IMG/VR virus record: IMGVR_UViG_3300045988_170943
Span: 288,001-352,000 of that record
Reading direction: 5' to 3' (one strand)
Length of the DNA stretch: 64,000 nt
Origin: a virus
Shown here: in pieces, positions 1 to 64,000 of the stretch
Layout of the letters: the number at the start of each line of letters is the position of its first letter
Position numbering within the stretch: position 1 is the first letter of the stretch
Translations under genes and position numbers: made by a program
Notes under the pieces: model-generated
What the model saw: the letters and a program-made list of their open reading frames with translations, nothing else
What the model was told of the DNA's origin: nothing
Databases searched by the model: none

Positions 1-19
1 ATGCTTCCGGTGGGCCATC

Positions 20-577
20 ATGTTCCTCTCTATGACACTCATCGCCGTCGGAGCCAGTTACCTCATGGGCGGCAAGGACACGGAACGTATCGTCTACCGT
101 GATGTTGTGAAAGACTCCCCTACATCTGCCGCACCCAGCACCCTGTCCAGCACTACGGAGAACACTCAGGGCGCCAACAGTACCACCCCTAGCGCGGGCA
201 GCAGTCAAGACAACGCCACGCCGCCCAGCCAGGCCGAGCAGGTCACCCCCACCACAGAGCCAGACAGTGGCAGCAAGTCCATCACCCAACAAGGCACCCA
301 AGAGAAAGAAAACCCCCACCCAGGAGACAGCAGCAGCAACTCAGGGGCCAGCAGGCAGAAGCAAGCCCCCAACACCTACACCCAGCAGAACCAGGAACAA
401 GTCAACCCGGACAGTCAGGCGAACAGAGACGGCACCAGTCATCAAGACAACCACAAGAAACAGGAAGATGACAACCAAGAAAGCCAGGCCAACCAGGATG
501 CAGGCAGCGGTGATCAGAATCCAGCCAACCAGGCAGGCCAAGGTACCGAAGAAGTAAACAACAACACAGGCGACTGA
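20..577 (+). CDS. S/T/Q/N-rich low-complexity protein with N-terminal hydrophobic segment, possibly truncated at window edge
   Basis: ORF track; hydrophobic N-terminus then long polar low-complexity region. Confidence 0.4.
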   Translation: MFLSMTLIAVGASYLMGGKDTERIVYRDVVKDSPTSAAPSTLSSTTENTQGANSTTPSAGSSQDNATPPSQAEQVTPTTEPDSGSKSITQQGTQEKENPHPGDSSSNSGASRQKQAPNTYTQQNQEQVNPDSQANRDGTSHQDNHKKQEDDNQESQANQDAGSGDQNPANQAGQGTEEVNNNTGD

Positions 578-631
578 GAAAATGTTACACTGAGGGTTAG
601 AACACTTACCTGAAACCCCTAGGGAGACCAC

Positions 632-2329
632 GTGAGGACCAGCAGGCAGACACGCAAGTACTCAGAGTACAGAGACGACCCAGACGTCCGGGTACCTGTA
701 GTCCGCTGGCTCATGGACAAATGGCTTATGTATGCGGCCTTCACCATGGCGGCAATCGTCATGGTTGCTGTCACCACCAGCCAAGGCAACGCATCCTACC
801 GGGCCATCACAGCCGCCCCCCAAAAAAACAGCCCCTACCAGGACATCCAGGCCGTTGACTCCCCAGGGATGCGATGGGCGAAAACACTCGTCGCAGAAAA
901 CCCCGACAACATCAAGGACTGGACACCCGGAACATCCAGCACCCCCAAGCACCCACTACCCAATGACACCTGCAAACAGGAGCAGGTACCCAGCACCGTC
1001 CTAGCCGCCTATGACGCTACCGGCAAAGACGTCACTGTCACCGTCCAGGTCTACGGGGCCGGGCAGGCAGCCAAACAGTTCACCACCTACAAGGATGGTG
1101 CATGGGCCAACTGCCTACAGAATATGGAGCAGGTGGCAAACGCCAAGGATAACGGCGTCAACGCATACAAGTTCGACGGCGGGTTCCTCATCACAGCAGG
1201 TGACGCCACCCTAGGAGCAGCAGTCAAGGACACAGGGCTACGGGACCGGCTACTCGCCCACTATGTTGCGCGTGTCCCTGCCACCCTCAACGACTCCCAG
1301 TGCGCAGCCCTTATCTCCACAGACCAGGACGCCACCCGCTCGTTCTACTACACCCCAAGCGCCTACAGTGGATACAAGCGAACCCAGGTGGTCCACACCA
1401 AGGTCACCATCAAAGGCAATGCCACCCCTATCGCACAGCAGTTGAAGGACATCGCTGACACTGACGCTGAGCAGCCGGAAGGTCCACTACCACAGGGATT
1501 CCCTGAACTCCCCAAGGAGATACAGAAGCCCACACACCCAAACATTGTGAACGACGTGGACGACTTCATTACACACGCAACCTACCCCATCAAGGACACC
1601 TCTGGCCCAGGCTGCGGATGGGCATGGTCGTCCCAGAAGTCCCCCACATATGATGAGCAGAATCTCGCTAAGACCCAGAACGAGGCCGTCACCAAGGCTC
1701 AAAACGAGGCGGATCAGCGGGCCACAGACTACATGAAGAACCGGCACTACTACTCCGGGTCTATGGTCACCTACCTAGCACAGGCGGACTCCTGGAACCG
1801 GTACGTCTCCCAAGTGGATGCTGTACACGAGAAGTGGACTTGGCTCACCACCCAAAGAGGCCTCATCGAGTCATCCTGGCGAGGATATGTCGATGAGCAC
1901 AACTCGTGGTTCACTTTCGACGACCGCAAACAGGCCGCCAAAACCACCTATGACCGTGAGGTCCTAACCTGCAACACTGCCAACGAGGAACTGAAGAAGT
2001 GGCAGACCCAGTACGGCGACGCCTGGAAACGGAAGCAAGAGGAGGCCACCCAGAGAGGACTACCAGCACCGTCCGCGTCACCCACACCATCGGCCAGCCC
2101 TAACCCCACACCAGGTACCGTCATGCCAGCCCCCACACCCGCCCCGGCAGCGACACCCACACCCACGCCTGGAGGATCCAGTGGCGACATCCCGGCACCC
2201 CCACCGGGATGCACCACGCCACCAGTGAAACCAGAGATCCTGGATCAGCAGAAGCCAGCCGAGCCGCAGCCCCCAACGATCCCCGATGGCGTGACTATCC
2301 CAGCCTCCTGGCCCCAGCCCAGTAAGTAA
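632..2329 (+). CDS. membrane-anchored protein with Pro/Thr-rich C-terminal linker, function unknown
   Basis: 565-aa ORF; N-terminal TM helix (AAFTMAAIVMVAVTT); C-terminal PAPTPAPAATPTPTPG repeats. Confidence 0.5.
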   Translation: MRTSRQTRKYSEYRDDPDVRVPVVRWLMDKWLMYAAFTMAAIVMVAVTTSQGNASYRAITAAPQKNSPYQDIQAVDSPGMRWAKTLVAENPDNIKDWTPGTSSTPKHPLPNDTCKQEQVPSTVLAAYDATGKDVTVTVQVYGAGQAAKQFTTYKDGAWANCLQNMEQVANAKDNGVNAYKFDGGFLITAGDATLGAAVKDTGLRDRLLAHYVARVPATLNDSQCAALISTDQDATRSFYYTPSAYSGYKRTQVVHTKVTIKGNATPIAQQLKDIADTDAEQPEGPLPQGFPELPKEIQKPTHPNIVNDVDDFITHATYPIKDTSGPGCGWAWSSQKSPTYDEQNLAKTQNEAVTKAQNEADQRATDYMKNRHYYSGSMVTYLAQADSWNRYVSQVDAVHEKWTWLTTQRGLIESSWRGYVDEHNSWFTFDDRKQAAKTTYDREVLTCNTANEELKKWQTQYGDAWKRKQEEATQRGLPAPSASPTPSASPNPTPGTVMPAPTPAPAATPTPTPGGSSGDIPAPPPGCTTPPVKPEILDQQKPAEPQPPTIPDGVTIPASWPQPSK

Positions 2330-2480
2330 CGAAACGCATACAACTATGGCGTCTATCACAGGGGGCTGGTATAATATGTGCAGACTTAATGCCCAGGCAC
2401 TTTCCCCGACCTGGGTGAAGTCATGCTCAAGCCATACATTGAGCAAAACACTAGAACAATAACACAACAAGGAGAAACGT

Positions 2481-2999
2481 ATGGCTTTCGGTCGCAACAG
2501 GATTGACTTCACAGGTCGGGTCACCAAGGACCCGGAACTACGGACCACCCCAAGTGGCAAGCAGGTCTGGAACTTCACCCTGGCCGACACGGTTCAACGT
2601 AAGGATCAGGCATCTGGTAAGTATGTCGATGACTACACCATCTTTATGCCCTGCCAGGTGTGGAACCGACCCGCAGAGAACGCTGCCGCATCATGCCGCA
2701 AAGGCGAATACATCACTGTTATTGGTTCGCTTAAGAAGTCTCCTGACTACCAGGATAAGCAAACTGGTGAGATGAAGGAGGGGCGACTCTATATCTCTGT
2801 GGACGAGTTCTGCCTGAACCTCCAGTTTGACCCAGCGCACTCGGAGCGTCAGCCTGGTCAGGGCAGTAGTGGCTACCAGCAGAAGAGCGGCGGTGGAAAT
2901 GGTTACCAGGGCGCCCCGCAGCAGCAGTTCCAGCAGCCCCAGCCCCCAGCGAGTGGTTTCGGGTTCGGTGGAAACTATGATGAAACCCCACCGTTCTGA
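2481..2999 (+). CDS. ssb: single-stranded DNA-binding protein
   Basis: OB-fold SSB N-terminus, Gly/Gln-rich linker and acidic C-terminal tail ending DETPPF; RBS aggagaaacgtATG. Confidence 0.85.
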   Translation: MAFGRNRIDFTGRVTKDPELRTTPSGKQVWNFTLADTVQRKDQASGKYVDDYTIFMPCQVWNRPAENAAASCRKGEYITVIGSLKKSPDYQDKQTGEMKEGRLYISVDEFCLNLQFDPAHSERQPGQGSSGYQQKSGGGNGYQGAPQQQFQQPQPPASGFGFGGNYDETPPF

Positions 3000-3218
3000 T
3001 CCCACGATCTGAGCGTGCAAGAATGCAGTAGGTGGTCCAGGGAGTTCGTTCTCACCTGGGCCACCTACTACTCTGTCCGACCAAACCCTGGAGACCACAG
3101 ATGTTCCCACGTGATTGGTATTCGACAATAGTGCAATACACATGAGGCGATATGATTGATACACTAATGGACGACAATACGCCCACAGGGTTTAACGAGT
3201 TAGGGGACAGGAGTCGGC

Positions 3219-4088
3219 GTGGAAATTTACGTGGACAAGGTGCTGCCGAAGTGGCTTGCAAACAGGGTTGCCCCCACCCCAAAACTTGATGCGAATGACG
3301 AGGACCAGGTACCACCGCCCCCACCACCAACAGATGTTGACAAGATTGAGGCTGGGGAGGAAGTAGCCGTTCCCAGATTCACGGACATCTTCAAGGAGAC
3401 TGGCGACCCCACTCTAAAAAGCGCAACCAGGTTCACCGACTACCTGAGCGTCGAGGAGAACAAACGCAAAGCCACTCGGGCTGCCATCATAGCCCTGCTC
3501 GTCCTCCTGTTCGCCGGAATCATCTTCATCGGATACCTGGCATCCCGCCCCGCCAAACCCACCCCCAAGCCCGCAACCACAGCAACCGCCACACAGCCCC
3601 CCATTGACGCTCAGTGGGACGCTGGAACTATCGAGAACCCGATCACCAAGGCTCTACCAGATCACCCCACACCCACCGCCTCAGGGGTGCGCACAGACGT
3701 CACCGACACGGCCATCACCTTCAGTAGCGGCTACACCCTAAATCTTAAGGACGCAAAAGCCACCAGCGGGCAGGAAGCATGCACTGTCACACAGCCCACC
3801 GACTTCTGTTACTCTGGAACCATCACAGCAGGTAAGGTTGAAGGTCGGATTTACACACTCAGGGACACAGTACACTCACGCTTGTTCGACGGGGCGGCAG
3901 GATGGAAGGCCGCCACCAAGGAGAACGCCATCCTTGCCGGAACCCTCAACATCATCACAGACTCCACCGGTAGCCGAACGCCAGCCGTCGTCATAGGCGC
4001 CGGAGATGGGGCAGGAGTCATGATAACCACCAACAGTGATCAGGCCGCACAGGCCATCATGAACGCTATCACAGTCACCAAGATGTGA
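3219..4088 (+). CDS. membrane protein with Pro-rich segments, unknown function
   Basis: ORF with central TM helix (AIIALLVLLFAGIIFIGYL). Confidence 0.45.
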   Translation: MEIYVDKVLPKWLANRVAPTPKLDANDEDQVPPPPPPTDVDKIEAGEEVAVPRFTDIFKETGDPTLKSATRFTDYLSVEENKRKATRAAIIALLVLLFAGIIFIGYLASRPAKPTPKPATTATATQPPIDAQWDAGTIENPITKALPDHPTPTASGVRTDVTDTAITFSSGYTLNLKDAKATSGQEACTVTQPTDFCYSGTITAGKVEGRIYTLRDTVHSRLFDGAAGWKAATKENAILAGTLNIITDSTGSRTPAVVIGAGDGAGVMITTNSDQAAQAIMNAITVTKM

Positions 4089-4186
4089 CACGGGGTGCCA
4101 GCCACACCACTCGTCACGCAGTAACTAAACGCATACCGCACTACCACCAAAGAACACGCGCAATCGCCAGGCATTAAGGAGCACGC

Positions 4187-5260
4187 ATGTACACAACAGT
4201 AGGCGCCCTAGCGGCAGGCTACATCATCGGCATGCCCACTCTCATGGCCTTGTTCCTATTCGCCCACAACCGGCTCGTCACCGAGAAGAAGATAGAGCGA
4301 GCCACCCTCAAGAAAAAGAAGGGCACCCTTAAAGACTCCAGCAAAGACCCATCCAACATCGTCCCCCTGTCCGTCACTATCTGGGAACGACTCAACTTCC
4401 TCCTCAAAGAGGACACGCGACTACTAAGGTCAGGAAGCAAGAAGGACGACAACCAGGACGGCAAGGACGAGAAGGTGCCAGAGAGCGGCATCACCAACAA
4501 GCAAGCGTTTTTCGGGATCCTCACTGCTGGACTCATCATGTTCGTCTCACCTGCATTCGGTGCCACATGGTGGATGCTCGCCGCCGGAGGATTCACATTC
4601 TACAGTGCTATCGGGTTCGCCTCATCCACCGCAAAACCCATCATGGAGGCCCGCAAGAAAGCCATCACCAAGATGGTCAACATCGCCAAGTCCAAACTCG
4701 GCAACACGGAAACCAACCCCAGTGAGATCGTCACCGTCCTAGAATGGGATCAACTTGTCAAACCACTAAGGCTTACGTTCACGATCCCGCACACGTTCAA
4801 CGGGGAAATGGGAGAAGACGCATTCCTCCGACAGTTCAACCAGGGGTTCGGGCAGGTGCGCACATTCGTCCCAGACAACCGCGACCCACAGAAACCAGGC
4901 TGGGACTACGACCAGGACATTCTCACCCTGTACGCCGTACCCCCACTACCAGTCATCGCACCATTCAGCGAGCACTACGTCATCGGGGAAGCAATCGCCA
5001 AGTCATTCATCCCCATCGGACTGGGTATCGACGGTGGCCTGGAACTACCAAACCCTGAGACCGGGGAGATTGAGCACGTCATCGGGTTCGACCTAGCCGG
5101 TGAGCAGAAAGCCCTCGCAGACAAGTACGGAATCAAGGTCGCAGAAAACATCTCTGGCGCATCCCCACAGGGCCTCGTCGCCGGACCCACAGGTGGAGGC
5201 AAGTCACTGTCCATCGACACTCCCGTCCTTGTTCGTGTCCCTAAGAAACCGGTTGCGTGA
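4187..5260 (+). CDS. membrane protein, unknown function
   Basis: 357-aa ORF with several hydrophobic helices near N-terminus. Confidence 0.5.
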   Translation: MYTTVGALAAGYIIGMPTLMALFLFAHNRLVTEKKIERATLKKKKGTLKDSSKDPSNIVPLSVTIWERLNFLLKEDTRLLRSGSKKDDNQDGKDEKVPESGITNKQAFFGILTAGLIMFVSPAFGATWWMLAAGGFTFYSAIGFASSTAKPIMEARKKAITKMVNIAKSKLGNTETNPSEIVTVLEWDQLVKPLRLTFTIPHTFNGEMGEDAFLRQFNQGFGQVRTFVPDNRDPQKPGWDYDQDILTLYAVPPLPVIAPFSEHYVIGEAIAKSFIPIGLGIDGGLELPNPETGEIEHVIGFDLAGEQKALADKYGIKVAENISGASPQGLVAGPTGGGKSLSIDTPVLVRVPKKPVA

Positions 5261-5296
5261 CACGTTTTCAGGCGATATAATGCCAGTAGGCCGCAA

Positions 5297-5572
5297 TTGG
5301 TGACAAACAGCACGAAGGAAACAGACATGCCCACATACGAGGAACGCCTAGCATCCATGAAGGCACAGCGTCAGGAAAACGGTGGAGTAAAAGGCCTCTA
5401 CCACGCCAACATCAACGTACTCGACCGAAACACTCTTGAGGACGCTATGAAGCATCCAGAGAACTACCCGAACCTCACTGTCCGCGTCAGTGGCTATGCC
5501 GTCAACTTCGTCAAACTAACCCATGAGCAACAGTTAGACGTCCTCCGCCGCACCTTCCACTCCCAGGCCTGA
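5297..5572 (+). CDS. grcA: autonomous glycyl-radical cofactor (GrcA/YfiD-like, PFL C-terminal domain)
   Basis: [48 protein letters not shown] closely matches GrcA/PFL glycyl-radical motif RVSGYAV and flanking residues. Confidence 0.8.
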
Positions 5573-5832
5573 ACCTAACCACACCTCAAGACCGGAACGC
5601 TCCTGCATCTTGGTGGACACCCGAACAAGCCCCATGAGTGCCCAAAGGCGGCAGTATCCTACCGTATCCTCTGAATGACAAACGTGAAGCATGCCAGCAC
5701 TGAAATCAATCAGGCGGCATGCTTCGTCATCTCACCAGGGGTACCCTGCTCAGGTTCCTCTACCACCACAAGGACGCTCCGCACCCTAGACGCAACCGCC
5801 CTATTCGCGCACAGGAAGTGAACCCACCTAAC

Positions 5833-6351
5833 ATGACCAGGTACATCGGGTACAGTAGATTCGACATCGCCAACGGCCCTGGCATTCGCGTATCCATCTT
5901 CCTGTCCGGGTGCTCATTCAAATGCAAAGGGTGCTGGTCCGCCACCGCCCAGAACCCACGCATGGGAGACCTCTTCACGACAGACATCATCAGAATGGTG
6001 CTCGACGACTGTGCGCAAACAGGCATCGCCGGGCTCTCCATCCTTGGTGGTGAACCCTTCGAGAACACTGACGCCACCAGGGAACTCGTGCGAGCATTCC
6101 GGGCCAAGTTCGGGAACACTAAAACTATCTGGGTCTGGTCAGGGTTCTACCTGCACGAGATACTAGCAGACTCCAGAAAGGTAGCCATCCTCAAAGACGT
6201 GGACGTACTCGTTGACGGCAGATTTATCCTGGAACAGCGAGACACCAGCCTCAGGTTCCGTGGGTCACGCAACCAGTCAGTGCTTGACGCCCCACGATCC
6301 ATCCGGGCCAGTGAAGCCGTCTGGTGGGAAGGAATCAAACCCGGCCAGTGA
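5833..6351 (+). CDS. nrdG: anaerobic ribonucleotide reductase activating protein (radical SAM, NrdG family)
   Basis: DIANGPGIRVSIFLSGCSFKCKGCW (CxxxCxxC), IWVWSGF, VLVDGRF, LRFRGSRNQ match NrdG; in-frame upstream start at 5719 is possible. Confidence 0.8.
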   Translation: MTRYIGYSRFDIANGPGIRVSIFLSGCSFKCKGCWSATAQNPRMGDLFTTDIIRMVLDDCAQTGIAGLSILGGEPFENTDATRELVRAFRAKFGNTKTIWVWSGFYLHEILADSRKVAILKDVDVLVDGRFILEQRDTSLRFRGSRNQSVLDAPRSIRASEAVWWEGIKPGQ

Positions 6352-6436
6352 AGCACGCTAGAACTGCAAAACTCGGGTTAGAAACCATCACAGGCAACCC
6401 CAAAGACTACCCGCGTAATCAGGGAGAGAACGGATC

Positions 6437-6649
6437 ATGGCAAAGAAGTATGTTCACCTCAGCCCGAAGACGAATCAAATGGAGGAATGTGTAGGCCCAG
6501 ACAGGTGCAAATACAGGAACCAGAACGTCCCGCACGCTGAGGCTGGAGACACCGCCCGCATCGCCGACATCATGGCAAAGGCACACTCCAACGGGACATG
6601 TTCGGCACCTCAAGCACAAACAACAAGGACAAAGACTCTGAAGCACTAG
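6437..6649 (+). CDS. small Cys-containing protein, hypothetical
   Basis: 70-aa ORF with RBS ggagagaacggatcATG; overlaps next ORF. Confidence 0.25.
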   Translation: MAKKYVHLSPKTNQMEECVGPDRCKYRNQNVPHAEAGDTARIADIMAKAHSNGTCSAPQAQTTRTKTLKH

Positions 6650-7752
6650 CAAGGGTTAAGAAGATCAGGAAAGACCGCGGAGTCAGCACCCCCACAGAAG
6701 GGCACCTGGCAGAAGGACTGGACCGCAACGGAGACTTCAAAGTCAGTTTCCCGCCAACCAGTATCGGCTCCCAGTTCTCCATCGACACCTTTGAAGGGGA
6801 AACCCAGTACACCGTCACAGGACCCAAGGGGTACGACCAGATAGTCGCTGAAGACAGCACCGGCGAGAAACGCATCTTCAACCGTTCAGACTACGGCCCA
6901 TACGTCATAACCAGTGTCCTGAACACGGTGGCTGCACACAATGAAGCCATCCAGGGTGCGCGAGGGTACAGGCTACGTCAGGCCAAGAGCCTCAGAGACA
7001 GTCAGCGCACGTACATGAAAAAGGCGATCAGGGACGCAAGTTTCGATGAAGGTGGCGCAGCACATGGTGGCCTCAACGCCAACAGCATCAAATACGACCC
7101 GAACACTGACACCATAACAATGCATGTCTCCAGGGACGACCACCCCAGGAGGGCGGCAGCCGTCGTGACAGTAGACCGCGCTGGTGACGCCGTGATCAAG
7201 AACGCTATCGACGGCACGCTAGAAAGCGTCCTCAAGAAGAAGGGCGTCAGACAGGAAATGCGTCGCATGTACGAGAGAGAAAGGGATGTGGCTGTCGCCC
7301 AGAACCGGTACGACCGGCTCCCCTATGTGCGCATGACAAACTACCCCGCCCACATCGACGAGTTCATTGACAGCGATGTCGAGTCATTCAGACGTGAGAA
7401 GGAAAACCGCCTCAACATCGCTAAAGCCCGAGTCCGGGACGTCCTCACCGACGAAGACAGTATGAGCACATTCAAGATAGGTAAGGACAACAAGGGTATC
7501 TTTGTCGTAAAGACAGACAAGGTGACAGGAGACACGGCCAGCGGATATATCCAGGTCGGAGAAGACGGAAGATTCAACGGCCTGGAAGAGTACAACAAGG
7601 ATCACAAGGCCACCAAAAAACTACTCACCTCAAGCCTGAGCAGGGTAGCCCCAGCGGACCTGAAAGAACTCGCTGACTCCTACAACGCACCAGACGTCAC
7701 CAAGGAAGACCTCGAAAGGTACTACCCACCAAAGAGGACCAGCAAGAAGTGA
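6598..7752 (+). CDS. hypothetical protein
   Basis: 384-aa ORF followed by rho-independent terminator; true start may be downstream. Confidence 0.5.
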   Translation: MFGTSSTNNKDKDSEALARVKKIRKDRGVSTPTEGHLAEGLDRNGDFKVSFPPTSIGSQFSIDTFEGETQYTVTGPKGYDQIVAEDSTGEKRIFNRSDYGPYVITSVLNTVAAHNEAIQGARGYRLRQAKSLRDSQRTYMKKAIRDASFDEGGAAHGGLNANSIKYDPNTDTITMHVSRDDHPRRAAAVVTVDRAGDAVIKNAIDGTLESVLKKKGVRQEMRRMYERERDVAVAQNRYDRLPYVRMTNYPAHIDEFIDSDVESFRREKENRLNIAKARVRDVLTDEDSMSTFKIGKDNKGIFVVKTDKVTGDTASGYIQVGEDGRFNGLEEYNKDHKATKKLLTSSLSRVAPADLKELADSYNAPDVTKEDLERYYPPKRTSKK

Positions 7753-7774
7753 CCCCAGCCCCTTCACAGGCAGC

Positions 7775-7826
7775 AACAACCGGCGCACGTACAGAATCCA
7801 TTACGTGCGTCGGTTGTTTACATGTT
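7775..7826 (+). terminator. rho-independent terminator
   Basis: 17-bp stem aacaaccggcgcacgta / tacgtgcgtcggttgtt (1 mismatch) followed by tttacatgttt. Confidence 0.6.
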
Positions 7827-7891
7827 TGCGTGCTTTAGAAAAACAGGCGTATACACAATCTCCACCCAACCTTCCCCCTTAGGAGGGAACC

Positions 7892-9187
7892 ATGAGCGAA
7901 CAGGCACAACCAGTCAGATACCATGCGACCCCAACAGGGCAGGTTCGCGAGTGTCACGCAACAAAGCGCCGCTGCCCACGAAATCCTCTCCTGCACGGTG
8001 ACACCAAGGAAGAGGTTGAGGCGATCATCCGTGAGGGCCTAGAGACGAAGCACGGCCCGTTCGCCCAGATCTACCGTCCACGCCGCCGCCGCGGCATGGT
8101 TGAACTACAGCCGGGCGAGATCTTCCGTAACAACCACGTGATCACGGAGCAGGAAGCCAAGGTAGTTGAAGACCTGGCGAAGAAGACCAGGAAGTCAACA
8201 CGCCAGCGGTTCCACCGCGACCGCTACGACCTGAAGGGCGGAGACCCAAAGATCGCAGAAGAGCGCCTGAACAAGGCCCGCGAGTACGCCGACAAGCAAA
8301 ACAACCCTCACCTGCTTCAGGAAGTCCGAGAGGCTGACACTGTTCTAGCGAGCGGCAAGTTCTCCAAGGGCGAAGGAGAAAACGCTGAAGAGTTCACATC
8401 GGACGACTACCTCAATGACTACGTGAAGCAAAAGCGAGTCAAGGAAGAGCGGGAGAAACTGGAGGAGAAGATCAAAGACTTCGCCTCCAGGGACGACGTT
8501 GAGCCCAAACGCTACGAGATTGAGAACGATGACAACAAGGTCATTGTTGACATCAAGGACGGACAAGTAGATGAGGACTTCCTGGCAACTCTCCCAAAGC
8601 CTCTCCAGAGGAAACTCACCAAACCTGAACTCAAGGTTGACATAAACAAGGCCCGCGAGCACCTTTCCAAGGAGCAGTTGGCTGACATCACCACAAAGTC
8701 CTCCAAGATTGACGTCATCATTGGACGAGAGCGCATTGTCGGCCAGTACGTCGTTGAGGCTGACACAGAACTAGAGGGAGAGACCAACAAGGAGAAACTA
8801 GAGTCAGGCATGGAGAACCTGTCCCAGGTTTACTCCGACGCTAAGGCATCCTTCGGTGAGACCCAACGCGACATCAAGAAACGCAAGGACAAGATGAACT
8901 CAGCAATGAAGGATGTTGTCCGAGACGAGAACAAGACCGGTAACCCGACCTACATTCCTGCACGCGCCAAAGGCAACGGCCTGATCGCCACCAACACCAT
9001 GCGAGTTAACCAGAATGCCGCAGTCGCCAACCTATCCAAGGATGAACTGAAGAAGGTCTCAGTGGTAGAACGGAAGGCTAATGAGAGCCTGGCAAGGACA
9101 TGCCTAGAGGCAGGCGACATCACCCAGGAACAGTTCGACAAATTGTTTGGTAAAAGAAAGGTGACTGTCACTGTCCGGGAGAAGTAA
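7892..9187 (+). CDS. K/E-rich charged hypothetical protein
   Basis: 431-aa ORF, RBS aggagggaaccATG. Confidence 0.55.
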   Translation: MSEQAQPVRYHATPTGQVRECHATKRRCPRNPLLHGDTKEEVEAIIREGLETKHGPFAQIYRPRRRRGMVELQPGEIFRNNHVITEQEAKVVEDLAKKTRKSTRQRFHRDRYDLKGGDPKIAEERLNKAREYADKQNNPHLLQEVREADTVLASGKFSKGEGENAEEFTSDDYLNDYVKQKRVKEEREKLEEKIKDFASRDDVEPKRYEIENDDNKVIVDIKDGQVDEDFLATLPKPLQRKLTKPELKVDINKAREHLSKEQLADITTKSSKIDVIIGRERIVGQYVVEADTELEGETNKEKLESGMENLSQVYSDAKASFGETQRDIKKRKDKMNSAMKDVVRDENKTGNPTYIPARAKGNGLIATNTMRVNQNAAVANLSKDELKKVSVVERKANESLARTCLEAGDITQEQFDKLFGKRKVTVTVREK

Positions 9188-9203
9188 GAACAAATCCAGG
9201 CAA

Positions 9204-9533
9204 GTGACAAAACCAGACAACCAACAAGGAGAGGTCACCATCATGGCAACTTTCACCGAGACCCTAGTAGACATGTACGTGGACGCCTGGCCGAACCAGG
9301 TGGACAAGGTTGACTCAGAGACCATCGTGTCCCTGAACGGCAACAACACGGAGGTCGTCTTCGAGGCATACCACGACACGGACACATCCGTCGAGTCTGT
9401 GACCGTATACGCTGACGGTATCGACATGGGGACGTTCGACATGCGGTCTGATAAGGAGCAGCAGGAGATGACTGACCTCCTCCTGGACACCCTCGAAATT
9501 GAGGGCGTGGACGACGGTGAGGGGGACGAGTAA
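9204..9533 (+). CDS. small highly acidic protein (possible DNA mimic/anti-restriction, speculative)
   Basis: 109 aa, strongly D/E-rich; RBS aggagaggtcaccatcATG. Confidence 0.5.
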   Translation: MTKPDNQQGEVTIMATFTETLVDMYVDAWPNQVDKVDSETIVSLNGNNTEVVFEAYHDTDTSVESVTVYADGIDMGTFDMRSDKEQQEMTDLLLDTLEIEGVDDGEGDE

Positions 9534-9552
9534 CCTTCAACCTAGTCCTTCT

Positions 9553-9625
9553 GGTGAGGCCCGCAAGCCAAGGCGAGATAGAGAACCCTAGTTGTTTCTT
9601 CATCGCTCATGGTTTGCGGGCCTCA
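9553..9625 (+). promoter_or_regulatory. long-range inverted repeat (13-bp arms, ~47-nt loop)
   Basis: gtgaggcccgcaa ... ttgcgggcctcac. Confidence 0.4.
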
Positions 9626-9765
9626 CTGATCATGCCCACCCCAGTACTCTGTTTGACAAAATCTAGGGTAGCATGGCAGTATACGACAGGTACCTCCCGC
9701 ACCACTTTCCGGTACAGATCTTGTTGTAAACCAGTAGTTGTGAAACTAAATGAAGGGATACGGCT

Positions 9766-10509
9766 TTGAGTCAACCAGTCACCCCCACCGATCAGACCGC
9801 AGAAGACCCAGGTGACCTCACCCAGCACATGGGCGCCCACTCGGGTAAGGTCCTCCAAGAGGACGACAACTACACCTATGAGTTGAGGTGTTTCGGCGAC
9901 CTTCAGGAAGGGGATGAGGTTGTAACCACTGGTGGAGAGTGGCAGCAGGTCGCCAGAGCCTACCCTGAGCACATACCAGTGTCCATGTATGAGGTCGAGG
10001 TGGGTGGTACCGTCATGCAGGTGTCTGGGAACCACCTGTTCTATGTGGAGTCCGACCTGGACCGTCAGTTGCACGCCAGCAGACTCAAGACGTCCGCGAA
10101 GACGATCCAGAAGCACTTGTCTCAGAAGGTGTTGGACGACCTGTGGGAGATCGTCAACGATGACAGCGGCTACGAGATCGAGATGCTTCTATCTGATATG
10201 GTGAACCTCCTGGAAGTGTCAGGGAACCTTGAAGTTGAGAACATCATCACCAGGGTCGCTGAGAGCATCGGCCCTATCAGTGAGGTCAACGTGGTCCCAG
10301 AGGACGTTGAGACCGGCCGTCGCGGCAGCGGAAGAAAGGTCGCCGGGTACGATGGGAGACGGTTCGCGCAGCAATTTCTGTCCCTGACCGGGATCCGCAA
10401 GTACCGAAAAAGGTGGCCTGTCATTGTCGGCAGGGTCGTCACCACTGAGGAGATGCTGAACCTTATGGAGTCGTTCAACGTACACCTACCAAACCCACCC
10501 AAACACTAG
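9766..10509 (+). CDS. hypothetical protein with possible Hint (intein/hedgehog-like) fold
   Basis: CFGDLQEGDEVVTTGGEWQQV ... VSGNHLFYV resembles Hint block A and TxxH block B; weak. Confidence 0.45.
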   Translation: MSQPVTPTDQTAEDPGDLTQHMGAHSGKVLQEDDNYTYELRCFGDLQEGDEVVTTGGEWQQVARAYPEHIPVSMYEVEVGGTVMQVSGNHLFYVESDLDRQLHASRLKTSAKTIQKHLSQKVLDDLWEIVNDDSGYEIEMLLSDMVNLLEVSGNLEVENIITRVAESIGPISEVNVVPEDVETGRRGSGRKVAGYDGRRFAQQFLSLTGIRKYRKRWPVIVGRVVTTEEMLNLMESFNVHLPNPPKH

Positions 10510-10668
10510 CACCACCCTAATACGGCTGTCTCACGACAAGGCCCGCACACACTAAAGGCCACTCCGCCGCCCTACTCCAGCAGCAACCCCTAGACCTGGG
10601 GCACTGACAGTAGTCCCATGGGGAATAACCTGACGCGAGCCAATATTCCTACTATACAAGAGACTTTC

Positions 10669-11361
10669 ATGAATCCCAACAAACCTAGGAGAACACCTAT
10701 GAGTGCACTCACCAGCACGGCAGGGGCCATAGATTCATCCTTCACCCCGGTCTACAAGCGAGTCATAGGTTGGGTAGCCGCACAGATGGCTGTCGCCTCT
10801 CTAACTGCTCTCATCCTTGGGCCTATGATCCCTCCAACAATGATCATGGGGATCAACCTGGCTGTTGTTGCTGGCTTGATCGTCATGTCGTTTGTGCGCG
10901 TATCACCGCGTGTCGCGCCACTGATCGCCTTGATCGTACCGGCAGCGATAGGTCTGATCGTTTACGTGAGCGTCAGTCACTATTTAAACGCCGGTATGGG
11001 CGACATCGTGATCATGGCGGCCGCCTCAACCATGGTGATCTTCACTACCCTAGCGGTCATGGCTTGGCGGAGTGAACGCAGCATCGAACGCTGGTCAGGG
11101 AAGATGTTCGCCATCCTTCTGGGGCTGATCGCGCTGGGCGTCCTGAACATCTTCCTCAAGATGACGATGCTGTCGCTTATCATCTCGGGTGCGGGTGCTG
11201 TCCTGTTCTCCCTATATATCTTCATGGACATTCAGCGTATCAGAGACCTCCGACAGGATGACAACGCGACTGCGAGCATGTATGCACTCAATGTCTTCCT
11301 TGACATCGTGAACTTGTTCCTGAACCTCCTGAACATTCTGGGAATCCTCAGCCGACGATAA
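10669..11361 (+). CDS. Bax-inhibitor-1/YccA (TMBIM) family integral membrane protein
   Basis: ~7 predicted TM helices and characteristic C-terminus DIQRIRDL...LDIVNLFLNLLNILG. Confidence 0.65.
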   Translation: MNPNKPRRTPMSALTSTAGAIDSSFTPVYKRVIGWVAAQMAVASLTALILGPMIPPTMIMGINLAVVAGLIVMSFVRVSPRVAPLIALIVPAAIGLIVYVSVSHYLNAGMGDIVIMAAASTMVIFTTLAVMAWRSERSIERWSGKMFAILLGLIALGVLNIFLKMTMLSLIISGAGAVLFSLYIFMDIQRIRDLRQDDNATASMYALNVFLDIVNLFLNLLNILGILSRR

Positions 11362-11716
11362 GGTGGCAACCCAGGAGCCCTAGCAGAAGGGCTTCATCAC
11401 CAAGGGGTGCTGGCAGGTCCCAGGGCAAGAGGACTGGTCGGCACCCCAGTTCTATGCCCACATGACCCCCAGTGCGAGCAGGAGAGAAAGGAGGTCAGAT
11501 AACTGGGCTTGAATAGGAACATCATCATGGGTGAGCCCAGCATCACACTAGCGGCCACCCAGTCAACTATGATAATATGACCACGCCCCACAGTATGCAC
11601 ACAAGAGCGTCAGCATGAACTGGGGCAGGTAAGGCGGAACCCAGCAGACAGGAGCCTGGGACGCCTTACCAGACTTTACTGTCCACAGAAGGAAAACAGG
11701 ACAAAGGGCACAACCG

Positions 11717-12268
11717 ATGAACGGCATAACGGAACTAGAGAAGATGGTTTCTCGCACACAGGCCATCGTGGTTAACTCCGCGATGGAGGTAATGAGCGTG
11801 GTCCCATGGGATCGCGCCATGACACTGGTCGTGTCGAACGCGGCATACACGCTGATCCCGCGTTCAGATGGCACCCTCGTGCGCAGCCAGTTTCTCGCGC
11901 TACCTAAGCCTCTGGTTGTGTCCCTGAACAAGTATGTCCCAAAGCACCGCACCCCGCAACGCACCAACGACAGTGTTGTGACGAACGAGATGGTTCATGA
12001 GCGGGACCAGTACACGTGCCAGTACTGCGGCGTGCACGTCACTCGTAGTGAGGCCACAGTGGACCACATTCTCCCTAGGTCCAGGGGTGGACGATCCACG
12101 TGGGGGAACCTGTGCACGGCCTGCAAGCGGTGCAACAACCGGAAGGCTGACCGCACCCCACAGGAGGCCGGAATGGCTATGCCGGTCATCCCGGACTGGG
12201 GTGCAGTCAACAAGGGTAAGGCCCTCCAGGATGCCCTCTACGAGATCATCTCAGATTCCTGGAAATAG
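11717..12268 (+). CDS. HNH endonuclease
   Basis: CQYCG...DHILPRSRGG...NLCTACKRCNNRK (HNH with Zn-ribbon Cys pairs). Confidence 0.8.
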   Translation: MNGITELEKMVSRTQAIVVNSAMEVMSVVPWDRAMTLVVSNAAYTLIPRSDGTLVRSQFLALPKPLVVSLNKYVPKHRTPQRTNDSVVTNEMVHERDQYTCQYCGVHVTRSEATVDHILPRSRGGRSTWGNLCTACKRCNNRKADRTPQEAGMAMPVIPDWGAVNKGKALQDALYEIISDSWK

Positions 12269-12476
12269 GGGCGAGATAGAGGTAGGGGAGCAGGTGCACG
12301 CCCTCAAGGCGTCATGATCTACCTGCCTCTACACGCCCCATGATTGACCCTAAACACACACCCTAAAATGGGGTTCACACGGCCCAGGCAGATCACCTCA
12401 ACATGGTCGCTGCCTGGGCCGTAGCCATGAACACCCTTGACAAACCCCACATACTCCCCTACAATACTCCCCAGAT

Positions 12477-15338
12477 ATGTCAACCAAACGAGACGGAGAA
12501 CACATGAGAGAACACGACCCCAAGGTACTTGTGTCTCCGCCTCGCGCGTCCAGGATTCTTCGCCCGCTCATCAATGCCACCGAAGAGAAGGACATTGAGC
12601 ACGCATGGCGGACCCTTCTGGAGGACGGCCTCAAGAAAGCCGTGAAACAGGACGGCGGAACAATCGGCGACGGGTTCGTGTCCACCATCGGTGACGTCAA
12701 GACTGACGGATACATGACCGTCACCACCCCCACAGGCAATTACGGTGTGTTGCTGGAGACGAAGATCAGGAAGGCTCTCACTGGCCCCACCAACACGGAC
12801 ACCAGGGCCAAGATCCTCACCCAGGTCACATACTATGTCCACAATCTCTCAGCGGAGGCTAAACCATCACCGAAAGTCATTATCGTCGCTGATGAGGACG
12901 AGGTGTTTCTCCTGGATGGGGACCTACTGACACCACTCGCTAACCAGACGTGGGATGATGACCCTAAATGGGAAGCAACCCCGTCCAGGGGCTATGACGT
13001 CAACACAGGGCTCTACAACCACCTGAGGAACCTTCAAACCGTGGCTGCCATGCCAGTCTATGAGGTCACCAACCCAAGCGAGGGTGTGGTCCTGAATGCA
13101 GACACGTTCATCAAGGCTGTTCACACCATGGGACAAGGCGGCACCTGTGAGATCATGCGCCATAAGGTTACTGTACGGGACCTGGAGAAAGAGTTTCAAC
13201 GGTTCCACCTGAGCGTGTTCTCAGGTGTCACGGGCCGGGGCGCCTCCAAAAGGCAGATGGCCGTGTTCACCAAGACAATTCTCGGTGATGACACCATTAA
13301 GGTGAAGGACTCTCGCCGCAACACCTGCACTATCACCACGAGTGACGGGAAGACCCTGACTGTGAACGCCATGGATGGGTTCAACGCCTTGGAGTACGAG
13401 ACGTGGCGGCAGGAGCATGCTTGTGGTGCATACACCCCCCAGGAGCGACAGGACATCACCTCCATCTGCGACCGGCTACTGGAGGATGCGGAGCGGCGCT
13501 GGACCGGAGAGTTTTGGACTCCTGAGATCTGGGCTGACCGTATGCGCATCATGGTAGCAGACCACCTAGGAGAGGACTGGACCAGCAAGTACGTCATCTG
13601 GGACCCTGCCTGTGGCTCCAAGAACCTCACCCAAGGGGCAACTTTCGGGCAGCAACAGAAGAATGAGAACCTATACCTTTCAACCCTGTTCAGTGAGGAA
13701 CTGAGTATCGCTGAGGGCATCAACCTGGGCGCGACGGTCTTCCAGCACGACTTCCTCAACGACCCACTGGAGCCCCCTGCAAGCCCCACAGAGCCCACAG
13801 GGGTACCCCAGGCAGGTTACGACACGTGCAGTATGCCACAGCCTAGCACGAGCCTCCAGAACAGCCCACAGGGTGCGACGGCAGGGTTACCGGCGGGCCT
13901 CCTGAATGCACTCAAAGCCAACAAGCCTATCATCATCATCGGTAACCCTCCCTATGGGACCAGCGGAGACCCCAGGAGCAGCAACAAAACCGGGGTAGCC
14001 GACACCACCACCCGCCGCTCCATGATTCACGCCAACGCCGGAGGTCACGCCGCACAAGAACTCTACGCCCAGTTCTACTACCGTGCCGCCCAGATCGCAA
14101 GACACTACGGGTACACCAGCGACTTCCACATCGTTTTCTTCTCCAAGGTGTTCATGACCTCACCCGCACACGAGAAGTTCCTGACCAACCTCACCAGCGA
14201 CTTCACCTACCGAGGCGGGTTCATGCTCAACTCCGGCGAGTTCAACGGGGCCAGCCGGAAGTTCCCCATCATCTGCTCCCACTGGGCACTCGACACTACA
14301 CCAAGCCATGAGCCACAGGTAAGTTTCGATGTGCAAGTCCTCAAGACACAGAAAACCAGGACCGACGTCACAATCACTGACGCGGGAACCAGAACCATCC
14401 GACACGTACAAGATCACGAACGCCTGTCCAAGATGATTCCCGCCCCCACCGGCGACCACATGGAATACGGCACCTACCCTGTAACCAGCAACGGCTTCCA
14501 TGACACCAACAGCACCAGCCCCATACGGGGAAGGTGGGCGCATGGGGCACTCGGATACCTCCAGAAACGCGACAGCGTGGGCGGATCCTACCTCCGAACC
14601 TCCATGCTCACCACAGCCCGCAGACACGGGGATGGCATCATTGTTGACCCAGGGAACTTCACTGAGGCGTGCATGATAATGGGCGTACTCAAGGCCGCGT
14701 TCCTGCACATCCGCGCCAACAAGGAACTCTGGGTGCGAGACAAAGACATCTTCACCCGCCTGCCTGAGCAGTGGACCCGCACCCCCGGCTACAAGACCTT
14801 CCAAACAGACGCAGTGATCTACTCCCTGTTCACAACCGGTAGTTACCAAACCTCACTCGGCAACTACCAGTCACAAGACCAGCAGTGGGACATCCGAAAC
14901 CAGTTCTTCCCTCTCACCAGCCATTTCATGCAGGACATTGCCAGCCGCAACCTCGACGACGGCGGCCACGAAATCCTCCAAGCCATGCAGGAAGACCACC
15001 AGGACCGGTACGCCGCCACATGGATCCAAAAGCAGGAGAAGGCAGGCCACCTCACTTCTGAAGCCAAGGATCTTCTGAACACGTGGTCCAAGATCATCGA
15101 AGCGTCCTTCAAGTACCGGATCATCTACGCCAACACACCCAGAAGAACCGAACAGGGGCTAGAACGCTGGGACGCCGGGTTCATGCAGATTCACCGAATG
15201 TGCCGCAGCGACGACAGGTTCCTCCTCGACGCCAAGATCGACAAGAAGTTACAGGCGCTCTGGGATGACTTCGACCAACAGTATGCCGCAATGGGAGAAA
15301 GAATCTGGGACACGTATACCCAACATGCAGGGTTCTAA
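12477..15338 (+). CDS. gamma-class N6-adenine DNA methyltransferase, 953 aa, MmeI-like single-chain Type IIL/IIG architecture (possible N-terminal PD-ExK nuclease)
   Basis: motif I VIWDPACGSKN then motif IV IIIGNPPYGTSGD (order I then IV means gamma class); N-terminal D...VLLETKIRK possible D-ExK; large C-terminal region could be a target-recognition domain. Confidence 0.7.
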   Translation: MSTKRDGEHMREHDPKVLVSPPRASRILRPLINATEEKDIEHAWRTLLEDGLKKAVKQDGGTIGDGFVSTIGDVKTDGYMTVTTPTGNYGVLLETKIRKALTGPTNTDTRAKILTQVTYYVHNLSAEAKPSPKVIIVADEDEVFLLDGDLLTPLANQTWDDDPKWEATPSRGYDVNTGLYNHLRNLQTVAAMPVYEVTNPSEGVVLNADTFIKAVHTMGQGGTCEIMRHKVTVRDLEKEFQRFHLSVFSGVTGRGASKRQMAVFTKTILGDDTIKVKDSRRNTCTITTSDGKTLTVNAMDGFNALEYETWRQEHACGAYTPQERQDITSICDRLLEDAERRWTGEFWTPEIWADRMRIMVADHLGEDWTSKYVIWDPACGSKNLTQGATFGQQQKNENLYLSTLFSEELSIAEGINLGATVFQHDFLNDPLEPPASPTEPTGVPQAGYDTCSMPQPSTSLQNSPQGATAGLPAGLLNALKANKPIIIIGNPPYGTSGDPRSSNKTGVADTTTRRSMIHANAGGHAAQELYAQFYYRAAQIARHYGYTSDFHIVFFSKVFMTSPAHEKFLTNLTSDFTYRGGFMLNSGEFNGASRKFPIICSHWALDTTPSHEPQVSFDVQVLKTQKTRTDVTITDAGTRTIRHVQDHERLSKMIPAPTGDHMEYGTYPVTSNGFHDTNSTSPIRGRWAHGALGYLQKRDSVGGSYLRTSMLTTARRHGDGIIVDPGNFTEACMIMGVLKAAFLHIRANKELWVRDKDIFTRLPEQWTRTPGYKTFQTDAVIYSLFTTGSYQTSLGNYQSQDQQWDIRNQFFPLTSHFMQDIASRNLDDGGHEILQAMQEDHQDRYAATWIQKQEKAGHLTSEAKDLLNTWSKIIEASFKYRIIYANTPRRTEQGLERWDAGFMQIHRMCRSDDRFLLDAKIDKKLQALWDDFDQQYAAMGERIWDTYTQHAGF

Positions 15339-15508
15339 TCCCATCAGCCGCACCCTCTTCCTGCCTGCAACCACAAGTCGCCTCTAATCGGCTTTACTGG
15401 CGCACATCACACCACACGTACCAGAGGGGGCCTTGACTCAACTAGGCCCCACTGGTACCATCTGGAGCAGATTGCCAGCAATAGGGCACCCAAGAAAGGA
15501 ACACTGGG

Positions 15509-17758
15509 GTGAGCGATAGCGCGAAGGGCCGTCAGATCAGCGACGTTGAGGCGTGGTCTATCGAACAGCGGGCATACGACATTCTCACAGGGCGTCGTAT
15601 CCGGCCACTGAACAAGTACGAGCAGAAGGTGTACGCGGACATCATCACCCGAGCCACATCTGACGGTTGGTTTCCGTCATTCAAGATGGGGTTCGCAGTG
15701 CTGGTGCCATTCATGGACGCTACTGCTCGAACCGCGTATGTTGATCAGTATGGCAGACTTGGACTGTCGTATGAACTGATTTACGCTCTTCCTTTCGAGG
15801 AGCAGGTGACCATCATTGTGCATGAGGTAATGCACATGCTCAGCAACCACATTACCCGCGGCAAGGCACTAGGTTTTGCGGACCTCCTGGACTGCAACAT
15901 CGTGAGCGACCTGGAAGTTAACACGGCCCTTGAGCGGTCCCCCAAGGCAGTACTCACGACAGGGATCCTTCCACAGAACTACAATCTTCCAGTCATGAAG
16001 ACCATGGAATGGTACTTCAAAAACTGGAACGACGACTTGACGGAACTGAAAGAACGTCAGCAGGAGGACCCCACCAATGGTCTCCCAAAGCCCCGCATGT
16101 CGCCGCTACCTAGCCAGGATGGCAGTAATGATCCCAAGGAGGATAGCGGCCAGCAGCCCAACCAGGACGCGGGCGACAACCCAGGGGGTGATTCTCAAAG
16201 CCAGGACAATAGTCAGGGTGATGGCGACAGTCCCCAGGAAGACGACTGCAACCAGGGTGATGACCCTGACAGCAATGAAGACACCCAGGCGAAACCTGAC
16301 AGCCAAGACAGAGCCCCTACCCAAGAGGGCTCTCAGGATGACACCAGCGGCGACCCCACAGACACCAGTGCCAACAGTAGCGAAGATTCCAACAACCGCC
16401 AGGACACCCCGAGTAACGACAGTGACTCGCAAGAACAGGGAGACAACCAGAGATCTGACTCTCAGGCCAGCAACAACCCGCAACAGGACGATTCTGAGCA
16501 GGGGCAGTGTAGTACACCTGACGGAGCCCAGGGCGAGGACAGTACCGGTTCCACTGGCAACAGTGGTGGAAACCAGCAGGGCTCATCTTCTGGCTCTAGC
16601 GGCCTTAACGAGGCGGGAAACTCTGACACAGCCACAGGAGACAACCCCAACAGGAACAGTCACTCTGACCCCAATGCGAGGGGAGACAGTCCTGGCGGAA
16701 ACTCTAGCAGCAACACCCTAGGCGGGAATGGTAGCAGTCCTAGCAGTGCGGACAGCGACAGTGGTCCAGTGACACCGCAGATTCCCATGTCACCCGAGTT
16801 CCCCAACGATCAGGACCAGGGGGCCAGTAACGGTTCCCGACTGGCCGCCAACCTTGACCAGATTCCAGGCGCACTAGGGGACGTTCTAAGGAACTACAAG
16901 CAGGAGATCCTTGAACGTCGGCTCAAACAGGCACCCAACCGCACCCACATGTGCGACAACCCCAGTGAAGCACGCGAAAGCGAGGCTGACGATGCGGGGA
17001 TCTACCGACAGAGCGTGTCCGCACAGAATAACGCCCGCGACAACGTTCGAGCCGAGTTGAAGAATGAGATCGCCTCCGGTAAGGCCGCCGGTAACGGGAC
17101 AGCAAACTTCGTTACCGCAATGGTGAACCTCATGGCCCCACCGAAGGTGGCCTGGCAGGACATTTTCAGGAGAAAAACCAGCCGCGTTGTTGGTGACCTC
17201 GTGGTTGGTAAGAACGTCAAGACCTACACGCGCACAGACCGCCGTTATGGGGGCGGTAGGGGGCAGGCTATCTTCCCCGGCAAGAAGAACATCGCTATCA
17301 AGGTGACAGTTGGGGTTGATCAGTCCGGTTCCATTGACGGTGACGACAATCGTCGCATGCTGGGAGAGGTCGCCGGAATCCTCAAGGAAGCAACAAAGGC
17401 GACACACGACGGTATCAAGTTCTTCACCGTGGACACCGAGGTGAAGAACATTCAACCAGTCAAGCGGCTCGAAGACCTTAAACTGATCGGTGGTGGCGGC
17501 ACAAGGATGGGGGCGGCCTTCGAGTACGTCAACAGCCTCCCCCCGAGGGATCGTCCTGACCTGTTCGTTCTTGCCACTGACGGATTCCTGCTCGACGAAG
17601 ACTGGGAGAACATCTATAGGCATGTGACAAGAACCCACAATGGGCGACTCCTGTACCGGACAGTCATCCTTGTCACCAACAAGGAGCGCTACGACGCATG
17701 CCCCATTAAGGTGAAGAACGCTACTACGGTCATCTGTATCGACGACGGGGATGAGTGA
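15509..17758 (+). CDS. VWA-domain protein with N-terminal HExxH metallopeptidase-like domain and long acidic/Ser-rich disordered linker
   Basis: HEVMHMLSNH; MIDAS motif VGVDQSGSI; GTG start; ~280-aa D/S/Q/N-rich low-complexity region. Confidence 0.7.
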   Translation: MSDSAKGRQISDVEAWSIEQRAYDILTGRRIRPLNKYEQKVYADIITRATSDGWFPSFKMGFAVLVPFMDATARTAYVDQYGRLGLSYELIYALPFEEQVTIIVHEVMHMLSNHITRGKALGFADLLDCNIVSDLEVNTALERSPKAVLTTGILPQNYNLPVMKTMEWYFKNWNDDLTELKERQQEDPTNGLPKPRMSPLPSQDGSNDPKEDSGQQPNQDAGDNPGGDSQSQDNSQGDGDSPQEDDCNQGDDPDSNEDTQAKPDSQDRAPTQEGSQDDTSGDPTDTSANSSEDSNNRQDTPSNDSDSQEQGDNQRSDSQASNNPQQDDSEQGQCSTPDGAQGEDSTGSTGNSGGNQQGSSSGSSGLNEAGNSDTATGDNPNRNSHSDPNARGDSPGGNSSSNTLGGNGSSPSSADSDSGPVTPQIPMSPEFPNDQDQGASNGSRLAANLDQIPGALGDVLRNYKQEILERRLKQAPNRTHMCDNPSEARESEADDAGIYRQSVSAQNNARDNVRAELKNEIASGKAAGNGTANFVTAMVNLMAPPKVAWQDIFRRKTSRVVGDLVVGKNVKTYTRTDRRYGGGRGQAIFPGKKNIAIKVTVGVDQSGSIDGDDNRRMLGEVAGILKEATKATHDGIKFFTVDTEVKNIQPVKRLEDLKLIGGGGTRMGAAFEYVNSLPPRDRPDLFVLATDGFLLDEDWENIYRHVTRTHNGRLLYRTVILVTNKERYDACPIKVKNATTVICIDDGDE

Positions 17759-17768
17759 CCTCAACACT

Positions 17769-17851
17769 ATAGGGGCACCTGCTCACACACGCGGTTTCGG
17801 TAACCTGTCCTCGTACCAGGAAACCAACAAGCGTGAGCAGGTGCCCCTATG
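17769..17851 (+). promoter_or_regulatory. perfect 18-bp inverted repeat whose 3' arm covers the recA SD and ATG
   Basis: ataggggcacctgctcac ...46 nt... gtgagcaggtgcccctATG. Confidence 0.55.
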
Positions 17852-19006
17852 CCAAGACAAGCCATCGCCGACAAGACCCTAAATAAGGTCGCAGAACTAG
17901 AGAAGTTCATGAAGTCCCTAAACAAGAACAGTAAGTTCAGGGGGTACAGCGACTCTGATCTTGTCACCAAGTTGGGTGCCAACCCTCCAAAGGTTGAGAC
18001 CATCTCCACTGGCAGCCTCACCCTAGATCAGGCTCTCGGTGGCGGCTTCGGTAAGGGTAGGCTGATCGAAATCTACGGCCCAGAAAGTTCCGGTAAGACA
18101 TCCGTAGCCCTCACCGCTATCGGCAACGTCCAACGGGAGGGCGGCACAGCACTATTCGTGGACGTCGAGTATGCTCTCGATCCCGTATACGCACGCAAAC
18201 TCGGTGTAGACACAAGCACCCTGTTCCTCGCCCAACCAGACACAGCCGAGATGGCGCTGGACCTCATCGAAGAGGTCGCCGGTTCAGGGAGCGCAGACAT
18301 CATCGTCCTAGACTCTATTGCCGCACTCACCCCAAAGGCCGAATTGGAAGGCAGCGCTGAAGACGTGACAGTCGGCCTTATTGCCCGCCTCCTGTCCAAG
18401 CAACTACGCAAACTTGTCGCTATCGCATCAAGGAATAAGAGCACCATCATCTTCATCAACCAGACGCGAGACAAGATCGGCGGATTCTCACCATACGGCA
18501 CCCCACAGACAACCCCCGGCGGCAAGGCTCCCAAGTACTACGCCACCCAGAGGATCAAAGTAGCCCGGGTTGGGAAACCAGACCTCTTCAAGGAAGGCCC
18601 CAACAAGGGGCTGCCCCGAAGCGTCAGAGTCAAGTACACTGTCGAGAAGAACAAGATCGCCCCACCGTTCCGCACCGCAGAAAGCGTCCTGGAATGGAGC
18701 CGCGGCATCAACCAGGCCGCAGAACTGTTCAACGTCGGCAAGGACTACGGCATCCTCGAAGGTGGCAGTGGCGGGCGATACAACCTTCCTGACACAGACT
18801 TCAAACTCCCAGTCGGTGCAGACAAGATTATCCACGAGATCGAAACCAACAAAGAACTCTTCGCCACACTGGAAGAAAGAGTCAGAGACGCCATCGAGAA
18901 GTCATTCAACGAGGAGGTCACCCCGATCCAGGAAGACGATCCCAGTGTTGAGGATGAGCCGCTAGAAGACCTCGAACCGGAAGAGACAGCAAACGCAGAA
19001 TGGTGA
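17849..19006 (+). CDS. recA: RecA recombinase
   Basis: LDQALGGGFGKGRLIEIYGPESSGKTSVAL, FVDVEYALDP, IIVLDSIAAL, canonical bacterial RecA. Confidence 0.9.
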   Translation: MPRQAIADKTLNKVAELEKFMKSLNKNSKFRGYSDSDLVTKLGANPPKVETISTGSLTLDQALGGGFGKGRLIEIYGPESSGKTSVALTAIGNVQREGGTALFVDVEYALDPVYARKLGVDTSTLFLAQPDTAEMALDLIEEVAGSGSADIIVLDSIAALTPKAELEGSAEDVTVGLIARLLSKQLRKLVAIASRNKSTIIFINQTRDKIGGFSPYGTPQTTPGGKAPKYYATQRIKVARVGKPDLFKEGPNKGLPRSVRVKYTVEKNKIAPPFRTAESVLEWSRGINQAAELFNVGKDYGILEGGSGGRYNLPDTDFKLPVGADKIIHEIETNKELFATLEERVRDAIEKSFNEEVTPIQEDDPSVEDEPLEDLEPEETANAEW

Positions 19007-19037
19007 CAATAGTCACCACAGGAAACTGAACATCCTA

Positions 19038-19079
19038 CATGGTGGGCACCTAGGAACATTGACCTGGGTGCCCACCATG
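19038..19079 (+). terminator. stem-loop downstream of recA (13-bp stem), possible terminator/processing site
   Basis: catggtgggcacc ... gggtgcccaccatg; no clear T-tract. Confidence 0.35.
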
Positions 19080-19086
19080 TGCTATC

Positions 19087-20502
19087 GTGCCACCTAAGCG
19101 AAGGCAATGCCACACAAGAAAGGAACTTAACGTGGCGGCAGAAGCAAAGGTCCAGGATGCAGACAACAAGGGGATCTGGTGGATTCACGGCGCACAAGAA
19201 GCCCCCGACAAATTCAACGGGCCACTAGACACATTTGAGGACATGGCTCCCAGCGAAATGATGCTGCGAGCATGCATCCTGTCACGTAACGTCGCCGCCC
19301 TAGTCTCAGACCCCGGCATGACAAAGACAGCCACAGTACGATCCATTACACGCGAAATGGGGTACGGACTTGTAACAATTATTGGCGCCCAAAAGGAAGC
19401 CCCAGACATCTCAGGATTCCCCACCAGGGGAACCTACAAGATTACCCTCACAAGCGAGGACGGCAGTACAGAGACCATGGAAGTCCCTGTCACAGAATAC
19501 GCGCCACAGAAATGGCAACACTTCGTCATCGAGAACAAGAAGGTCATCATCTTCCTGGATGAGTTCTCCAACACACACCCGTCCACTCGCGCTGGCATGC
19601 TGTCCTTCATCCAAGACCGCGAGTTCCCCGACGGCACCCCCTTCCCGAACGAAACAGTCATCGTGCTTGCGATGAACCCGACCGAGAGCGCACCCGACGG
19701 CTACGAGTTGGACCCAGCCACACGCAACCGGATCACGTTCATTGAGTGGAAGCCAGATAACGTCAAATGGCGTAAGGGGATGCTCAGCAAGTGGGGGACC
19801 GTCAACCCTCTTAGCAACAACGGCCTATGGCGCAAGGCAATTGTCAACTTCCTTGAGGAAAACCCTGGTCTTATCCACAAGATGCCGACAGAAAACTTCA
19901 ACAACGAGAACTCATCCGAGGTGGTCTACGGCCTAGACGCCTCCGACCCGTCATCTCGGATGGTAGCAAACGGACCCTGGCCGTCCCACCGCACCTGGGA
20001 CTTCCTAGGGGACATTCTAGGTACATCGTTCAAGTACGGAAGCCCCAAGAACCGTTATGTACGCGACCTCCTTGTTCGTGGAACTGTCGGGCCTGAGGCT
20101 GCCGACAAGTTCATTGAGTGGATAAGCCGCAACGGGGTCCTGGATGTCGCCAAGCACCTGAACGATCCTGACTCGTTCAGCCTCCAGCACTGGGCCGACC
20201 TGAAACAGGATGACTGGATGTACATTGTCCAGTCTGGCATCGATAAGAACTACCTGACACAGGCCAATGTCGCAAATGTCGTGCGTCTCTTCGAGATCGC
20301 AGTCGCCACGAAGTGTGAGGCATTCGTGTCGTTCGCTGTCGATGACCTATCCAAGATCCTTTCAACAGTGAGCATGGAGGAGGGGGAGAAAAAGGACCTC
20401 CTGTCCAACCGTATCCACAATACTCTTTGTGACCTTTATGGCGGAGAAAGCCGCCCCACAGAGTACGTTTCACCAAAACGTAAGGTGCGGGGCGAGCAGT
20501 AA
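19087..20502 (+). CDS. MoxR-like AAA+ ATPase
   Basis: VSDPGMTKTATVRSI Walker A-like; VIIFLDEFSNTHPSTRAGMLSFIQDREF...VIVLAMNPTE matches MoxR/RavA core; GTG start. Confidence 0.6.
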   Translation: MPPKRRQCHTRKELNVAAEAKVQDADNKGIWWIHGAQEAPDKFNGPLDTFEDMAPSEMMLRACILSRNVAALVSDPGMTKTATVRSITREMGYGLVTIIGAQKEAPDISGFPTRGTYKITLTSEDGSTETMEVPVTEYAPQKWQHFVIENKKVIIFLDEFSNTHPSTRAGMLSFIQDREFPDGTPFPNETVIVLAMNPTESAPDGYELDPATRNRITFIEWKPDNVKWRKGMLSKWGTVNPLSNNGLWRKAIVNFLEENPGLIHKMPTENFNNENSSEVVYGLDASDPSSRMVANGPWPSHRTWDFLGDILGTSFKYGSPKNRYVRDLLVRGTVGPEAADKFIEWISRNGVLDVAKHLNDPDSFSLQHWADLKQDDWMYIVQSGIDKNYLTQANVANVVRLFEIAVATKCEAFVSFAVDDLSKILSTVSMEEGEKKDLLSNRIHNTLCDLYGGESRPTEYVSPKRKVRGEQ

Positions 20503-20547
20503 AATCTCCGCCCGTTTAAAGGCGTGCGCACAAACTGTGTACACCAT

Positions 20548-20606
20548 GCTGGGCCGTAACCAGGGTAGGCTCTTTCCTTTCTTCCTCCCTGTGGTTACGG
20601 CCCAGC
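20548..20606 (+). promoter_or_regulatory. 14-bp inverted repeat in MoxR-DnaB intergenic region
   Basis: gctgggccgtaacc ... ggttacggcccagc. Confidence 0.35.
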
Positions 20607-20762
20607 CCCTTCCTATTCCGCTACGAGAGCCTGGGGCGGGTGCTGCGACCTCCTGGACTGTAGGTGCGATGTGGGCCGGGTAGAATGGTGCTGCCCACCG
20701 CAAGTCAGCATTACCATCCGCCGCATAGGGGTGGGGTGCGAGAAGGAACAGAGGACATCCAC

Positions 20763-22226
20763 ATGTCAGACAGGAACGGCCTGTATCTGAGGGCACAGCG
20801 CAGCCTCGTGTCTGCCCTCCTGTTTGACGGCAGTGACGTAAACCGGGCACTGGAGTTCGTGTCCCCGGACGACTTCAATGATTCTGCCCTGAGCGAGATA
20901 ATGGAGTCTATAGCGAATGTTGCTCGCCGTGATGACATGGTGTCTGAGATAACAGTCAGCGAGGACCTTGAAGCCAGAGGAAAACTGGATAGCGTTGGTG
21001 GCGTGAAGACCATCTACGCGCTGCGTGTTCAAGGTGAACGGGCTCTTATGGAGGGTGTGATCACCACCTATGCGGCTGTCGTCCGGGAGTTCTCCAGCAA
21101 GAACTCGATCATGCGGCTTCTGCGTGACGCTGAAGCCATGTTTCAGGAGGACTCAGGTGTCACCGCCCGCGACGCTATCGCGACCCTCCAGGGACAGTTG
21201 AGCAATGAGGTACTGAAACTCACGGATGACGCAACCACCACGGAAGTGTCCGAGTACATCACCTCATACGAAGACATTCTCGCTGAGCGACTACAGATCA
21301 CGGAGGAGAACTCCCAGTACGCTGATGGCCTCCAGGGTATCCCGTCAATGGTGCCATCCCTAGACAAGTACACTGGCGGCTTCAAGGGCGGGGAGATGAT
21401 CGTAGTTGGGGCCAGGACTGGTATTGGTAAGTCCGTGTTCGCGGTCATGCAGGCTGTAGCGACCGCTCAGACCGGGAAGACCTGCCTATTTTTCTCTATG
21501 GAGATGAACCATGCGGAAATCATTGACCGCATGGTAGCGAACGTTTCCGGCGTTGATCAAAGTCGCCTGAAACAGGGGCGCGTCAACCCTGAGGAGATGA
21601 AGTCCGTGAGGGAGGCGATGAAGAAACTTGAAGACATGAACATCATCATCGACACGGACTCAGCCACCACCCTGGACAGTATCAGGTCGAAGGCGCAGAG
21701 GCAGGCTCAGACCAGTATCGGACTGGACATGATCATCATTGACTACCTGCAACTCATGTCCATGCCCGGCAAGTACAGCAACAGGCAGGAAGAAGTTGCG
21801 GCCCTGTCACACCAGATCAAGCAACTCGCCGCCTCCCTGAACGTACCCATCATGGTCCTGGTTCAGATGAACCCGAAGGATGAGCGAGGCAAAGACGGCG
21901 AAGAGATAATGCCGCACCATGATGATGTGCGCGAGTCCAGAGCCATCAGCCATGACAGCAACATGTTCATCATTCTTCACCGCAACACGAAGACCGACAA
22001 CACTGCGGACCGGACTCTCATCATCCTGAGCAAGAACCGTGGTGGCGCAGCCGGAAAGATTGTCGCCTGCCACTCCGACCTTAGTGTTGCCATGTTCCGA
22101 GAAATCAAGAAGGAAGAGGACGTCACCAAGGACAACCTGGACGCTATGGATAGTGACTTCGAGGAGTTCCTAGGTGACGGCGAGACCCTGGACGGCGACA
22201 TCGATCCAGGCGACATCGACTGGTAG
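20763..22226 (+). CDS. dnaB: replicative DNA helicase DnaB
   Basis: GARTGIGKSVFAVMQA Walker A, IIIDYLQLMS, N-terminal DnaB domain; upstream in-frame extension to 20664 is unlikely to be translated. Confidence 0.85.
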   Translation: MSDRNGLYLRAQRSLVSALLFDGSDVNRALEFVSPDDFNDSALSEIMESIANVARRDDMVSEITVSEDLEARGKLDSVGGVKTIYALRVQGERALMEGVITTYAAVVREFSSKNSIMRLLRDAEAMFQEDSGVTARDAIATLQGQLSNEVLKLTDDATTTEVSEYITSYEDILAERLQITEENSQYADGLQGIPSMVPSLDKYTGGFKGGEMIVVGARTGIGKSVFAVMQAVATAQTGKTCLFFSMEMNHAEIIDRMVANVSGVDQSRLKQGRVNPEEMKSVREAMKKLEDMNIIIDTDSATTLDSIRSKAQRQAQTSIGLDMIIIDYLQLMSMPGKYSNRQEEVAALSHQIKQLAASLNVPIMVLVQMNPKDERGKDGEEIMPHHDDVRESRAISHDSNMFIILHRNTKTDNTADRTLIILSKNRGGAAGKIVACHSDLSVAMFREIKKEEDVTKDNLDAMDSDFEEFLGDGETLDGDIDPGDIDW

Positions 22227-22268
22227 AATCAGCAAAAGAGCAAGGATACAGGGGAGAAAGGGCGAACT

Positions 22269-22670
22269 ATGGGGACTACCTCAGCCAGACGGCACCCACT
22301 CATGCTGGGGGAGCAGCCACTACTCGCACTCGATGAGGACGCAGACAACAGTGGCTCTGCTGACGACACCTACCTGACAGAGGAACAGCAGGCTACCCGG
22401 TTCATGAGCCGCTGGCAGGAGAAGGTGGACCCACTGATCAGGTACAAGGACTACTTTGAATCCTCAGCCAAGACCAGTGGTCACATCTTTAAGGAGATCC
22501 GACGATTCTACCTGCAACTCGTCGTCAACGGCAACTGGTCAGACGGAAAGTTCGTCGCTGTCGTCGGCAAGATCATGTCGGACAACCAGCACACGGTCAA
22601 CACTCCAACCCTGGATGTTGTAGGCAGGCAGTACGACCGTGAACAGATCAAGACACAAAGACGTCGCTGA
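22269..22670 (+). CDS. hypothetical protein
   Basis: 133-aa ORF between dnaB and loader. Confidence 0.45.
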   Translation: MGTTSARRHPLMLGEQPLLALDEDADNSGSADDTYLTEEQQATRFMSRWQEKVDPLIRYKDYFESSAKTSGHIFKEIRRFYLQLVVNGNWSDGKFVAVVGKIMSDNQHTVNTPTLDVVGRQYDREQIKTQRRR

Positions 22671-22697
22671 GCAAAGCAACAGCCCAAGAAAGGGGGT

Positions 22698-23570
22698 GTG
22701 ACCCGAACCATCATGGTAACCACATTTAACGACCACATGTCCATGAGCAGCGATCTCGTTGACGTGCCAGTCAGCCGCACAGCCGTCAACCACAACACAG
22801 CCGATTATGAGCGGTTTCGCAAGCACATGGCTGACACAGAAGCCAAGTACCGTGCAGCCGAACGCAAGGAGCGGATCAAAGCCATTCAGCAGAACCTTGA
22901 CATGTGGGACCAGCAGACCCCATCTAGGTGGCGTGGCGCATCCCTGACCAAGATGCCCACCTCAGAGGCAGCACTGATCCTCACCAAGATCAAGAATGGC
23001 CCCAAGGGCGGTAGCGTCCTCATTACTGGCCCAGCAGGTGGCACACGCACCATGCTCGCGTATGCCACTGTCAGGAAGATGCTCGCCCAGGGTGTAGCAA
23101 CCCCCAGCCAAGTATGCATCCTCAGTGAGGATCGCATACTGTCATTCGGTAACGCCGGGTTCAGCGGCCGAGACAGACTCAACGCAGCCCTAGATCCGCA
23201 GTACAGGCTGTACCTCATCGATGGCGCTGGATCTAAGGTCACCTACACAGATCGTGAGGCAGCAGCCTATGAAGAGATCTTGGACCACATCTACAGTCGG
23301 GACCTCATCACCGTCATCACCTCCCCGACCAGTATTGTGGAGTTCGCCCGCAAGTTCAGCGAGACCTTTGAGGCCCGTATCATGGACCTCGTGGGCGACC
23401 GCACCATCACCCTACCCGATGTCAGCGACGCCCGCCCCATGAGCGACAGCAGTAGCGGAGACCAAGCGCGGCCAGTCGGGAGATCTAACACAATCTCCCA
23501 GAGCGACAACCTCCGTCAACCTCCGCCACGAGAGCAGTCAAATAGCAGGTTCGACAACTTCGGGTTCTGA
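22698..23570 (+). CDS. DnaC/IstB-like helicase loader with degenerate Walker A
   Basis: WRGASLTKMP...GGSVLITGPAGGTRTMLAYA resembles DnaC AAA+ core but the Walker A lysine is replaced (GGTRT). Confidence 0.5.
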   Translation: MTRTIMVTTFNDHMSMSSDLVDVPVSRTAVNHNTADYERFRKHMADTEAKYRAAERKERIKAIQQNLDMWDQQTPSRWRGASLTKMPTSEAALILTKIKNGPKGGSVLITGPAGGTRTMLAYATVRKMLAQGVATPSQVCILSEDRILSFGNAGFSGRDRLNAALDPQYRLYLIDGAGSKVTYTDREAAAYEEILDHIYSRDLITVITSPTSIVEFARKFSETFEARIMDLVGDRTITLPDVSDARPMSDSSSGDQARPVGRSNTISQSDNLRQPPPREQSNSRFDNFGF

Positions 23571-23713
23571 GGTAAGGTCGGCAACACATGAACAGAACCC
23601 GAAGGTTTGACAACTGTGTAAAGTTTCTATTCTGCAACACCAGCGACCATTGAGATCACTTGTGCTGCACGGTATAATCGACGGCAGATTGTACCTTAAT
23701 TCCACCACACCGA

Positions 23714-26083
23714 TTGCAGGTGCCTCTTATGTTCGAGACCTACCACAGGATGAAGAACACAGTCGATGTGTCGTTCGACGACTTCTTCACTGACTCCCCG
23801 GTCCACGTCACCAAAGGTGAACCTAAACCCAGGCGAACCCTGTCAATGGTCGCAAAGAACCTGGGTGTCTTCATGCTCGTCGCGGCCCTGTGCGGGACCC
23901 TCACCTCAGTGTGGCCGATCCTCGCGCTCAGCCAGGGGGTACAAGCCGCAGAACCAATCGCTGAGTACTGGAAGTCCCTGCCAGAGAACCTGGAAGACAT
24001 CGAGATCGGGCAGAAGAACACGCTACTCGACATCAACGGCACCCCATACGCTGAAGTATGGTCAGAGAACAGAACCACCCTCACCTCACTGGACCAGGTG
24101 AGCGACTACGCAAAAAAGGGCTTGATCGCAACCGAAGACAAGGACTTCTACAAGCACAAGGGCTTCAGCCTGAAAGGTACAGCGCGAGCAGCAATGTCCA
24201 GTTCCGGTGGAGGATCCGGCATCACCCAACAGTTAGTGAAAAACCTCCAGTTCTTCAACCTAGCCGGTCGAGACAAGAAAGACCAGGCCGTCGAAGCCAC
24301 CATCGGCCGCAAGGTACGCGAACTCAAACTGGCACTAGGCTACGAGAAGAAGCACACCAAGAACGAAATCCTGCTCACCTATTTCAACACCGTAGCGTTC
24401 GGCGGCCCCAACACGTACAGCATCGAGACCGCCGCCCAATACTACTTCGGGAAGCCAGCCAAGGACCTCGACCTGGCAGAGTCAGCAGTCCTCGTCGGAA
24501 GCGTCCAGAACCCCAGTCGCTTCAACCTAGACAACACCGAGGACAGCAAGACCAACTACAAGGCCCGCCAAAAAGATGTGCTCGACAGGATGGTCACAGA
24601 GGGTTACATCACCCAAGCCGACGCAGATAAGGCATATGGTGAGGAACTGAACCTCGTCTACAAGTCAACCTCCAACGGCAACTGCACCTCCAGCAGATAC
24701 CCCTACTACTGCGAGTATGTCATGGGCTACCTGTCCAAGTCACCGAAACTAGGGGAGACACAGGAAGAGCGAGACGCCATCCTCCGCAAGGGCGGCCTCC
24801 AGATACACACCTACCTAGACCCCAACGCTATGGGGATCGTGGACGCGCAACTCAAACAGGACTACGGAACAGACAACCACCTGGCCGCCCCTACCGCTGT
24901 CGTCCAACCAGGCACAGGAGGCGTACTCGCAATGGGATCCAACCGCGACTACGGGACCGGCCCAGGACAGACCACCGTCAACCTGCCCTTACATGCCACT
25001 GGCACCGGGTCCGTCTACAAAATGATCACACTCGCTGCCGCACTCCACGAAGGCTATACCGAGTCCGACCTAGCGTTCTCATCCCGATGCCCCCTCGTCG
25101 ATTCACGCTACGACACCCCAGACGGCGGAATCACCAACTCCGACTCCTGCTCCCTCCAGGGAGGTTACATGGACTACCGGACCGCCACAGCCCTATCCTC
25201 CAACACATGGTTCAGCGAGTTGGAGATCAAGGTCGGTGTCGAGAAGGTCAAGGAGTTCAGCGCCAGTGTCGGACTGTCCGCACCCGACAACATCACCTCC
25301 CGGTCCCTGGCCTACACGCTGGGTGTCACAGAGAACTCAGAGGTAGCGATGGCGGCAGCATTCGCAACATTCTCCAACGGCGGCATCTACTGCCCTCCCA
25401 GCCCCGTCTCTACGTTCTCTTACGCAGACGGCACCTCACCCGTTGTCCCAGACACCTATGACCCCAAGACAGACTCCTGCCGCCGTGTCCTGTCAGAGAA
25501 GGACAGCGGCGTGGTCCTCAAGGCTATGCGAGCCAACGTCAGCGGCGAGATCCCCAACGCTTTCGGGAACAAGTTCAACACATCAGGGTACACGACCGTA
25601 GCCAAGTCTGGCACCAACCAACTTTACAACTCCACGTGGGCTGTCTTGTCCGGCAACTTCAGTGTCTTCAGCAACATCTATGACCCTGTAGACTTCACTG
25701 AGGGCATGGACCCAACAACATACCGTGGCAGCCAGTACCGGTGGTGGGACCACGTGATCGGATACACGGGCCGCGACATCATGACCTCACTGCTGAACAC
25801 GGAAGGATACAAGCCCCTAAAGTTTGACAGCAGTGACGACACCATGACCGAGGTGTCCGTTGAGTCCAGGGACTTCGTAACCATCCCCTCCGTGATTGGT
25901 ATGGAACCGGCGCAAGCGATGGCGACGCTCAACTCGCTAGGGTTCCCTGCCCACCTGAGTAAGGAGAAGAAGCCAGCACCAGACGGTTACCAGTCTGGGG
26001 TGATTGTTGAGCAGAACCTCACCCCTGGCACCCAGTTGCCGGTCGGAAGTAAGAAGGAGATCATCATCTACCAGTCCAAGTAG
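23714..26083 (+). CDS. class A penicillin-binding protein (GT51 transglycosylase + transpeptidase) with C-terminal PASTA domain
   Basis: N-terminal TM; GT51 motifs EDKDFYKHKG and GITQQLVKN; transpeptidase SVYK (SxxK), SSN, KSG; C-terminal PASTA-like IPSVIGMEPAQAMATLNSLGF. Confidence 0.8.
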   Translation: MQVPLMFETYHRMKNTVDVSFDDFFTDSPVHVTKGEPKPRRTLSMVAKNLGVFMLVAALCGTLTSVWPILALSQGVQAAEPIAEYWKSLPENLEDIEIGQKNTLLDINGTPYAEVWSENRTTLTSLDQVSDYAKKGLIATEDKDFYKHKGFSLKGTARAAMSSSGGGSGITQQLVKNLQFFNLAGRDKKDQAVEATIGRKVRELKLALGYEKKHTKNEILLTYFNTVAFGGPNTYSIETAAQYYFGKPAKDLDLAESAVLVGSVQNPSRFNLDNTEDSKTNYKARQKDVLDRMVTEGYITQADADKAYGEELNLVYKSTSNGNCTSSRYPYYCEYVMGYLSKSPKLGETQEERDAILRKGGLQIHTYLDPNAMGIVDAQLKQDYGTDNHLAAPTAVVQPGTGGVLAMGSNRDYGTGPGQTTVNLPLHATGTGSVYKMITLAAALHEGYTESDLAFSSRCPLVDSRYDTPDGGITNSDSCSLQGGYMDYRTATALSSNTWFSELEIKVGVEKVKEFSASVGLSAPDNITSRSLAYTLGVTENSEVAMAAAFATFSNGGIYCPPSPVSTFSYADGTSPVVPDTYDPKTDSCRRVLSEKDSGVVLKAMRANVSGEIPNAFGNKFNTSGYTTVAKSGTNQLYNSTWAVLSGNFSVFSNIYDPVDFTEGMDPTTYRGSQYRWWDHVIGYTGRDIMTSLLNTEGYKPLKFDSSDDTMTEVSVESRDFVTIPSVIGMEPAQAMATLNSLGFPAHLSKEKKPAPDGYQSGVIVEQNLTPGTQLPVGSKKEIIIYQSK

Positions 26084-26271
26084 GCGGGTGAGAACTGCCT
26101 TAATCGGGCGGGGCATATAGACCTATTTTGTGACCCCGTGGCGGAGATTAGTGCTATCTGAGCGTAAGCCCCGCCACTGCGAGCGACGGTTTCGGTATCA
26201 TCCCCTATAGGCAGAAAAGAGGCGCCTCTCACCTAAGAGAGGTCGATGACGCAAACCGGAAGAGGTAGCCG

Positions 26272-27087
26272 ATGTCAAGCACGGTAGAGGAAGCGACCAC
26301 GGGCCTGGAACGCATGGAGCAGGCTGTCCGGGCGGCCCGGGATGCACGTGCGGCACTGAAGAAGGACCTGGAATCCGTGAAAGCGGAGATACAGGCACTC
26401 ACAGCCCTACAAGCACGCATTCAGGCATCATTGGACGCCACCTTAGCATTCACCTCCTCCGGCCCCAGTCAGCCCACCACAGCAGGCCCAGAAGAGACAG
26501 AACCAACTAAGGCTGTCGCACAGGAGGACACGCCACCTGAGTCCACCACGCCCCAGGGCACTCCGACAGGCATCGGCACACCCAGCCATGAGACAACACC
26601 TGTGGACGCATCTCTGGACACGTCCACCCAGCCAGGCCGAGCAGGCCACAGCCACATTGAGGGAGTGGGCTCTCCAGACACGCACAGCGGCGGCAGGCAG
26701 GCCGACAACAAGGATGCATCCACCAACACCCCAGATGCAGGCCCAGACCTGACACCATGGGAGGATGAGGCATACCTGAGTGACTACGGGCAGAACGATC
26801 AGGTGGAACGAACCCAGTGGCCATCCAGCCTAAAGACAGCAGACGAGATCTTCGACACCAGCAACCAGGAGATCCCAGAAGACAGCACTGCTGTGAGCAA
26901 AGAGCCCCAGGTGCCCACCAACACCACCTCAAAACCCAGCGACACAAGCCGGGGTAGAAAAGCGCGCACAGGCACCCAGAAGAAACCCGCCACCCATAAA
27001 ACCAGCACTAAGAAAAAGAGTGAGCCGCCCCCAATCGGTGACGGCATAGGAGATAACTTCACCATCGACTTCGGTGTCCCACTATGA
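26272..27087 (+). CDS. hypothetical protein, coiled-coil N-terminus then S/T/P-rich
   Basis: 271-aa ORF. Confidence 0.45.
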   Translation: MSSTVEEATTGLERMEQAVRAARDARAALKKDLESVKAEIQALTALQARIQASLDATLAFTSSGPSQPTTAGPEETEPTKAVAQEDTPPESTTPQGTPTGIGTPSHETTPVDASLDTSTQPGRAGHSHIEGVGSPDTHSGGRQADNKDASTNTPDAGPDLTPWEDEAYLSDYGQNDQVERTQWPSSLKTADEIFDTSNQEIPEDSTAVSKEPQVPTNTTSKPSDTSRGRKARTGTQKKPATHKTSTKKKSEPPPIGDGIGDNFTIDFGVPL

Positions 27088-27109
27088 CATAGGCGAGAGG
27101 GAGTAGCCA

Positions 27110-28270
27110 GTGAAGATAATCACAGAAGCCAGCAAGTTCACCAACACCATCAAATGGGTGGGACTCGGCCTTGACAGGAAGACCAACGGTACCCGGATCA
27201 TCCTCGACGCCCACAGTGACGGACGCTGCTACCTGTCTTACCACAGCGGCAGCGTGTACACATCCGCCCCACTAGAAGTCCTAACCATCGACTTCCAGGA
27301 CGAAAACCCCAGCCAGGACAGCGTACAGGTCACCTTAGACGGAGTGTTTCTTCAACGTCTCGCCCAAGGACTACCCAAGACCGGTGACATCACTCTGATC
27401 AGCAGGCGAGATGAACCCATGAAGGTCACCTCCAAGACCGGCCGGTTCACCGCCCCCACCTACAACGCCCGCAAAAAGCCCACCCCCAACACGTCATGCG
27501 TCGGAGAGGTAGACGCAGCAGAGTTCTTCAGCACCATATCCAGGGCCGCCAGAGTGTGTGACAACCGTGAGAACATTAGGCACAAGTTCGTCAACACCGT
27601 GGACCTATCACTCAACCCAGACACAGGCACCATCCGAGTATTCTCCTTCGACACCTATGTGATGGCCGAAACCACCATGAGATATACACCCACCAGTCAG
27701 CCACAAAACCAGGGGTACGTGCTCATACCATCCCAGTACGCCTCCATGATCCGCCCAGACAAGGACATGACCGGTGCTGTCAAGATACTGGAAGAAATAG
27801 GGGCCAACGGGAAGACCTACCGGGTAGGGTTCGAGTTCGACGACGGCAGGCGGATCCTCATGCCACTCAAGGACGTCCTCAGGTGCCCGAACGTTGACGC
27901 CATGGTAGAGGAATGCAGAAGAGGAGTACAAGCCCAGGTTATCGTCTCCACCGCGGCAGTCACCTCAGCAATAAAGAACGTGTCTGCCCTCACAGCCAAC
28001 AAAACCGACATCAGCGTCACCGGCCAGGACATCACCCTCACCGTATCCTGTGACGACAACAGCATCACAGTGCCACTCACAGGCGGATCATTCGAGACCC
28101 CCATAGAAGCCCTGTTCTCACGGGAAGTCATCACCAAGGGCCTGTCACCTATCACCACGAAAGATGTTCAGGTCAGTTTCAGTACGGACGCGGTGATCCT
28201 AGAACCTATCGGGGCCAGCATTGACACCACAGTCATTTTCACCATGAAACGGTACAGGGGAGAGTCATGA
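27110..28270 (+). CDS. possible DNA polymerase III beta sliding clamp
   Basis: 386 aa (three-domain clamp size), GTG start, N-terminal pattern resembles DnaN; weak. Confidence 0.35.
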   Translation: MKIITEASKFTNTIKWVGLGLDRKTNGTRIILDAHSDGRCYLSYHSGSVYTSAPLEVLTIDFQDENPSQDSVQVTLDGVFLQRLAQGLPKTGDITLISRRDEPMKVTSKTGRFTAPTYNARKKPTPNTSCVGEVDAAEFFSTISRAARVCDNRENIRHKFVNTVDLSLNPDTGTIRVFSFDTYVMAETTMRYTPTSQPQNQGYVLIPSQYASMIRPDKDMTGAVKILEEIGANGKTYRVGFEFDDGRRILMPLKDVLRCPNVDAMVEECRRGVQAQVIVSTAAVTSAIKNVSALTANKTDISVTGQDITLTVSCDDNSITVPLTGGSFETPIEALFSREVITKGLSPITTKDVQVSFSTDAVILEPIGASIDTTVIFTMKRYRGES

Positions 28271-28962
28271 CCATACACTTGTTGACGGCAGTATTCGGTG
28301 GCGTATCATCACTGATCCTACTGTTCGTGACTATGCTGTACTCCCCGGGCTGGGTTGACAGGGGCCGCTGGCAATTAGTGAACGTGCTAGCCTTCGTGAC
28401 ATCTACTGTATCCAGCATCTTCACATCCGCGATGCTCCCTTCTGGTGATGTTACGCACTGGCTCACGGCCGTGGCCGGGGGCGTGTCAGTAGGAACAACC
28501 GTGTTCGTCACCACCCAGTGCGCCTACACGGACTTCACCTACCGGAAGGGTGACAGGTGGACTCTGCGTGCAGCGATAGCGATGAACGCTGCCACAGGTG
28601 GGGTCAGCCTGTTCCTGGAGCCCGCGCGCACTCAGGGTGAGCGGTGGTTGTTCGTCCTCCTGGTGCTTCTGTCACTGGTGCTGTTTCTGATCCCGTCCCT
28701 GGGTAAGTCGGATGCCCGCGCCACTCTCTTAAGTGTTCTGGCGACTTACCCGATGGTGGGGGTCCTGGGCGTCCAGTGGGGCCTGATCGTCCTGGCGCTG
28801 GTTCTGGGGGTGTATGGGGTGTCCTCATCGGTGCGGATGATGTGGGGCGTGAAAGGTACATTGAGGGGTGTATTCCGGGAGAAGATGAGTATTCCCATGG
28901 TCCCACTCATCACTGGATCATTCCTGATTGCAGAGATATGTGCAGCACTGGCCCAACAGTAG
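28267..28962 (+). CDS. polytopic membrane protein
   Basis: 231 aa, ~6 TM helices. Confidence 0.5.
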   Translation: MTIHLLTAVFGGVSSLILLFVTMLYSPGWVDRGRWQLVNVLAFVTSTVSSIFTSAMLPSGDVTHWLTAVAGGVSVGTTVFVTTQCAYTDFTYRKGDRWTLRAAIAMNAATGGVSLFLEPARTQGERWLFVLLVLLSLVLFLIPSLGKSDARATLLSVLATYPMVGVLGVQWGLIVLALVLGVYGVSSSVRMMWGVKGTLRGVFREKMSIPMVPLITGSFLIAEICAALAQQ

Positions 28963-29020
28963 GCGGCGATATTCTGGTGAGTTTAATCACGGCCCTCCCT
29001 GGCAGGAGAAAGGCACACAA

Positions 29021-29980
29021 ATGAGCGACATCCTGGATTCTATCGACGAACTTGATGACATTGAGGACGGCGACCTCGACGTTGAAGACACTCACCCTAT
29101 CTCCATTGTCACGGGAGTCAACGATGACGACGGTGATAACTACTTCAATGAAGATGATGATGAGGAGGAAGACCTCGCCGCCGAGATGAGCAGTATCCTG
29201 GACGCCGAGGACACTCAGGCATCAGAGATGGGGCAGGCTGAGGCACAGGAGATAACCAACGCCATCAAATCCGCCGCAACTGTCACCTATGCCCTACTCG
29301 CTAAGGCCCACGAAGGTAAGGCTCACCAGTCACTCGGGTACGACTCGTGGGGCGAGTACGTCAAGGCCGAGTTCGAGATGAGTCCACAACGCTCATACCA
29401 GTTGCTTGACCTGTCTAAGGCCGTCAAGATGATCGAGGCCGCCGCACCAGAAGGCACCCATATCAAACTCACAGAGGCCCAGGCCAGAGACCTGAAGCGT
29501 GAATTACCTCGAATCACTGAACGCATCCATGAAGAGACCACCGGCAAGACCCCGGAAGAGTCACGAGAGATCATCGACGACATCGTTCGTGAGGAACGTG
29601 AGGAGAAGATCCAGAAGCGAGCCGAGGACAAGGCCCACAAGAGCCGAGAACAGGAAATGGACGAGGCCCGCGACGAAGGCTATCGTGCAGGCCTGGAGTC
29701 CGCCGCTGACGCCATCCTAGAGGCCGACGCAGAAAGGCAGGCTGTCAACGAGCCAGACGGTGGGCTCATGGACGTGGAGGTCGAAGGGGACATCAATCAG
29801 GCTGGCCGTGCAGAATACATGAAATTAGTTCAGGCGCTCGTCATGAACAGCAATATGGGTGACCCACAGGACATTGTTGACGCCATCCCGGAGAACAACT
29901 TTGAGGACATCTACGACCGGGTGATAGACACTGCTGGCCTATGGAACCGTATCGCCAACTACATGGACCTCAGGCGTTAA
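29021..29980 (+). CDS. acidic protein with HTH-like segment (GYDSWGEYVKAEF...SYQLLDLSKAV)
   Basis: RBS ggcaggagaaaggcacacaaATG; extremely acidic N-terminus. Confidence 0.55.
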   Translation: MSDILDSIDELDDIEDGDLDVEDTHPISIVTGVNDDDGDNYFNEDDDEEEDLAAEMSSILDAEDTQASEMGQAEAQEITNAIKSAATVTYALLAKAHEGKAHQSLGYDSWGEYVKAEFEMSPQRSYQLLDLSKAVKMIEAAAPEGTHIKLTEAQARDLKRELPRITERIHEETTGKTPEESREIIDDIVREEREEKIQKRAEDKAHKSREQEMDEARDEGYRAGLESAADAILEADAERQAVNEPDGGLMDVEVEGDINQAGRAEYMKLVQALVMNSNMGDPQDIVDAIPENNFEDIYDRVIDTAGLWNRIANYMDLRR

Positions 29981-30087
29981 AGGAGCACCAGGTCCCTGAA
30001 ACAGCCCTCAGTGCGGTGGCAGCAAGCGTCGGTAATATGTGCTCAGGAAACACCCAACCACGAGCCCTATTCTGACGGAGAGCGCCA

Positions 30088-32028
30088 ATGGATAACACAA
30101 CACCCGAAACAGCGGACACGACCTCACAGGTTGGTCCGCTGTTTACTCTCATCCAGGACTCCTCCAACTACCAGCCGGTACCCCACGAAACTCTCCCAGA
30201 GGTCATCCAGGACACTATTGGTCGCACCATGGTAGCCTTGTGCAATTCTGAGCGCGGCCGGGTCATGGTCATTGGGGATGTCAGGTCAGGTAAGACATTT
30301 TTCGTCAATCATCTTGCTCAGGCCGTCAGCGACTTCACCACGGAGAAGGAATACGCGCCTGTCTACTTCATCCGGGTTAATGAGAAGGCGCTCCCGGCCA
30401 TGATGTCTGAGGACGGCACAGTCAGCATGAGCGCCATCATTGATCATGTATGTGACGCCCTGAAGTGTGCGGATAGCCAGGTGTGCGTCGTCACCGAAAA
30501 TCCGTCTATGGCGGCGGTCCTCCAGCAGAACACCACCGATGTGAAGGTCATCCTGGAGGCGGTCACTGACACCCTGTTTAGTGACGAGGCAGAGACCGCG
30601 AAGTCGTTCATGTCGTGGGATGCTGCTGACACAGCGGACATGTTACTGACCGCAAAGGAGACAAGCCTGCTGGTTAAGGCGGCGTTCTGGGGTAAGGCCA
30701 TCGACATGTACCCGACAGACGAGGTTGATGACACTATCATCGACAGCCTCATTCGTCGTATCGTGCGCAATGACGCCATGATCCAGAAGGACGGGAAGCG
30801 GAAAGTCCTGAACGTGCCGTTCGGGCAGTGGGGAGACATTCTCACTGACGTTACTGGCACCGTAGTCATGTCCAAATCGAAGCGCATCCGTGAAGCCGAT
30901 GGCAGTATCTCCGTCAAGGGGCTCACTAAGTACATCATCAAGCAGAACCGTGACATCCTTGAGAACAGTGAGGACGAGGGACTGGTCGCGCTCGCTGCAC
31001 TCTTTGGTGGCGACACCGACAGCAGTCAAGACGTGAAGAAGAGAAAGAAGCGCAAGCCACTGAAGTTCAACAGCCTCAAAAACCTCAAGACAGCCCTCTC
31101 TGGCAGCATCATCGGGCAGGAGAAGGCGCTGGATGCGATCACCCGACAGGTCACAGTACCCATGTCTGGAATGTCCCGCGAAGGTAAGCCGTTGCGGTCT
31201 CTCATGTTCTGTGGCCCTACCGGCACGGGGAAGACTGAGACCGCTAAGGTTATCGCCAAGCATCTCCTGAAGAAGGGGGAGATGAACCTTGTGCGCATCG
31301 ACATGTCTGAGTTCGCTGAGAAGCACGAGTACACGAAACTGCTCGGCGCACCCCCAGGGTACGTGGGGTATGAGACCGGCGGGGTCCTTACCCGTGCGGT
31401 GGCAGCGAACCCTCGGTCTGTAGTTCTCCTGGACGAGGTAGAGAAGGCCCACCCGGACATCTGGAACCAGTTCCTCCAGATCCTTGACGCCGGGCGCATG
31501 ACAGACAGTAACGGGCAGGTCGTAGACTTCACACAGACAATAATCATCATGACCTCCAACCTTGGTGCCGCCGAGATGTCCCGCACCAGAGCAGGCTTCG
31601 TCACCATGGACTCGGGTCAGGCATACACGGATCGGGAGCGGAACGCCACTAACGCAGTTATGAGGTCTGTGGAGAAGACCATGCTCCCGGAACTCATCAA
31701 CCGGATAGACGAGATCATCGTGTTCAGCGAAATCCGACCTGAGGCAGCCCGCGAGATCGCCGTGAAGGAGATCAAGAGAATCCGGGACACCCACAGCACT
31801 AGCGTCCGCACCATTATGGACGCACCCCATGATATTGTCGATGAAATCTTAAAAAAGTCGAACATCAGCAAGTATGGGGTCCGCGAGATTCAGAGAACCG
31901 TTGAGAAGATGATCGTGAACCCACTCGCTACGGCTATCGCAACCCACCCTGACGGCAACACATTCACGTTTGAGATGTCTCAGGACGGTCAGGTCATTGT
32001 TCGCGCCGCCACCGAAGAAAGCGACTAA
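30088..32028 (+). CDS. ClpA/ClpB-like AAA+ ATPase (intact D2, degenerate D1)
   Basis: C-terminal half LMFCGPTGTGKTETAK...VVLLDEVEKAHPD...IIIMTSNLGA is a canonical Clp D2; N-terminal GDVRSGKTFFVNHLAQ is a diverged Walker A. Confidence 0.7.
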   Translation: MDNTTPETADTTSQVGPLFTLIQDSSNYQPVPHETLPEVIQDTIGRTMVALCNSERGRVMVIGDVRSGKTFFVNHLAQAVSDFTTEKEYAPVYFIRVNEKALPAMMSEDGTVSMSAIIDHVCDALKCADSQVCVVTENPSMAAVLQQNTTDVKVILEAVTDTLFSDEAETAKSFMSWDAADTADMLLTAKETSLLVKAAFWGKAIDMYPTDEVDDTIIDSLIRRIVRNDAMIQKDGKRKVLNVPFGQWGDILTDVTGTVVMSKSKRIREADGSISVKGLTKYIIKQNRDILENSEDEGLVALAALFGGDTDSSQDVKKRKKRKPLKFNSLKNLKTALSGSIIGQEKALDAITRQVTVPMSGMSREGKPLRSLMFCGPTGTGKTETAKVIAKHLLKKGEMNLVRIDMSEFAEKHEYTKLLGAPPGYVGYETGGVLTRAVAANPRSVVLLDEVEKAHPDIWNQFLQILDAGRMTDSNGQVVDFTQTIIIMTSNLGAAEMSRTRAGFVTMDSGQAYTDRERNATNAVMRSVEKTMLPELINRIDEIIVFSEIRPEAAREIAVKEIKRIRDTHSTSVRTIMDAPHDIVDEILKKSNISKYGVREIQRTVEKMIVNPLATAIATHPDGNTFTFEMSQDGQVIVRAATEESD

Positions 32029-32031
32029 AAC

Positions 32032-32949
32032 ATGGCAATCACATTCACACAAAAAGACGAAGATCTTGACGACGCCTACCTGTCTAGCGCCCAGCAGGCG
32101 TCCTCCGACGGTGACGACGACTCCGTACTATACCAGACCCAGGAAGCGCCATCCCAACCCTACAACCTGGCACCGGTAGAGCCTCCTGTCGCCTCACAGA
32201 GCGCATACAGTCCTGAGTTGGCACCAGCGTACACCACACCAGCCGCAGAAGCAACATATGTTGACGCTACCGAGGGCGAGGGAGACTACTACCAAGACTA
32301 CGAGGCCAGCCAGTACCCCACCACCTACCAAGACCAAAGCACCTACACACAGCAGGGAGACACGTACCCCAGCAACGAGGCAGGGAGGTACGAGTACGAT
32401 ACCCCCGCAACCGTACCCCCAGCCCCCACACCAGAACCGGCCAGGACCTCACCCCCCGCACAGGTAGCCGCCCCGACAGGCCCAAGCCGCAAAGACATCA
32501 AGAAATACGACCAGCAGGTCGAATACACATACCGGATCATCAGGATGCTGGACGCATACCGCGGAATCGGCCTCGACGAAAAACGCGCAGTCGGCACAGT
32601 CATCTACGACAATGGCGACTTCAGTATGGACACCGAGACCGCTGAGGCTGATCTTATCGTCAGTATCCTCAACGCCGACGACATGGTGGGTATCACCCTC
32701 AAGAACCTCCGCGATGCCGCCGAAGAAAAGGATCGAGTGGCCCGCGTATTCATGATCCTGGAACTGCCCGACACCCAGTTGGCTGCACTCGGGGTAATGG
32801 CCGCCAGGTTCGTCCCAGAAGGCGTCACATACCAGTACAATGCGCGAGACCGCATCCGATACTCCCGCGAGGTCGAGCAGGCCATTGAAATGATCCCAGA
32901 CGTGCAGGTGTCCGACATGTCTGCTGTTGAATCCGTCATCAACGCCTAA
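32032..32949 (+). CDS. hypothetical protein (Q/Y/P-rich N-terminus)
   Basis: 305-aa ORF. Confidence 0.5.
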   Translation: MAITFTQKDEDLDDAYLSSAQQASSDGDDDSVLYQTQEAPSQPYNLAPVEPPVASQSAYSPELAPAYTTPAAEATYVDATEGEGDYYQDYEASQYPTTYQDQSTYTQQGDTYPSNEAGRYEYDTPATVPPAPTPEPARTSPPAQVAAPTGPSRKDIKKYDQQVEYTYRIIRMLDAYRGIGLDEKRAVGTVIYDNGDFSMDTETAEADLIVSILNADDMVGITLKNLRDAAEEKDRVARVFMILELPDTQLAALGVMAARFVPEGVTYQYNARDRIRYSREVEQAIEMIPDVQVSDMSAVESVINA

Positions 32950-33006
32950 TCCGACCGGATTGAACCACAAAGACACCCCACTTATCAACCCAGTAGTTTC
33001 GGTAGA

Positions 33007-35727
33007 ATGCGCCATATGACGGCTATCGACTTTGGGATCACAGACTCGGCCGCAACCCCCAAAAAGGAGGAGGCGGCCGAGTCGTTTCCGGTGCCATCAG
33101 ACAATGAGGTCATCGTCAAGACTGACGGCGAAAACATTGACCTATACAGTCGCCACAGTCTCGAAAACACAGACACCGCCAACAACCTGAAACCATTCCG
33201 CCGCATCGTAACCACCAGGGGTGTCAACCACTACCGGACCAGGCTCACTGAAGCGAACGCATTCACCCTCCGATACGGGCTTACTCGACTGGGGAAGCCG
33301 GTCCTGGATGAAGACACAAAACAGGCACTCAAGGGCAAAGCCGACACTGCACCTATGCCATACGCGACCCTGGACGCATCCGGCACCAAAGTCGTTGTCA
33401 CTATCCCACCAGTCCCGCACTACCTGGACATGATTGTCGGCACCATCAACGCCACATTCAAGGACGGTAAACGAGTATTCCCCATCTCCAGGCTACTTAA
33501 CCTCCAGGCCCTCCAAGATAACTATGATGGGCCTCTACCGCCTATCATCCTCAATGATGAGGTCGAACAGATCAACTCCGCCCCCATCCCCGGCTACGAC
33601 GGCACAGTCGAGTCTCTGAGAACCATACCCATCACCGTCCTCAACATTGTCCAGGCTGACATCCAGTCCGGTAAGGAGCGAGGCAAGTCCCGCAAGACAT
33701 TCGCCGAGAAGATGACAAAACTCGGGATCGAGACCCTACACGACCTCCTGTTCTGGGTGCCGCTACGTCACATCTCCAGGCGACACGACCAGGACCTCAC
33801 CGGCATCGTCGAAGGTGAAACAGTCACCATCCTCGGACGTATTCAGTCCATAACACCACTCAACGGGAAAGTCCCCGGAACCAGATTCACTATCACCACA
33901 GACACCGGCCAGGAACTCAAAGCCACCTACTTCAACCAGGCATGGCTCGCCCGAAAATTCAAGGTCGGTGACGAAGTAGTAGCCTCCGGCAAGTGGAAGC
34001 CTTGGAAAGGCACCCCACAGATCAACGGCTCCACCATGGACGCATCCAAGGAGGCGGAGATGATGCCAATCGTCCCCGTCTACCGACAACTACCCAGTAT
34101 CGGACTCACTAGCAGACTCATCCTGTCCGCCGTGAGAGAGATGCTTTCCAGACTCCCCCGGATCGATCCACCAAAGTACCTACAAGGCATACAGGTAGAC
34201 GGCAACAGCACCAGTTACCATGATGCTGTCACAGCCATGCACTTCTGTGAGGACGAGGACCAGTACGATGAGGCCACCGGACTGCTCGCACTCATCGAAG
34301 TCATCTACATGCAACTACTGATCCTCTCCAGCCAGGAAACCAACGCCAGTAAGCGCGCAGTCACCATCACCAGCGGTAGGGGCGGACTCCAGGCCGATGC
34401 CATTAAGGCACTACCATTCAACCTGACCAACGGGCAGAAGAAAGCCCTCGTCAGAATGAACCGGAAGATGGAGTCCACCACACCATCCTCCACCCTACTG
34501 AGCGCAGATGTCGGAGCCGGGAAAACAGTTGTCGCACAAATGACGGCAATGCGAGCCGTCGGCGCGGGAAAGCAGGCCGTCATGCTCGCCCCCACCGATG
34601 TGCTCGCCCGCCAACTGTATGAGTCCACCCTCAACGTCACCAGCAGGCTCAAAGAAAAGACCGGCCAAGACATTGAGGTCACCCTGTTCTCAGGCAGCAT
34701 GAAAGCCGCCCAGAAACGTGAGGCAAAGAAAACCATTGCGGACGGCACCTCACAGATCATCATCGGCACCCACGCCCTCCTATCCAATGATGTCGAGTAC
34801 CACGACTTGGGGTTCATCGCCGTTGATGAGCAGCAAAAGTTCGGTGTAGAACAACGAGAGCGCCTACTGAACTCCCGCTCAGACGGACTGATCCCCCACC
34901 TTATGACTATGACCGCCACCCCCATCCCCCGCAGTACCGCACAAGTGTTCTATGGGGGCATGGATCTCATCGAGTTGAAGGACAAGCCGCCCGGCCGCCT
35001 ACCCATCATCACTCAATGGATCCAGGAGAACCCCATCACCTTCAGTGAGCAGTCCATCAACCCTGTATGGGCTGACATCATCAACGAGGCCCACAAAGGC
35101 AATCAGACATTCGTTATCACCCCACTAGTCAGTGAGTCCAGCAAGGTAGATGCCGCCAGCGTAGACGCCACCACCAAGAACCTCACCAGCCTTCCCCTGT
35201 CTGGTCTCAAGGTAGGGAAAGTTCATGGACAGATGAAGCCCGACGAGCAGCGCAACATCATGCAACAGTTCCGAGACAAGAAGTTCGACGTCCTTGTCGC
35301 ATCCACAGTCGTCGAGGTCGGGGTGGACATCCCAGACGCAACCAGGGTCGTCATCCTGTCCGCAGAACGCCTTGGGGCCGCCTCTCTCCACCAAATCCGG
35401 GGCAGAGTAGGCAGAAACAGCAAACAGTCACGATGCTACCTCATCTCTGAAGGAACCACCAGCAGTGCACAGGCACGCATGAATGCGCTCGTTGACTCCA
35501 ACGATGGGTTCAAGATCGCCCAGAGTGACCTCGGACAGCGCGGTGAAGGGCGCATCTTCGGTACCCAGCAGTCCGGCAACACTGGCATGCTGTTCGCATC
35601 CGTTCTCGGCAGCATGGACAAGATCAGCCAGGCCCAAAAGGTAGCCAGAGATATTTTGGCGTCAGACAGCAGAGGACAAGCGCTAGCGGACGCCCACGCA
35701 TACTTCCACACTGACGAAGGAAAGTAG
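33007..35727 (+). CDS. recG: ATP-dependent DNA helicase RecG with N-terminal extension
   Basis: wedge/OB KFKVGDEVVASGKWKPWKG; helicase motifs GAGKTVVAQ, IIGTHALL, VDEQQKFG, MTATPIPR; 906 aa, longer than typical. Confidence 0.8.
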   Translation: MRHMTAIDFGITDSAATPKKEEAAESFPVPSDNEVIVKTDGENIDLYSRHSLENTDTANNLKPFRRIVTTRGVNHYRTRLTEANAFTLRYGLTRLGKPVLDEDTKQALKGKADTAPMPYATLDASGTKVVVTIPPVPHYLDMIVGTINATFKDGKRVFPISRLLNLQALQDNYDGPLPPIILNDEVEQINSAPIPGYDGTVESLRTIPITVLNIVQADIQSGKERGKSRKTFAEKMTKLGIETLHDLLFWVPLRHISRRHDQDLTGIVEGETVTILGRIQSITPLNGKVPGTRFTITTDTGQELKATYFNQAWLARKFKVGDEVVASGKWKPWKGTPQINGSTMDASKEAEMMPIVPVYRQLPSIGLTSRLILSAVREMLSRLPRIDPPKYLQGIQVDGNSTSYHDAVTAMHFCEDEDQYDEATGLLALIEVIYMQLLILSSQETNASKRAVTITSGRGGLQADAIKALPFNLTNGQKKALVRMNRKMESTTPSSTLLSADVGAGKTVVAQMTAMRAVGAGKQAVMLAPTDVLARQLYESTLNVTSRLKEKTGQDIEVTLFSGSMKAAQKREAKKTIADGTSQIIIGTHALLSNDVEYHDLGFIAVDEQQKFGVEQRERLLNSRSDGLIPHLMTMTATPIPRSTAQVFYGGMDLIELKDKPPGRLPIITQWIQENPITFSEQSINPVWADIINEAHKGNQTFVITPLVSESSKVDAASVDATTKNLTSLPLSGLKVGKVHGQMKPDEQRNIMQQFRDKKFDVLVASTVVEVGVDIPDATRVVILSAERLGAASLHQIRGRVGRNSKQSRCYLISEGTTSSAQARMNALVDSNDGFKIAQSDLGQRGEGRIFGTQQSGNTGMLFASVLGSMDKISQAQKVARDILASDSRGQALADAHAYFHTDEGK

Positions 35728-36339
35728 ATGACACTACTTGTTGAATGGCTGACTAGGCTCCGTAAGGAGTACAACACCAACCCCATGCGCCTCCTATGGT
35801 GGATCCTTGGCGTGATCGCAGCAACCACCCTTGGCGGGGTACTCATGGACCTATTTCTACCCTATGGAGGATGGGGCAACATTGCCAGAAGTATCTGGCT
35901 TGCCCCCTCATCAGCCGCTCTGTTCGCCCTCATATATACGGTCGGCCTGTTCCTGCACAACTCGAAGGTGAGAACAGACCCCAACTGGGTGCCTTATCGG
36001 GCGCGGTACTCCCAAAGAACTAGAGTCCAGTACTCCATCATCGCTGGGGCGGTCATGTTCGTCACTGTCTACGCCACAGGCTATCGGGTAGGGTTTACGT
36101 TCATGTCCTCTCTGATCGCCGCCCTCCTCATCTGCTGCGTCGTTTTCTGTCGCTCCACCAGACAAGAACGCTACGATCAGGCAAACGGTGTACAGGACGC
36201 GCGAGACATCGCCACCCAGGTGTACATCTCTGAGAAAATCAGAAAGCATAATGAGCAAAAGCGACGCAAGAAAGCACTGAAAGCCAACCGGTCCAGGCGT
36301 TGGCCATTCCGTGGGACACTGGGCGACGAAGATATCTGA
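35728..36339 (+). CDS. membrane protein
   Basis: 4 hydrophobic helices; basic C-terminus. Confidence 0.5.
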   Translation: MTLLVEWLTRLRKEYNTNPMRLLWWILGVIAATTLGGVLMDLFLPYGGWGNIARSIWLAPSSAALFALIYTVGLFLHNSKVRTDPNWVPYRARYSQRTRVQYSIIAGAVMFVTVYATGYRVGFTFMSSLIAALLICCVVFCRSTRQERYDQANGVQDARDIATQVYISEKIRKHNEQKRRKKALKANRSRRWPFRGTLGDEDI

Positions 36340-36378
36340 ACTTTGAGCGTATCCAGAACGTAAACACGTCTCCTGCTG

Positions 36379-36420
36379 AGCCGCCCCAGAGCCCGGATGA
36401 GTCTCTGGGGCGGCTTCCTT
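36379..36420 (+). terminator. rho-independent terminator
   Basis: agccgccccagag...ctctggggcggct then tcctt. Confidence 0.5.
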
Positions 36421-36635
36421 GTACCTGGATGCAGTGAGGGCACCCCGCCGCATAACAACTTCTCAGCACTCCAGCAGAAGTAACCAACCTGCCCCCTACA
36501 GGTAGTGACACACCCCACTTGGACGTGTTAGAATACACTCCACTAACCATAGGACCATAGAGTCAAACCCAGTCAGGTAGACAACACCACAGGGGCAAGA
36601 CTCCAGCACGAACACGGACAAAAGGACACACCGCC

Positions 36636-38816
36636 TTGACCGCAGAAGCAAACAACAACCTCGACTACGACGAGACCCCCCGCGAGCCCGCCCTCGACTA
36701 CCACGCCCTCAACGCTAAACTGAACCTCGTCGGAGACGACGGCAAACTTCAGTTAGACGCCGACCATGAGGCGGCCAGGCAGTTCTTCCTCCAGCACGTC
36801 AACCACAACACCGTATACTTTGACGACCTGGAAAAAAAGATAGACTATCTCATCACCAACCACTACTACGAACGCGAGTTCATCGAACAGTACGACTGGG
36901 CATTCGTCAAAGACCTGTACAAGCGAGCCTACTCCTACAAGTTCCGATTCCCCACCTTCATGGGCGCCTTCAAGTACTACTCCTCCTACACGCTCAAAAC
37001 CTTCGATGGCAAACGCTACCTGGAGCGATACGAAGACCGAGTAGTCGCCAACGCCCTCTACCTCGGGCGTGGAGACCAAGAACTAGCCACCAGCATTCTC
37101 GATGAGATCATGACTGGCCGCTACCAGCCCGCCACCCCCACCTTCCTTAACGCCGGGAAAGCACAACGTGGCGAACTAGTGTCGTGCTTCCTAACCAGGG
37201 TGGAAGACAACCTGGAATCCATCAGCCGTGCCATTACAAACGCCCTACAACTGTCCAAACGAGGCGGCGGAGTAGCCCTCCTACTCACCAACATTCGTGA
37301 AACCGGTGCACCCATCAAGCGCATCGAGAACCAGTCCAGCGGAATCGTGCCTGTCATGAAACTACTGGAGGACTCATTCTCCTATGCCAACCAGTTAGGT
37401 GCCCGCCAAGGAGCAGGAGCCGTCTACCTCAGCGCCCACCACCCCGACATCATGAAGTTCCTCGACACCAAGCGAGAGAACGCCGACGAGAAGATCCGCA
37501 TCAAGACCCTCTCTCTGGGTGTCGTTATCCCAGACATCACCTTCGAGTTGGCTAAGAACAACGACGACATGTACCTGTTCAGCCCCTATGATGTCGAACG
37601 AGTCTACGGCACACCCATGTCAGACATCTCGATCACCGAGAAGTACCGCGAGATGGTGGAGAACCCGGATATCAGGAAGACCAAGATCAAGGCCCGACGG
37701 CTCTTCCAGGTCATCGCAGAGATCTCAATGGAGTCAGGATACCCCTATCTTCTGTTCGAGGACACCGCTACCAAGGCGAACCCTCTAAACGGGCGCATCA
37801 ACATGTCCAACCTCTGTAGCGAGATACTTCAGGTAAATGAGGCATCCGAGTACCATCCTAATGGTTCTTACAGTCACGTTGGCAAGGATATCTCCTGCAA
37901 CCTAGGCAGTCTGAACATCGCCAAGACGTTCGACAGCCCAGACTTCGCCAAAACCATCGAAACCGGAATCCGGGCACTCACATCCGTCAGTGACCTATCC
38001 AACATCGATGCTGTACCATCAGTTGAAAACGGAAACCACAGCACCCACAGCATTGGACTCGGAATGATGAACCTACACGGGTTCCTCGCACGCGAACATA
38101 TCCACTATGACTCTCCTGAGGCGGTAGAGTTCGCCGGACTGTTCGCATATGCATTCAACTACTGGTCTATTGTCGCATCAAACAAGATCGCAAAAGAAAC
38201 AGGACAGGTATTTGACGGGTTCGACACCAGCGAATACGCTAACGGCACCTATTTCAATAAATACATTGAGAAGAACTGGAGACACACCACCTCACCCAAA
38301 ATCTCGGCACTGCTAGGAAGAAGTAGCATCTACTTGCCTACACAAGCCGACTGGGAGAAATTAAAGAATGACGTGATGGAGAATGGACTATATAATGGGT
38401 ATCGCCTATGCATCCCCCCAACGGGGAGCATCAGTTACCTGAATTATTCCACCGCATCAATTCACCCAATCATCTCTCCAATTGAAATTAGAAAGGAAGG
38501 AAAGTTGGGTCGAGTTTATGCCCCAGCACCCTATCTTTCTGATGACACTCTGCCTTTCTATCGTGATGCGTACAAGATTGGCCCTGAGGCAATCATCGAC
38601 ATCTATGCGGCCATGACCCCACACATCGACCAGGGTTTGAGCCTCACATTGTTCTGGCCGGACACTGCAACCACGCGAGACATGAACAAGGCGTACATCT
38701 ATGCATGGCGCAAGGGGATCAAGACAATCTACTATGCCCGCATCCGCCAACTGGCTCTTGAAGGCACTCAGGTAGAGGGTACTGCCGCCGGGTACTGCGA
38801 GTCCTGCCAGTTGTGA
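36636..38816 (+). CDS. nrdE: ribonucleoside-diphosphate reductase alpha subunit (class Ib NrdE-like)
   Basis: [34 protein letters not shown], catalytic NxCSEI, C-terminal CESC; TTG start. Confidence 0.85.
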
Positions 38817-38843
38817 TGCTGACACAATGTCGGTAGGTATCTG

Positions 38844-38897
38844 AACTCGAACCGCGCCCTCATCTTGCACATGCAGGGCGCGGTTCGAGTTTCGTTA
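38844..38897 (+). terminator. rho-independent terminator
   Basis: 18-bp GC-rich stem gaactcgaaccgcgccct / agggcgcggttcgagtt followed by T-rich tract. Confidence 0.7.
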
Positions 38898-39085
38898 CAA
38901 TCCTCCCGTTTTCTCGCGTTGAGTTAAGAAGTGAGGGTAATGTGTTGGGTGCTACGATGTTGTTTCAGTTCGACGATGATGGGGCGCTGGCGGCGTTGAG
39001 TACTGGGTCGTCGTCTGGCTGGGTATGATGAGTGCAGGTATCAACGTCTGTTGACCGATGTAGACCTTCTGAAAGGGGATGTGAG

Positions 39086-39661
39086 ATGTCTGAGAGCGTG
39101 GTTACTCCTAACATACCATCCTCTGGTTGTGGCTCGGGCGTGTCTGCAAGTCAGGACCTACCAGCGCCTCGTCAGGATGTTAGGGTTCAGGGCTCTCCAA
39201 GCGATCAATTGGGTTATGGTGGCGACAGACAGGTGCCCACCCCTGGGTCTCCCCCTAACTTCACTATTCCAACTCTGAAGGGTTGGTCGGCCGAGAAATT
39301 CTACAACTACCACGAGCAGGTTATTGACTATGAAGACCTGAAGCGTCTGAATGAGTCAATCAATGAGGCTCGTATGGGCCTGTTTCGGGTGACTGACACG
39401 ATCAATTACTATGATCGTGAGGAGCGTCGCCTGAAGGTGATCTATGATCGTGCGTGGCGTCGCGCCTATATTGAATCCAATGGGCGCACTGACAAGGAGC
39501 GCCAGTATCGTGCAGACATGGTGTGCGAGTCCATGGAAGACGACTGGATCGTGGCGTCACAGTTGAAGGCGGAACTGATTAAGGTATCTCAAACGATCCG
39601 CATGGAGTTAGAGACTTTACAGTCGATTGGAAACAATCTCCGCCAGCAGATGAAGATGTGA
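39086..39661 (+). CDS. hypothetical protein
   Basis: ORF with RBS gaaaggggatgtgagATG. Confidence 0.5.
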   Translation: MSESVVTPNIPSSGCGSGVSASQDLPAPRQDVRVQGSPSDQLGYGGDRQVPTPGSPPNFTIPTLKGWSAEKFYNYHEQVIDYEDLKRLNESINEARMGLFRVTDTINYYDREERRLKVIYDRAWRRAYIESNGRTDKERQYRADMVCESMEDDWIVASQLKAELIKVSQTIRMELETLQSIGNNLRQQMKM

Positions 39662-39673
39662 GTAGGTGCGGTT

Positions 39674-40306
39674 TTGTCTGGTAGTGGTTCTAGTGCAGTG
39701 ACGCCTGGGCGGGCACGTAAGCGTAGCCGTGGGCTGGATGCTGCGACTTGGGGCGTGGTTCGACGTGCCCTGGTTATTGTTGGTGCTACTGTGGCTGCGG
39801 TAACTGCTGTGTCCTTGATCCTTCTGGCGGCCGTCCCGGCTTTTGGTGTGTCGGTGTGGACTGTTCTGGGATCGTCGATGGAACCCACCCTGGATGATGG
39901 GTCCATAGTGGCTGTCCGCAACAGTGACAGGCCGATCCAGCACGGCGAGATCGTGGTGGTTGGCAAACCGGAGTCCTGGTATCGTGAGGGGAAGGACGCA
40001 TCTAGTCACCGCGACGTACTGGTGAAGCGAGTGGCGGCTGTCCCTGGTGATACCTTGGAGGTCGTGGGTGGTGAGATCCTGGTGAATGGCGCGGTGATCT
40101 ACTCCTTGAAGGAGTCAGGGTACCCATGTCCGGCTGTGACTGGTGACTACAGGCACACGTTGGGGGACAGTGAAGTGATGGTGCTGGGTGACAATGCGTT
40201 CTTTTCTCTGGACTCACGTAAGGTGATGTGCACGATGGGCACTGGCGGCATGTTCGTGGATGCGAGGCAGGTTCGGGCTCACGGTAGGATCCTAGCGAGC
40301 ACCTGA
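39674..40306 (+). CDS. type I signal peptidase (S26 family)
   Basis: TM helix then GSSMEPTL (Ser box) and VKRVAAVPGDTL (Lys box); TTG start. Confidence 0.7.
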   Translation: MSGSGSSAVTPGRARKRSRGLDAATWGVVRRALVIVGATVAAVTAVSLILLAAVPAFGVSVWTVLGSSMEPTLDDGSIVAVRNSDRPIQHGEIVVVGKPESWYREGKDASSHRDVLVKRVAAVPGDTLEVVGGEILVNGAVIYSLKESGYPCPAVTGDYRHTLGDSEVMVLGDNAFFSLDSRKVMCTMGTGGMFVDARQVRAHGRILAST

Positions 40307-40410
40307 CGCTCCCCTGAACTCGCCTGCCCTACTTGTTCACGCACTTAGGTAGATGGGAAGTGTAGGGCCGGAGGCGACACTGGGACGGACGACTACAGGA
40401 GGGGCACTAT

Positions 40411-41409
40411 ATGAGTGACAGTGGCGGCAGTGTTAGTAGCACCCATGGTTTGCGTGTCGCTTTGGTCCTAGATAAGTCTGAGACGTGGGTGCGGTTCAAA
40501 CGCGACGAGGTACTGGCCTCATGGGGCGTGGCTGGTGGCGAAGTGGAGTACACGGACAGTGTTGCCACTGCTGGCGTCACTAACATGTTCGGTGACGTGA
40601 TCACACCTGTGGTACACCTGAAGGATGCGACCCATGCGAAACGCATCTTAGGTGAACTGGAAGGTTTGTGGGACTTGGGCGTGAGTGCCAGCGTGCTGAT
40701 CGTTGGTACGGTTGCCAGAAACTCCACGAAACGCCTGGAGAAAATGGTGGCAGATCTTGGCGGTAGCGTTCATCTGGCGAGACAGAACAGTCGGGACAAG
40801 ACAAACCCCGCCAGCGAAGTGATCGACGCCCTGCACGTGTCTCAAGAGGTGAAAACCTTCCTTCGTGACTACGCGGGGGATGACTACTCCCTGATCCTGG
40901 GTGTCGCACGGTCATTGTCCACGTTGACGCCGCAGCAACAGGCACGTATCGGCCTGGAAGATGTGGCTATCCGCTTACCGAAGGCTCCTGGTGCTGTACC
41001 TCCATGGGAGATCGACAAGCCTCTGTTCATTCAGCCTGACCCAGACCGCACGGTGAAGATGTTTCGGCGTATCATTGTGCACACGCATCATCTGGTCGTT
41101 CTGTTGCTGTTGAAGGCGAAGTTGCAGACCGCGCATCTCTCGCTCAGGTTGAAGTTGTTGGGGATGACGCAGCCCACTGATATCGCTGACGCGCTTGGGG
41201 TGGCGAACAACTACCAGTTCAAGGCCGCCACCCAGTTGGGGGACCGCCTGGGCGTAGCACTCACCAAGAGGCTGCTGGATGAGGTGTTGGAGGTGGAGGC
41301 TCAAGTGAAGGGTGGCTCCAGGATTGATGGTAACGCTTTGGTAGAGATGGCTTTGTTGCGTATATGTCTGTTGGTAAAGCATCACATGGAGCATACTGGT
41401 CAGAGGTGA
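40411..41409 (+). CDS. hypothetical protein; possible DNA polymerase III delta (HolA)-like clamp-loader subunit
   Basis: 332 aa; size and NMFGDVITPVVHL motif reminiscent of delta; weak. Confidence 0.3.
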   Translation: MSDSGGSVSSTHGLRVALVLDKSETWVRFKRDEVLASWGVAGGEVEYTDSVATAGVTNMFGDVITPVVHLKDATHAKRILGELEGLWDLGVSASVLIVGTVARNSTKRLEKMVADLGGSVHLARQNSRDKTNPASEVIDALHVSQEVKTFLRDYAGDDYSLILGVARSLSTLTPQQQARIGLEDVAIRLPKAPGAVPPWEIDKPLFIQPDPDRTVKMFRRIIVHTHHLVVLLLLKAKLQTAHLSLRLKLLGMTQPTDIADALGVANNYQFKAATQLGDRLGVALTKRLLDEVLEVEAQVKGGSRIDGNALVEMALLRICLLVKHHMEHTGQR

Positions 41410-41588
41410 CGACCTTCATAGCGCGGTGGCATGGGGTACAATAGGCGACAGAAGCCAACTGCTAGAACGACACAAACCTCAACTTGACACTTCCCCACAC
41501 ACTCAACATCCTTCAAAACAAGTGGCAACACCTATTGATGCCGCATGTTTAGGGTGCAAGACAGGGGAGGACAAGGGCGTAAGGGTGG

Positions 41589-43208
41589 TTGGTGTACCTA
41601 CTCTTTTTCGACTCGGAGGAAAGACCGCTCGTGCCAACTAAGACACAGAACTCCCTGAACAAAGTACGAGAAAGGCGCTCAACCTCCCTCAACAAAATTC
41701 TCAACGACCCCTACATCGGGTACGGCAGTATCCAGGAGGCATCTAACGACTGCAAGGGGTCATCCCAGGTGGAGGTCCTGTGCAGGCTGCTCAATAGGGA
41801 AAACCTGTTCATCTCCGGCCCAGCAGGTTCAGGCAAGACTACCATCATCAAGCGTTTTATCGACCTCATCGACGCAATCTATGGCGGGGTGTTCAACATC
41901 GCCGTTACCGCCACCACAGGACTCGCAGCAACCAACGTCGGCGGTAGAACCATCCACTCCTGGAGCGGACTAGGCGTCATGGAAGAACCCTTCAACCTCA
42001 GTGCGCTACGCAAGTCCGGCAAACTCATGAGAATGAGCGCAGCCAGGACACGAGCACGATACTGCGACGTGCTCATCATCGACGAGATCAGTATGCTGCA
42101 CGCCTACTACCTGGACAACCTGGACGCCTTCATGAAGTACGCGCGCCGCAGCCAGGAGCCCTTCGGCGGGGTGCAGGTCGTATTCCTTGGGGACTTCATG
42201 CAGTTGCCGCCAGTCGCCCCCAGGGAACCCCTGGAGGGACTGAACTACGGGTTCGCCATCCAATCCAAAGCATGGATGGAAGCCAACATTCAACACTGCT
42301 ACTTGGACAAGATCCACAGGGCGGAGGACCCAGAACTCAAGCACCTACTGTTCTGCATCGAGCGTGAACGCATGGATGACCGTGCAATCAAAGTCATCGA
42401 ACGGTGCAAGCATAACGGCAAAGACTCGGACAAGGTGTACACCACCCTGTTCACTACGAACCGGAACGTTGACACCTACAACAACGACCGACTGGACGAG
42501 AACCCCAACCCAGCCAAGAACTTCAAGACAATAAAACTCCTAGGATCAGCCAAGGATCTAGAGGCACTGAAACGAGATCACAACATCCCCGAGACAGTGC
42601 GACTGAAGAAGGGCGCAACCGTGATCGTGACCCGCAACCTCACCACCCCCGATGGAGACCTCCTGGCGGCAAACGGGTCCGTCGGCAAGGTTGAAACGTT
42701 CCACAACGGCGACGTTCAAGTCCGCCTCAACGACGGCAGTGTCGTCGATGTCTCCAAGCAACGAGCATCCATCAGCAAACGGAAGACCACCAAGAACGAG
42801 GACGGGGAAACCATCACCTTCGACGAGGAGACGGCAGCAGTCCTCTACATGCCCCTGAAACTGGGGTACGCGATCACCGTCCACAAATCACAGGGGCAGA
42901 CCCTTGACGGTATCGAGGTTGACCTGTCCAGGTGCTTCTCACCTGGCCTGGGGTACGTGGCGCTGTCCAGAGTGCGTAACGCTGACAGTATGGTCATCTC
43001 CAAGATCAATGATGACGCCTTCAGGGTGAACCCCCTATGTAAACAGATCAGCACTTTTGTGAAGCGCAAGTCGGTTGATGGCCGCAAGGAGTTCCTGACC
43101 CACCAGGGTGATTATGAGCCTCTGCTGACTGGTGGTGCAGCCCTGTCTGAGAAGTGGGACGTTCTTGAGTCTGGTACGGAACGTCAGGAGCGAGCAAAGA
43201 AGAAGTGA
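41589..43208 (+). CDS. Pif1/RecD-like SF1 helicase
   Basis: FISGPAGSGKTT, VTATTGLAATNVGGRTIHS, VIIDEISM, VHKSQGQTLDGIEV, YVALSRVR. Confidence 0.8.
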   Translation: MVYLLFFDSEERPLVPTKTQNSLNKVRERRSTSLNKILNDPYIGYGSIQEASNDCKGSSQVEVLCRLLNRENLFISGPAGSGKTTIIKRFIDLIDAIYGGVFNIAVTATTGLAATNVGGRTIHSWSGLGVMEEPFNLSALRKSGKLMRMSAARTRARYCDVLIIDEISMLHAYYLDNLDAFMKYARRSQEPFGGVQVVFLGDFMQLPPVAPREPLEGLNYGFAIQSKAWMEANIQHCYLDKIHRAEDPELKHLLFCIERERMDDRAIKVIERCKHNGKDSDKVYTTLFTTNRNVDTYNNDRLDENPNPAKNFKTIKLLGSAKDLEALKRDHNIPETVRLKKGATVIVTRNLTTPDGDLLAANGSVGKVETFHNGDVQVRLNDGSVVDVSKQRASISKRKTTKNEDGETITFDEETAAVLYMPLKLGYAITVHKSQGQTLDGIEVDLSRCFSPGLGYVALSRVRNADSMVISKINDDAFRVNPLCKQISTFVKRKSVDGRKEFLTHQGDYEPLLTGGAALSEKWDVLESGTERQERAKKK

Positions 43209-43365
43209 CATTTGGGTGGGTTAATATACCACACTCTCCTGTAACGAACCTGTAACCATCCTGGGTTCCGGCTGGTAACCACAGCAGGTCTTTGGTAGGA
43301 TGCGCTGGAGTTATGTCAAGACTTTTAAACACTTGACACCCCAGTAGTGGTCAGAAGGAGAGAAT

Positions 43366-44844
43366 ATGACCAGCAATGACAATGCATCCTCGTTGCCGGA
43401 CCTGGAACTGCCTGCCCCGGCACCCACGGGCTCGGACCCGGAGGCAGCCTCCACAGGGATTGACGCCCAGGGCGAAGCACGGAGCGCAGTAGACGGAGAC
43501 GTGTCGGTCACTCCACAAAACGCGCTGGCCGACATGGTTGCTGACACCCAGGAGCATGGCGACTATGACGAGCCAATGTCACCATCCAAGGTTGCCAACG
43601 TCATTAAGAACATTCGTCACGAGGAATCCACCGCAGAGTCCCAAGGCCACAGCGGTCAGACGGGAGGCCCTGGCCTGGATGTCGATACGGACGAAGATTT
43701 CAGTGAGCCTGATCTTCCTCCCTTGGATTTGGACGGTGGCGAGTCTGAAATGAACTTTCAGGGTGGCGAGAGTGATGTTGACTCAGATGCTACCGCGGTC
43801 ATCGACGCCGTGGAGGGTGCTGACAGTTCCGCTGAGGGCCGAAAGGGTGGCAGGCTGAAGCAAGCCATGGTCGAGTCCCGTGTGGCCGCCAGGAAGGCTG
43901 AGAGGCGCGCTCGTGCTGTCCGGGCTGTTTCCGTCGTCGCTGGCGGGATTCTCTTGGTTGGGGTTGCTGGTGGGGCGGGCTACTGGGGGTGGCTGAAGTG
44001 GCGCAGTGGCGTGGCCAGCGTGCCGTCCGCCGTCACCAGGATCAACGTGACTGACGCCTCTCTGGATCCGTGCAAGACATTCGTTGACGAGGGCCTGAAG
44101 TGCAAGGCTACTTGGCAGATCAAGGATGGCACCAAGCGTGGCGAACTCATCAGTCAGTCTATCAGTGCTGGTCAGAATGTCCCGAAGGGGTCGGGTGTCA
44201 ACCTTGTATACTCCAACGGGCCGGAGACCACCAAGATGCCCAACGTCGTCGGCATGCCTTTGGATCAGGCGAAGCAAGCCATCTACGAGGTGGGTGTGGA
44301 TGTCTCTGAGGTTAACGTGGTGGAGAAACCGGGGGTCAGTGAGAACACAGTCACCTCCTCCTCCATCCAGGCCGGTGCTGAGGTGACGAACGGCAACGGC
44401 GTGAACCTGGAGGTCGCTAACGGAAAGGTTGGCATCCCTGACTGGACCGGCAAGACTAAGGACTTCGTGGAGCAGGACGCCAAGAAGCACGGCATCAAGG
44501 TCAAGTACTTGGAGGAGGACTCAGACAAGACTCCCGGCACAGTCCTGTCACAGTCTCCAAAGGCTACAGAGAGTGCCCCCACGAACGAGGTGCAGGTGAC
44601 CATTGCCCGCTCCGCCAAGGCCAGTGACATCAGCGTCCCGGATGTTGTGGGTAAGAGCGAGCAGGAGGCTCAATCCACACTGGCTACCGCTGGACTCAGA
44701 AAGATCAGCACAGTCAAGGTTCCGAACTGTGCCGTGTCCTCTTCTCAAGTGACGCAGACGATCCCGGCGGCGGGAGGTTCAGTGAAGTCGGATGCGGACG
44801 TGACGATTATCGTGTCCGACCCTGACGCCAGTTGCAGCAAGTGA
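43366..44844 (+). CDS. membrane-anchored protein with acidic cytoplasmic N-terminus and 3-4 extracellular PASTA-like repeats
   Basis: single TM (VVAGGILLVGVAGGAGYWGW) then repeats resembling PASTA (MPNVVGMPLDQAKQAI..., VPDVVGKSEQEAQSTLATAGL...). Confidence 0.6.
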   Translation: MTSNDNASSLPDLELPAPAPTGSDPEAASTGIDAQGEARSAVDGDVSVTPQNALADMVADTQEHGDYDEPMSPSKVANVIKNIRHEESTAESQGHSGQTGGPGLDVDTDEDFSEPDLPPLDLDGGESEMNFQGGESDVDSDATAVIDAVEGADSSAEGRKGGRLKQAMVESRVAARKAERRARAVRAVSVVAGGILLVGVAGGAGYWGWLKWRSGVASVPSAVTRINVTDASLDPCKTFVDEGLKCKATWQIKDGTKRGELISQSISAGQNVPKGSGVNLVYSNGPETTKMPNVVGMPLDQAKQAIYEVGVDVSEVNVVEKPGVSENTVTSSSIQAGAEVTNGNGVNLEVANGKVGIPDWTGKTKDFVEQDAKKHGIKVKYLEEDSDKTPGTVLSQSPKATESAPTNEVQVTIARSAKASDISVPDVVGKSEQEAQSTLATAGLRKISTVKVPNCAVSSSQVTQTIPAAGGSVKSDADVTIIVSDPDASCSK

Positions 44845-45127
44845 ACTAGAGATTCGGCTGGCGGCACAATCTGAAACAGACAGTAAACCACCAACCGAAT
44901 TATTCTAGGGGCTTATATATACCTGGTCAGGTATATACGCTACCACGATATTCGCCCACCGCAACACAACAGAAACGTACAAAAAGGGACAGGAAAGAAC
45001 CGGCGAGTTCTTACCACAGTTACTCAAAAAGCAGAATGGGTACACAAGCATCCCAAACTACTATAGAGGACAAGGAAACACGGCCACAAGCCGAATAACC
45101 CTCTGTGAAAGGCAAACTCACAAGCAC

Positions 45128-46237
45128 ATGACACCTCACTACAGCAAGACCAAGCACACCAGTAAGATCCTCATCGGTTCGGTACTCGCAGCCGTCACCA
45201 TGGCCGGAACCTCTGGGGGAGTCGCAGTAGCAGCCTCCCTCGACGAAACCCCAACAAACAACAACACGGGGGCACAGGACACCCACTCCAGCGACAGCAA
45301 GGGTGGCGCACACAAGTCCACCTACCGGGCTACCATCTTTCTCACCACCCAAGGCGACCTCACCCCAGTCACCATCGACAGTGACACCACTACCGTTAAC
45401 GAAGCCATCGCCGCGTCCGGCCACAACCTCGCCGACTACCGCACCATCGACGGCAACAAGGTAGACGGCAACCGCACCCTCACAAACGGCGAGCACCTAG
45501 CCCTCCTCCAAGCCGAAACCAGCACCGCCACCAGCGAGAACATCAGCATCCCCGCACCAGAGACCACCAAGGAGTCCCCAGACCTCCTCGTCGGCGAGAC
45601 CAAGGTGGAATCTGAAGGCAAGGCCGGGCAGGCCATCAAGACCGTCGTCACCACCAAGGACGAGAAGACCGGCAAGACCACCAGCAAGGAATCATTGGCC
45701 GTCACCGCCGCCCCGCAAGCCAAAGTCACCCTCATCGGCACCAAGAAACCCTCCACAGACAACACTGAGACCACCTCCACCAGTGACACCAACACGGGCG
45801 CACAGTACATCGGCCGCCACGTAGCCAACCCCAGCAGCAGCGACAGCAACTCCAACGCGGCCACCGCGAAAGCCGTAGCCTCCAACCTCGCTGACGGAGC
45901 CAAGGCAGCAGAGATCGCCAAGGCACAGGTCGGCAAACCCTATATGTGGGGATCCGCTGGACCGAACGCCTTCGACTGCTCCGGCCTCATCTACTACGCA
46001 TTCGGAACCCAGTTGGGGTACAACATCCCCCGCACAGCCTCCGACATCGGCCACTCCTCCACTCCCATTTCCAAGAGCGACCTTCAGGTAGGGGACATCC
46101 TCTACACAGAGACCCACATTGGCATCTACGTCGGGAATGGGCAGGTAGTTCACGCCGCCACTGAAAACACTGGAGTCGTCTACGACAGCATTAACGGCTA
46201 CTTCTCATCCTTCCAGGCAGGGCGACTCACCCGGTGA
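45128..46237 (+). CDS. secreted cell-wall hydrolase: G5 domain + NlpC/P60 peptidase
   Basis: signal peptide; G5-like ETKVESEGKAGQAIKTVVTT; NlpC/P60 catalytic region YMWGSAGPNAFDCSGLIYYAF...HIGIYVGNGQVVHA. Confidence 0.75.
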   Translation: MTPHYSKTKHTSKILIGSVLAAVTMAGTSGGVAVAASLDETPTNNNTGAQDTHSSDSKGGAHKSTYRATIFLTTQGDLTPVTIDSDTTTVNEAIAASGHNLADYRTIDGNKVDGNRTLTNGEHLALLQAETSTATSENISIPAPETTKESPDLLVGETKVESEGKAGQAIKTVVTTKDEKTGKTTSKESLAVTAAPQAKVTLIGTKKPSTDNTETTSTSDTNTGAQYIGRHVANPSSSDSNSNAATAKAVASNLADGAKAAEIAKAQVGKPYMWGSAGPNAFDCSGLIYYAFGTQLGYNIPRTASDIGHSSTPISKSDLQVGDILYTETHIGIYVGNGQVVHAATENTGVVYDSINGYFSSFQAGRLTR

Positions 46238-46294
46238 CGGACACCACGCCCCAGAATCACGGGCAAACCCCCTGACCACTGGAACCATAGACTA

Positions 46295-46338
46295 GGGCCA
46301 CCCCAGTTACTCTCCTTCCTGGGGTGGCCCTTCAACTT
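46295..46338 (+). terminator. rho-independent terminator
   Basis: gggccaccccag...ctggggtggccc then ttcaactt. Confidence 0.5.
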
Positions 46339-46376
46339 GCCAAAACCCAGGTCAACGGCATACAATAGACTACACT

Positions 46377-47006
46377 ATGACCAAGAACAGTAAGACCGTG
46401 ACCTCCACAGTAGGTAACACTCTCAGTAGCCAAGCCACTAACACGACCACCACCCTGGACACCATCACCTACACGGAAGGAGTACCAGACAACGTGCGCG
46501 ACGACCTCAAGGGGCTCACCACCCAGCAGGTCAAGGACACTCTAGAGACACACCGCACCCCCATGGTCACAGTGTGCATGAACCTCACCAGCGACTTCAA
46601 CAAGGCGTCAGTGATCCGCGCCCACAACGCATTCCTCGGCAACGACATCATCATCGTCGGCAAGCGTCGATTCGACCGCCGCGGCACGGTAGGCACCTAC
46701 CACTACGAGACGATCAAGCACACCCCCAACTTCATGGACGTCTACTCCCACCTTAAGGGACGTGGCTACACCCTCATCGCAGTGGACAACACACCCCAGT
46801 TCAGCCCACAGTCCGTCTATGACACCAACATCCCCAGACATGCTGCGTTCATCTATGGTGAGGAGCAGAAGGGCCTCAGCGAGGACGTGGTGGCCCTATG
46901 TGACATGGTGGTTTACATCCCCCAGTACGGTAGTGTCAGGTCCATCAATGTGGCACAGGCGGCCGCAGTCATGATGAGCGAGTACAACCGCCGCCACCGC
47001 CCCTAA
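46377..47006 (+). CDS. SpoU/TrmH-family RNA 2'-O-methyltransferase
   Basis: C-terminal SINVAQAAAVMMSEY and glycine-rich knot motifs typical of SPOUT TrmH. Confidence 0.65.
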   Translation: MTKNSKTVTSTVGNTLSSQATNTTTTLDTITYTEGVPDNVRDDLKGLTTQQVKDTLETHRTPMVTVCMNLTSDFNKASVIRAHNAFLGNDIIIVGKRRFDRRGTVGTYHYETIKHTPNFMDVYSHLKGRGYTLIAVDNTPQFSPQSVYDTNIPRHAAFIYGEEQKGLSEDVVALCDMVVYIPQYGSVRSINVAQAAAVMMSEYNRRHRP

Positions 47007-47094
47007 AAACAGGGGCAACCCGCCACCAGTAAGCCCAGACGAGAAGTCGGTAACCTAAAAGGGTAAACCCACACCACCCTTGGAGGCTCGCCTG

Positions 47095-48345
47095 ATGATC
47101 AAGATCGCACACCTGAGCGACATTCACGCCGGATACACGGCCACCAGGCACCTCAACAACCAAGGCATCAACGTGCGTGAAGCCGACGGATATGTAGCGT
47201 TCGCCCGAATCGTCACCGACTGCATCAACCACGACGTTGATCTTGTAGTGATCGCTGGAGACACCTTCCACACCTCCACCCCCAGCATCCGCACAATCAT
47301 CTTCGTGCAAAACCAGTTCCGACGCCTCGCCGCAGCAGGGATCCCCATCTACGCGCTTGCTGGAAACCACGACGTAGACGACATTCGAGCCAACATTGCA
47401 GCATCACGAGTCCTGGATGATCCACTCAGGGACATCCACTCCCACATAGAACCCTATGCAGTCCACGAAGTATTCGATGGTGTTCACCTACACATGGTGT
47501 CACACCACATGTTCATGGACCAGTCTCAAACCCTCCCTAACGTGAAAAGCGTTGACGGCGCTATCAACATCTTCACCACGCACGGATCTGTCATAGACCC
47601 CATCCTGGAGATGAAACTTCACACAGAGCAGTCCCCCCGTGAGATCGTCATCCCCGACTGGCTACTGGCTGAAAACAACTGGGACGCCATCATGCTAGGC
47701 CATATCCACGAACGCGGCTGGGTAGGATCCAGTGACGGACGCACAGACACAGCCAGCACGGGCATCTTCTACAACGGGTCCATCATCCGACGGGGCTTCG
47801 CCGACAAGACCTGCACGCTCGGACGAGGCTGGACACTGTGGACCATACAGGACGATGGAACCTTCACCCAGGACATCAAGACCATACCGCAGCGCCCCCA
47901 GTACGACTTCACCCCCATCGACGCCAGCGCCCTGACCGCTAGTGAGGTCACCGACATCGTAATCAACAACCTCAAGTCCACCCAACCAGACGACGGACCA
48001 GTGTTCAACGCCGCCAGCGCCCCCATCATCCGGCAACGCATCGAGAACATCACACCCGGAAAGAAGTCCGCCCTCGACCTGAAAGCCATCAGCGACAACG
48101 CGGCCCACGCACTCCACTGGGACATGCCAGCATCCTTCACCCCCACAAGCAACAATGACACCACTCGGCGAGCCAGCGAGGAAAGAATCGGCACCAGTAG
48201 CGCGGACCTCCTAGGCGTCTACGACGAGTGGGCAGAGGACAACGAGACCCTGAAAAACATCTCCGATAACATGCGTGAGAACGTGTCCAGGAAAGCCCGC
48301 GAGTTCGTCAAAATGGGGCAGGAAGAAGTACTCGCCGCAGAATAA
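47095..48345 (+). CDS. sbcD: SbcD/Mre11-family nuclease (calcineurin-like phosphoesterase)
   Basis: IAHLSDIHAG, VVIAGDTFH, ALAGNHD, GHIHE phosphoesterase motifs. Confidence 0.8.
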   Translation: MIKIAHLSDIHAGYTATRHLNNQGINVREADGYVAFARIVTDCINHDVDLVVIAGDTFHTSTPSIRTIIFVQNQFRRLAAAGIPIYALAGNHDVDDIRANIAASRVLDDPLRDIHSHIEPYAVHEVFDGVHLHMVSHHMFMDQSQTLPNVKSVDGAINIFTTHGSVIDPILEMKLHTEQSPREIVIPDWLLAENNWDAIMLGHIHERGWVGSSDGRTDTASTGIFYNGSIIRRGFADKTCTLGRGWTLWTIQDDGTFTQDIKTIPQRPQYDFTPIDASALTASEVTDIVINNLKSTQPDDGPVFNAASAPIIRQRIENITPGKKSALDLKAISDNAAHALHWDMPASFTPTSNNDTTRRASEERIGTSSADLLGVYDEWAEDNETLKNISDNMRENVSRKAREFVKMGQEEVLAAE

Positions 48346-48465
48346 CCCGAGTAGGGTAGGACACCCCAGGCGACAACATAAACCCAACCAAGGGGCGGCA
48401 ATAGTGGACATTGTTAAGATATTCGCGTACTCTGAACAAGGAAAAGACTAGATGAGGGCGAACAT

Positions 48466-49389
48466 ATGACACGACCACGAGGAAAACACGTCAAGGAAAC
48501 CAGGCGCACAAGCAAGCCCATACGACACCTGATTCCACCCCTCATCGCATCAACCGCTATACTCAACCCAGGCGCGACAGCAGCAGCCTACCAGCCAAGC
48601 GGCCAGCAGGACGTCCCAGGGATCCCCTCCGGCCTCTCAGACAGCATCACTGACCTGTCTACGACTGACACCAAAGCCATCCCCTACCCGACCCGTGTCG
48701 TCGAGGACAAGGGGCTACCAGCAGGCATTGAAGTCGTCATCCAAGAAGGCAGGGACGGGGTACTCAAGACCGTCACAGGGTTCAGGCAGGCGGCAGGAAC
48801 AGGGGGCACCCAACACAACTCCAGGGTCAGACACACCTACATCGACACCCCCGCCACAGAGAAAGTCATCCGCAAAGGCACCAAGACTGAGGTCATCGAA
48901 GGGGTAGCAGACAAGGTAGTGCAGGCCGAAGCCAAGATCGCGGAGCAGAAAAAAGCAGAGGAAGCCACCCAAGCCAAACGGGACGTGGAGCAGCAGGCAC
49001 AGGCCACTGCGGCACCAACCAGCCTTGACAACAGTGCCGCCGCCCAAAACAACAGCAGTGACAGTGGCTCCACCACGCCGCCCCCAGCAAATCAGGCGAC
49101 CGGAACGAAGACCGACTGGATGCGTGCCGCCGGAATAGCCGAGTCGGACTGGCCCTATGTGGACTACATCATCAGCCACGAGTCCGGGTGGAACCCCAAC
49201 GCCGTCAACGCATCCAGTGGCGCTCACGGCCTACCACAGGCCCTACCAGGAGGGAAGATGGCGTCAGCCGGTGAGGACTGGGCCACCAACCCTGTCACCC
49301 AGTTAAAGTGGGCCAGCGGGTACGCAGTCGGCCGATACGGATCCTGGGCCGCCGCCTACAACGCATGGCGGTCACAGAACTGGTGGTAG
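48466..49389 (+). CDS. secreted G5-domain protein with C-terminal lysozyme-like/transglycosylase domain
   Basis: signal/TM; G5-like RVVEDKGLPAGIEVVIQEGRDGV; C-terminal IISHESGWNPNAVNASSGAHGLPQ resembles the SLT/transglycosylase catalytic ES...GLxQ motif. Confidence 0.55.
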   Translation: MTRPRGKHVKETRRTSKPIRHLIPPLIASTAILNPGATAAAYQPSGQQDVPGIPSGLSDSITDLSTTDTKAIPYPTRVVEDKGLPAGIEVVIQEGRDGVLKTVTGFRQAAGTGGTQHNSRVRHTYIDTPATEKVIRKGTKTEVIEGVADKVVQAEAKIAEQKKAEEATQAKRDVEQQAQATAAPTSLDNSAAAQNNSSDSGSTTPPPANQATGTKTDWMRAAGIAESDWPYVDYIISHESGWNPNAVNASSGAHGLPQALPGGKMASAGEDWATNPVTQLKWASGYAVGRYGSWAAAYNAWRSQNWW

Positions 49390-49525
49390 AAAAAAGAGAG
49401 GGGCGATAGGCGCTGACAAGGTGTATGAGTGTATCCACCCCAGAACACCCTGTACCTTCATGCACAAAGTAGCCCCAACCAGCAGACACGCCGCCGCACA
49501 GGCCCAAGAAACCGGAGAAACACGC

Positions 49526-49831
49526 ATGTACACAATCAGCCAGCACAACCCCGACACAGACACCTACACTGAGGTCGAGATGGGCCTCTCCGGTGGGGAA
49601 GTTCGCCAGTCCATCCTCGACCGTGTGCGAGGAGACCTACACCATGAGGACGAGAACGGCCTAGACTGGAGAACCAGAGTCATGTGCCGACCCCAGGACC
49701 TCAAAGCCACAGACGGGGCGTACAGGCAGGCAGACGAGGCGATATACGCCATGAACGACACCCAGATCGAGGGCGACTGGGTATTCACCACCAGCGGCAG
49801 AATCAAGGTGACCCAAGATGACGAAAACTAG
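49526..49831 (+). CDS. hypothetical protein
   Basis: 101-aa ORF from internal ATG. Confidence 0.4.
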   Translation: MYTISQHNPDTDTYTEVEMGLSGGEVRQSILDRVRGDLHHEDENGLDWRTRVMCRPQDLKATDGAYRQADEAIYAMNDTQIEGDWVFTTSGRIKVTQDDEN

Positions 49832-50081
49832 CCAAACCATACGACGTCGGGCAGCACTTATTGGTGCCACCCTCGCCCTAGCGCTCATAGCCATCATCAG
49901 TGCGTGCATGACCCACACCATGCCCACACAGACCATGGCCCCACCCAGCCCAGGTCCATCCCCATACATCAAGACCATCTCCTGACCTGAGGTCTCAAAG
50001 GAGCCAAACCTGCCCAATACCCCGGCAACTCAGCAAAGCCAACACCAAACACAGAAAACAGACAGGAAGGTAAACAGCGCC

Positions 50082-51950
50082 GTGCAGTTCGTCATCGAGG
50101 ACTGGCCCTTCGGTCAACCCTTCCCTAAAGGTAACGCCCGCACCTCCAGTCGCGGATGGTGGGACAAAAACCTCGGCTTCCACGTCTACAGCGGAGCCAC
50201 CCTACCCAAAGAACTACGCCCATACCGCAGCAAAGACTTCTCACTCGCCCGCTGGTGCGAAGACGAGATAAACGGCACAGTCATACCCACCACCCCCTCC
50301 AGCACCAGGTACGAGCCCAGACCCCACCAGGTCGAAGGAGCCCAACAGATCATCCACGCCTATGGGAACGGCGAACGCGGCTTCCTGGAGGCTGACGGTA
50401 CCGGACTAGGTAAAACCCTCACCATCCTGTCCGCAGTCACCCAGATCGCCGAAGAGAACACGTATGGCGCCCGCCCAGAAGAAAAGGCCCGCGTCCTCAT
50501 CGTCTGCCCCAAATCCGTCATCCCACACTGGCGGCAAACCATCCGCTCATACCCCCCAGCACTCACCTACACCAGGCCACTCATCATCAACTACCAGCGG
50601 CTCAACAAGATCCTCAAAGAGCCAGACACACAAACCTACCGGGCTACCGGAGGAACCAAGAAAAGCCGCATCAAAGCCAGCAAACCAGCCCGCCGCAGCA
50701 CCAAGAGAACCAACCGCACTCTCGCCAGGTACGGGGAACCAAAAACAGACTGGGACATCATCATCTTCGATGAGGCTCACGCACTCAAAAACTACCCAGA
50801 CTCCAACACGTCCCTAGCCGCAGTCTCAGTAGCCAGACTCAACCAAGCATACGCTCCCAAACAAGACGGCTACCACGCCCGCACACCGTTCGTCATCTTC
50901 TCCACCGCCACCCCAGGCGCATCCCCGCTGAACCTGGCTGCCATGGCCGGGATCATCGCCCCCCGCATCAACAAGACCTCCACCAGAGTCACACCCTCCA
51001 GGTGGGGCCAGTTCCTCCATGACCAAGGCTTCCATGTCACCAAGACCAAGAAAGGTCAGTGGCAGTGGGTCACAGCACCATGGTGGGGGAAAGACTCAAC
51101 CGACCCCACCGAGAAGAGCCGGTACCAGCGAGGAGTCAAAGACGCACGCCAGAAACAACGCCGAGACAGTCTCCGTGTTGGTAAGGCCCTCACTTCTCCA
51201 GGATCACCATTCCTCAGAAGAAACCCCAAAGACATTGCTGGCTGGCCGGAACAGCAAATCATCCCCTTCCCCATCAGCATGGACCCCACCCAGCAGAAAA
51301 TCTACGAGACCTTATGGAGCAGGTTTCGTCAGTTCCTCAACCTTACCCCAGCCCACAAAGACCCCAAAGCTGCACTCACCGAACGACTCCGATACCGGCA
51401 AAAAACCTCCCTGCTCAAAGTTGACAACATGGTCCCCTTCATCGCCGACCAGGTAAATGCGGGCAACCAGGTCCTCATCGCCTGTGAGTTCACCGAAACT
51501 ATCGACAGGTACCATGCCGCCCTCCAATCCCTGAAGATCACCAGCACCGAGATCAGCGGTCGAGTCCTAGGGGAAGAACGCGAACACAACCGCCTCAACT
51601 TCCAGACAGGGCGGGCCCAAGTCGTCATGTGCACCATCCCAGAAGGCATCTCACTTCACGCGGGCGAAATCCTACCCGACGGAACCAAAGCCACCACGAA
51701 CCCACGCATCACAATCCTGCATGAGGTCCGCGAGAACAACGTCCAAAACAACCAGATCCTAGGCAGAGCACACCGAGACGGACAAAACTCCCTCACCTAT
51801 GTGCCCTACCTCGAAGACACCGTGGACACCCAGGTCATCGCCTCATACGTCAACAAGACAGCCAACATGAACACCATGACCGGTGAAGAAGACGCAGACC
51901 AGTACGAGCGGATCTTCCGGCAAGCAGCAGCCACCAGCAGACACCCATAA
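50082..51950 (+). CDS. SNF2/RAD54-family helicase
   Basis: LEADGTGLGKTLT (motif I), IIFDEAHALKN (motif II), C-terminal helicase domain; GTG start. Confidence 0.8.
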   Translation: MQFVIEDWPFGQPFPKGNARTSSRGWWDKNLGFHVYSGATLPKELRPYRSKDFSLARWCEDEINGTVIPTTPSSTRYEPRPHQVEGAQQIIHAYGNGERGFLEADGTGLGKTLTILSAVTQIAEENTYGARPEEKARVLIVCPKSVIPHWRQTIRSYPPALTYTRPLIINYQRLNKILKEPDTQTYRATGGTKKSRIKASKPARRSTKRTNRTLARYGEPKTDWDIIIFDEAHALKNYPDSNTSLAAVSVARLNQAYAPKQDGYHARTPFVIFSTATPGASPLNLAAMAGIIAPRINKTSTRVTPSRWGQFLHDQGFHVTKTKKGQWQWVTAPWWGKDSTDPTEKSRYQRGVKDARQKQRRDSLRVGKALTSPGSPFLRRNPKDIAGWPEQQIIPFPISMDPTQQKIYETLWSRFRQFLNLTPAHKDPKAALTERLRYRQKTSLLKVDNMVPFIADQVNAGNQVLIACEFTETIDRYHAALQSLKITSTEISGRVLGEEREHNRLNFQTGRAQVVMCTIPEGISLHAGEILPDGTKATTNPRITILHEVRENNVQNNQILGRAHRDGQNSLTYVPYLEDTVDTQVIASYVNKTANMNTMTGEEDADQYERIFRQAAATSRHP

Positions 51951-52173
51951 AGACCAGGCGACACAACCTACCGCAAGTGCGAGCACATGTGACAAGCGCT
52001 CCGAATCTAAACCAGCCCCACTCACCCGCACGCTTACTCAGTGGAAGCGAATCAGTGTAGGCGTCAGGTCGCGCACCGTCCGCCACGCACTGAGTAGAAA
52101 CATGCCCGCAGCCCACATGGCGGGGATCCCTCCCCCACCCCCAATAATGTGACTTAGATCACAGCGGGAGGGG

Positions 52174-52203
52174 TTGACAGTATCACCCACCACCATGGTA
52201 GAG
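52174..52203 (+). promoter_or_regulatory. sigma70-like promoter candidate
   Basis: ttgaca - 19 nt - tagagt. Confidence 0.25.
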
Positions 52204-52291
52204 TATGGGCACAACAACATCGGGGGTTGCGGACACCACCTCAAACCCAGGGAAACCAGGGAGTGAGACAGGAGCTACAACCGGTAAGGGT

Positions 52292-52320
52292 TGACAAGCC
52301 CGAACCAACCTGATATTGTT
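52292..52320 (+). promoter_or_regulatory. sigma70-like promoter candidate
   Basis: ttgaca - 17 nt - tattgt. Confidence 0.35.
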
Positions 52321-53298
52321 GCTCCAACAACACCGACACGAGCAACAGAAGGAGGTCGGTCACATGTTGAGTAATCAGATTCAGCACAAACAATCAAATA
52401 CCGCCCTCTGGCTCACACGCCATGAGCGACCATATAGTATGGTGGCCGTGACGTGGGGAGAAAACCCCGGTCGGTTTGATAAGTCCTCGCACTGAGGCAG
52501 ACAATCTGACAGGTTAGGCTCCCGAGACACCGGTAGAGCAAAGAACAAGTGACGCGGTTCACAGAAACCAGCACTTGACAACAGAAAACCTGAATACTTA
52601 GGATTGTGACTGAGGCCGACAAAACTGTGACGGCCAAGGACCCCAAAAGGCCCAAGAAGGTCAGAGCACCTACACGATGACCCGCCGAGATGGTGGCGAG
52701 GTAGGGAACGGACTGGAGTAAGCCAAACGGGGACACTGAAACCAATCAGTTAAACCGCCTCAAAACAATCCTCCTGGAACCACAACAACCCCCAGGCAAC
52801 AACTAACCCACCTCGCAAGGGGCAGGTGAAGTCAAGCCCAAGGGAATATAGTGAGAACAGGCCCAAACTGAATAAGAGGACCACCCCGATCACAGGGTGG
52901 AGGAAGACTCAACAGGCGCACCCCACACTGGCAAAGGTGCGGGAACAAAACGCCTGGGATTGCCCCAATCGGGAGGGCTCGTAGATAGGAAAATCCCGTG
53001 TCTGATGGCGACGTCAGTCCGCCCCAGCAGCAAGCCAAAACTACTGGGGCAACGTGCGAAGGACTGACAAGAACTTGAAAGTATTGTCGTGATGACAAGA
53101 CCAGATAACTAGCCATTGGGCGCCGCTCATGCGGATATAAGAAACAATAACCCTCACTGGGAAGGCGACAACTGGTTATGTCCAGGAAAGACCAGGACCA
53201 GATCCGTCCCCCATGACCCAGTGAGGCGAGTGTGGAGGATTGGAGGCAGCGGACACCTCCACACAGCACAACAACTCCCTAAAACACGGGAGTAACTT

Positions 53299-53371
53299 CG
53301 GCGTGTAGCGCAGTTTGGTAGCGCACCTGTTTCGGGAACAGGGGCCACAGGTTCAAATCCTGTTACGCCGA
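53299..53371 (+). tRNA. tRNA-Pro (CGG)
   Basis: manual cloverleaf: acceptor cggcgtg/tacgccg, anticodon loop ttCGGga, T-loop ttcaaat. Confidence 0.7.
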
Positions 53372-53425
53372 CGACGAGAACACTAAAAGGCGTCAACAAG
53401 CATGACAACAAGTGCTCTCACAAAT

Positions 53426-53510
53426 GTCACGGTAAAGCGTAACTGGTAGCGCGCCGGTCTGTAAAACCGGTCTGAAAGGTCTGTGGGTTCAAGTCCCACC
53501 CGTGGCACCA
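53426..53510 (+). tRNA. tRNA-Tyr (GTA), type II, CCA encoded
   Basis: anticodon loop ctGTAaa, long variable arm, T-loop ttcaagt, 3' CCA. Confidence 0.7.
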
Positions 53511-53511
53511 T

Positions 53512-53595
53512 TCTCCTGTAGTTTAATGGCAAAACAGGTGACTGTTAATCACTCATTTCAGGTTCGAATCCTGGCGGGAGAGCCAATTACGAAAC
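53512..53595 (+). tRNA. tRNA-Asn (GTT), CCA encoded
   Basis: anticodon loop ctGTTaa; acceptor tctcctg/cgggaga; 3' gCCA. Confidence 0.65.
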
Positions 53596-53649
53596 ACAAG
53601 TTGCGGCACAACCTTCAACAAAATACAGGAACACGTGCCTACAACAAAT

Positions 53650-53732
53650 GCTCTTGTGGCGAAATGGTATACGCAGCAGACTTAAAATCTGTCTCCCTTG
53701 CGGGATTAAGGGTTCGAGTCCCTTCAGGAGCA
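53650..53732 (+). tRNA. tRNA-Leu (TAA), type II
   Basis: anticodon loop ctTAAaa, long variable arm, T-loop ttcgagt. Confidence 0.7.
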
Positions 53733-53733
53733 C

Positions 53734-53819
53734 GGTGTATGTGGTGGAATAGGTATACACACCAGGTTGTGGCCCTGGGTCCATATGGACACATGCGGGT
53801 TCGATCCCCGTCATACACC
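53734..53819 (+). tRNA. tRNA-His (GTG)-like with 8-bp acceptor (G-1:C73) and an unusually long variable hairpin
   Basis: ggtgtatg/catacacc 8-bp acceptor; anticodon loop ttGTGgc; extra hairpin gtccatatggac between anticodon and T arms. Confidence 0.5.
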
Positions 53820-54099
53820 CGATGGAAGCAAGTCCGGGCAACTGCTTTCTGACACATGAAGAGACGCGAGTGAAAATCTCGCTGGTTCCTACAATGGAGC
53901 CATAGTTTGTGAATGCAGTGAATGTGTTTGCAACAAGGTGCGACCGCAATCGAGTACATGTGGCGTTGCAACCACACGTACTACTCCTCCGCAAGAGGAG
54001 ACATCCTGCACAACGACTGACAGTACCAAAACACTTCATGCATCAAAAATAGAGATGCCAGAATGGCTACTATAAAGCCTTCAAAGTTGCTTCCACCAC

Positions 54100-54173
54100 T
54101 GGCGTGTGGCGCAGTAGGTTAGCGCGGCACTCTGATAAAGTGCAGGTCGTGAGTTCAAATCTCACCACGCCAA
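54100..54173 (+). tRNA. tRNA-Ile (GAT)
   Basis: anticodon loop ctGATaa, acceptor tggcgtg/cacgcca. Confidence 0.75.
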
Positions 54174-54174
54174 C

Positions 54175-54258
54175 GGAGAAAATGGTAAAATTGGCTATCC
54201 AACCACCTCGAAAGTGGTGCCTGTAACAGGGCTGGGGGTTCGATTCCCTCTTTCTCCG
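54175..54258 (+). tRNA. tRNA-Ser (CGA), type II
   Basis: anticodon loop ctCGAaa, long variable arm gcctgtaacagggc. Confidence 0.65.
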
Positions 54259-54319
54259 CCGTGAATGAGTTGTCAGTAAGTGGCTTAATGACGTCATTTT
54301 GATAGGTACATTCATCAAT

Positions 54320-54410
54320 GCCCATGTAGTTCAATTGGACAGAACACTCCGCTACGGACGGAGAGGGAGCCGAAAGGCCATTGGGGGTTCAAGTCCCTCC
54401 ATGGGCACCA
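54320..54410 (+). tRNA. tRNA-Arg (ACG)-like with long variable hairpin, CCA encoded
   Basis: anticodon loop ctACGga; extra hairpin gccgaaaggc in variable region; acceptor gcccatg/catgggc; 3' aCCA. Confidence 0.5.
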
Positions 54411-54417
54411 CAACAAT

Positions 54418-54490
54418 GCCACCATAGTGTAAAGGATCCGCACAGGACTCTCCGAAGGTCCCAGTTCAGGTTCGACTCCTGATGGTGGCA
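54418..54490 (+). tRNA. tRNA-Arg (CCG)
   Basis: anticodon loop ctCCGaa; acceptor gccacca/tggtggc. Confidence 0.55.
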
Positions 54491-54508
54491 CGAACTAGAC
54501 ACAATCTA

Positions 54509-54579
54509 CGTGGATTGGCCGAGAGGATAGGCGAGGGTCTGCAAAACCCTAGACACCAGTTCGAATCTGGTATCCACGT
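54509..54579 (+). tRNA. tRNA-Cys (GCA)
   Basis: anticodon loop ctGCAaa; acceptor cgtggat/atccacg. Confidence 0.6.
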
Positions 54580-54580
54580 C

Positions 54581-54677
54581 TGCGGGGTAGAGGAGTTCGG
54601 AGTCCTCGCTGGGCTCATATCCCAGAGAATCTACAACAAACCTTGTAGTGTCGCGGGTTCAAATCCCGCCCCCGCCA
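54581..54677 (+). tRNA. initiator-like tRNA-Met (CAT) with ~26-nt variable-region hairpin insertion
   Basis: unpaired 1:72 (U·C), three G:C pairs closing anticodon loop ctCATat; extra hairpin ctacaa-caaacc-ttgtag before T-arm. Confidence 0.5.
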
Positions 54678-54971
54678 CGGGTCGATACCTTGCAAGAGGC
54701 GTTGACTAGGCTACTCTAATCCTACTATAAGAGTAGCAAAGCAATCGGTGAAACAGGCAAGTGGACCGCAGAACTTCTAGGGCGTCTAGAGAGTAATCTC
54801 TAGATACAGGTGATTTGTAGTTACTTGTCGTTATTCCCAATTGTGTAAGACCCTAGCGCTCTTTTTAAAATCCTTTGCGGTTTTTAAAAATATGTGAGTA
54901 ACCACCTGTACGACTTCTTCATAAGTGCAGAAGCCTATGCTGATGTAGGGTACATGTGGCAGGTGGACAAT

Positions 54972-55044
54972 GGTCATGTAACTCAGATGGTAGAGTACCT
55001 GAACGACACTCAGGAGGCCACAGGTTCAAGTCCTGTCATGACCA
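54972..55044 (+). tRNA. tRNA-Val (GAC)
   Basis: anticodon loop acGACac; acceptor ggtcatg/catgacc. Confidence 0.6.
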
Positions 55045-55129
55045 CGGAAAGTAAGCGAATGGTTAGCGGCCGCTTTGGAACAGTGGTGCCTCGTTAAGGG
55101 GTTGTGGGTTCGAGTCCCGTGCTTTCCGC
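55045..55129 (+). tRNA. tRNA-Ser (GGA), type II
   Basis: anticodon loop ttGGAac; long variable arm. Confidence 0.6.
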
Positions 55130-55306
55130 TACAACAGCACCATAAATCCTACACTATCCTGTGACCCAACACACGCAGAAACACAGTTGACACACTACAA
55201 ACCCACATGGTATGCTAGTGTCATCAAGCAAGGGAGTTGACAACCATGACACCCTCATGGTAAACTTCCTTCAAGCGTTGTTTGAGAACTAGATAGTGGT
55301 AGCATT

Positions 55307-55379
55307 GCCGACTTGGCTCAGTTGGAAGAGCGTCCGGTTGAAGCCCGGAAGGTCAAAGGTTCGATCCCTTTAGTCGGCA
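55307..55379 (+). tRNA. tRNA-Phe (GAA)
   Basis: anticodon loop ttGAAgc; acceptor gccgact/agtcggc. Confidence 0.7.
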
Positions 55380-56301
55380 CGACAGGCATGGCTGATAAAC
55401 CTAGGCGACTAGGCCAAAGGCTATCCCAACGGATGAGGGAAGCCACCCAACCTCCAGGAGGTAGGGCACCCCATGCAATATGCCGGGTTCTAAAGCGTGT
55501 GCCAGCAGATGGCGCACGAACCCCTAAGTGAGGCTCAGGCCCAATGGTAAATACTGAGGGCACGACCAAATCAGTCTCAATGAGCCAGTAACTCACGACA
55601 AGGTTAACCCGACATAAGGGAGAAACAAGTCCGAGACACGCAAAATCAAGGGCGGTCTCCCACCTGGAAACAAGGAAGACCTGATAAGTCTCCCACGTCG
55701 CCAGGAATGGAGCGGGTAGCGCCAATCCTAGAGAATGTGAGGACTTTCGTGGGCCAAAATCCCATGAACCTCTAGGGAAGCACATTCTCACAATCCTCAC
55801 AATAACAACGCAAAAGACTTCCCTGATTACTGGATGAAAATGTCCTAAACCTGACGGCCGTATGGTCAAGTCAGGCTGAGATGAGACCGCAAGTCTCACC
55901 CCAGTTGGGTAGACGGAAGTGCAACCCAGCAGGTCGCGTCTGCTGCGTGAAACATCCCACCCGAGTAGCCCAGTAATCTACAGAGTGATTCACTCAAAGA
56001 ATCGGGCATGACGTTCTAACACGGTACGCCTGGAAACAGGGTGCCATGTGGACAAGCAGGCAACACGGTAAACGTGGTAATCCTGACGAAAGGAACGTCG
56101 GAACAAGGTATAGTCTCAGCCTCATCACCTCAACTTACTTATGTGCCCCACAGAGTCTAGGGTTTCTGTGGTGGACCACCCACATGGAGTGGTTTCAGAC
56201 AACCAGCGGCACGACGAATCCAGTGGATAAACTGCCCATTAATACTATGGATTTTATCCTAAGGAGTAGTCATACCCTCAGCCATGTTCAAAACAACAAA
56301 T

Positions 56302-56376
56302 GGCCCTATGGTCCAGCCAGGTTAGGACGCCTCCCTGTCAAGGAGGAGATCGCCGGTTCAAATCCGGTTAGGGTCG
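56302..56376 (+). tRNA. tRNA-Asp (GTC)
   Basis: anticodon loop ctGTCaa; acceptor ggcccta/tagggtc. Confidence 0.7.
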
Positions 56377-56413
56377 CTATCCCAGGTGGTGCGCAACAAG
56401 CCTGGGAACAAAT

Positions 56414-56486
56414 TGGCCTATAACTCAATTGGCAGAGTGATCCGCTGTTAACGGATTGGTTGAAAGTTCGAGTCTTTCTAGGCCAG
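56414..56486 (+). tRNA. tRNA-Asn (GTT), second copy
   Basis: anticodon loop ctGTTaa; acceptor tggccta/taggcca. Confidence 0.6.
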
Positions 56487-56640
56487 CGCAAAGGTCACCC
56501 GGTTTGAGAGACCGTACTAGCAAAGCACAGTCAAAATAGGTTGGTGATCGCCTGACTCGTGTGCTGCCTGTCCTGAGTGTGCTCTCAACATGCTCGCAGT
56601 TACTTTATGGCCTGGCCTTGAGGATACGACCAGGTTACTT

Positions 56641-56732
56641 GGAGGGTTCGCATAGCCAGGTTTATTGCGCTCCCCTGCTAAGGGAGTAGGGCCTAAAAAC
56701 CCTCATGGGTTCAAATCCCATACCCTCCGCCA
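56641..56732 (+). tRNA. tRNA-Ser (GCT), type II, CCA encoded
   Basis: anticodon loop ctGCTaa; long variable arm; 3' gCCA. Confidence 0.7.
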
Positions 56733-56759
56733 TCACACATACAGCAAACATGTGTGAAT

Positions 56760-56834
56760 GCCCTGTTGGTCTAGTCTGGTTAGGATGCCTCCCTCTCAAG
56801 GAGGAGATCGCCGGTTCAAATCCGGTACAGGGTA
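56760..56834 (+). tRNA. tRNA-Glu (CTC)
   Basis: anticodon loop ctCTCaa; body nearly identical to tRNA-Asp at 56302. Confidence 0.6.
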
Positions 56835-57319
56835 CGCAGAAGAGGACTCCACACACGGTGCTCAACTAGCCGGGAGCCTGCACAGGTGCCCTCTGCCACC
56901 AAAATCACCTTTCTGTGAGGTCAGGGAGTAGTTACCCTGGGGCAGAAGGAAAGAATGGTGACAAGGTTTCATATCCTGTCCTCCACCTCCACAGCAGATT
57001 CTCTCAAGGGTACCTAATTTGGGAGAATTGAATCCTCCGGGACGTGTGACTGGGACGTGAGACCTCATGAATGTTCTAGACAGGAGGTCGTCTGGTGCCA
57101 TGGTGGTATGCGCATTAAAGATGGTTCGAATCCATCCACCAGATCTATTTCAAAACCTACCCGAAAGAAACCCTGGCGGCTTTGTGTACAGTGCCGCGCT
57201 ACCCAGGGCGTGCTTTTTCAGAGAAGAGTTCTGTACCACCTTTATTCATAAAAGAATAAAAGGTCGGCGAGACATTTTCTGAAAATGCTAGGGCAGGCTC
57301 GAAAACTGTACACATTAAC

Positions 57320-57410
57320 GCCCCTATAGCTCAGTTGGTAGAGCAGCGGACTTTTAATCCGATGGCAGGTCAATAACGACCGATCGTGGGTTCGAGCCCC
57401 ACTGGGGGCA
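57320..57410 (+). tRNA. tRNA-Lys (TTT) with ~23-nt variable-region hairpin insertion
   Basis: anticodon loop ctTTTaa; extra hairpin ggtc-aataac-gacc before T-arm; acceptor gccccta/tgggggc. Confidence 0.5.
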
Positions 57411-57441
57411 CTATTTCAAGTGATTCGTTATAATGTGAATT

Positions 57442-58155
57442 ATGAACGAAGATTTGAAAGTATGTGGCATCTACGGCATTTTTGACACACTTACAGGAGA
57501 ATGCCTCTATGTAGGCCAGTCAAAGAACATTTATGAGCGCCGCCAATCTCATTTCAAGCGTCTTCGTGGAGAAAGACACCTTAAACCATTTACAGAATGG
57601 TTTGTCAGTATTGGAAAAGATGAGTCCAGACTGGATCTCAGGGTTCTTTGTAGATGTTTCGATAATGACGACATCAAGAACGAACTTGAAATCTTCTGGT
57701 TCAATGAACTTCACCCAAGATTCTACGGTGCTGTTCCGTCTGTCAACAACAGGTGGTCTCATTCAGAAGAGACTAGGAAGAAGATTGCTAGGAGGACATG
57801 TGAGTCTGAGCGACTTGGAAAGCATTATACATGTGCAGTGTACTATTACACATGTAAAATGTGTGACAAGTTTTTCGCCTCTTCAAGAAGGAAATCTAAA
57901 AAGCATATCTTCTGTTCAAAGCCATGCTCCCGCGCTTATGAAAAATCTCTGAAAATGGACACCCTTGATTACAACAGAGTTAAAAACTTGTATGAGTCTG
58001 GTGTTACTCAAGTGAAGATCGCTAAGGTGTTTGGTGTGTCGAATGCCACTGTCTCCAAGTTCATGAGAGACAATGGCATTTCTACAGGATACAAGCGTCA
58101 TGATCCTGGGCTGAAGAGGAAGTCTAGGAAGACAAGCAATGCGGATGTGGTGTAA
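57442..58155 (+). CDS. GIY-YIG homing endonuclease
   Basis: GIYGIF...CLYVGQSKNIYERRQSH (GIY-YIG), C-terminal HTH; last codons overlap tRNA-Gly. Confidence 0.85.
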   Translation: MNEDLKVCGIYGIFDTLTGECLYVGQSKNIYERRQSHFKRLRGERHLKPFTEWFVSIGKDESRLDLRVLCRCFDNDDIKNELEIFWFNELHPRFYGAVPSVNNRWSHSEETRKKIARRTCESERLGKHYTCAVYYYTCKMCDKFFASSRRKSKKHIFCSKPCSRAYEKSLKMDTLDYNRVKNLYESGVTQVKIAKVFGVSNATVSKFMRDNGISTGYKRHDPGLKRKSRKTSNADVV

Positions 58156-58214
58156 CGGTAGCACAAGACCCTTCCAAGGTTTTAGAGCGAGTTCGAGTCT
58201 CGTCATCCGCTCCA
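58141..58214 (+). tRNA. tRNA-Gly (TCC), CCA encoded
   Basis: anticodon loop ctTCCaa; acceptor gcggatg/catccgc; 3' tCCA. Confidence 0.65.
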
Positions 58215-58407
58215 GTCACTTTTTTGGCAGTCAGGAATACATGTGACCTAACTCATGTTTCCTGAGGTTGACTCACTCCTTGCTGGTGTGTTAGGATTGA
58301 GTCATCAAGCGGGGCAGGGGCGTTCTTCATAAGTCCTGGCGGCCATTGAGTCCAGAAATGGGAGCAGTGGTTTTAGAAGATTGTCAACTACATAGTGACT
58401 AAACAAT

Positions 58408-58480
58408 CCGCCTATAACTTAACTGGTTAGAGTACTTGCCTCTTAAGCTTGGAGTCCTGGTTCGAGTCCAGGTGGGCGGA
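58408..58480 (+). tRNA. tRNA, possibly Lys (CTT), weak anticodon stem
   Basis: good acceptor, D and T arms; anticodon stem has two U·U mismatches around loop ctCTTaa. Confidence 0.4.
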
Positions 58481-58736
58481 CGATCACCATAGCACCAGGT
58501 TTTGACGTGGCCGGTGCTGCCTCATCTAGTTTAATGACAGAACGCCGCGTGCTCACACATGCACGGGGAAGACAGGTTTGATTCCTGATTGGGGTTGTCG
58601 TTTGTGATTCAGGTCATGTGGGATTAAGATATGTGTGCACCCCTTGACTTGCACGTCAGCACTCACTTTTTAACATGCACAACAAGGTAAGTTTACTTCC
58701 GTTGATATTCCAACGGAAGTTAGGAGTCTTGTTTAT

Positions 58737-59366
58737 ATGGATGTTATATGTGGAGTTTATGCTATTTTTGATTCAAGTACAAATGAATGCTTGTATGTTG
58801 GCCAGTCAAGTAATGTGCTATTACGATTCAAGAAGCACTTGTATTTGTTAAAGTCAAGAAAGCATAGGAAGGATTTTGTGGCGTGGTTTGAAGATCGTAA
58901 TTTCGACGCTAAAGCCATTAGGTTTGAGATAATGGAGATATGCGATAATGAGGATAATATAAAAAACTCACTTGAAATAAAGTGGTTCAATGAGTTGTCT
59001 CCGAAATTTTATGGTCAAGTTCCATCCATGAATAGCAAGTGGTCTCATTCGGAAGAAACTATTTCTAAAATAAAAGATCACTCCCAAAGAGGGTGCAAGA
59101 TATTTTACTACGACTGCGAAAGTTGTGGTAAGGTTTTTATATCTAACAAAAGAAGATATAAGAAACATGTATTCTGTAGTGTGAAATGTAGTTCAAGCCA
59201 CTTTTCTATAGTTAACAAATTTGACTACGATACAATATCTGGTATGTATGCTAGTGGTATGACTCAATGTGAAATTGCGAAAGAACTCAATGTTTCAAAT
59301 ACGAGCATATCAAAATTTATGATGTTAAATGGAATCTCAACTGGATATTCCAAACACAAAAAATAG
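58737..59366 (+). CDS. GIY-YIG homing endonuclease (paralog, AT-rich)
   Basis: GVYAIF...CLYVGQSSN, NSKWSHSEET shared with first copy; much lower GC than surroundings. Confidence 0.85.
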   Translation: MDVICGVYAIFDSSTNECLYVGQSSNVLLRFKKHLYLLKSRKHRKDFVAWFEDRNFDAKAIRFEIMEICDNEDNIKNSLEIKWFNELSPKFYGQVPSMNSKWSHSEETISKIKDHSQRGCKIFYYDCESCGKVFISNKRRYKKHVFCSVKCSSSHFSIVNKFDYDTISGMYASGMTQCEIAKELNVSNTSISKFMMLNGISTGYSKHKK

Positions 59367-59441
59367 CGGAATGTAGCTCAGGTGGTAGAGCGCTCGCTTT
59401 GGGAGCGAGAGGTTTCGCGGGTTCGAGCCCCGCCATTCCGA
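59367..59441 (+). tRNA. tRNA-Pro (TGG)
   Basis: anticodon loop ttTGGga; acceptor cggaatg/cattccg. Confidence 0.7.
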
Positions 59442-59553
59442 CTGGGTGAACCGGAGGAGGGCCTATCCGCGGCATGGGCTTTCTTCCACATAGGAGTTGC
59501 TGTCAGTACTTGTGGACGCACAGGGTAGCGGGTGACCGAATGAGTATGGTGAG

Positions 59554-59624
59554 TGGCTTATAGTTTAATGGCAGAAGGCTCGACGGAAATCGAGTGGACA
59601 AGGTTCGATTCCTTTGAAGGCCAG
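59554..59624 (+). tRNA. tRNA-like gene with non-canonical (6- or 8-nt) anticodon loop
   Basis: acceptor and T-arm (ttcgatt) present; anticodon hairpin ctcga-cggaaa-tcgag gives a 6-nt loop, or an 8-nt loop with a 4-bp stem. Confidence 0.35.
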
Positions 59625-59635
59625 CCCAATTTCTT

Positions 59636-59719
59636 GGTAGTGTGTGCCGAGTGGCGAAGGCAACTGACTGTAAATCAGCGACGTTAGAAACACCGGGGGT
59701 TCGACTCCCTCCACTACCA
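59636..59719 (+). tRNA. tRNA-Tyr (GTA), second copy, type II
   Basis: anticodon loop ctGTAaa; long variable arm; acceptor ggtagtg/cactacc. Confidence 0.6.
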
Positions 59720-59837
59720 CTGCTGTGCAAGAATCTCACGCAAAATTGGCTACCCGCGTGTGAACAGTGAGGGTTCGACTCCCTCATCGAGTGATTAGCC
59801 ATCTCGGGGCGGTCCCTGGTGCTTGCATGGTTTTCTT

Positions 59838-59910
59838 GGGGATGTAGCACAATTGGTGGTGCGCCTGCTTTGCAAGCAGATGGTTGCGGGTTCGAGTCCC
59901 GTCTTCTCCA
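59838..59910 (+). tRNA. tRNA-Ala (TGC)
   Basis: G3:U70 pair, anticodon loop ttTGCaa. Confidence 0.65.
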
Positions 59911-59967
59911 CAACCTTTCGGTAAATATTCCGTGAGGGTGAACATCTTTCAGAAGGGAAAGAGCAGT

Positions 59968-60204
59968 ATGGATCGCAAGCAGGCTCTAGAAGTTTTGGCA
60001 AGGGATTTCTCTGCTGGCAATACTGAGTGTGATGCCGATGAGTATATGTCGCTCGCAGAGGCATTCGATGGCTATGGGTTAGATTATGAAGATGACAATG
60101 ATGGCACCATTGATGGTTTTGCTAATAGTTTGCGCACTCTAGCCCGATCGATTCAGCCTAGTCATAGCGAAATTGATGAGGCTGTTAAGGTTCTTTCCTC
60201 TTGA
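59968..60204 (+). CDS. small acidic hypothetical protein inside tRNA array
   Basis: 78-aa ORF from internal ATG with RBS gaagggaaagagcagtATG. Confidence 0.4.
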   Translation: MDRKQALEVLARDFSAGNTECDADEYMSLAEAFDGYGLDYEDDNDGTIDGFANSLRTLARSIQPSHSEIDEAVKVLSS

Positions 60205-60263
60205 CGAAAGTCTTCCTGTATTACGCTTGCATTTGAGATTTTTGGTAGGTGTGGTGCAGGTTT

Positions 60264-60339
60264 GCTCGCTTAACTCAGTTGGTAGAGTGGATCTCTTACA
60301 AGGATTTGGTCGGGGGTTCAAGTCCCTCAGCGAGCACCA
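60264..60339 (+). tRNA. tRNA-Val (TAC), CCA encoded
   Basis: anticodon loop ctTACaa; 3' aCCA. Confidence 0.7.
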
Positions 60340-60347
60340 TTGCTTTT

Positions 60348-60419
60348 GCCGGTGTAGCCAAGTGGTAAGGCACCTCTCTCATAATGAGGTCATCGCTGGT
60401 TCGATTCCAGCCATCGGTA
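60348..60419 (+). tRNA. tRNA-Met or Ile2 (CAT), elongator type
   Basis: anticodon loop ctCATaa. Confidence 0.55.
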
Positions 60420-60424
60420 CTTAT

Positions 60425-60495
60425 TCCCCCTTGGTGTAGTGGCAGCACAACCGACTTTGGATCGGTTAGCCTAGGTTCGAGTCCTGGCGGGGGAG
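60425..60495 (+). tRNA. tRNA-Gln (TTG)
   Basis: anticodon loop ctTTGga. Confidence 0.6.
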
Positions 60496-60537
60496 CGACG
60501 CTGTGGCGTGCTTTTTGGGGTGCGTGTTGGCGTTCTT

Positions 60538-60609
60538 TGCCTCTTAGTGTAATTGGTAGCACGACTGATTCTGGTTCAGTTATTCTAGGTTCGAGTCCTG
60601 GAGGGGCAG
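60538..60609 (+). tRNA. tRNA-Gln (CTG)
   Basis: anticodon loop ttCTGgt; acceptor tgcctct/aggggca. Confidence 0.65.
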
Positions 60610-60989
60610 CGATGTGAGATGGTTTCAACTGGTGCTGGTGGGCCTAGTGTTTTCAGGGTTCCTTTCCAGTTCATGACCTTGGATGACGCGACGTTTTGTT
60701 TGCGCCACGTTGCTATACTGTCTCATATTCTCCCAGTTTGCCTGACACTGGGGTCTAGGAAGTCGGGTGTCTAGCGTAGAGACCGTCCCGCTGGTAGGGC
60801 GGCGAGCCGGTTGTCATGAAGCCGGTACTTTTGCTCACGGGTTGCGCTAGTTGCCGGGCATTAGTGGACTTTGCTTGGTTTTGTGGGAAGTGGTGGAAGT
60901 TGGACGTTCTGCTGCGATTTTGTTTTCTGGTGTCACCTGCTCTTGTTAGACTTATTCCTCCTCTTGCGGGGTGGGTGGCGCCGGAATAT

Positions 60990-61061
60990 GCAGATGTGGT
61001 GTTAATGGTAGCACGCGACCTTGCCATGGTTGTAGAGCGGGTTCGAGTCCCGTCGTCTGCT
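60990..61061 (+). tRNA. tRNA-Gly (GCC)
   Basis: anticodon loop ttGCCat; acceptor gcagatg/cgtctgc. Confidence 0.65.
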
Positions 61062-61191
61062 CGGAGTTCATGGAGATGTGTAGTGGTTTGGTTACTTCAT
61101 ATTTGGGTTATGTATTGCACCGGATTACGTCTTTTCTCTCTGTGTCTCTTTTTCTTGATCCTGTCACGTTCTTGTGGCAGGGTTATTGTTT

Positions 61192-61265
61192 CCGGGTGAC
61201 GCTATTGGCTTTTAGCGGGTGATCTCCAAAGTCACTGTCATTGGGGTTCGATTCCTCCACCCGGG
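61192..61265 (+). tRNA. tRNA-Trp (CCA)
   Basis: anticodon loop ctCCAaa; acceptor ccgggtg/cacccgg. Confidence 0.65.
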
Positions 61266-61670
61266 GCGGGCTGCTCATGGCCTGAAACTGTTGGGTGATT
61301 GATGTGTTCTTTCATTCTCAGTGTTTTAGGTTGTGGGTCGTTCATTGGGCATTGAGGTTCTTCCACGGTTCATGGGCGGCTGGTGCTCTTGAGCAACGCA
61401 TTGCGATGATGTTAGTGAACTCCATCTGGTGTGTTGTGCTGCTGCGGCACAAGGGGACCTTCGCAGTTGCCTCTTGTGTGGTTCCCTGTGCTGTTCGAAG
61501 TGGTTGACAATACGGGGTGCGGTCGGGTTTATGCTGACAAGACCTGTCCGCCACACGGAGGCTTGCTGGTAGCAACAGTAAAGCACGCTTCCCTTTGATG
61601 CTGCGAGTGTGTGCTGTGGTCGCTCGTCAATCGTGTGTTTGATTCTTTGGGGCCCTTTTTGGGGATGTAG

Positions 61671-61743
61671 CACAACTGGTAGTGCGTCCGCTTGGCTTGC
61701 GGGAGGTTACGGGTTCGAGTCCCGTCTTCTCCACTATGGGGTT
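61671..61743 (+). tRNA. tRNA-Ala (GGC)
   Basis: G3:U70; anticodon loop ttGGCtt; body nearly identical to Ala(TGC) copy. Confidence 0.65.
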
Positions 61744-62451
61744 CTGGCCTCACCCCTTGGCGTCTTTCGTGCAGGCACCTAAAACGGGAGGACACTTTTC
61801 GGAGTGTCGCCTTGTGGGAGGCTGCGTGCTGGTGTCAGGATGGAGTGGCCGAGTAGCGGGACTTGTAATCCTGTGATGCGGGTAGCGTTTGCTGATTGTG
61901 GCAGGCGTCCGACTGAGGCGGTACGACACTGTGTTCTGGCGCTGTCACGCCTTTAAACGATGTGCTTTTCGCTGTCTGGTTGAGTAGCGTCATAGACACC
62001 TTGGGTTGCTCCAAAGGGCTTGTTTCTGTGGCGTGAAGCGGGACGCCTCTTTCTTAAGAAGAGGGTGTGCAGGTAGTCCGAATGAAAGCGTTACTCAGAG
62101 AGGAGTGACTTCCTTTTTGACTTATGGTGTGAGCGCATTGACCTTAGTGATGGCTGGAACACACTGACCTTGAACATGTTGGGTTGGTGTCGCAGATTCG
62201 ACGTCTGCCGCTAGGGCTGATTTTGATTTGGTCGCAACGAGCGCTATCTTATGATAGTGAAGATTGTCGTTGCTGGCTACAGGTTTTCTTTACCATTCAG
62301 GATAGATAAGGTATTGAGTAACCTGTTTTCTGTGCCTTGTGTATTGGTGGTGACCGTTGTGCCTAGAGTCCATGTTCGTCCTGACACGCATGAGATTGAG
62401 CGTTGTCGTGCCGTGAAGGGGCCATGCAGTTTTGGCACATGCTATGACACC

Positions 62452-63774
62452 ATGGACGAGGCTGAGCATGTGCGTAAGGGTCTCCTATTGCAGGAGGCGA
62501 AGAGCCTGTATGGCGAAACCTGTGTCACGGCATACGACATGAGTCTTCCTGCCGGTGTTGATGGTGTGCTGAAAGACCTTAGTAGTGTGGGGAATCCTCT
62601 GGTTGTTGGTGGTGCTGTTCGTGACTCCTTGAGTGGTCACGCCAGTAAGGATATTGACATAGAGGTTCATGGCTCCAGTATTGGCCGCATCATTAAGTAC
62701 CTGAAAGGACAGGGGTACCATGTTGATGAGGTGGGGCGCCAGTTTGGGGTGCTCAAGGTCTCCAAGGGTGGGGTGAAGAACCTTGACGTGTCTGTCCCGA
62801 GGCGTGAGAACCGTGTTGGTGTGGGTCATAAGGCGTTCGCGGTCGAGTTCAGTGAGAACATGAGTGTTTCTGAGGCGGCCGAGAGAAGAGACTTTACGTT
62901 TAACGCGATCATGTACGACCATCACAGGGGCGTCATCGTTGACCCAACTAATGGTGTCAGTGACTACCGTGACCGGGTGATGCGTGCGGTCTCTGACAGG
63001 TTCAGTGAGGATCCTTTGCGTGTCCTCAGGGGCTTCCAGTTCGCGGCAAGGTTCGGTATGCGCTACGACGAGGACACGGCCAGAATGTGTCAAACTATTC
63101 GGGAAGAGTACAGTGACCTGTCGGTGGAGCGTGTGCGTGAAGAGTTCCACAAGTTCTTCACTAAGGGTGAAGACTACAGTGCTGGCGTGAGGGCGCTCCA
63201 AGACTCTGGTTGGGACAGTATTGAGCCTGGTCTGCGAGAGTCACTGGACGGTAGTCGAACTGTGGCTGCCCTCAACAACCTCACTGAACTTGACCCTAGT
63301 CAGCGTTCTGTCATTGGTGCCGCTATCATCCTCAAAGGGATCTCTACCCGTTCCGATAGGGAGAACTTCGCCAGAGTCGCCACAATGAGTAAGAGTGAGG
63401 CCACTCAGGCGATAACCCTCAGCGAGTTGGGTCACTCTGACATGTGTGACGACTATACTCTCAGGAAGACTGCTCTGGCGCTCGCCAGGAAAGGGACCTC
63501 ATACAGGCAGGTTCGCGCACTAGCGAAAACCTGTGGTGACAGCAGCATGGTGGCAGCCACCAATAAGGCAATCAAGATGGGCATGGGTGACAGACCCGCA
63601 CCGGATCTTGTTACTGGGAAAGACATTCTCCCTATATCTGGTCGAGTTCCTGGGAGGTGGGTTGGTGACCTGCTGGACCAGGTGCGTGAGGCTCAGTACA
63701 AGGGTGAGGTGACTAGCCGCCACCAGGCGCTCGATCTTGCACGGCGACTCACCAACAGCCTGGAAGACGACTAG
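62452..63774 (+). CDS. cca: tRNA nucleotidyltransferase (CCA-adding enzyme, class II)
   Basis: head-domain motif GGAVRDSLSGHASKDIDIEV (GGxVRD...DxD) and RRDFTFNA; in-frame upstream extension to 62251 is less likely. Confidence 0.8.
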   Translation: MDEAEHVRKGLLLQEAKSLYGETCVTAYDMSLPAGVDGVLKDLSSVGNPLVVGGAVRDSLSGHASKDIDIEVHGSSIGRIIKYLKGQGYHVDEVGRQFGVLKVSKGGVKNLDVSVPRRENRVGVGHKAFAVEFSENMSVSEAAERRDFTFNAIMYDHHRGVIVDPTNGVSDYRDRVMRAVSDRFSEDPLRVLRGFQFAARFGMRYDEDTARMCQTIREEYSDLSVERVREEFHKFFTKGEDYSAGVRALQDSGWDSIEPGLRESLDGSRTVAALNNLTELDPSQRSVIGAAIILKGISTRSDRENFARVATMSKSEATQAITLSELGHSDMCDDYTLRKTALALARKGTSYRQVRALAKTCGDSSMVAATNKAIKMGMGDRPAPDLVTGKDILPISGRVPGRWVGDLLDQVREAQYKGEVTSRHQALDLARRLTNSLEDD

Positions 63775-64000
63775 CCCGCACGTTTAGCCCATGCGGGTTA
63801 GTCACCCCTGTTGAGTGTGGTAGTTGTCACACTCAACAGGTGCTTGACACCTTCCTGGTGGCGGTGGTACACTAAGGCATGTGCTCAGGGGGTAGAGAAC
63901 AATATTCTTGAACGTTGAGTACACGCACAATCTAACATACATGGCTCTTGCTACACTGTTCCTTCACGAAAAGGAATAAGGCGTGGTGGAACATGTGTTT

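Follow-up and report, generated by a model that had tools for sequence, protein, structure and literature searches.

Small free-standing copies of the C-terminal glycyl-radical domain of pyruvate formate-lyase (PFL) are known from E. coli (YfiD) and from bacteriophage T4 (Y06I). These two validated spare-part proteins (Wagner et al. 2001, as cited in PMC8683613 and PMC13450708) restore PFL once they are activated by the PFL activase, PFL-AE (PMC8683613; PMC13450708). PFL truncated at residue 695 is also catalytically competent with YfiD after activation (PMC8683613; PMC13450708). However, this 'tPFL', engineered at residue ~695 by the Drennan laboratory, is poorly activated with YfiD: activation of the E. 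coli truncated enzyme (1-695) plus YfiD is 32-fold worse than that of oxygen-cleaved PFL plus YfiD (PMC8683613). Since T4 Y06I, phages have been known to carry GrcA, and GrcA-like genes are found in 1,581 phage records, mostly of Escherichia, Salmonella, and Klebsiella phages.

Here we describe a variation on the T4 strategy in a giant phage-like element of oral Actinomyces. The window analyzed is a stretch of 64,000 nucleotides (positions 288,001 to 352,000 of the IMG/VR record IMGVR_UViG_3300045988_170943), near the beginning of which a glycyl-radical gene, grcA2, directly adjoins the activase gene nrdG (Table 1). As with YfiD and Y06I, the grcA2 product is a small free-standing copy of the C-terminal radical domain of PFL; as in T4, the carrier is large and also encodes NrdD and NrdG, and the role expected for the small protein is PFL rescue after activation by the host PFL activase. 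In contrast to YfiD and Y06I, the element protein falls outside the GrcA/YfiD model TIGR04365 (spare_glycyl; 86.3 bits against a cutoff of 170, with a match only to positions 59-124 of 126) and belongs to the GrcA2 family. The lead before its structured part is ~20 residues, not the disordered ~60, and its presumed partner is a PflB that never bears a radical domain, not an oxygen-cleaved full-length PFL. The element GrcA2 is ~54-58% identical to the proteins of enterobacterial phages. In the T4-like and T5-like phages examined (one each) grcA lies far from nrdG, whereas in the element the two are neighbors. The best explanation of our data, and a probable one, is that grcA2 and nrdG are two separate, metabolically linked anaerobic auxiliary genes, with GrcA2 serving the split PFL of the host and NrdG serving the NrdD of the element, and not a self-contained module of a spare part and its activase.

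Table 1. Features of the grcA2-nrdG locus (positions in the window)
Feature	Position	Strand	Description
P-loop gene, upstream flank of the insertion	4187..5260	+	357-aa protein ending in a P-loop (GPTGGGKS plus 17 aa)
TATAAT, -10-like hexamer	5276..5281	+	46-51 nt 5' of the grcA2 start; from the sequence and a listing of TATAAT sites upstream of genes
grcA2	5327..5572	+	81-aa autonomous glycyl-radical protein: PFL C-terminal radical domain (RVSGYAV) after a lead of only ~20 aa
Hairpin in the grcA2-nrdG spacer (260 nt)	5675..5730	+	Strong; without a U-tract
nrdG	5833..6351	+	172-aa radical-SAM activase of class III ribonucleotide reductase

An earlier note on this DNA, made from the sequence alone, held that the open reading frame at 5297-5572 on the plus strand reproduces the PFL/GrcA glycyl-radical domain. 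This is borne out by the PFL-type motif RVSGYAV, by a match to Pfam Gly_radical (E 1e-17, profile positions 65-106 of 106), and by a score of 162.7 bits with the NCBIfam model of GrcA2, NF008341 (cutoff 145, E 1.5e-48, residues 3-80 on profile positions 2-79 of 80), for which the Trueperella reference GrcA2 gives 165.6 bits. The RVSGY loop and the C-terminal helix characteristic of GrcA2 are both present, and the protein is aligned to residues 696-756 of E. coli PFL and 66-124 of YfiD. The proposed grouping with PFL/GrcA, as opposed to the NrdD C-terminus, also holds: NrdD families are absent among the Pfam and NCBIfam matches of the 81-aa protein. The length of 91 aa given in that note does not, although the reading frame exists. 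The true start is almost certainly ATG 5327 rather than TTG 5297, as judged from the sequence GAAGGA, a good ribosome-binding site 8-13 nt upstream of this ATG, and from the bacterial GrcA2 homologues, whose first 16 residues support the same start.

Comparison of the two genes among relatives confirms that both are real genes under purifying selection. Among element variants, dN/dS is 0.04-0.05 for grcA2 (at dS of 0.2-0.4) and 0.16-0.22 for nrdG; against the host genes, grcA2 has a dN/dS of 0.05-0.07, and it is intact in every relative examined. The low dN/dS, the intact frame, the ribosome-binding site, and the -10-like box make it very improbable that grcA2 is a functionless chance passenger whose adjacency to nrdG is coincidental in a plastic region. 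The region is indeed variable, with a TnpB-like insertion close by in the sister element L013, a set of genes after nrdG that varies between lineages, and a frameshift in the next gene of the window.

What the earlier reading missed is that PFL itself is naturally split in the donor lineage. Genome comparison shows that in Actinomyces, Trueperella, Corynebacterium, and others pflB is followed by a separate grcA2 and then by pflA; this order was found in Trueperella and in Actinomyces-type contigs. The truncated PflB has ~696-708 aa and ends at the position corresponding to residue ~695 of E. coli PFL, and the last ~65 PFL residues, which bear the glycyl radical, form a separate protein of 82 aa. 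Of the 744 positions of TIGR01255, the 696-aa PflB of Trueperella accounts for 1-676 only (E. coli PFL residues 8-691), and GrcA2 for 680-744. The split form occurs in 35 of 80 genome loci, with a spacer of 18-129 nt in 33 of them and pflA as the next gene in 34; in 41 of the 80 loci the same sequence is fused into one reading frame of ~790 aa. On this genomic evidence, GrcA2 in the donor lineage is not an optional spare but the separately encoded C-terminal domain of a split PFL, and Actinomyces, Trueperella, and Corynebacterium apparently run their primary fermentation on a two-piece enzyme.

We found no description of a natural two-piece PFL in the literature searched. The name GrcA2 is absent from it, and nothing relevant turned up there on PFL and its glycyl radical in Actinomyces, so that annotation and context analysis are the basis for the function given to the bacterial family. 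Since the engineered 1-695 PFL is poorly activated with YfiD, the natural split system must differ somewhat in its working. Natural fission of PFL at the same boundary as in 'tPFL' offers a possible natural model for the recognition and activation of a detachable radical domain. The element protein agrees with the bacterial GrcA2 proteins of NF008341 (Actinomycetaceae, Corynebacterium, Propionibacteriaceae) in family, length, start, and radical motif, but the usual context of a truncated pflB on one side and pflA on the other is replaced by the P-loop gene and nrdG. That context is common among the bacterial proteins but does not enter into the definition of the HMM family.

The closest match to the element GrcA2 is the protein of A. 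naeslundii NCTC 10301, with 93% amino acid identity over all 81 residues (~6 residues differ); identity is 90-92% with other Actinomyces and 78-84% with Schaalia/Trueperella. At the nucleotide level, grcA2 is 84% identical to its A. naeslundii counterpart and has a lower GC content at synonymous sites. The homology ends at the boundaries of the reading frame, with no remnants of pflB or pflA around it. These sequence comparisons show grcA2 to be a host-derived (Actinomyces) copy. In the sister elements L013 and L014, which have the same synteny, grcA2 is missing at this locus and the stop codon of the P-loop gene, whose C-terminal end is conserved there, abuts the start of nrdG. Because these elements carry nrdG at the same position without grcA2, the latter was inserted beside an already existing activase gene, and the grcA2-nrdG adjacency has been kept in all close relatives whose contig spans both genes. 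The P-loop protein has neither a Pfam nor a PHROG match; its gene marks the insertion point and lies outside the glycyl-radical functions. The end of this gene ('S-LSIDTPVLV') and a Hint-like-looking protein of 247 aa (9766-10509) raised the idea of a split intein, which was rejected: Pfam gave no intein or Hint match even at E<1 for the sequences taken singly or joined.

In a two-piece enzyme, poisoning of the complex by a foreign small subunit is conceivable in principle, and ~6 of the 81 residues differ from the host protein. One might therefore imagine the phage GrcA2 as an anti-host competitor, taking up the PflB core or sequestering PflA and so shutting down or redirecting fermentation. 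We regard this as the least credible of the readings considered here. Conservation extends to the radical motif and all of the structured part, and the dN/dS against the host genes follows the pattern of a retained host function; T4 Y06I restores PFL activity (PMC8683613; PMC13450708); and the formate-type NrdD of the element would gain from an active PFL. It is most likely, from the homology and the host gene context, that the element supplies the oxygen-sensitive small subunit of the host two-piece PFL. By analogy with YfiD and Y06I, the element GrcA2 is presumably activated by the host PflA.

The longest reading frame of nrdG covers 5719-6351, but the gene itself is taken as 5833-6351 (172 aa), in line with its homologues and with the genes called in relatives. 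The earlier assignment of the gene to the NrdG family is upheld. The protein scores 148.5 bits with TIGR02491 (cutoff 126.1, residues 4-152 on profile positions 2-152 of 154) and matches PHROG 626 'anaerobic RNR small subunit' (E 1.5e-44), as well as Pfam Fer4_12 (E 5e-43) and Radical_SAM (E 2e-7). It has the CxxxCxxC cluster (CSFKCKGC) and ANGPGIR (NGPGIR) near the N-terminus. The PflA family, which had been named as the assignment that would speak against NrdG, gives only 36.5 bits with TIGR02493, against a cutoff of 231.75, and 172 aa is short compared with the ~240-300 aa of PflA. The host PflA reaches 297.6 bits on the same model and shares 26% identity with NrdG over 156 residues. Apart from this weak radical-SAM match of nrdG, there is no PflB or PflA similarity in the window, and all parts of the element that were inspected lacked both pflA and pflB. 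No sequence relative of NrdG was detected in PDB at E<0.01. NrdG is 95% identical in close relatives and 62-68% identical in the sister elements at the same syntenic position.

The earlier note pointed to the absence of NrdD from the window, and this observation is correct. None of the reading frames of 490 aa or more contains an NrdD domain, and six phage NrdD queries that recovered nrdD adjoining nrdG in control loci had no tblastn match in the window at E<0.1. The aerobic NrdE is encoded at 36636-38816. Of two other large frames, one of 953 aa had neither a Pfam nor a PHROG match, and one of 565 aa had no PHROG match. One 10-kb step of upstream extension revealed two large unknown proteins and no nrdD. 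Of the two possibilities raised for NrdD, that it is split or that it lies elsewhere in the genome, the second proved right. A complete NrdD of 659-662 aa is encoded ~14 kb past the 3' end of the window in four relatives (L122-L124 and L133) with 88-92% nucleotide identity in this region; these are relatives and not the strain of the window itself, the sequence of which is known to 9.8 kb past the window and ends 4.1 kb before the expected position of nrdD. Three of the four, L122, L123, and L124, share contigs of 201, 394, and 248 kb with the nrdG loci L018, L020, and L021, which carry grcA2-nrdG. In addition, locus L119 is 100% identical to the window at 60560-64000 and collinear with L122 and L133, which places nrdD ~13.9 kb past the window end.

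In the relatives nrdD lies ~72-73 kb downstream of nrdG, so a 64-kb window shows nrdG alone. Judging from this collinearity, the missing NrdD is a window-edge effect, and the main result here is deflationary: the 'activase without a reductase' reflects where the window ends. Elsewhere the two genes lie closer together, being adjacent in L023, L025-L027, and L132 and ~10 kb apart in Enterococcus phage A2, whose nrdG was at one point taken for an orphan, a candidate rejected once nrdD was located at that distance. The NrdD of the relatives scores 862 bits with NF006732 (cutoff 657) and 545 with TIGR02487 (cutoff 326). It has its own ERLCGYLG motif and zinc ribbon and lacks an ATP cone; being complete, it is not split, and the 81-aa frame is not a C-terminal exon of nrdD, the case that the earlier note had set against its own reading. 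It is 49% identical to the Enterococcus phage NrdD and 45-46% identical to T4 NrdD, with which it shares the thiyl loop SPMGCRSFL, the zinc ribbon, and CGYLG. On NrdD in Actinomyces, the literature searched reports only a general enrichment in host-associated Actinobacteria.

NrdG and NrdD point to the same neighbors outside this group of elements. The nearest outside NrdG (P0132, 47%) is encoded directly 3' of a 612-aa NrdD on L132, which, from its length and the size of its contig, we take to be P0356, the outside match that is 54% identical to the element NrdD. Since the closest outside relatives of both proteins are encoded side by side, as one nrdD-nrdG pair of another phage contig, NrdG and NrdD form a cognate pair. 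This bears on the suggestion that NrdG is the spare part's own activase, which we do not sustain: a complete NrdD is present in four relatives, it shares its outside relatives with NrdG, and nrdG is conserved in sister elements lacking grcA2 at the locus. That the pair of genes serves a host glycyl-radical enzyme was proposed as well. This stands in so far as PFL is the most likely target, but the idea that NrdG was brought for GrcA2 is not supported.

Nevertheless, the only glycyl-radical activase gene seen in ~115 kb is the exact neighbor of the inserted grcA2. Insertion precisely at this point is poorly explained by chance, so a direct functional tie between the two genes is possible. According to such a reading, the NrdG-family activase, alone or besides NrdD, radicalizes the phage GrcA2, host PFL is re-armed without the host PflA, and the genes are adjacent since they work together. 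Several observations favor it. The adjacency is conserved in all close relatives with a contig that takes in both genes; GrcA2 was the sole glycyl-radical motif in a scan of all reading frames of the window and of its flanks (14 kb on the upstream side, 10 kb on the downstream side); insertion exactly 5' of nrdG would be unlikely by chance among what we estimate to be several hundred genes; and the inspected parts of the element hold no pflA or pflB. A hidden divergent glycyl-radical enzyme near nrdG was rejected on the same scan, which found GrcA2 alone. Still, we hold this reading to be improbable, given that the cognate NrdD is in the same element with nearest outside relatives common to both, that sister elements retain nrdG without grcA2, that NrdG falls so far below the PflA cutoff, that the validated YfiD and T4 Y06I use the host PFL activase (PMC8683613; PMC13450708), that grcA is far from nrdG in the T4-like and T5-like phages, that a strong hairpin and what may be a promoter of its own set grcA2 apart from nrdG, and that in the host operon it is pflA that adjoins grcA2. 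Its more specific form, in which NrdG has dual specificity for NrdD and for the PFL-type GrcA2 encoded upstream, giving a self-sufficient kit that re-arms two-piece PFL without the host PflA, is more doubtful again. If true, no other NrdG-type enzyme would be known to have acted on a PFL-type radical domain before it, and the fixation of grcA2 at exactly this site would be accounted for.

Returning to the preferred explanation, with GrcA2 serving the host split PFL and NrdG the NrdD of the element, the following sequence of events can be proposed. GrcA2 made by the element would dock on the host PflB core, receive its radical from the host PflA, and replace subunits lost to oxygen or no longer made by the host. 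[quoted passage not shown] NrdG would activate the element's own NrdD, encoded ~72-73 kb downstream. The E. coli and T4 enzymes, representatives of the T4/E. coli type of NrdD, use formate as reductant. The active-site loop VSPMGCRSFL of the relatives' NrdD is of this type, and we infer from this one motif that it is probably formate-dependent as well. If NrdD is formate-type, PFL kept active by GrcA2 would feed the reductase switched on by NrdG. The co-occurrence of grcA2 and a formate-type NrdD suggests that PFL gives formate for anaerobic dNTP synthesis in infection, and the same link may be the reason for grcA in T4-like and T5-like phages.

Cyanophages carry psbA, a host-derived copy of the gene for the most damage-prone subunit with the fastest turnover (D1), which keeps a host energy enzyme running during infection. 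The likeness to grcA2 is in the mode of action only: the proteins and the chemistry are unrelated, with oxygen acting on a glycyl radical in one case and light in the other. In copying only the consumable subunit of 81 aa and holding it under strong purifying selection, the element offers a clean example of an auxiliary gene that targets the part of a host enzyme most labile to oxygen.

The element could also be seen as a giant plasmid-like or temperate resident and not a lytic phage, with grcA2 and the class III reductase acting as long-term fitness genes of the carrier in oxygen-fluctuating dental plaque, through extra dosage of the consumable PFL subunit instead of a boost during infection. 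We judge this unlikely. No capsid, portal, terminase, or tail genes were seen in ~115 kb inspected, but this is a minor part of the genome and the structural genes may lie elsewhere. A weak TrbL/VirB6-like match is below the Pfam cutoff (22 bits against 25.9). Residence would fit the 200-540 kb contigs of the relatives, the many cell-envelope genes (PBP1A, a PASTA protein, G5-NlpC/P60, G5-SLT, and signal peptidase), and the element's own Pol III replicase. However, IMG/VR lists the relatives as viral genomes, and its 31 tRNA genes with homing endonucleases among them, its CCA-adding enzyme and Ro60 homologue, and a near-uniform gene orientation are typical of huge phages. No close annotated relatives were found among 50,697 phage records by megablast of 4-8 kb or by tblastn with RecA; Rfam gave nothing at the gathering threshold on positions 1-53000, and no repeated intergenic motif was found.

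The grcA2 insertion may have brought expression signals of its own. The TATAAT hexamer upstream of grcA2 is a possible promoter of the inserted gene; it was not called in a consensus promoter scan, which also demands a -35 hexamer. Between the two genes, the hairpin was not called by the terminator scan. The spacer RNA (5573-5832) folds with -74.9 kcal/mol (z = -2.3), the hairpin is retained in the centroid structure, and its sequence is conserved in the relative L008. From the predicted fold, it is possibly a terminator, an attenuator, or an mRNA-stabilizing element that arrived with the insertion.

Both of the adjacent reading frames described in the earlier note are present, one at 5297-5572 (+) and the next ending at 6351. 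The first had been read as a 91-aa protein; the ORF exists, but its start is ATG 5327 and not TTG 5297, giving a product of 81 aa, because the bacterial homologues begin with MATYEERL and a GAAGGA ribosome-binding site precedes this ATG. A TATAAT sequence lies upstream at 5276-5281. HMM searches with both proteins agreed with the proposed families. The small protein has the RVSGYAV glycyl-radical motif, matches the last 42 profile positions of Pfam Gly_radical (E 1e-17), and exceeds the curated cutoff of NF008341, the NCBIfam model "autonomous glycyl radical cofactor GrcA2" (162.7 vs 145 bits); the models of GrcA/YfiD (86.3 vs cutoff 170 bits) and GrcA3 (97.9 vs cutoff 158 bits) were not reached. 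It aligns with residues 696-756 of E. coli pyruvate formate-lyase (PFL) and 66-124 of YfiD. The name GrcA2 was not found in the literature searched. The activase belongs to the NrdG family, scoring 148.5 bits with TIGR02491 (cutoff 126.1) and matching PHROG 626 (anaerobic RNR small subunit), with the PflA model far out of reach (36.5 vs cutoff 231.75 bits). NrdG identity is 95% in close relatives of the element and 62-68% in the sister lineage, and at most 49% to anything beyond these, the best named cellular matches being from Firmicutes. Among element variants both genes are under purifying selection (dN/dS 0.04-0.05 for grcA2 and 0.16-0.22 for nrdG). In these variants, synonymous sites have diverged two to three times as much in grcA2 (dS 0.21-0.41) as in neighboring nrdG (dS 0.12-0.15); the excess may come from repeated exchange with host alleles or, the gene being only 246 nt long, may be noise.

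The window lacks nrdD, as had been claimed: no NrdD domain occurs in its ORFs of at least 490 aa, and tblastn with the NrdDs of T4, an Enterococcus phage, and four metagenomic phages gave no match in it, while the identical queries detected nrdD directly upstream of nrdG in the positive controls (loci L023 and L025-L027). Downstream, the locus L119 is 100% identical to window positions 60560-64000 and extends 9.8 kb further, carrying Ro60, dCMP deaminase, and MazG genes. Three IMG/VR loci retrieved with an L119 protein (L122-L124), whose contigs (201, 394, and 248 kb) also carry grcA2-nrdG, contain an ORF of 659-662 aa that passes NF006732 (862 vs 657 bits) and the NrdD model TIGR02487 (545 vs 326), and a fourth relative, L133, has the same gene order around nrdD. 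By collinearity of the relatives, nrdD starts 4.1 kb past the end of L119, or ~13.9 kb past the window; it shares the strand of nrdG and is ~72-73 kb downstream of that gene, as seen in the relatives and placed by collinearity for the strain of the window. The earlier note had preferred an activase serving the spare part in the absence of NrdD. This was not borne out, nrdD being on the same contigs in relatives and nrdG occurring in sister elements without grcA2; its fallback, NrdD elsewhere in the genome, held.

The NrdD of the relatives is complete, with a zinc ribbon (CYKC...CPQC), its own radical motif ERLCGYLG, and the bottom-face cysteine; the thiyl loop VSPMGCRSFL is identical to that of T4, and the ATP cone is absent. 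Longer forms of 812-829 aa are known in related elements (P0299-P0338), and two NrdDs of 1,034 aa from relatives (P0334 and P0336) carry homing-endonuclease/LAGLIDADG domains and thus contain an intein. The nearest outside NrdG (P0132, 47%) is encoded on the locus L132, immediately after a 612-aa NrdD that we take, going by length and contig size, to be P0356, an outside NrdD match of 54% identity. Since these nearest outside proteins adjoin, nrdG and nrdD of the element are a cognate pair by ancestry, now separated. Such separation is not unique to the element, as nrdD of Enterococcus phage A2 lies 10 kb from nrdG. The window also encodes NrdE, the class Ib RNR large subunit, at 36636-38816 (+); NrdF was not found among window ORFs of at least 150 aa, and this partner may be elsewhere, as with nrdD. 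The ORF at 40411-41409 has only a weak Pol III delta-like match.

In two sister elements (L013 and L014) the genes for a 699-aa protein, a 562-aa protein, SSB, a 348-aa protein, the P-loop protein, and NrdG are syntenic with the window, nrdG directly adjoins the P-loop gene, and grcA2 is absent at the nrdG locus. Therefore, grcA2 came in as an insert of ~570 nt beside an nrdG that was already there; a strong hairpin (5675-5730) and a -10-like box are also part of the insert. That grcA2 adjoins the only glycyl-radical activase gene seen is not well explained by chance. The adjacency may reflect selection for co-expression, or else the plasticity of a region that has variable genes near nrdG and tolerates insertions, given a TnpB/Cas12f-like gene (514 aa; L013 6157-7701) between the SSB and 348-aa genes, a few kb upstream of nrdG. 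A putative action of NrdG on GrcA2 as well, as the cause of the adjacency, ranks lower and seems to us quite improbable.

The P-loop protein upstream of grcA2 (357 aa, 4187-5260 (+)) has no family match and ends in a Walker-A P-loop, GLVAGPTGGGKS, and only 17 further residues. Relatives and sister elements share this conserved ending, and the remainder of an ATPase domain was not found near the gene; an intein-like reading of its SLSIDTPVLV segment had no Pfam support. The gene after nrdG (438 aa in relatives, e.g., L008 10604-11920) is frameshifted in the window, by either pseudogene formation or a sequence error.

Chromosomal GrcA2 proteins of Actinomyces come closest to the element GrcA2: identity is 93% for A. 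naeslundii, over the full 81 residues, 91% for A. gaoshouyii, and 90-92% for others, and those of Schaalia, Trueperella, and Corynebacterium are 73-84% identical. At the nucleotide level, grcA2 is 84% identical to A. naeslundii, with the similarity stopping exactly at the ORF borders. Bacterial pfl loci outside the window were surveyed (L004-L006, L030-L032, L034-L071), and the order pflB-grcA2-pflA was found in Trueperella pyogenes and Actinomyces-type contigs. Trueperella PflB (696 aa) is truncated: of the 744 positions in the PFL model it spans only 1-676, and of E. coli PFL it matches only residues 8-691; model positions 680-744 are covered by GrcA2. The split form was present in 35 of 80 genome loci, with pflB ending at residue 693-696 (L090, an odd case, ends at 690), a spacer of 18-129 nt before the grcA2 start in 33 of the 35, and pflA next in 34. 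In 41 of the 80, the GrcA2 sequence is the C-terminus of one ~790-aa ORF. The natural split into a ~696-708-aa PflB and an 82-aa GrcA2 characterizes Actinomyces, Schaalia, Trueperella, many Corynebacterium, Propionibacterium, Dermabacter, and Brevibacterium; fused loci belong to Bifidobacterium, Gardnerella, Cellulomonas, Streptomyces, proteobacteria, and a few Corynebacterium/Brachybacterium. Thus the truncated pflB, the missing model positions covered by GrcA2, and the split and fused loci identify GrcA2 as a product of PFL gene fission, the break being at E. coli-equivalent residue ~695. The same boundary was used in the engineered tPFL(1-695) of the Drennan laboratory. E. coli tPFL with YfiD is fully active once activated, its activation being 32-fold poorer than that of oxygen-cleaved PFL with YfiD (PMC8683613). 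YfiD and T4 Y06I are the only validated spare parts, both with PFL activase (PMC8683613, PMC13450708). GrcA2 of the donor lineage is most likely a subunit that PFL cannot do without, not a spare part. A literature search for PFL, glycyl radical, and Actinomyces returned nothing relevant.

The simplest reading of grcA2 and nrdG would be two auxiliary functions for anaerobic growth. NrdG would activate the element's own NrdD, and GrcA2 would supply the radical-bearing, oxygen-destroyed subunit of the two-piece host PFL; T4 Y06I and the host operon, taken as analogies, point to host PflA as its activase. These functions would be joined via formate, which is produced in the cell by PFL and is used as reductant by NrdD of the E. 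coli/T4 type. The Met-Gly-Cys loop of this type is also found in the relatives' NrdD, and formate plausibly links GrcA2 to NrdD. GrcA-like genes are common in phages (1,581 records), and those infecting Escherichia, Salmonella, and Klebsiella account for most of the records. T4-like and T5-like phages are among the groups for which class III RNR genes have been reported (PMC3653736); in the examples looked at from these two types, grcA is not next to nrdG, in contrast to the element. Like T4, the element has a phage-borne autonomous glycyl-radical protein together with class III RNR. This combination is already known from T4, and the points added here are the copy from oral Actinomyces and the naturally split PFL of the donor.

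Coordinates of features in the window and just beyond it
Feature	Position	Strand	Description
grcA2	5327-5572	+	81 aa; NF008341
nrdG	5833-6351	+	172 aa; TIGR02491, PHROG 626
Frameshifted 438-aa gene, first piece	6437-6649	+	70 aa
Frameshifted 438-aa gene, second piece	6598-7752	+	384 aa
PBP1A-type transglycosylase/transpeptidase	23714-26083		with PASTA domain
Signal peptidase	39674-40306		
Four-PASTA-domain protein	43366-44844		
G5-NlpC/P60 hydrolase	45128-46237		
G5-SLT transglycosylase	48466-49389		Rpf-like
tRNA genes	53299-61734		31 genes in 8.4 kb
GIY-YIG homing-endonuclease-like genes	57442-58155, 58737-59366		two, among tRNA genes
CCA-adding enzyme	62251-63774		after tRNA genes
Ro60/TROVE homologue	L119 4046-5638		just beyond window

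G+C content of the window is 55%, and almost all of its genes lie on the + strand; the encoded proteins include SSB, RecA, DnaB, RecG, Pif1- and SNF2-type helicases, and a sliding-clamp homologue. No close relative was found among 50,697 deposited phage genomes; relatives with ~94% nucleotide identity come from the Human Microbiome Project, other metagenomes, and IMG/VR (contigs of 97-394 kb), and NrdD-bearing relatives reach contigs of 415-539 kb. Since relatives from IMG/VR, ENA, and Logan lie on 200-540 kb contigs and each of the five IMG/VR contigs with nrdG has a single copy of it, the genome may exceed 390 kb. Virion genes (capsid, portal, terminase) were not seen in the ~115 kb inspected, and therefore the label "phage" rests on the IMG/VR classification and huge-phage-like features; the element may be a megaphage or a giant element of some other kind.

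Host-like cell-envelope genes are unusually numerous in the window, and a 1,053-aa protein encoded upstream (L115 4739-7900) has a sub-threshold TrbL/VirB6 match. A 29-nt sequence resembling a tRNA T-arm and acceptor end, GGGTTCTAATCCCATCAGCCGCACC, at 15330-15358 (+), overlaps the stop of a 953-aa ORF far from the tRNA cluster; it may be left over from something like an integration site, or the resemblance may be accidental. Finally, relatives encode a 498-aa protein (L122 12750-14246, L133 6222-7718) whose similarity to DNA polymerase III alpha is confined to the N-terminal ~400 residues of that subunit, which hold its PHP domain and the beginning of its polymerase domain; DnaX is encoded next. 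The element's own replicase may thus have a DnaE that is split or truncated.

Follow-up and report, generated by a model that had tools for sequence, protein, structure and literature searches.

Class I tRNAs with a hairpin in the variable region are a real, widespread and phage-restricted variant of tRNA architecture. Four such genes, for His, Arg, initiator-type Met and Lys, lie in one tRNA array of the window, i.e. the whole 64,000-nucleotide stretch of viral DNA analysed here, and the pairing of their hairpins is maintained by compensatory changes in related phages. By the textbook rule, long variable arms in bacteria are limited to the Leu, Ser, Tyr and Sec tRNAs, and this limit underlies tRNA classification, the identity rules of the synthetases and annotation software. 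The rule is broken recurrently in phages, by initiator, Lys, His, Arg, Asn, Ile and other tRNAs with cognate identity.

Structure and identity of the four tRNAs

We analysed the four genes with ARAGORN, the Rfam tRNA model (RF00005) and free-energy folding, which agreed on tRNAs of 86–98 nt. As a result, the positions and anticodons that an earlier note had read from the DNA letters were recovered (Table 1), and all four tRNAs spanned the complete RF00005 model (1–71). Minimum free-energy folding yielded a five-armed cloverleaf for each tRNA, including in every case the variable-region hairpin that the note had named. In the covariance-model alignment, all the extra bases of the His, Arg and Met tRNAs fall after the anticodon stem and before the T stem as insertions, and the ARAGORN structure and the fold locate the extra bases of the Lys tRNA in the variable region. 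All four thus have a stem-loop in a variable region of at least 10 nt, the criterion that we applied for class II. The inserts amount to about 11–22 nt, with none in the anticodon loop; in the Met tRNA, the whole variable region is 26–27 nt, and the insertion proper, earlier taken as about 26 nt, is about 21–22 nt. When folded in isolation, the variable regions were more stable than 94–99.9% of their shuffles, with 5 (His), 302 (Arg), 125 (Met) and 288 (Lys) of 5,000 shuffles at least as stable.

Table 1. Positions of the tRNA features and the adjacent gene in the window
Feature	Position	Strand	Evidence	Variable region	Hairpin, stem, following unpaired bases
Array of 31 tRNA genes, including the four	53299..61734	all +			
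tRNA-His(GUG), G-1 to C73	53734..53819	+	ARAGORN (gtg, 53735-53820), Rfam 50.1 bits, fold	53779-53794 (16 nt)	GUCC-AUAU-GGAC, 53779-53790, 4 bp, ACAU
tRNA-Arg(ACG), CCA end encoded	54320..54410	+	ARAGORN (acg, 54320-54410), Rfam 58.8 bits, fold	54364-54382 (19 nt)	GCC-GAAA-GGC, 54369-54378, 3 bp, CAUU
Initiator-type tRNA-Met(CAU)	54581..54677	+	ARAGORN (cat, 54581-54678), Rfam 43.9 bits, fold z-score -4.2	54626-54652 (about 27 nt)	CUACAA-CAAACC-UUGUAG, 54631-54648, 6 bp, UGUC
tRNA-like remnant	57088-57146				
tRNA-Lys(UUU)	57320..57410	+	ARAGORN (ttt, 57320-57411), Rfam 63.4 bits, fold	57363-57385 (about 23 nt)	GGUC-AAUAAC-GACC, 57368-57381, 4 bp, GAUC
tRNA-like remnant	59555-59623				
Second CAU tRNA, elongator type	60348-60420				
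tRNA nucleotidyltransferase (CCA-adding enzyme)	62251..63774	+	PHROG 2244, E = 6.8e-53		

The tRNA core is of the ordinary kind. All four sequences show the conserved tertiary nucleotides U8, A14 and G18G19 together with the T-loop; positions 15 and 48 pair as A-U in the His and Arg tRNAs and as G-C in those for Met and Lys. The acceptor/T-stem split is the standard 7/5, and four unpaired bases follow each arm. The identity elements are likewise cognate, so that the isotype limit of class II in bacteria is broken by the anticodons GUG, ACG, CAU and UUU. The His tRNA has an encoded G-1 (53734) paired with C73 (53819) and GTG at 53769-53771, the Arg tRNA has A20, C35, G36 and A73, and the Lys tRNA has U35 and A73. 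In the Met tRNA, which also has A73, U1 and C72 are unpaired, A11:U24 is present, and the anticodon stem is closed by three G:C pairs (G29-31 with C39-41); by these structural features of bacterial tRNA(fMet), it is assigned to the initiator type. The earlier class I assignment held, since the covariance model neither moved the anticodons nor refolded the genes as Ser or Leu tRNAs. As for the proposal of four independent cases, it stands for Arg, Met and Lys, where the closest D arms come from cognate or other class I tRNAs, but is less secure for His, which has a Leu-type D arm (Leu in 20 of the 25 nearest D arms). The His arm may thus derive from a class II scaffold, and the His tRNA matches Leu tRNAs at 49–52 of 86 positions, which does not exceed its identity to other tRNAs.

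The Leu-type D arm of the His tRNA also counts in favour of a changed identity, whereby the arm would recruit SerRS, LeuRS or TyrRS and codons for His, Arg, Met or Lys would be read as Ser, Leu or Tyr, much as with the nematode nev-tRNAs or the bacterial allo-tRNAs. SerRS reads the long arm and ignores the anticodon (PMC7609411), and the nematode nev-tRNAs offer a precedent (PMC3333845). We nevertheless consider such a change very improbable, because the cognate identity sets are intact in all four tRNAs, the Arg, Met and Lys tRNAs have class I D arms of the cognate kind, and the stems are just 3–4 bp in three of the four. Moreover, the discriminators are C73 or A73 instead of the G73 recognised by SerRS (PMC7609411), A73 is crucial for LeuRS (PMC9976931), which the C73 and G-1 of the His tRNA should block, and the four unpaired bases differ from the one of Ser and the two of Leu tRNAs. 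Missense wherever His, Arg and Lys codons occur in the proteome would furthermore be very costly, as would mischarging of the initiator.

The 31 tRNA genes of the window include only one gene for each of these four types, and the syntenic region in relatives holds 44 tRNAs and a tmRNA. The CCA end is absent from the 3' ends of the His, Met and Lys genes, i.e. three of the four, and the gene for a CCA-adding enzyme lies directly downstream of the array. The class II tRNA-Tyr, the encoded G-1 and the tmRNA of the relatives indicate a bacterial host type. Since the array does contain tRNA-like remnants (Table 1), the four genes might be pseudogenes in decay, or have been called by chance, in an array that evolves fast; this is hardly credible, as they score 43.9–63.4 bits, well over the gathering score of 29 bits, all their stems are intact, the conserved tertiary nucleotides are present, each is the sole gene of its type in the window, and relatives keep the genes with compensatory changes.

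Covariation in relatives and distribution in phages

The comparison with related phages that the earlier note had recommended was carried out, and the hairpins were found to be kept through compensatory changes. The His stem covaries as GUCC/GGAC, GCCC/GGGC and GUCCU/AGGAC, with a U-A to C-G change, and the Met arm of relatives reads CUACAG/UUGUAG with different loops. The Lys(UUU) tRNA belongs to a widespread phage family, in which the arm covaries as GGUC/GACC, GGC/GCC, GAC/GUC and UGC/GCA, and its 15-48 pair is G15-C48 in the window and A15-U48 in relatives L001 and L002. For the Lys/Arg arm helix, three of three pairs were changed on both sides and 100% of cells were paired in an alignment fitted to the modelled structure. 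The Arg loop is GAAA or GGAA among relatives, i.e. the GNRA form is retained, and the arm is as conserved as the body of the Arg tRNA. ARAGORN pairs this arm differently from the fold, and a G-to-A change in relative L030 disrupts the ARAGORN version, whereas the GCC/GGC stem and the tetraloop stay intact. The variable regions of His, Met and Lys diverge 5–8 times faster than the tRNA body with the pairing retained, and this rapid change, in which only pairing is kept, argues against sequence-specific recognition. The presence of the arm is itself polymorphic among close relatives, as the initiator tRNA of L001 is an ordinary one of 78 nt, and L122 has an Arg(ACG) and a Met-type gene that are both armless; the arm is thus dispensable for the phage lineage.

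Pattern scans detected initiator tRNAs with such hairpins on at least 80 viral contigs and Lys tRNAs on at least 48, and 155 distinct class I tRNAs with a long variable region were found in about 125 phage loci. Isotypes outside the search also carry arms, including Asn (11/51), Ile (10/50), Arg (8/65) and His (5/31), and none was seen on Ala (0/40) or Phe (0/41) tRNAs in the phage loci surveyed. Most of the hairpins have a stem of 3–4 bp capped by a GNRA tetraloop, and 3–4 unpaired bases usually come next; the corresponding number is one in Ser, two in Leu and three in Tyr tRNAs. GNRA loops account for 40 of 71 tetraloops in the long-arm class I tRNAs, a share like that in the true class II arms that these loci also encode (49 of 78). 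The 15-48 pair is retained in 74 of the 81 class I tRNAs with long arms (91%), whereas permutation gave 38 on average and never more than 54. We found no sign that neighbouring class II arms were the copy source of the GNRA hairpins, and neither a co-occurring protein nor a clear isotype logic for the arm. The cellular scan, which covered the initiator tRNA in 185,579 bacterial and archaeal species genomes, gave 65 matches to the initiator pattern, of which at most five were clean hairpin tRNAs, all on MAG contigs of at most 4.3 kb with several tRNA genes. The literature searched contained no published description of hairpin-bearing class I tRNAs in phages. The novel structural class envisaged from this one array is therefore best described as a distinct variant that is not specific to the window.

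The earlier note had also offered self-splicing or processed insertions, by which the hairpins would be excised after transcription, as mini-introns or the like, to leave ordinary 76-nt tRNAs. Group I introns are present in the tRNA arrays of two other phage loci (L051 and L053), and archaeal tRNA genes do have inserts downstream of the anticodon loop, both of which would suit this explanation. An insert of about 11–22 nt, however, leaves no space for a catalytic core, a search of positions 53.7–57.5 kb gave no match to intron families at E <= 0.1, and we know of no endonuclease-ligase pathway in bacteria, the host type indicated here, that acts on the variable region. Since the geometry, the loop statistics and the retained 15-48 pair instead resemble mature class II arms, we regard excision as highly improbable and gave up this part of the proposal.

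Possible roles of the arm

As judged from their sequences, the four genes probably encode functional cognate tRNAs that retain the arm. The His, Arg (by inosine-34 reading), initiator Met and Lys tRNAs would work with their cognate identity, and each has a short, self-contained hairpin at the site of the Leu, Ser or Tyr variable arm. The last of the four unpaired bases still takes part in the 15-48 pair, which would preserve the L-shaped core and let the arm project outward like a class II arm. The mature tRNA presumably keeps the arm, cognate host synthetases would charge it, and the spacer of 3–4 bases may prevent confusion with Ser (one base) or Leu (two bases) tRNAs.

What the arm does for such tRNAs can be read in two ways, a steric tag or a merely tolerated insertion, which we hold to be about equally likely. 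The adaptive reading, a possible but doubtful one, is a steric role in the discrimination of phage from host tRNAs. The arm would alter the elbow and the variable-pocket face, and host proteins that read this face, such as tRNA-targeting toxins or nucleases and some modification enzymes, would discriminate the phage tRNAs, while the synthetases, the elongation and initiation factors and the ribosome would tolerate the arm as they do class II arms.

In the non-adaptive reading, which is plausible though short of probable, the tRNAs work and the hairpin is idle. The variable region would be the one site of a tRNA that accepts extra bases, purifying selection would act less strongly on accessory phage tRNAs than on those of the host, and selection after the insertion would merely maintain compact folding. 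The fast change of the His, Met and Lys arms with pairing alone kept, their variable presence in close relatives, and the lack of both a clear isotype logic and an associated protein in our survey are consistent with this. PheRS reads nucleotides of the variable pocket, and the unarmed Ala and Phe tRNAs fit limits of synthetase tolerance. On the other hand, the combination of a 3–4 bp stem, a GNRA loop and a 3–4 base spacer recurs in unrelated phages and isotypes, the Lys(UUU) family retains its arm over wide divergence, the Arg arm is conserved like its tRNA body, and random insertion is unlikely to yield ready-made GNRA hairpins.

A more specific form of the steric tag, which we consider unlikely, is that the arm marks phage tRNAs as 'self', for escape from host tRNA-directed immunity or toxins, or from a phage activity that removes host tRNAs; tRNAs so marked would stay usable by synthetases and the ribosome. 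If true, this would add a second, structural route of tRNA counter-defence beside the known anticodon-loop mutations. Characterised anticodon nucleases reportedly recognise mostly the anticodon stem-loop, and phage T5 tRNAs are said to escape by anticodon-loop changes; an arm at the elbow is thus no obvious shield against them. The toxin MenT3 is reported to prefer tRNA-Ser (PMC11541572), and if the long arm contributes to this preference, an extra arm could even attract such toxins.

The arm is a sequence signature for phage-derived tRNAs and raises a concrete phage–host question, that of conflict over tRNAs. These natural molecules would also prove that an extra arm is tolerated by many synthetases and by the initiation machinery, a help in the design of orthogonal or tagged tRNAs.

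Comparison with known tRNA systems

The phage tRNAs resemble bacterial class II tRNAs in the site of the stem-loop, the GNRA loop statistics, the retained 15-48 pair and the setting of the arm geometry by the number of 3' unpaired bases. They differ in the isotypes, which in the window are His, Arg, initiator Met and Lys with their own identity elements, in the class I D arms, His excepted, and in the spacer of 3–4 bases found in phage class I tRNAs instead of the one or two of Ser and Leu.

Nematode nev-tRNAs and eukaryotic non-canonical V-arm tRNAs are class II tRNAs with anticodons other than those for Leu and Ser, which are reported to decode an alternative code for leucine (Hamashima et al.; PMC3333845). 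They share with the phage tRNAs a long variable arm and such an anticodon, but they are eukaryotic and of class II, whereas the Arg, Met and Lys tRNAs of this bacteriophage have a cognate class I body. We rejected the nev-/nov-tRNA type, a Leu or Ser body with a shifted anticodon, because the Arg, Met and Lys tRNAs have cognate class I D arms, and both the discriminators and, where read (His and Met), the acceptor features fit the cognate tRNAs; the His tRNA has the D arm alone in common with Leu.

Mukai et al. reported allo-tRNAs, selC* tRNA-Cys and (8/4) His and Ser tRNAs from bacteria and phages (PMC5389517). These too are non-standard metagenomic tRNAs, some of them in phage tRNA clusters, and the long arm of the allo-tRNAs goes together with a range of anticodons, UAU and GUC among them. 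However, in this group the acceptor and T stems split 8/4 or 9/3, the D arms are Sec-like, position 73 is mostly G or U, and the (8/4) His tRNAs lack G-1 (PMC5389517), whereas the window tRNAs have ordinary D arms, A73 or C73 and, in His, G-1:C73. All four fold with a 7/5 split, and the allo-tRNA/(8/4) class was rejected on this ground. Finally, variable arms have been engineered into tRNAs that function as His, Ala or Tyr tRNAs in E. coli translation (Mukai 2020; PMC7590224), which shows that an arm is compatible with these identities; those molecules are synthetic and built on allo-tRNA scaffolds, while the phage tRNAs are natural, widespread and built on class I scaffolds.

Fold and identity of the four armed tRNAs

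The earlier note had claimed that four class I tRNAs of the window, His(GUG), Arg(ACG), Met(CAU) and Lys(UUU), carry hairpins inserted in the variable region. Free-energy folding yielded these hairpins exactly as named, within a five-armed cloverleaf for each of the four tRNAs. All four were called by ARAGORN, are long for their isotypes, and scored 43.9-63.4 bits against the Rfam tRNA model (threshold, 29 bits), with the arms staying in the variable region. The extra bases of the His, Arg and Met tRNAs all map between the anticodon stem and the T stem in the Rfam model alignment, and the ARAGORN structure and the fold gave the same variable-region placement for the Lys tRNA. The acceptor and T stems show the standard 7/5 split in four of four, and the isolated variable regions are more stable than 94-99.9% of shuffles. 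ARAGORN's other pairing for the Arg arm was rejected, as it is broken by a substitution in the related phage locus L030, in which GCC/GGC and the GNRA loop are retained. The observation of armed class I tRNAs stands.

Cognate elements were read from the sequence in all four tRNAs. The His tRNA has an encoded G-1 (53734) facing C73, the Arg tRNA has A20, C35, G36 and A73 with an encoded CCA end, and the Lys tRNA has U35 and A73. The Met tRNA has unpaired U1 and C72, three G:C pairs closing the anticodon stem, and A11:U24, marks that indicate the bacterial initiator type. Each is the sole gene of its kind (His, Arg-ACG, initiator-type and Lys-UUU) among the window's 31 tRNA genes, and the other CAU tRNA is of the elongator type. 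When D arms were compared among 1061 phage tRNAs, those nearest to the Arg, Met and Lys D arms were cognate or other class I, and the His D arm was Leu-like (Leu tRNAs made up 20 of its 25 nearest). The intact identity elements and the D-arm results thus indicate that none of the four is a Ser or Leu tRNA whose anticodon has shifted, and the class I identities proposed earlier hold. SerRS or LeuRS would be unlikely to mischarge these tRNAs, in view of their discriminators and arm geometry and of the cognate elements, which are intact.

The Leu(UAA) gene directly abuts the His gene in the window, so that G-1 of His comes next after the Leu gene without a spacer. In L030, the His and adjacent Leu(UAA) genes have a 21-nt identical run in common across the D arm. 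This shared D arm may reflect gene conversion or a common origin, and the His scaffold may come partly from a class II tRNA. That His arose by a recent duplication of its Leu(UAA) neighbour was rejected, since the D arm alone is shared and the overall identity is unremarkable.

Coordinates of the features in the window and in other loci
Feature	Sequence	Position	Remarks
tRNA array, 31 genes	window	53299-61734	single strand; ARAGORN
Leu(UAA) and His genes, abutting	window	53650-53819	
tRNA-His(GUG)	window	53734-53819	86 nt; 50.1 bits
tRNA-Arg(ACG)	window	54320-54410	91 nt; 58.8 bits
tRNA-Met(CAU), initiator type	window	54581-54677	98 nt; 43.9 bits
Spacer 3' of Met gene	window	54679-54971	~290 nt
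TTGACA-N17-TAnnnT motifs	window	~55188-55280	
GOLLD RNA, probable full span	window	~55380-56300	
GOLLD RNA, RF02032 match	window	55730-56122 (+)	147.5 bits; E = 5.8e-40
tRNA-like remnant	window	57088-57146	
tRNA-Lys(UUU)	window	57320-57410	92 nt; 63.4 bits
ORF, weak HNH/homing endonuclease match	window	57442-58155 (+)	
ORF, weak HNH/homing endonuclease match	window	58737-59366 (+)	
tRNA-like remnant	window	59555-59623	25.9 bits
tRNA(CAU), elongator type	window	60348-60420	
Armed tRNA-Ile(UAU)	L001	15160-15253	94 nt
Armed tRNA-Ile(UAU)	L002	15129-15222	94 nt
tmRNA	L001	19839-20215	
His and Leu(UAA) genes	L030	2975-3167	
Armless Met-type gene	L122	2982-3057	
Group I intron	L051	5738-5920	62.9 bits
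Group I intron	L053	5544-5735	69.3 bits
Repeated tRNA-like 3' halves	L194	5088-6281	192-nt spacing

Related phages and array gene content

Syntenic arrays were reached via the CCA-adding enzyme (84-85% protein identity) in the loci L001, L002 and L003, which contain 44 tRNAs and one tmRNA each, and pattern scans brought in L030, L038, L041, L044, L077, L088, L122 and L137. Comparison of the homologous tRNAs revealed compensatory changes in the His arm (GUCC/GGAC, GCCC/GGGC and GUCCU/AGGAC). In the Arg arm, GCC/GGC is unchanged and the loop is GAAA or GGAA; the Met arm pairs CUACAA or CUACAG with UUGUAG around varying loops, and the Lys arm is GGUC/GACC or GGC/GCC, with the loop enlarged to 14 nt in L122. 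In the His, Met and Lys tRNAs, per-site divergence of the variable region is 5-8 times that of the rest of the tRNA, with pairing retained, and in Arg the arm and the tRNA body are equally conserved.

The arm is not obligatory in this phage clade, since the initiator of L001 is a different, 78-nt tRNA lacking the arm and L122 carries armless Met-type and Arg(ACG) genes. The Met-type gene of L122, found also in L134, is an ortholog of the window Met gene, to which it is identical in the acceptor, D and T arms and homologous in its flanks. Its anticodon and variable arms have been swapped together, and both the arm and the three G:C pairs are missing, which suggests module exchange within tRNA genes. 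A fifth armed class I tRNA of the clade, Ile(UAU) with the arm GUGC-CUGAUAU-GCAC, lies 3' of the CCA-enzyme gene, outside the window. Armed Ile(UAU) recurs in several unrelated phage loci and in Vibrio phage henriette 12B8 (93 nt, annotated as plain tRNA-Ile), the one cultured example found. The clade also encodes a tmRNA (L001, L002 and L003), located in L001 ~8 kb downstream of the CCA-enzyme gene, with the tag ANSDNFALAA, which appears proteobacterial.

The window belongs to a large uncultured phage. Its products (PHROGs/Pfam) include RecA, a DnaB-type helicase and several further helicases, ribonucleotide reductase, endonucleases of the HNH and homing kinds, and a CCA-adding enzyme. The latter was the only tRNA-related enzyme that these searches detected among 30 larger window ORFs, with no synthetase and no RNA ligase. 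No close cultured phage was found (best match of the DnaB-like helicase, <31% identity), nor were close cultured relatives of the Lys(UUU) tRNA family. Two ORFs lie within the array, and the first starts 31 nt past the Lys tRNA. The spacer 3' of the Met gene, which contains a promoter-like TTGACT-N18-TATAAG, is kept in L038 and L122 and missing in L001, and similar motifs occur further along the window. The tRNA-like remnant at 57088-57146 combines a T arm (GGTTCGAATCC) with an acceptor-like stem of 7 bp, lacks a full cloverleaf, and has no exact copy in the fetched loci; the other is a weak tRNA match below the threshold.

The array also contains a GOLLD RNA, slightly below the gathering score of 150, which probably spans the region between tRNA-Phe and tRNA-Asp and occupies the same array place in L001, L030, L038, L077 and L122. 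Known GOLLD RNAs occur close to tRNA islands of phages and assemble into a 14-mer cage (PMC12286853). A link in which the GNRA loops of the hairpins would act as docking handles for GOLLD was not supported: neither GOLLD nor ROOL reached the gathering score in 14 unrelated arm-rich loci (143 kb), which is weak evidence against it, given the ≤14 kb covered per contig.

Distribution and common design

The initiator pattern (initiator anticodon arm, at least 4 extra bases and T arm) was found in at least 80 viral contigs. The analogous Lys(UUU) pattern gave 48 contigs; those that belong to giant viruses infecting eukaryotes were left out. ARAGORN detected 1061 distinct tRNAs in ~125 phage loci, and 155 of these are class I tRNAs with a variable region of ≥10 nt, in a census biased by the Met and Lys scans through which the loci were gathered. 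Long variable regions occur in Asn (11/51), Ile (10/50, mostly UAU), Arg (8/65), His (5/31), Cys (5/25) and Trp (6/36) tRNAs, with none in Ala (0/40) or Phe (0/41). Isotypes outside the searched ones are thus also armed, indicating that the feature is general.

The armed class I tRNAs share a uniform design, mostly a 3-4 bp stem with a four-base loop, and 40 of their 71 tetraloops are GNRA, matching the true class II arms in these loci (49 of 78). In 74 of 81 armed class I tRNAs, base 15 pairs with the base that ends the variable region (permutation mean, 38; maximum, 54), and this pair covaries in Lys (G-C in the window versus A-U in L001 and L002). The arm is typically followed by one unpaired base in Ser, two in Leu, three in Tyr and 3-4 in the armed class I tRNAs, and all four window tRNAs have 4. 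A covariance model from one Lys subfamily, which replaced a MAFFT alignment that misplaced the arm, also aligned the window Lys and Arg tRNAs; in this alignment, itself fitted to the model, 3 of 3 pairs of the arm helix changed on both sides, with every cell paired.

Two Lys-scan loci, L144 and L120, have long-armed stop-anticodon tRNAs (cta, 89 nt, and tta, 86 nt) beside long-armed Ile(UAU), possibly suppressors in viruses that have recoded a stop codon. Group I introns were detected in the phage tRNA arrays L051 and L053, which also contain long-armed class I tRNAs, and L053 has a permuted tmRNA.

In 185,579 species genomes of bacteria and archaea, the initiator pattern matched just 65 stretches. 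Among them were 23 archaeal matches with longer inserts, probably introns, 14 assembly joins with runs of N, ~11 tandem partial duplications, and ~13 fragments or tRNA-like repeats. At most five were clean hairpin tRNAs, found without exception on MAG contigs that measure ≤4.3 kb and carry several tRNA genes; three of them match a phage contig exactly. Outside phages, the initiator form is essentially absent. Repeated tRNA-like 3' halves without a 5' half (GGGCTCATATCCCGAC...GTCGGGAC...GGTTCGAATCC) were found in L194, L156, L166, L193, L197 and L211 (Bacteroidales and related MAGs), with up to six tandem copies in L194.

Interpretation of the arm

The best-supported reading of the sequence data is that the window tRNAs would be functional cognate tRNAs with a small class II-type arm, kept folded by selection. 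Such tRNAs are feasible, since His, Ala and Tyr tRNAs engineered to carry variable arms are active in E. coli (PMC7590224). The suggestion that the hairpins could be self-splicing or processed insertions was not borne out, because the inserts are too short, lie in the wrong position and match no intron family. Copying of the arm from a neighbouring class II gene likewise found no support (best local similarity, 4.76 within the same locus versus 4.72 in random loci).

The phage confinement of the initiator form makes it attractive to regard the arm as a putative steric mark separating phage from host tRNAs. A tolerated insertion would account equally well for the fast turnover of the arm sequence and for its presence/absence polymorphism. 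Searches of open-access papers and bioRxiv, among them reviews of non-canonical tRNAs and tRNA identity and papers on allo-tRNAs and nev-tRNAs, yielded no account of variable arms on phage class I tRNAs. The armed phage tRNAs fall within the non-canonical tRNAs with variable arms, as a further variant.

Follow-up and report, generated by a model that had tools for sequence, protein, structure and literature searches.

GOLLD RNA, which reportedly goes back to Weinberg et al. in 2009, is among the largest non-coding RNAs of bacteria and phages. Phage T4 forms stable small RNAs of about 120-140 nt, species 1 and 2, from its tRNA cluster. Copies of GOLLD assemble into a 14-mer cage that consists of RNA only (PMC12286853). 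In mycobacteria, the trio of a tRNA cluster, GOLLD and an HNH endonuclease has also been found (PMC6582537). In the insertion sequence ISDra2, a reRNA of about 150 nt is followed by about 16 nt of flanking sequence that serve as guide (PMC8612924).

The window is the whole 64-kb stretch of DNA that was analyzed here. It carries an array of 31 tRNA genes, all on one strand (ARAGORN, Rfam), with a gap of 921 nt between tRNA-Phe and tRNA-Asp. A preliminary description had taken this gap for a non-coding insert in the tRNA cluster that holds a candidate structured RNA, and both points were confirmed: the gap is real and non-coding, and it holds a large structured non-coding RNA gene, GOLLD. We have high confidence in the joint reading of the gap as a GOLLD RNA gene on the + strand followed, outside GOLLD, by a 162-nt remnant of TnpB type (Table 1).

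Table 1. Features in and around the tRNA-Phe/tRNA-Asp gap as read in this analysis (window positions)
Feature	Position	Strand	Remarks
Promoter-like site P1	55187-55216	+	TTGACA, 18-nt spacer, TG-TATGCT
Promoter-like site P2	55237-55266	+	TTGACA, 18-nt spacer, TG-TAAACT
tRNA-Phe (GAA)	55307-55380	+	ARAGORN, Rfam; CCA not encoded
GOLLD RNA gene	55381-56122	+	about 741 nt; Rfam match, 30 distinct full-length homologues, non-coding
GOLLD 5' domain	55381-55729	+	349 nt; sequence variable, structure conserved
GOLLD 3' domain	55730-56122	+	Rfam RF02032 model positions 1-416
First 3'-domain hairpin	55730-55790	+	alignment to Rfam model
Complementary segments ctagagaatgtgagg and cacattctcaca	55728-55742 and 55781-55792		paired with each other
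Short variable linker	55791-55809	+	no tRNA inserted
Hairpin loop UCGCG	55934-55938	+	self-complementary CGCG
3'-terminal hairpin GGU-AUAGUCUCA-GCC	56107-56121	+	end of Rfam model
Insertion, 162 nt	56123-56284	+	CTCAGCC repeats at 56115-56121 and 56277-56283
Orphan tnpB 3' end and right end	56141-56279	+	frameshifted, without ribosome-binding site
Native 17-nt spacer before tRNA-Asp	56285-56301	+	in empty and occupied alleles alike
tRNA-Asp	56302-56377	+	ARAGORN, Rfam
Mobile endonuclease genes	57442-58155, 58737-59366		in tRNA array

Setting, identity and fold of the GOLLD RNA

The gene set near the gap is of phage type and includes homing/HNH endonucleases and a tRNA nucleotidyltransferase (CCA-adding enzyme). 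The gap region (G+C 0.51-0.54) had been described as lower in G+C than its neighbours, which is so with respect to the upstream genes (0.55-0.60) but not to the downstream endonuclease islands (0.35-0.44), and its value is typical of the tRNA array. Upstream of tRNA-Phe, the promoter-like site P1 matches 10 of the 12 consensus positions and shows the extended -10 TG as well. The -35 and -10 boxes of P1 and P2 are kept in both clades of relatives with spacers that vary, and the P2 segment GTCATCAAGCAAGGGAGTTGACAACC is unchanged across 19 distinct upstream regions. Since the promoter scan yielded three sites where shuffles gave 2.4, without enrichment, the case for these two sites is their conservation. 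tRNA-Phe is the immediate upstream neighbour of GOLLD in all the relatives, the conserved GOLLD sequence (ACAGGCATGGCTGATAA) begins 2 nt 3' of it, and in alleles without the insert the end of GOLLD lies 15 to 18 nt from tRNA-Asp. Judged by sequence conservation, the putative tandem sigma-70-like promoter sites, tRNA-Phe, GOLLD and tRNA-Asp are one conserved unit.

An Infernal search of positions 55100-56500 with Rfam covariance models, a check suggested by the preliminary description, identified the region as GOLLD. The family RF02032 matched the 3' domain with 147.5 bits over model positions 1 to 416 of 416, without truncation, at E-values of 6.7e-41 (1.4 kb searched) and 5e-40 (10 kb searched, positions 52000-62400). 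The gathering cut-off of this family is 150 bits, 2.5 bits above the match, and RF02032 is consequently missing from a default gathering scan. By the formal threshold the hit thus falls barely short, yet its E-value is near 7e-41 and four orthologues (L122, L120, L056 and L124), which share 87-90% identity with the window in the 3' domain, score 151.4 to 154.6 bits and pass. Much of the score loss against the model is due to the linker after the first hairpin, which is the least conserved part of the 3' half and in which model positions 69-108 (40 positions) are deleted.

Thirty distinct full-length relatives were found. All of them come either from viral contigs, those of IMG/VR being 30-398 kb long, or from very large contigs of metagenomes, the longest of which has 547 kb. 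Neither the gap, in a distant blastn search, nor a 953-aa protein of the window, in a tblastn search, had a match in a collection of 50,697 phage records; as far as similarity searches tell, this collection holds no cultured relative. A scan of viral contigs with a short pattern of the 3' end (AAGGNRTANTCTCAGNCT) returned 119 loci, only three of which proved to be relatives. For the remaining 116, nhmmer searches with a single sequence or with profiles gave no similarity to the GOLLD subfamily of the window; these loci may have matched by chance or may be GOLLDs beyond the reach of nhmmer. Scans of bacterial and archaeal genomes with the GOLLD pattern and with the right-end pattern gave zero matches each, and hence neither a host nor a prophage.

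The comparative alignment revealed compensatory changes in both GOLLD domains, which differ in conservation: identity between clades is about 65-70% in the 5' domain and about 87-90% in the 3' domain. As the RF02032 model spans the 3' domain only, the 5' domain was read from the alignment of the relatives. Its 87 predicted pairs are formed in 98.2% of the cells of the 30 relatives. Both sides have changed in 26 of these pairs, against 1 to 5 in slid controls and 19.3 in shuffles (0 of 500 reached the observed value), with the qualification that a single alignment served both for predicting the structure and for the counts and that the sequences represent two main clades only, so that many of the double changes may trace to few events. 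RNAalifold also proposed a pairing of a GAGAC in this domain with the GUCUC of the 3'-terminal loop, which was dropped as unsupported because neither side ever varies and because the published contacts of this loop lie within the 3' domain (PMC12286853).

In the 3' domain, 99.7% of the 114 predicted pairs are kept among 15 sequences; this count comes from an RNAalifold structure that differs from the Rfam consensus in a single long-range helix, which in Rfam joins GAUUACUGG and CCAGUAAUC. Since both this helix and the alternative one are invariant in the set of sequences, the data fit either version and the count of 114 describes a mixed structure. Some internally complementary segments had been pointed out before, and the pair ctagagaatgtgagg/cacattctcaca proved to be real structure, namely the first hairpin in Rfam's model of GOLLD. 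In the cACG/CGUg hairpin (cACGguaaaCGUg) an A-U pair covaries to G-C in relatives, and in the 3'-terminal hairpin 7 of the 15 sequences have A-U in place of G-C as the middle pair. The self-complementary CGCG of the loop at 55934-55938 is replaced in the other clade by UAGCU, whose AGCU is again self-complementary. In the GOLLD structure, L21a/B8 is a symmetric kissing loop between RNA copies (PMC12286853). By analogy, the switch from CGCG to AGCU suggests the pattern expected for an inter-copy kissing loop, and we infer that the loop corresponds to L21a. The pairs kept through double changes and the conservation of the 3' domain point to purifying selection on the RNA fold.

From this arrangement a course of processing can be proposed in which GOLLD would be co-transcribed with the tRNAs and released by the tRNA-processing nucleases of the cell: 3' cleavage of the CCA-less tRNA-Phe would generate the 5' end of GOLLD, and the cut that RNase P makes at tRNA-Asp would bound its 3' end. 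In the folded RNA, a variable 5' domain would be followed by a conserved 3' domain and, by homology to the GOLLD solved by cryo-EM, copies of the RNA would build a large cage of RNA only while the phage grows lytically. Since GOLLD has 31 tRNAs and a CCA-adding enzyme for neighbours, our best guess is that its role is tied to the tRNA and translation apparatus of the phage itself.

The 162-nt insertion before tRNA-Asp

The insertion is defined by alleles that do not have it. The near-identical relatives L150 and L143 read ...TCTCAGCCT joined directly to TGTTCAAAACAACAAAT and tRNA-Asp, the empty-site sequence being GGTATAGTCTCAGCCTTGTTCAAAACAACAAAT. The insert is also absent from L169, L163, L159 and L140/L160, and it is present in L130, L101, L142, L164/L168, L137, L170, L139 and L166. 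Positions 56141-56279 are homologous to the last 43 codons and about 15 nt downstream of a gene for a 505-aa TnpB-like protein, with 76-82% identity to the matching part of six full-length copies; tblastn aligned them with residues 463-501 of 505, split over two frames. In all copies of this module the conservation ends at ...GTCATACNCT. The copy in the window has a 4-nt insertion, a stop after 29 codons and no ribosome-binding site, and no tnpB was found within the 64 kb; for these reasons it was classed as an orphan fragment and not as a TnpB system. A reading of the tail module as a 43-46-aa ORF with a ribosome-binding site was rejected, since the ORF listing revealed it to be the C-terminus of the 505-aa protein.

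The 505-aa protein itself, encoded in relatives (copies at L174:1501-3000 and L136:4725-6242) and not in the window, matches Pfam PF07282 over the cut-off (E 9e-13 and 2e-14), Cas12f2 (E 8e-13) and Cas12f and TnpB chains of the PDB (E 7e-6 to 3e-4), and reaches 56-57 bits with the NCBIfam model guided_TnpB, whose cut-off is 100 bits. Membership in the TnpB/Cas12 superfamily was taken to mean a RuvC-like nuclease and a zinc-ribbon (TNB) domain, and both are found in it. On these matches the protein is classified as a distant member of the superfamily. The parent element has terminal inverted repeats of about 21 nt, its left ends are degenerate, and its junctions carry small indels; a comparison of three occupied/empty pairs, together with seven left ends, revealed no consistent motif for the ends or the target. 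Elsewhere in the window, the site at 27094-27098 retains a left-end stub of the TnpB-like element.

These phages commonly carry an insertion sequence of the TnpB family, and the insert is most likely a decaying remnant of it that would simply be carried along on the GOLLD transcript. The gap had also been considered as a possible decayed intron or homing-endonuclease remnant; its final 162 nt are indeed the remnant of a mobile element, but of a TnpB-type insertion sequence and not of an intron or homing endonuclease.

By analogy with the TnpB family, a tnpB 3' end with the right end would occupy the position of the guide RNA scaffold (omega RNA or reRNA), so that the module could also be a working orphan guide RNA of omega type, co-transcribed and used in trans, that cleaves empty alleles of co-infecting relatives. 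A TnpB-like nuclease encoded at another locus of the huge phage would bind the module RNA in trans. This RNA would be sized by tRNA-processing enzymes, and a guide of about 22 nt (56279-56301) would remain once RNase P has cut at tRNA-Asp. Empty GOLLD-tRNA-Asp loci would then be cleaved and the insert would spread by repair (homing), or competitors would be damaged. The module does cover the region that gives the ISDra2 reRNA, and its predicted fold of 32 pairs is kept with few breaks among 12 sequences, five pairs showing double changes, with the qualification that the full-length copies also code for protein in most of the module; the 4-nt insertion (CCAC) of the window lies between helices. 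L056 contains a second orphan, independent of that of the window, which has lost the frame and shows a compensatory change from G-C to A-U, both orphans are oriented sense to the tRNA array, full-length tnpB copies share contigs with GOLLD relatives, and occupied and empty alleles coexist in the population.

Against this, two sites that carry tnpB in close relatives are empty in the window, which also has no tnpB elsewhere in its 64 kb, and the three occupied/empty site pairs yield no target-adjacent motif. The flank CAGCCATGTTCAAAACAACAAAT differs from the empty allele CAGCCTTGTTCAAAACAACAAAT by one mismatch, although a match to the own empty site is trivially true for any insertion. The orphan in L166 is decaying, as seen from an A-C mismatch and an insertion of 1 nt within a stretch that does not vary otherwise, and one pair in the orphans of the window clade is a C-A mismatch. 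The module has no match among the Rfam families, and the protein, distantly related to TnpB, stays under the NCBIfam cut-offs; its putative use of this RNA is read from the architecture of the family. We therefore regard a working guide RNA as unlikely. Were it true, the locus would parallel in nature the engineered tRNA-guide RNA arrays and would serve as a device by which one phage homes into or competes with another, and a functional insert would represent a new way to express a guide RNA. The orphan TnpB right-end fragment indicates that elements with RNA-guided nucleases enter and leave these tRNA islands.

Coding capacity and likeness to RNase P RNA

The + strand had been described as free of plausible ORFs. 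The two that it does contain, 55313-55531 (72 aa) and 56046-56423 (125 aa), each overlap a tRNA and are neither conserved nor matched by any family, in keeping with that view. An antisense ORF at 55318-55899 (193 aa) had no Pfam match and is broken in most of the 30 relatives, where the longest stop-free stretch is 65-128 aa. The + frames of these relatives contain 4 to 19 stops each, and no intact ORF was found in the homologous region of any of the 30. Both the antisense and the + strand ORFs were thus ruled out as genes for want of family match and conservation.

The gap as a whole could still be decayed coding DNA or the remnant of an intron or homing endonuclease, devoid of RNA function, its match to GOLLD reflecting no more than the common descent of dead sequence. 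Mobile endonuclease genes are indeed present in the tRNA array (Table 1), and the last 162 nt of the gap are a true mobile-element remnant. Dead sequence, however, is at odds with clades that are about 65-70% identical in the 5' domain and keep 98% of the predicted pairs by means of 26 double changes, with a 3' domain that is 87-99% conserved, and with the lack of an intact ORF in every relative analyzed. Covariance models of group I and group II introns, tmRNA and 6S RNA also had no match at E<=10 in positions 55100-56500 and none in positions 52000-62400. We consider this explanation highly improbable.

The preliminary description had further noted fragments of RNase P RNA-like motifs, namely cagggtgcca (56037-56046), cacggtaaac (56064-56073) and, more loosely, gaaacaagtccgag (55622-55635), and all the strings that it quoted are present. 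Both 10-mers are shared with what we take to be the E. coli M1 RNA sequence, but 7.4% of shuffles of the region also reach two shared 10-mers, so the resemblance is not significant. An RNase P RNA in degenerate or rearranged form, or a ribozyme-like RNA of another kind, has hardly any chance of being the true reading of the region, since for all the likeness of two 10-mers and a looser third string to conserved segments of the E. coli RNA, RNase P families of any type had no match (E<=10 in 55100-56500, E<=1 in 52000-62400), both 10-mers lie within two adjacent hairpins of the 3' domain that the GOLLD model explains fully and one of which is the covarying hairpin cACGguaaaCGUg, and gaaacaagtccgag belongs to the GOLLD 5' domain, where it covers the invariant segment AAGUCCGAGAC.

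Comparison with known systems

The GOLLD reading places a known RNA family in its typical setting, a phage genome with a tRNA island, and the orphan guide-RNA-like fragment is the sole unusual feature of the locus. Knowledge of the family is left unchanged, and the result is a correct annotation rather than a discovery. The locus nevertheless extends the family by a clade from very large uncultured phages, with at least 30 distinct GOLLDs. Their scores fall partly above and partly below the Rfam cut-off, so that many of them escape routine annotation. With its compact linker, the conserved unit of promoter, tRNA-Phe, GOLLD and tRNA, and the covarying self-complementary loop, the clade offers comparative material for the processing and assembly of GOLLD.

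Bacterial RNase P RNA resembles the locus in the two 10-mers, whereas the strings stand in the wrong order and at the wrong distances and its models do not match. The T4 species 1 and 2 RNAs are likewise stable non-tRNA RNAs encoded in a phage tRNA cluster, presumably freed by tRNA-processing enzymes, and the earlier likening of the gap to them was right in spirit; yet they are unrelated to the RNA of the window in sequence and far shorter. ROOL is also a large ornate phage RNA near tRNAs that forms a cage made of RNA only (PMC12286853), but it is unrelated in sequence and fold, and its model had no match in positions 52000-62400 at E<=1.

As for the insert, its module resembles the omega RNA or reRNA of ISDra2 (PMC8612924) in that it corresponds to the 3' end of a tnpB-like gene and the right end of the element, in a putative multi-helix fold and in the unique flank that follows. 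However, elements of ISDra2 type have no terminal inverted repeats, whereas the parent element here has repeats of about 21 nt. A TnpB omega RNA is moreover encoded beside its tnpB, while the module of the window is an orphan whose related protein of 505 aa is distantly TnpB-like.

The mycobacterial "32-tRNA cluster" (PMC6582537), likened here by its description, also has GOLLD flanked by tRNAs and HNH genes within the array. It was acquired horizontally and lies in bacterial chromosomes, whereas the cluster of the window lies in a huge phage, and the mycobacterial GOLLD holds a pseudo-tRNA that is missing from that of the window.

The closest likeness is to GOLLD as modelled in RF02032 and solved by cryo-EM. 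The RNA of the window is somewhat shorter than the env-38 GOLLD (741 against 833 nt; PMC12286853), with a linker of about 19 nt against 42 nt. It also differs in the higher G+C content of the window (0.51-0.54), in a score just below the Rfam cut-off and in the phages that carry GOLLDs of this type, which are uncultured and represented by contigs of 200-550 kb. In common with GOLLD, it lies in a phage genome among tRNA neighbours, its 3' domain fits the covariance model over the full length, it combines a less conserved 5' domain with a conserved 3' domain whose first hairpin is followed by a variable linker, it shares the conserved loop UAGUCUCAG at the 3' terminus, and it has a self-complementary hairpin loop like that of the published inter-copy kissing loop (PMC12286853).

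The gap between tRNA-Phe and tRNA-Asp

ARAGORN places 31 tRNA genes in the window, all on the + strand and within 53299-61734, and the interval between tRNA-Phe and tRNA-Asp is non-coding, since its + strand ORFs overlap tRNAs, a Pfam search of all three ORFs (72, 125 and 193 aa) gave no match, and the frames are interrupted in homologues. The antisense frame is interrupted in most of the 30 homologues, where the longest stop-free stretch drops to 65-128 aa, and each + frame contains 4 to 19 stops. The ORF-free gap of the preliminary description is thus borne out by ARAGORN, the ORF listing, Pfam and the homologous frames, and the strings it quoted were all located where it had reported them. 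The low G+C content that it noted is real relative to the upstream genes (0.51-0.54 versus 0.55-0.60) but is the normal level for the tRNA array.

Features of the gap and its surroundings in the window
Feature	Position	Strand	Remarks
P1, sigma-70-like site	55187-55216	+	10/12 consensus positions, TG
P2, sigma-70-like site	55237-55266	+	10/12 consensus positions, TG
tRNA-Phe	55307-55380	+	ARAGORN; left border of gap
ORF, 72 aa	55313-55531	+	overlaps tRNA
ORF, 193 aa	55318-55899	antisense	largest gap ORF
GOLLD 5' domain	55381-55729
GOLLD 3' domain	55730-56122	+	RF02032 match
ORF, 125 aa	56046-56423	+	overlaps tRNA
Insert	56123-56284		162 nt
TnpB-like module	56141-56279		core of insert
tRNA-Asp	56302-56377	+	ARAGORN; right border of gap
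HNH/homing-endonuclease-like ORF	57442-58155		PHROG match, E 4e-9; in tRNA array
HNH/homing-endonuclease-like ORF	58737-59366		PHROG match, E 2e-7; in tRNA array
CCA-adding enzyme gene	62251-63774		phrog_2244, E 7e-53

A default Rfam scan of the entire window returned tRNAs only. Once an E-value threshold was used, RF02032 (GOLLD) was the sole strong match of the region, with 147.5 bits and E 6.7e-41 over model positions 1-416 of 416 and no truncation; the gathering score of the family is 150 bits. A second Rfam search reproduced the match. The Infernal/Rfam check proposed earlier for a structured ncRNA therefore found a GOLLD RNA, and the complementary segments pointed out at that stage (55728-55742 and 55781-55792) make up the two sides of the model's first hairpin. 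We consider the region to be a GOLLD RNA gene plus a 162-nt mobile-element fragment, and hold the GOLLD identity with high confidence. The earlier suggestion of RNase P RNA is rejected, because RNase P, like the intron, tmRNA and 6S families, had no Rfam match in the region at E ≤ 10, and the two 10-mers behind it (56037-56046 and 56064-56073) belong to two adjacent GOLLD hairpins near the model 3' end; 7.4% of shuffles reached the same count of two 10-mers in common with E. coli M1 RNA.

Relatives and anatomy of the RNA

No resemblance to the region was found in a collection of cultured phages, and the 3'-domain pattern was found in none of the bacterial and archaeal genomes searched. The same pattern identified 16 loci in IMG/VR and 35 in metagenome assemblies. 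Almost every locus sits on a very large contig, of 200-398 kb in the IMG/VR set and as long as 547 kb among the metagenomes. After removal of duplicates, 30 distinct full-length GOLLD sequences formed two clades. Members of the window clade are 96-99% identical to the window; those of the second clade show 87-90% identity in the 3' domain versus only about 65-70% in the 5' part, where several indels occur. Since four second-clade copies score 151.4-154.6 bits, above the cut-off that the window falls short of, this GOLLD subfamily straddles the Rfam threshold. A short linker, in which 40 model positions are deleted, accounts for part of the lost score. Some GOLLD sequences are mosaics: L163 (L-numbers denote related viral and metagenomic loci), of the window clade, has second-clade blocks in its 3' domain, and second-clade L151 has the window-clade CGCG loop. 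Such sequences suggest recombination between phage lineages.

The conserved sequence is 741 nt long, starting 2 nt past tRNA-Phe (ACAGGCATGGCTGATAA...) and ending with ...GGTATAGTCTCAGCCT at 56122. For the 5' domain, the consensus fold of the 30 sequences has 87 predicted pairs, of which 98.2% of the sequence-by-pair cells are standard, and 26 pairs changed on both sides, versus 19.3 in column shuffles (0 of 500 reached 26) and 1-5 when partners were slid by 1-3 columns; fold and counts come from the same alignment, which holds only two main clades. A set of 15 sequences agreed with this, giving 67 pairs, 100% paired, and 17 double changes (8.4 in shuffles, 0-2 slid). In the 3' domain 99.7% of 114 predicted pairs are kept and variation is rare and mainly wobble-compatible; in 7 of 15 sequences the terminal hairpin changes G-C to A-U, and, also in 7 of 15, the hairpin containing cacggtaaac changes A-U to G-C.

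In the window clade the loop at 55934-55938 is UCGCG and in the second clade UAGCU, a switch from CGCG to AGCU in which both tetranucleotides are self-complementary. Since adjacent bases of a single loop are unable to pair with each other, this switch points to pairing between two GOLLD copies. The same inter-copy pairing has been described for loop L21a of GOLLD (bridge B8, nucleotides 656-657 of env-38, the RNA studied by cryo-EM; PMC12286853). L21a is located about as deep in the 3' domain, and we infer that the window loop is L21a.

The 162-nt insert and the TnpB-like element

Two alleles occur in the window clade. The empty one, in L150 and L143, reads ...GTCTCAGCCT|TGTTCAAAACAACAAAT|tRNA-Asp, with the insert falling between the two bars, and L169, L163, L159 and L140/L160 lack the insert as well; it is present in the window, L130, L101, L142, L164/L168, L137, L170, L139 and L166. 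Its 3' end, CTCAGCCA, is an imperfect repeat of CTCAGCCT, which immediately precedes the insert. In four second-clade loci (L121, L125, L151 and L144), where GOLLD ends in ...CAGCCA, an A+T-rich segment (ATGTTATTAAAAAATAATGATATTACC...) takes the place of the downstream tRNA. It represents a further insertion at the position used by the window insert, and the 3' end of GOLLD is therefore a candidate hot spot for such events.

The core module of the insert was found again in related genomes, away from any tRNA, as the last 43 codons and about 15 nt 3' of an ORF of 500-508 aa. Judged by its matches, to the Pfam Cas12f1-like TNB domain PF07282 (E 9e-13 and 2e-14), Cas12f2 (E 8e-13), PDB Cas12f and TnpB chains (E 7e-6 to 3e-4) and NCBIfam guided_TnpB (56-57 bits, under the 100-bit cut-off), the protein is a distant member of the TnpB/Cas12 superfamily. 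Six full-length tnpB copies share contigs with GOLLD relatives, and inverted repeats of about 21 nt lie at the ends of the element. The flanks of two of these six, insertions of 1.65 and 1.67 kb in the close relatives L173 and L174, map to the window with 96-98% identity (25737-27094/27098-28585 and 27462-28952/28955-30287), so that the window sites 27094-27098 and 28952-28955 are empty. The former retains a stub of the element left end (ACTATGACATAGGC), and small indels or substitutions distinguish the empty alleles from the occupied flanks beside each junction.

Most likely, the insert is a decaying mobile-element fragment carried on the tRNA-GOLLD transcript. The window module has no ribosome-binding site, and a 4-nt insertion leads to a stop after 29 codons. 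That it works as a guide RNA for a TnpB-like nuclease seems improbable to us. In favour of such a role, the module covers exactly the region from which TnpB guide RNAs are made, with little besides; these RNAs, known as reRNA or omega RNA and about 150 nt in length, comprise the tnpB 3' end and the right end, followed by a guide of about 16 nt taken from the flank (PMC8612924). The predicted fold of the module is retained despite the loss of frame (32 pairs common to 12 copies, 5 double changes, few breaks; no Rfam family matched), an independent second orphan, in L056, shows a compensatory change, both orphans are sense-oriented, and the 22-23 nt between module and tRNA-Asp would be a sensible guide length, provided that RNase P cleaves at the tRNA. 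However, a search of the 64-kb window found no tnpB, the orphan of L166 is visibly decayed, a target motif was sought for the element and none derived, and the match of the flank to its own empty site is trivial.

In L056 (195-560, - strand), a 398-kb relative, the orphan right-end module lies inside a tRNA-like gene, bordered on one side by the anticodon arm and on the other by the 3' strand of the T arm and acceptor stem, and the gene is therefore split by about 190 nt; the intact counterpart in L032 is a tRNA-Asn.

Putative expression unit and comparison with known systems

Overall, the promoter scan performed no better than shuffles. Across 19 distinct upstream regions, which represent both clades, the two TTGACA boxes and their -10-like partners are conserved and the spacers vary. 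GOLLD is preceded by tRNA-Phe in all relatives and ends 15-18 nt before tRNA-Asp in those free of the insert. As read from the sequence, neither tRNA gene encodes CCA, and a tRNA nucleotidyltransferase (CCA-adding enzyme) gene directly follows the array. Based on these features, GOLLD would be co-transcribed with the flanking tRNAs and released by the nucleases that mature them.

Elsewhere in the array, both endonuclease-like ORFs sit in low-G+C islands (0.35-0.44) and look like mobile endonuclease insertions. A tRNA-like match at 59555-59623 (25.9 bits) is sub-threshold and has no ARAGORN call, and the best model for the ARAGORN tRNA-Trp (61191-61267) is tRNA-Sec at 61190-61266 (35.3 bits, below cut-off). 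Outside the array, a 749-aa ORF (15509-17758) matches phrog_1314 (E 1e-31) over residues 490-697, an HNH endonuclease region, and for many of the large ORFs in the window PHROG gave no match, which fits an uncultured huge phage.

GOLLD RNAs are encoded by phages and prophages, frequently close to tRNA islands, and in mycobacteria a tRNA cluster occurs together with GOLLD and an HNH endonuclease (PMC6582537). The window has the same trio in its tRNA array, and the locus is thus a typical GOLLD setting. What it adds is limited: a GOLLD clade at the Rfam threshold from very large uncultured phages, a compact GOLLD linker, a well-defined putative promoter-tRNA-GOLLD-tRNA unit and an orphan TnpB right end adjoining GOLLD.
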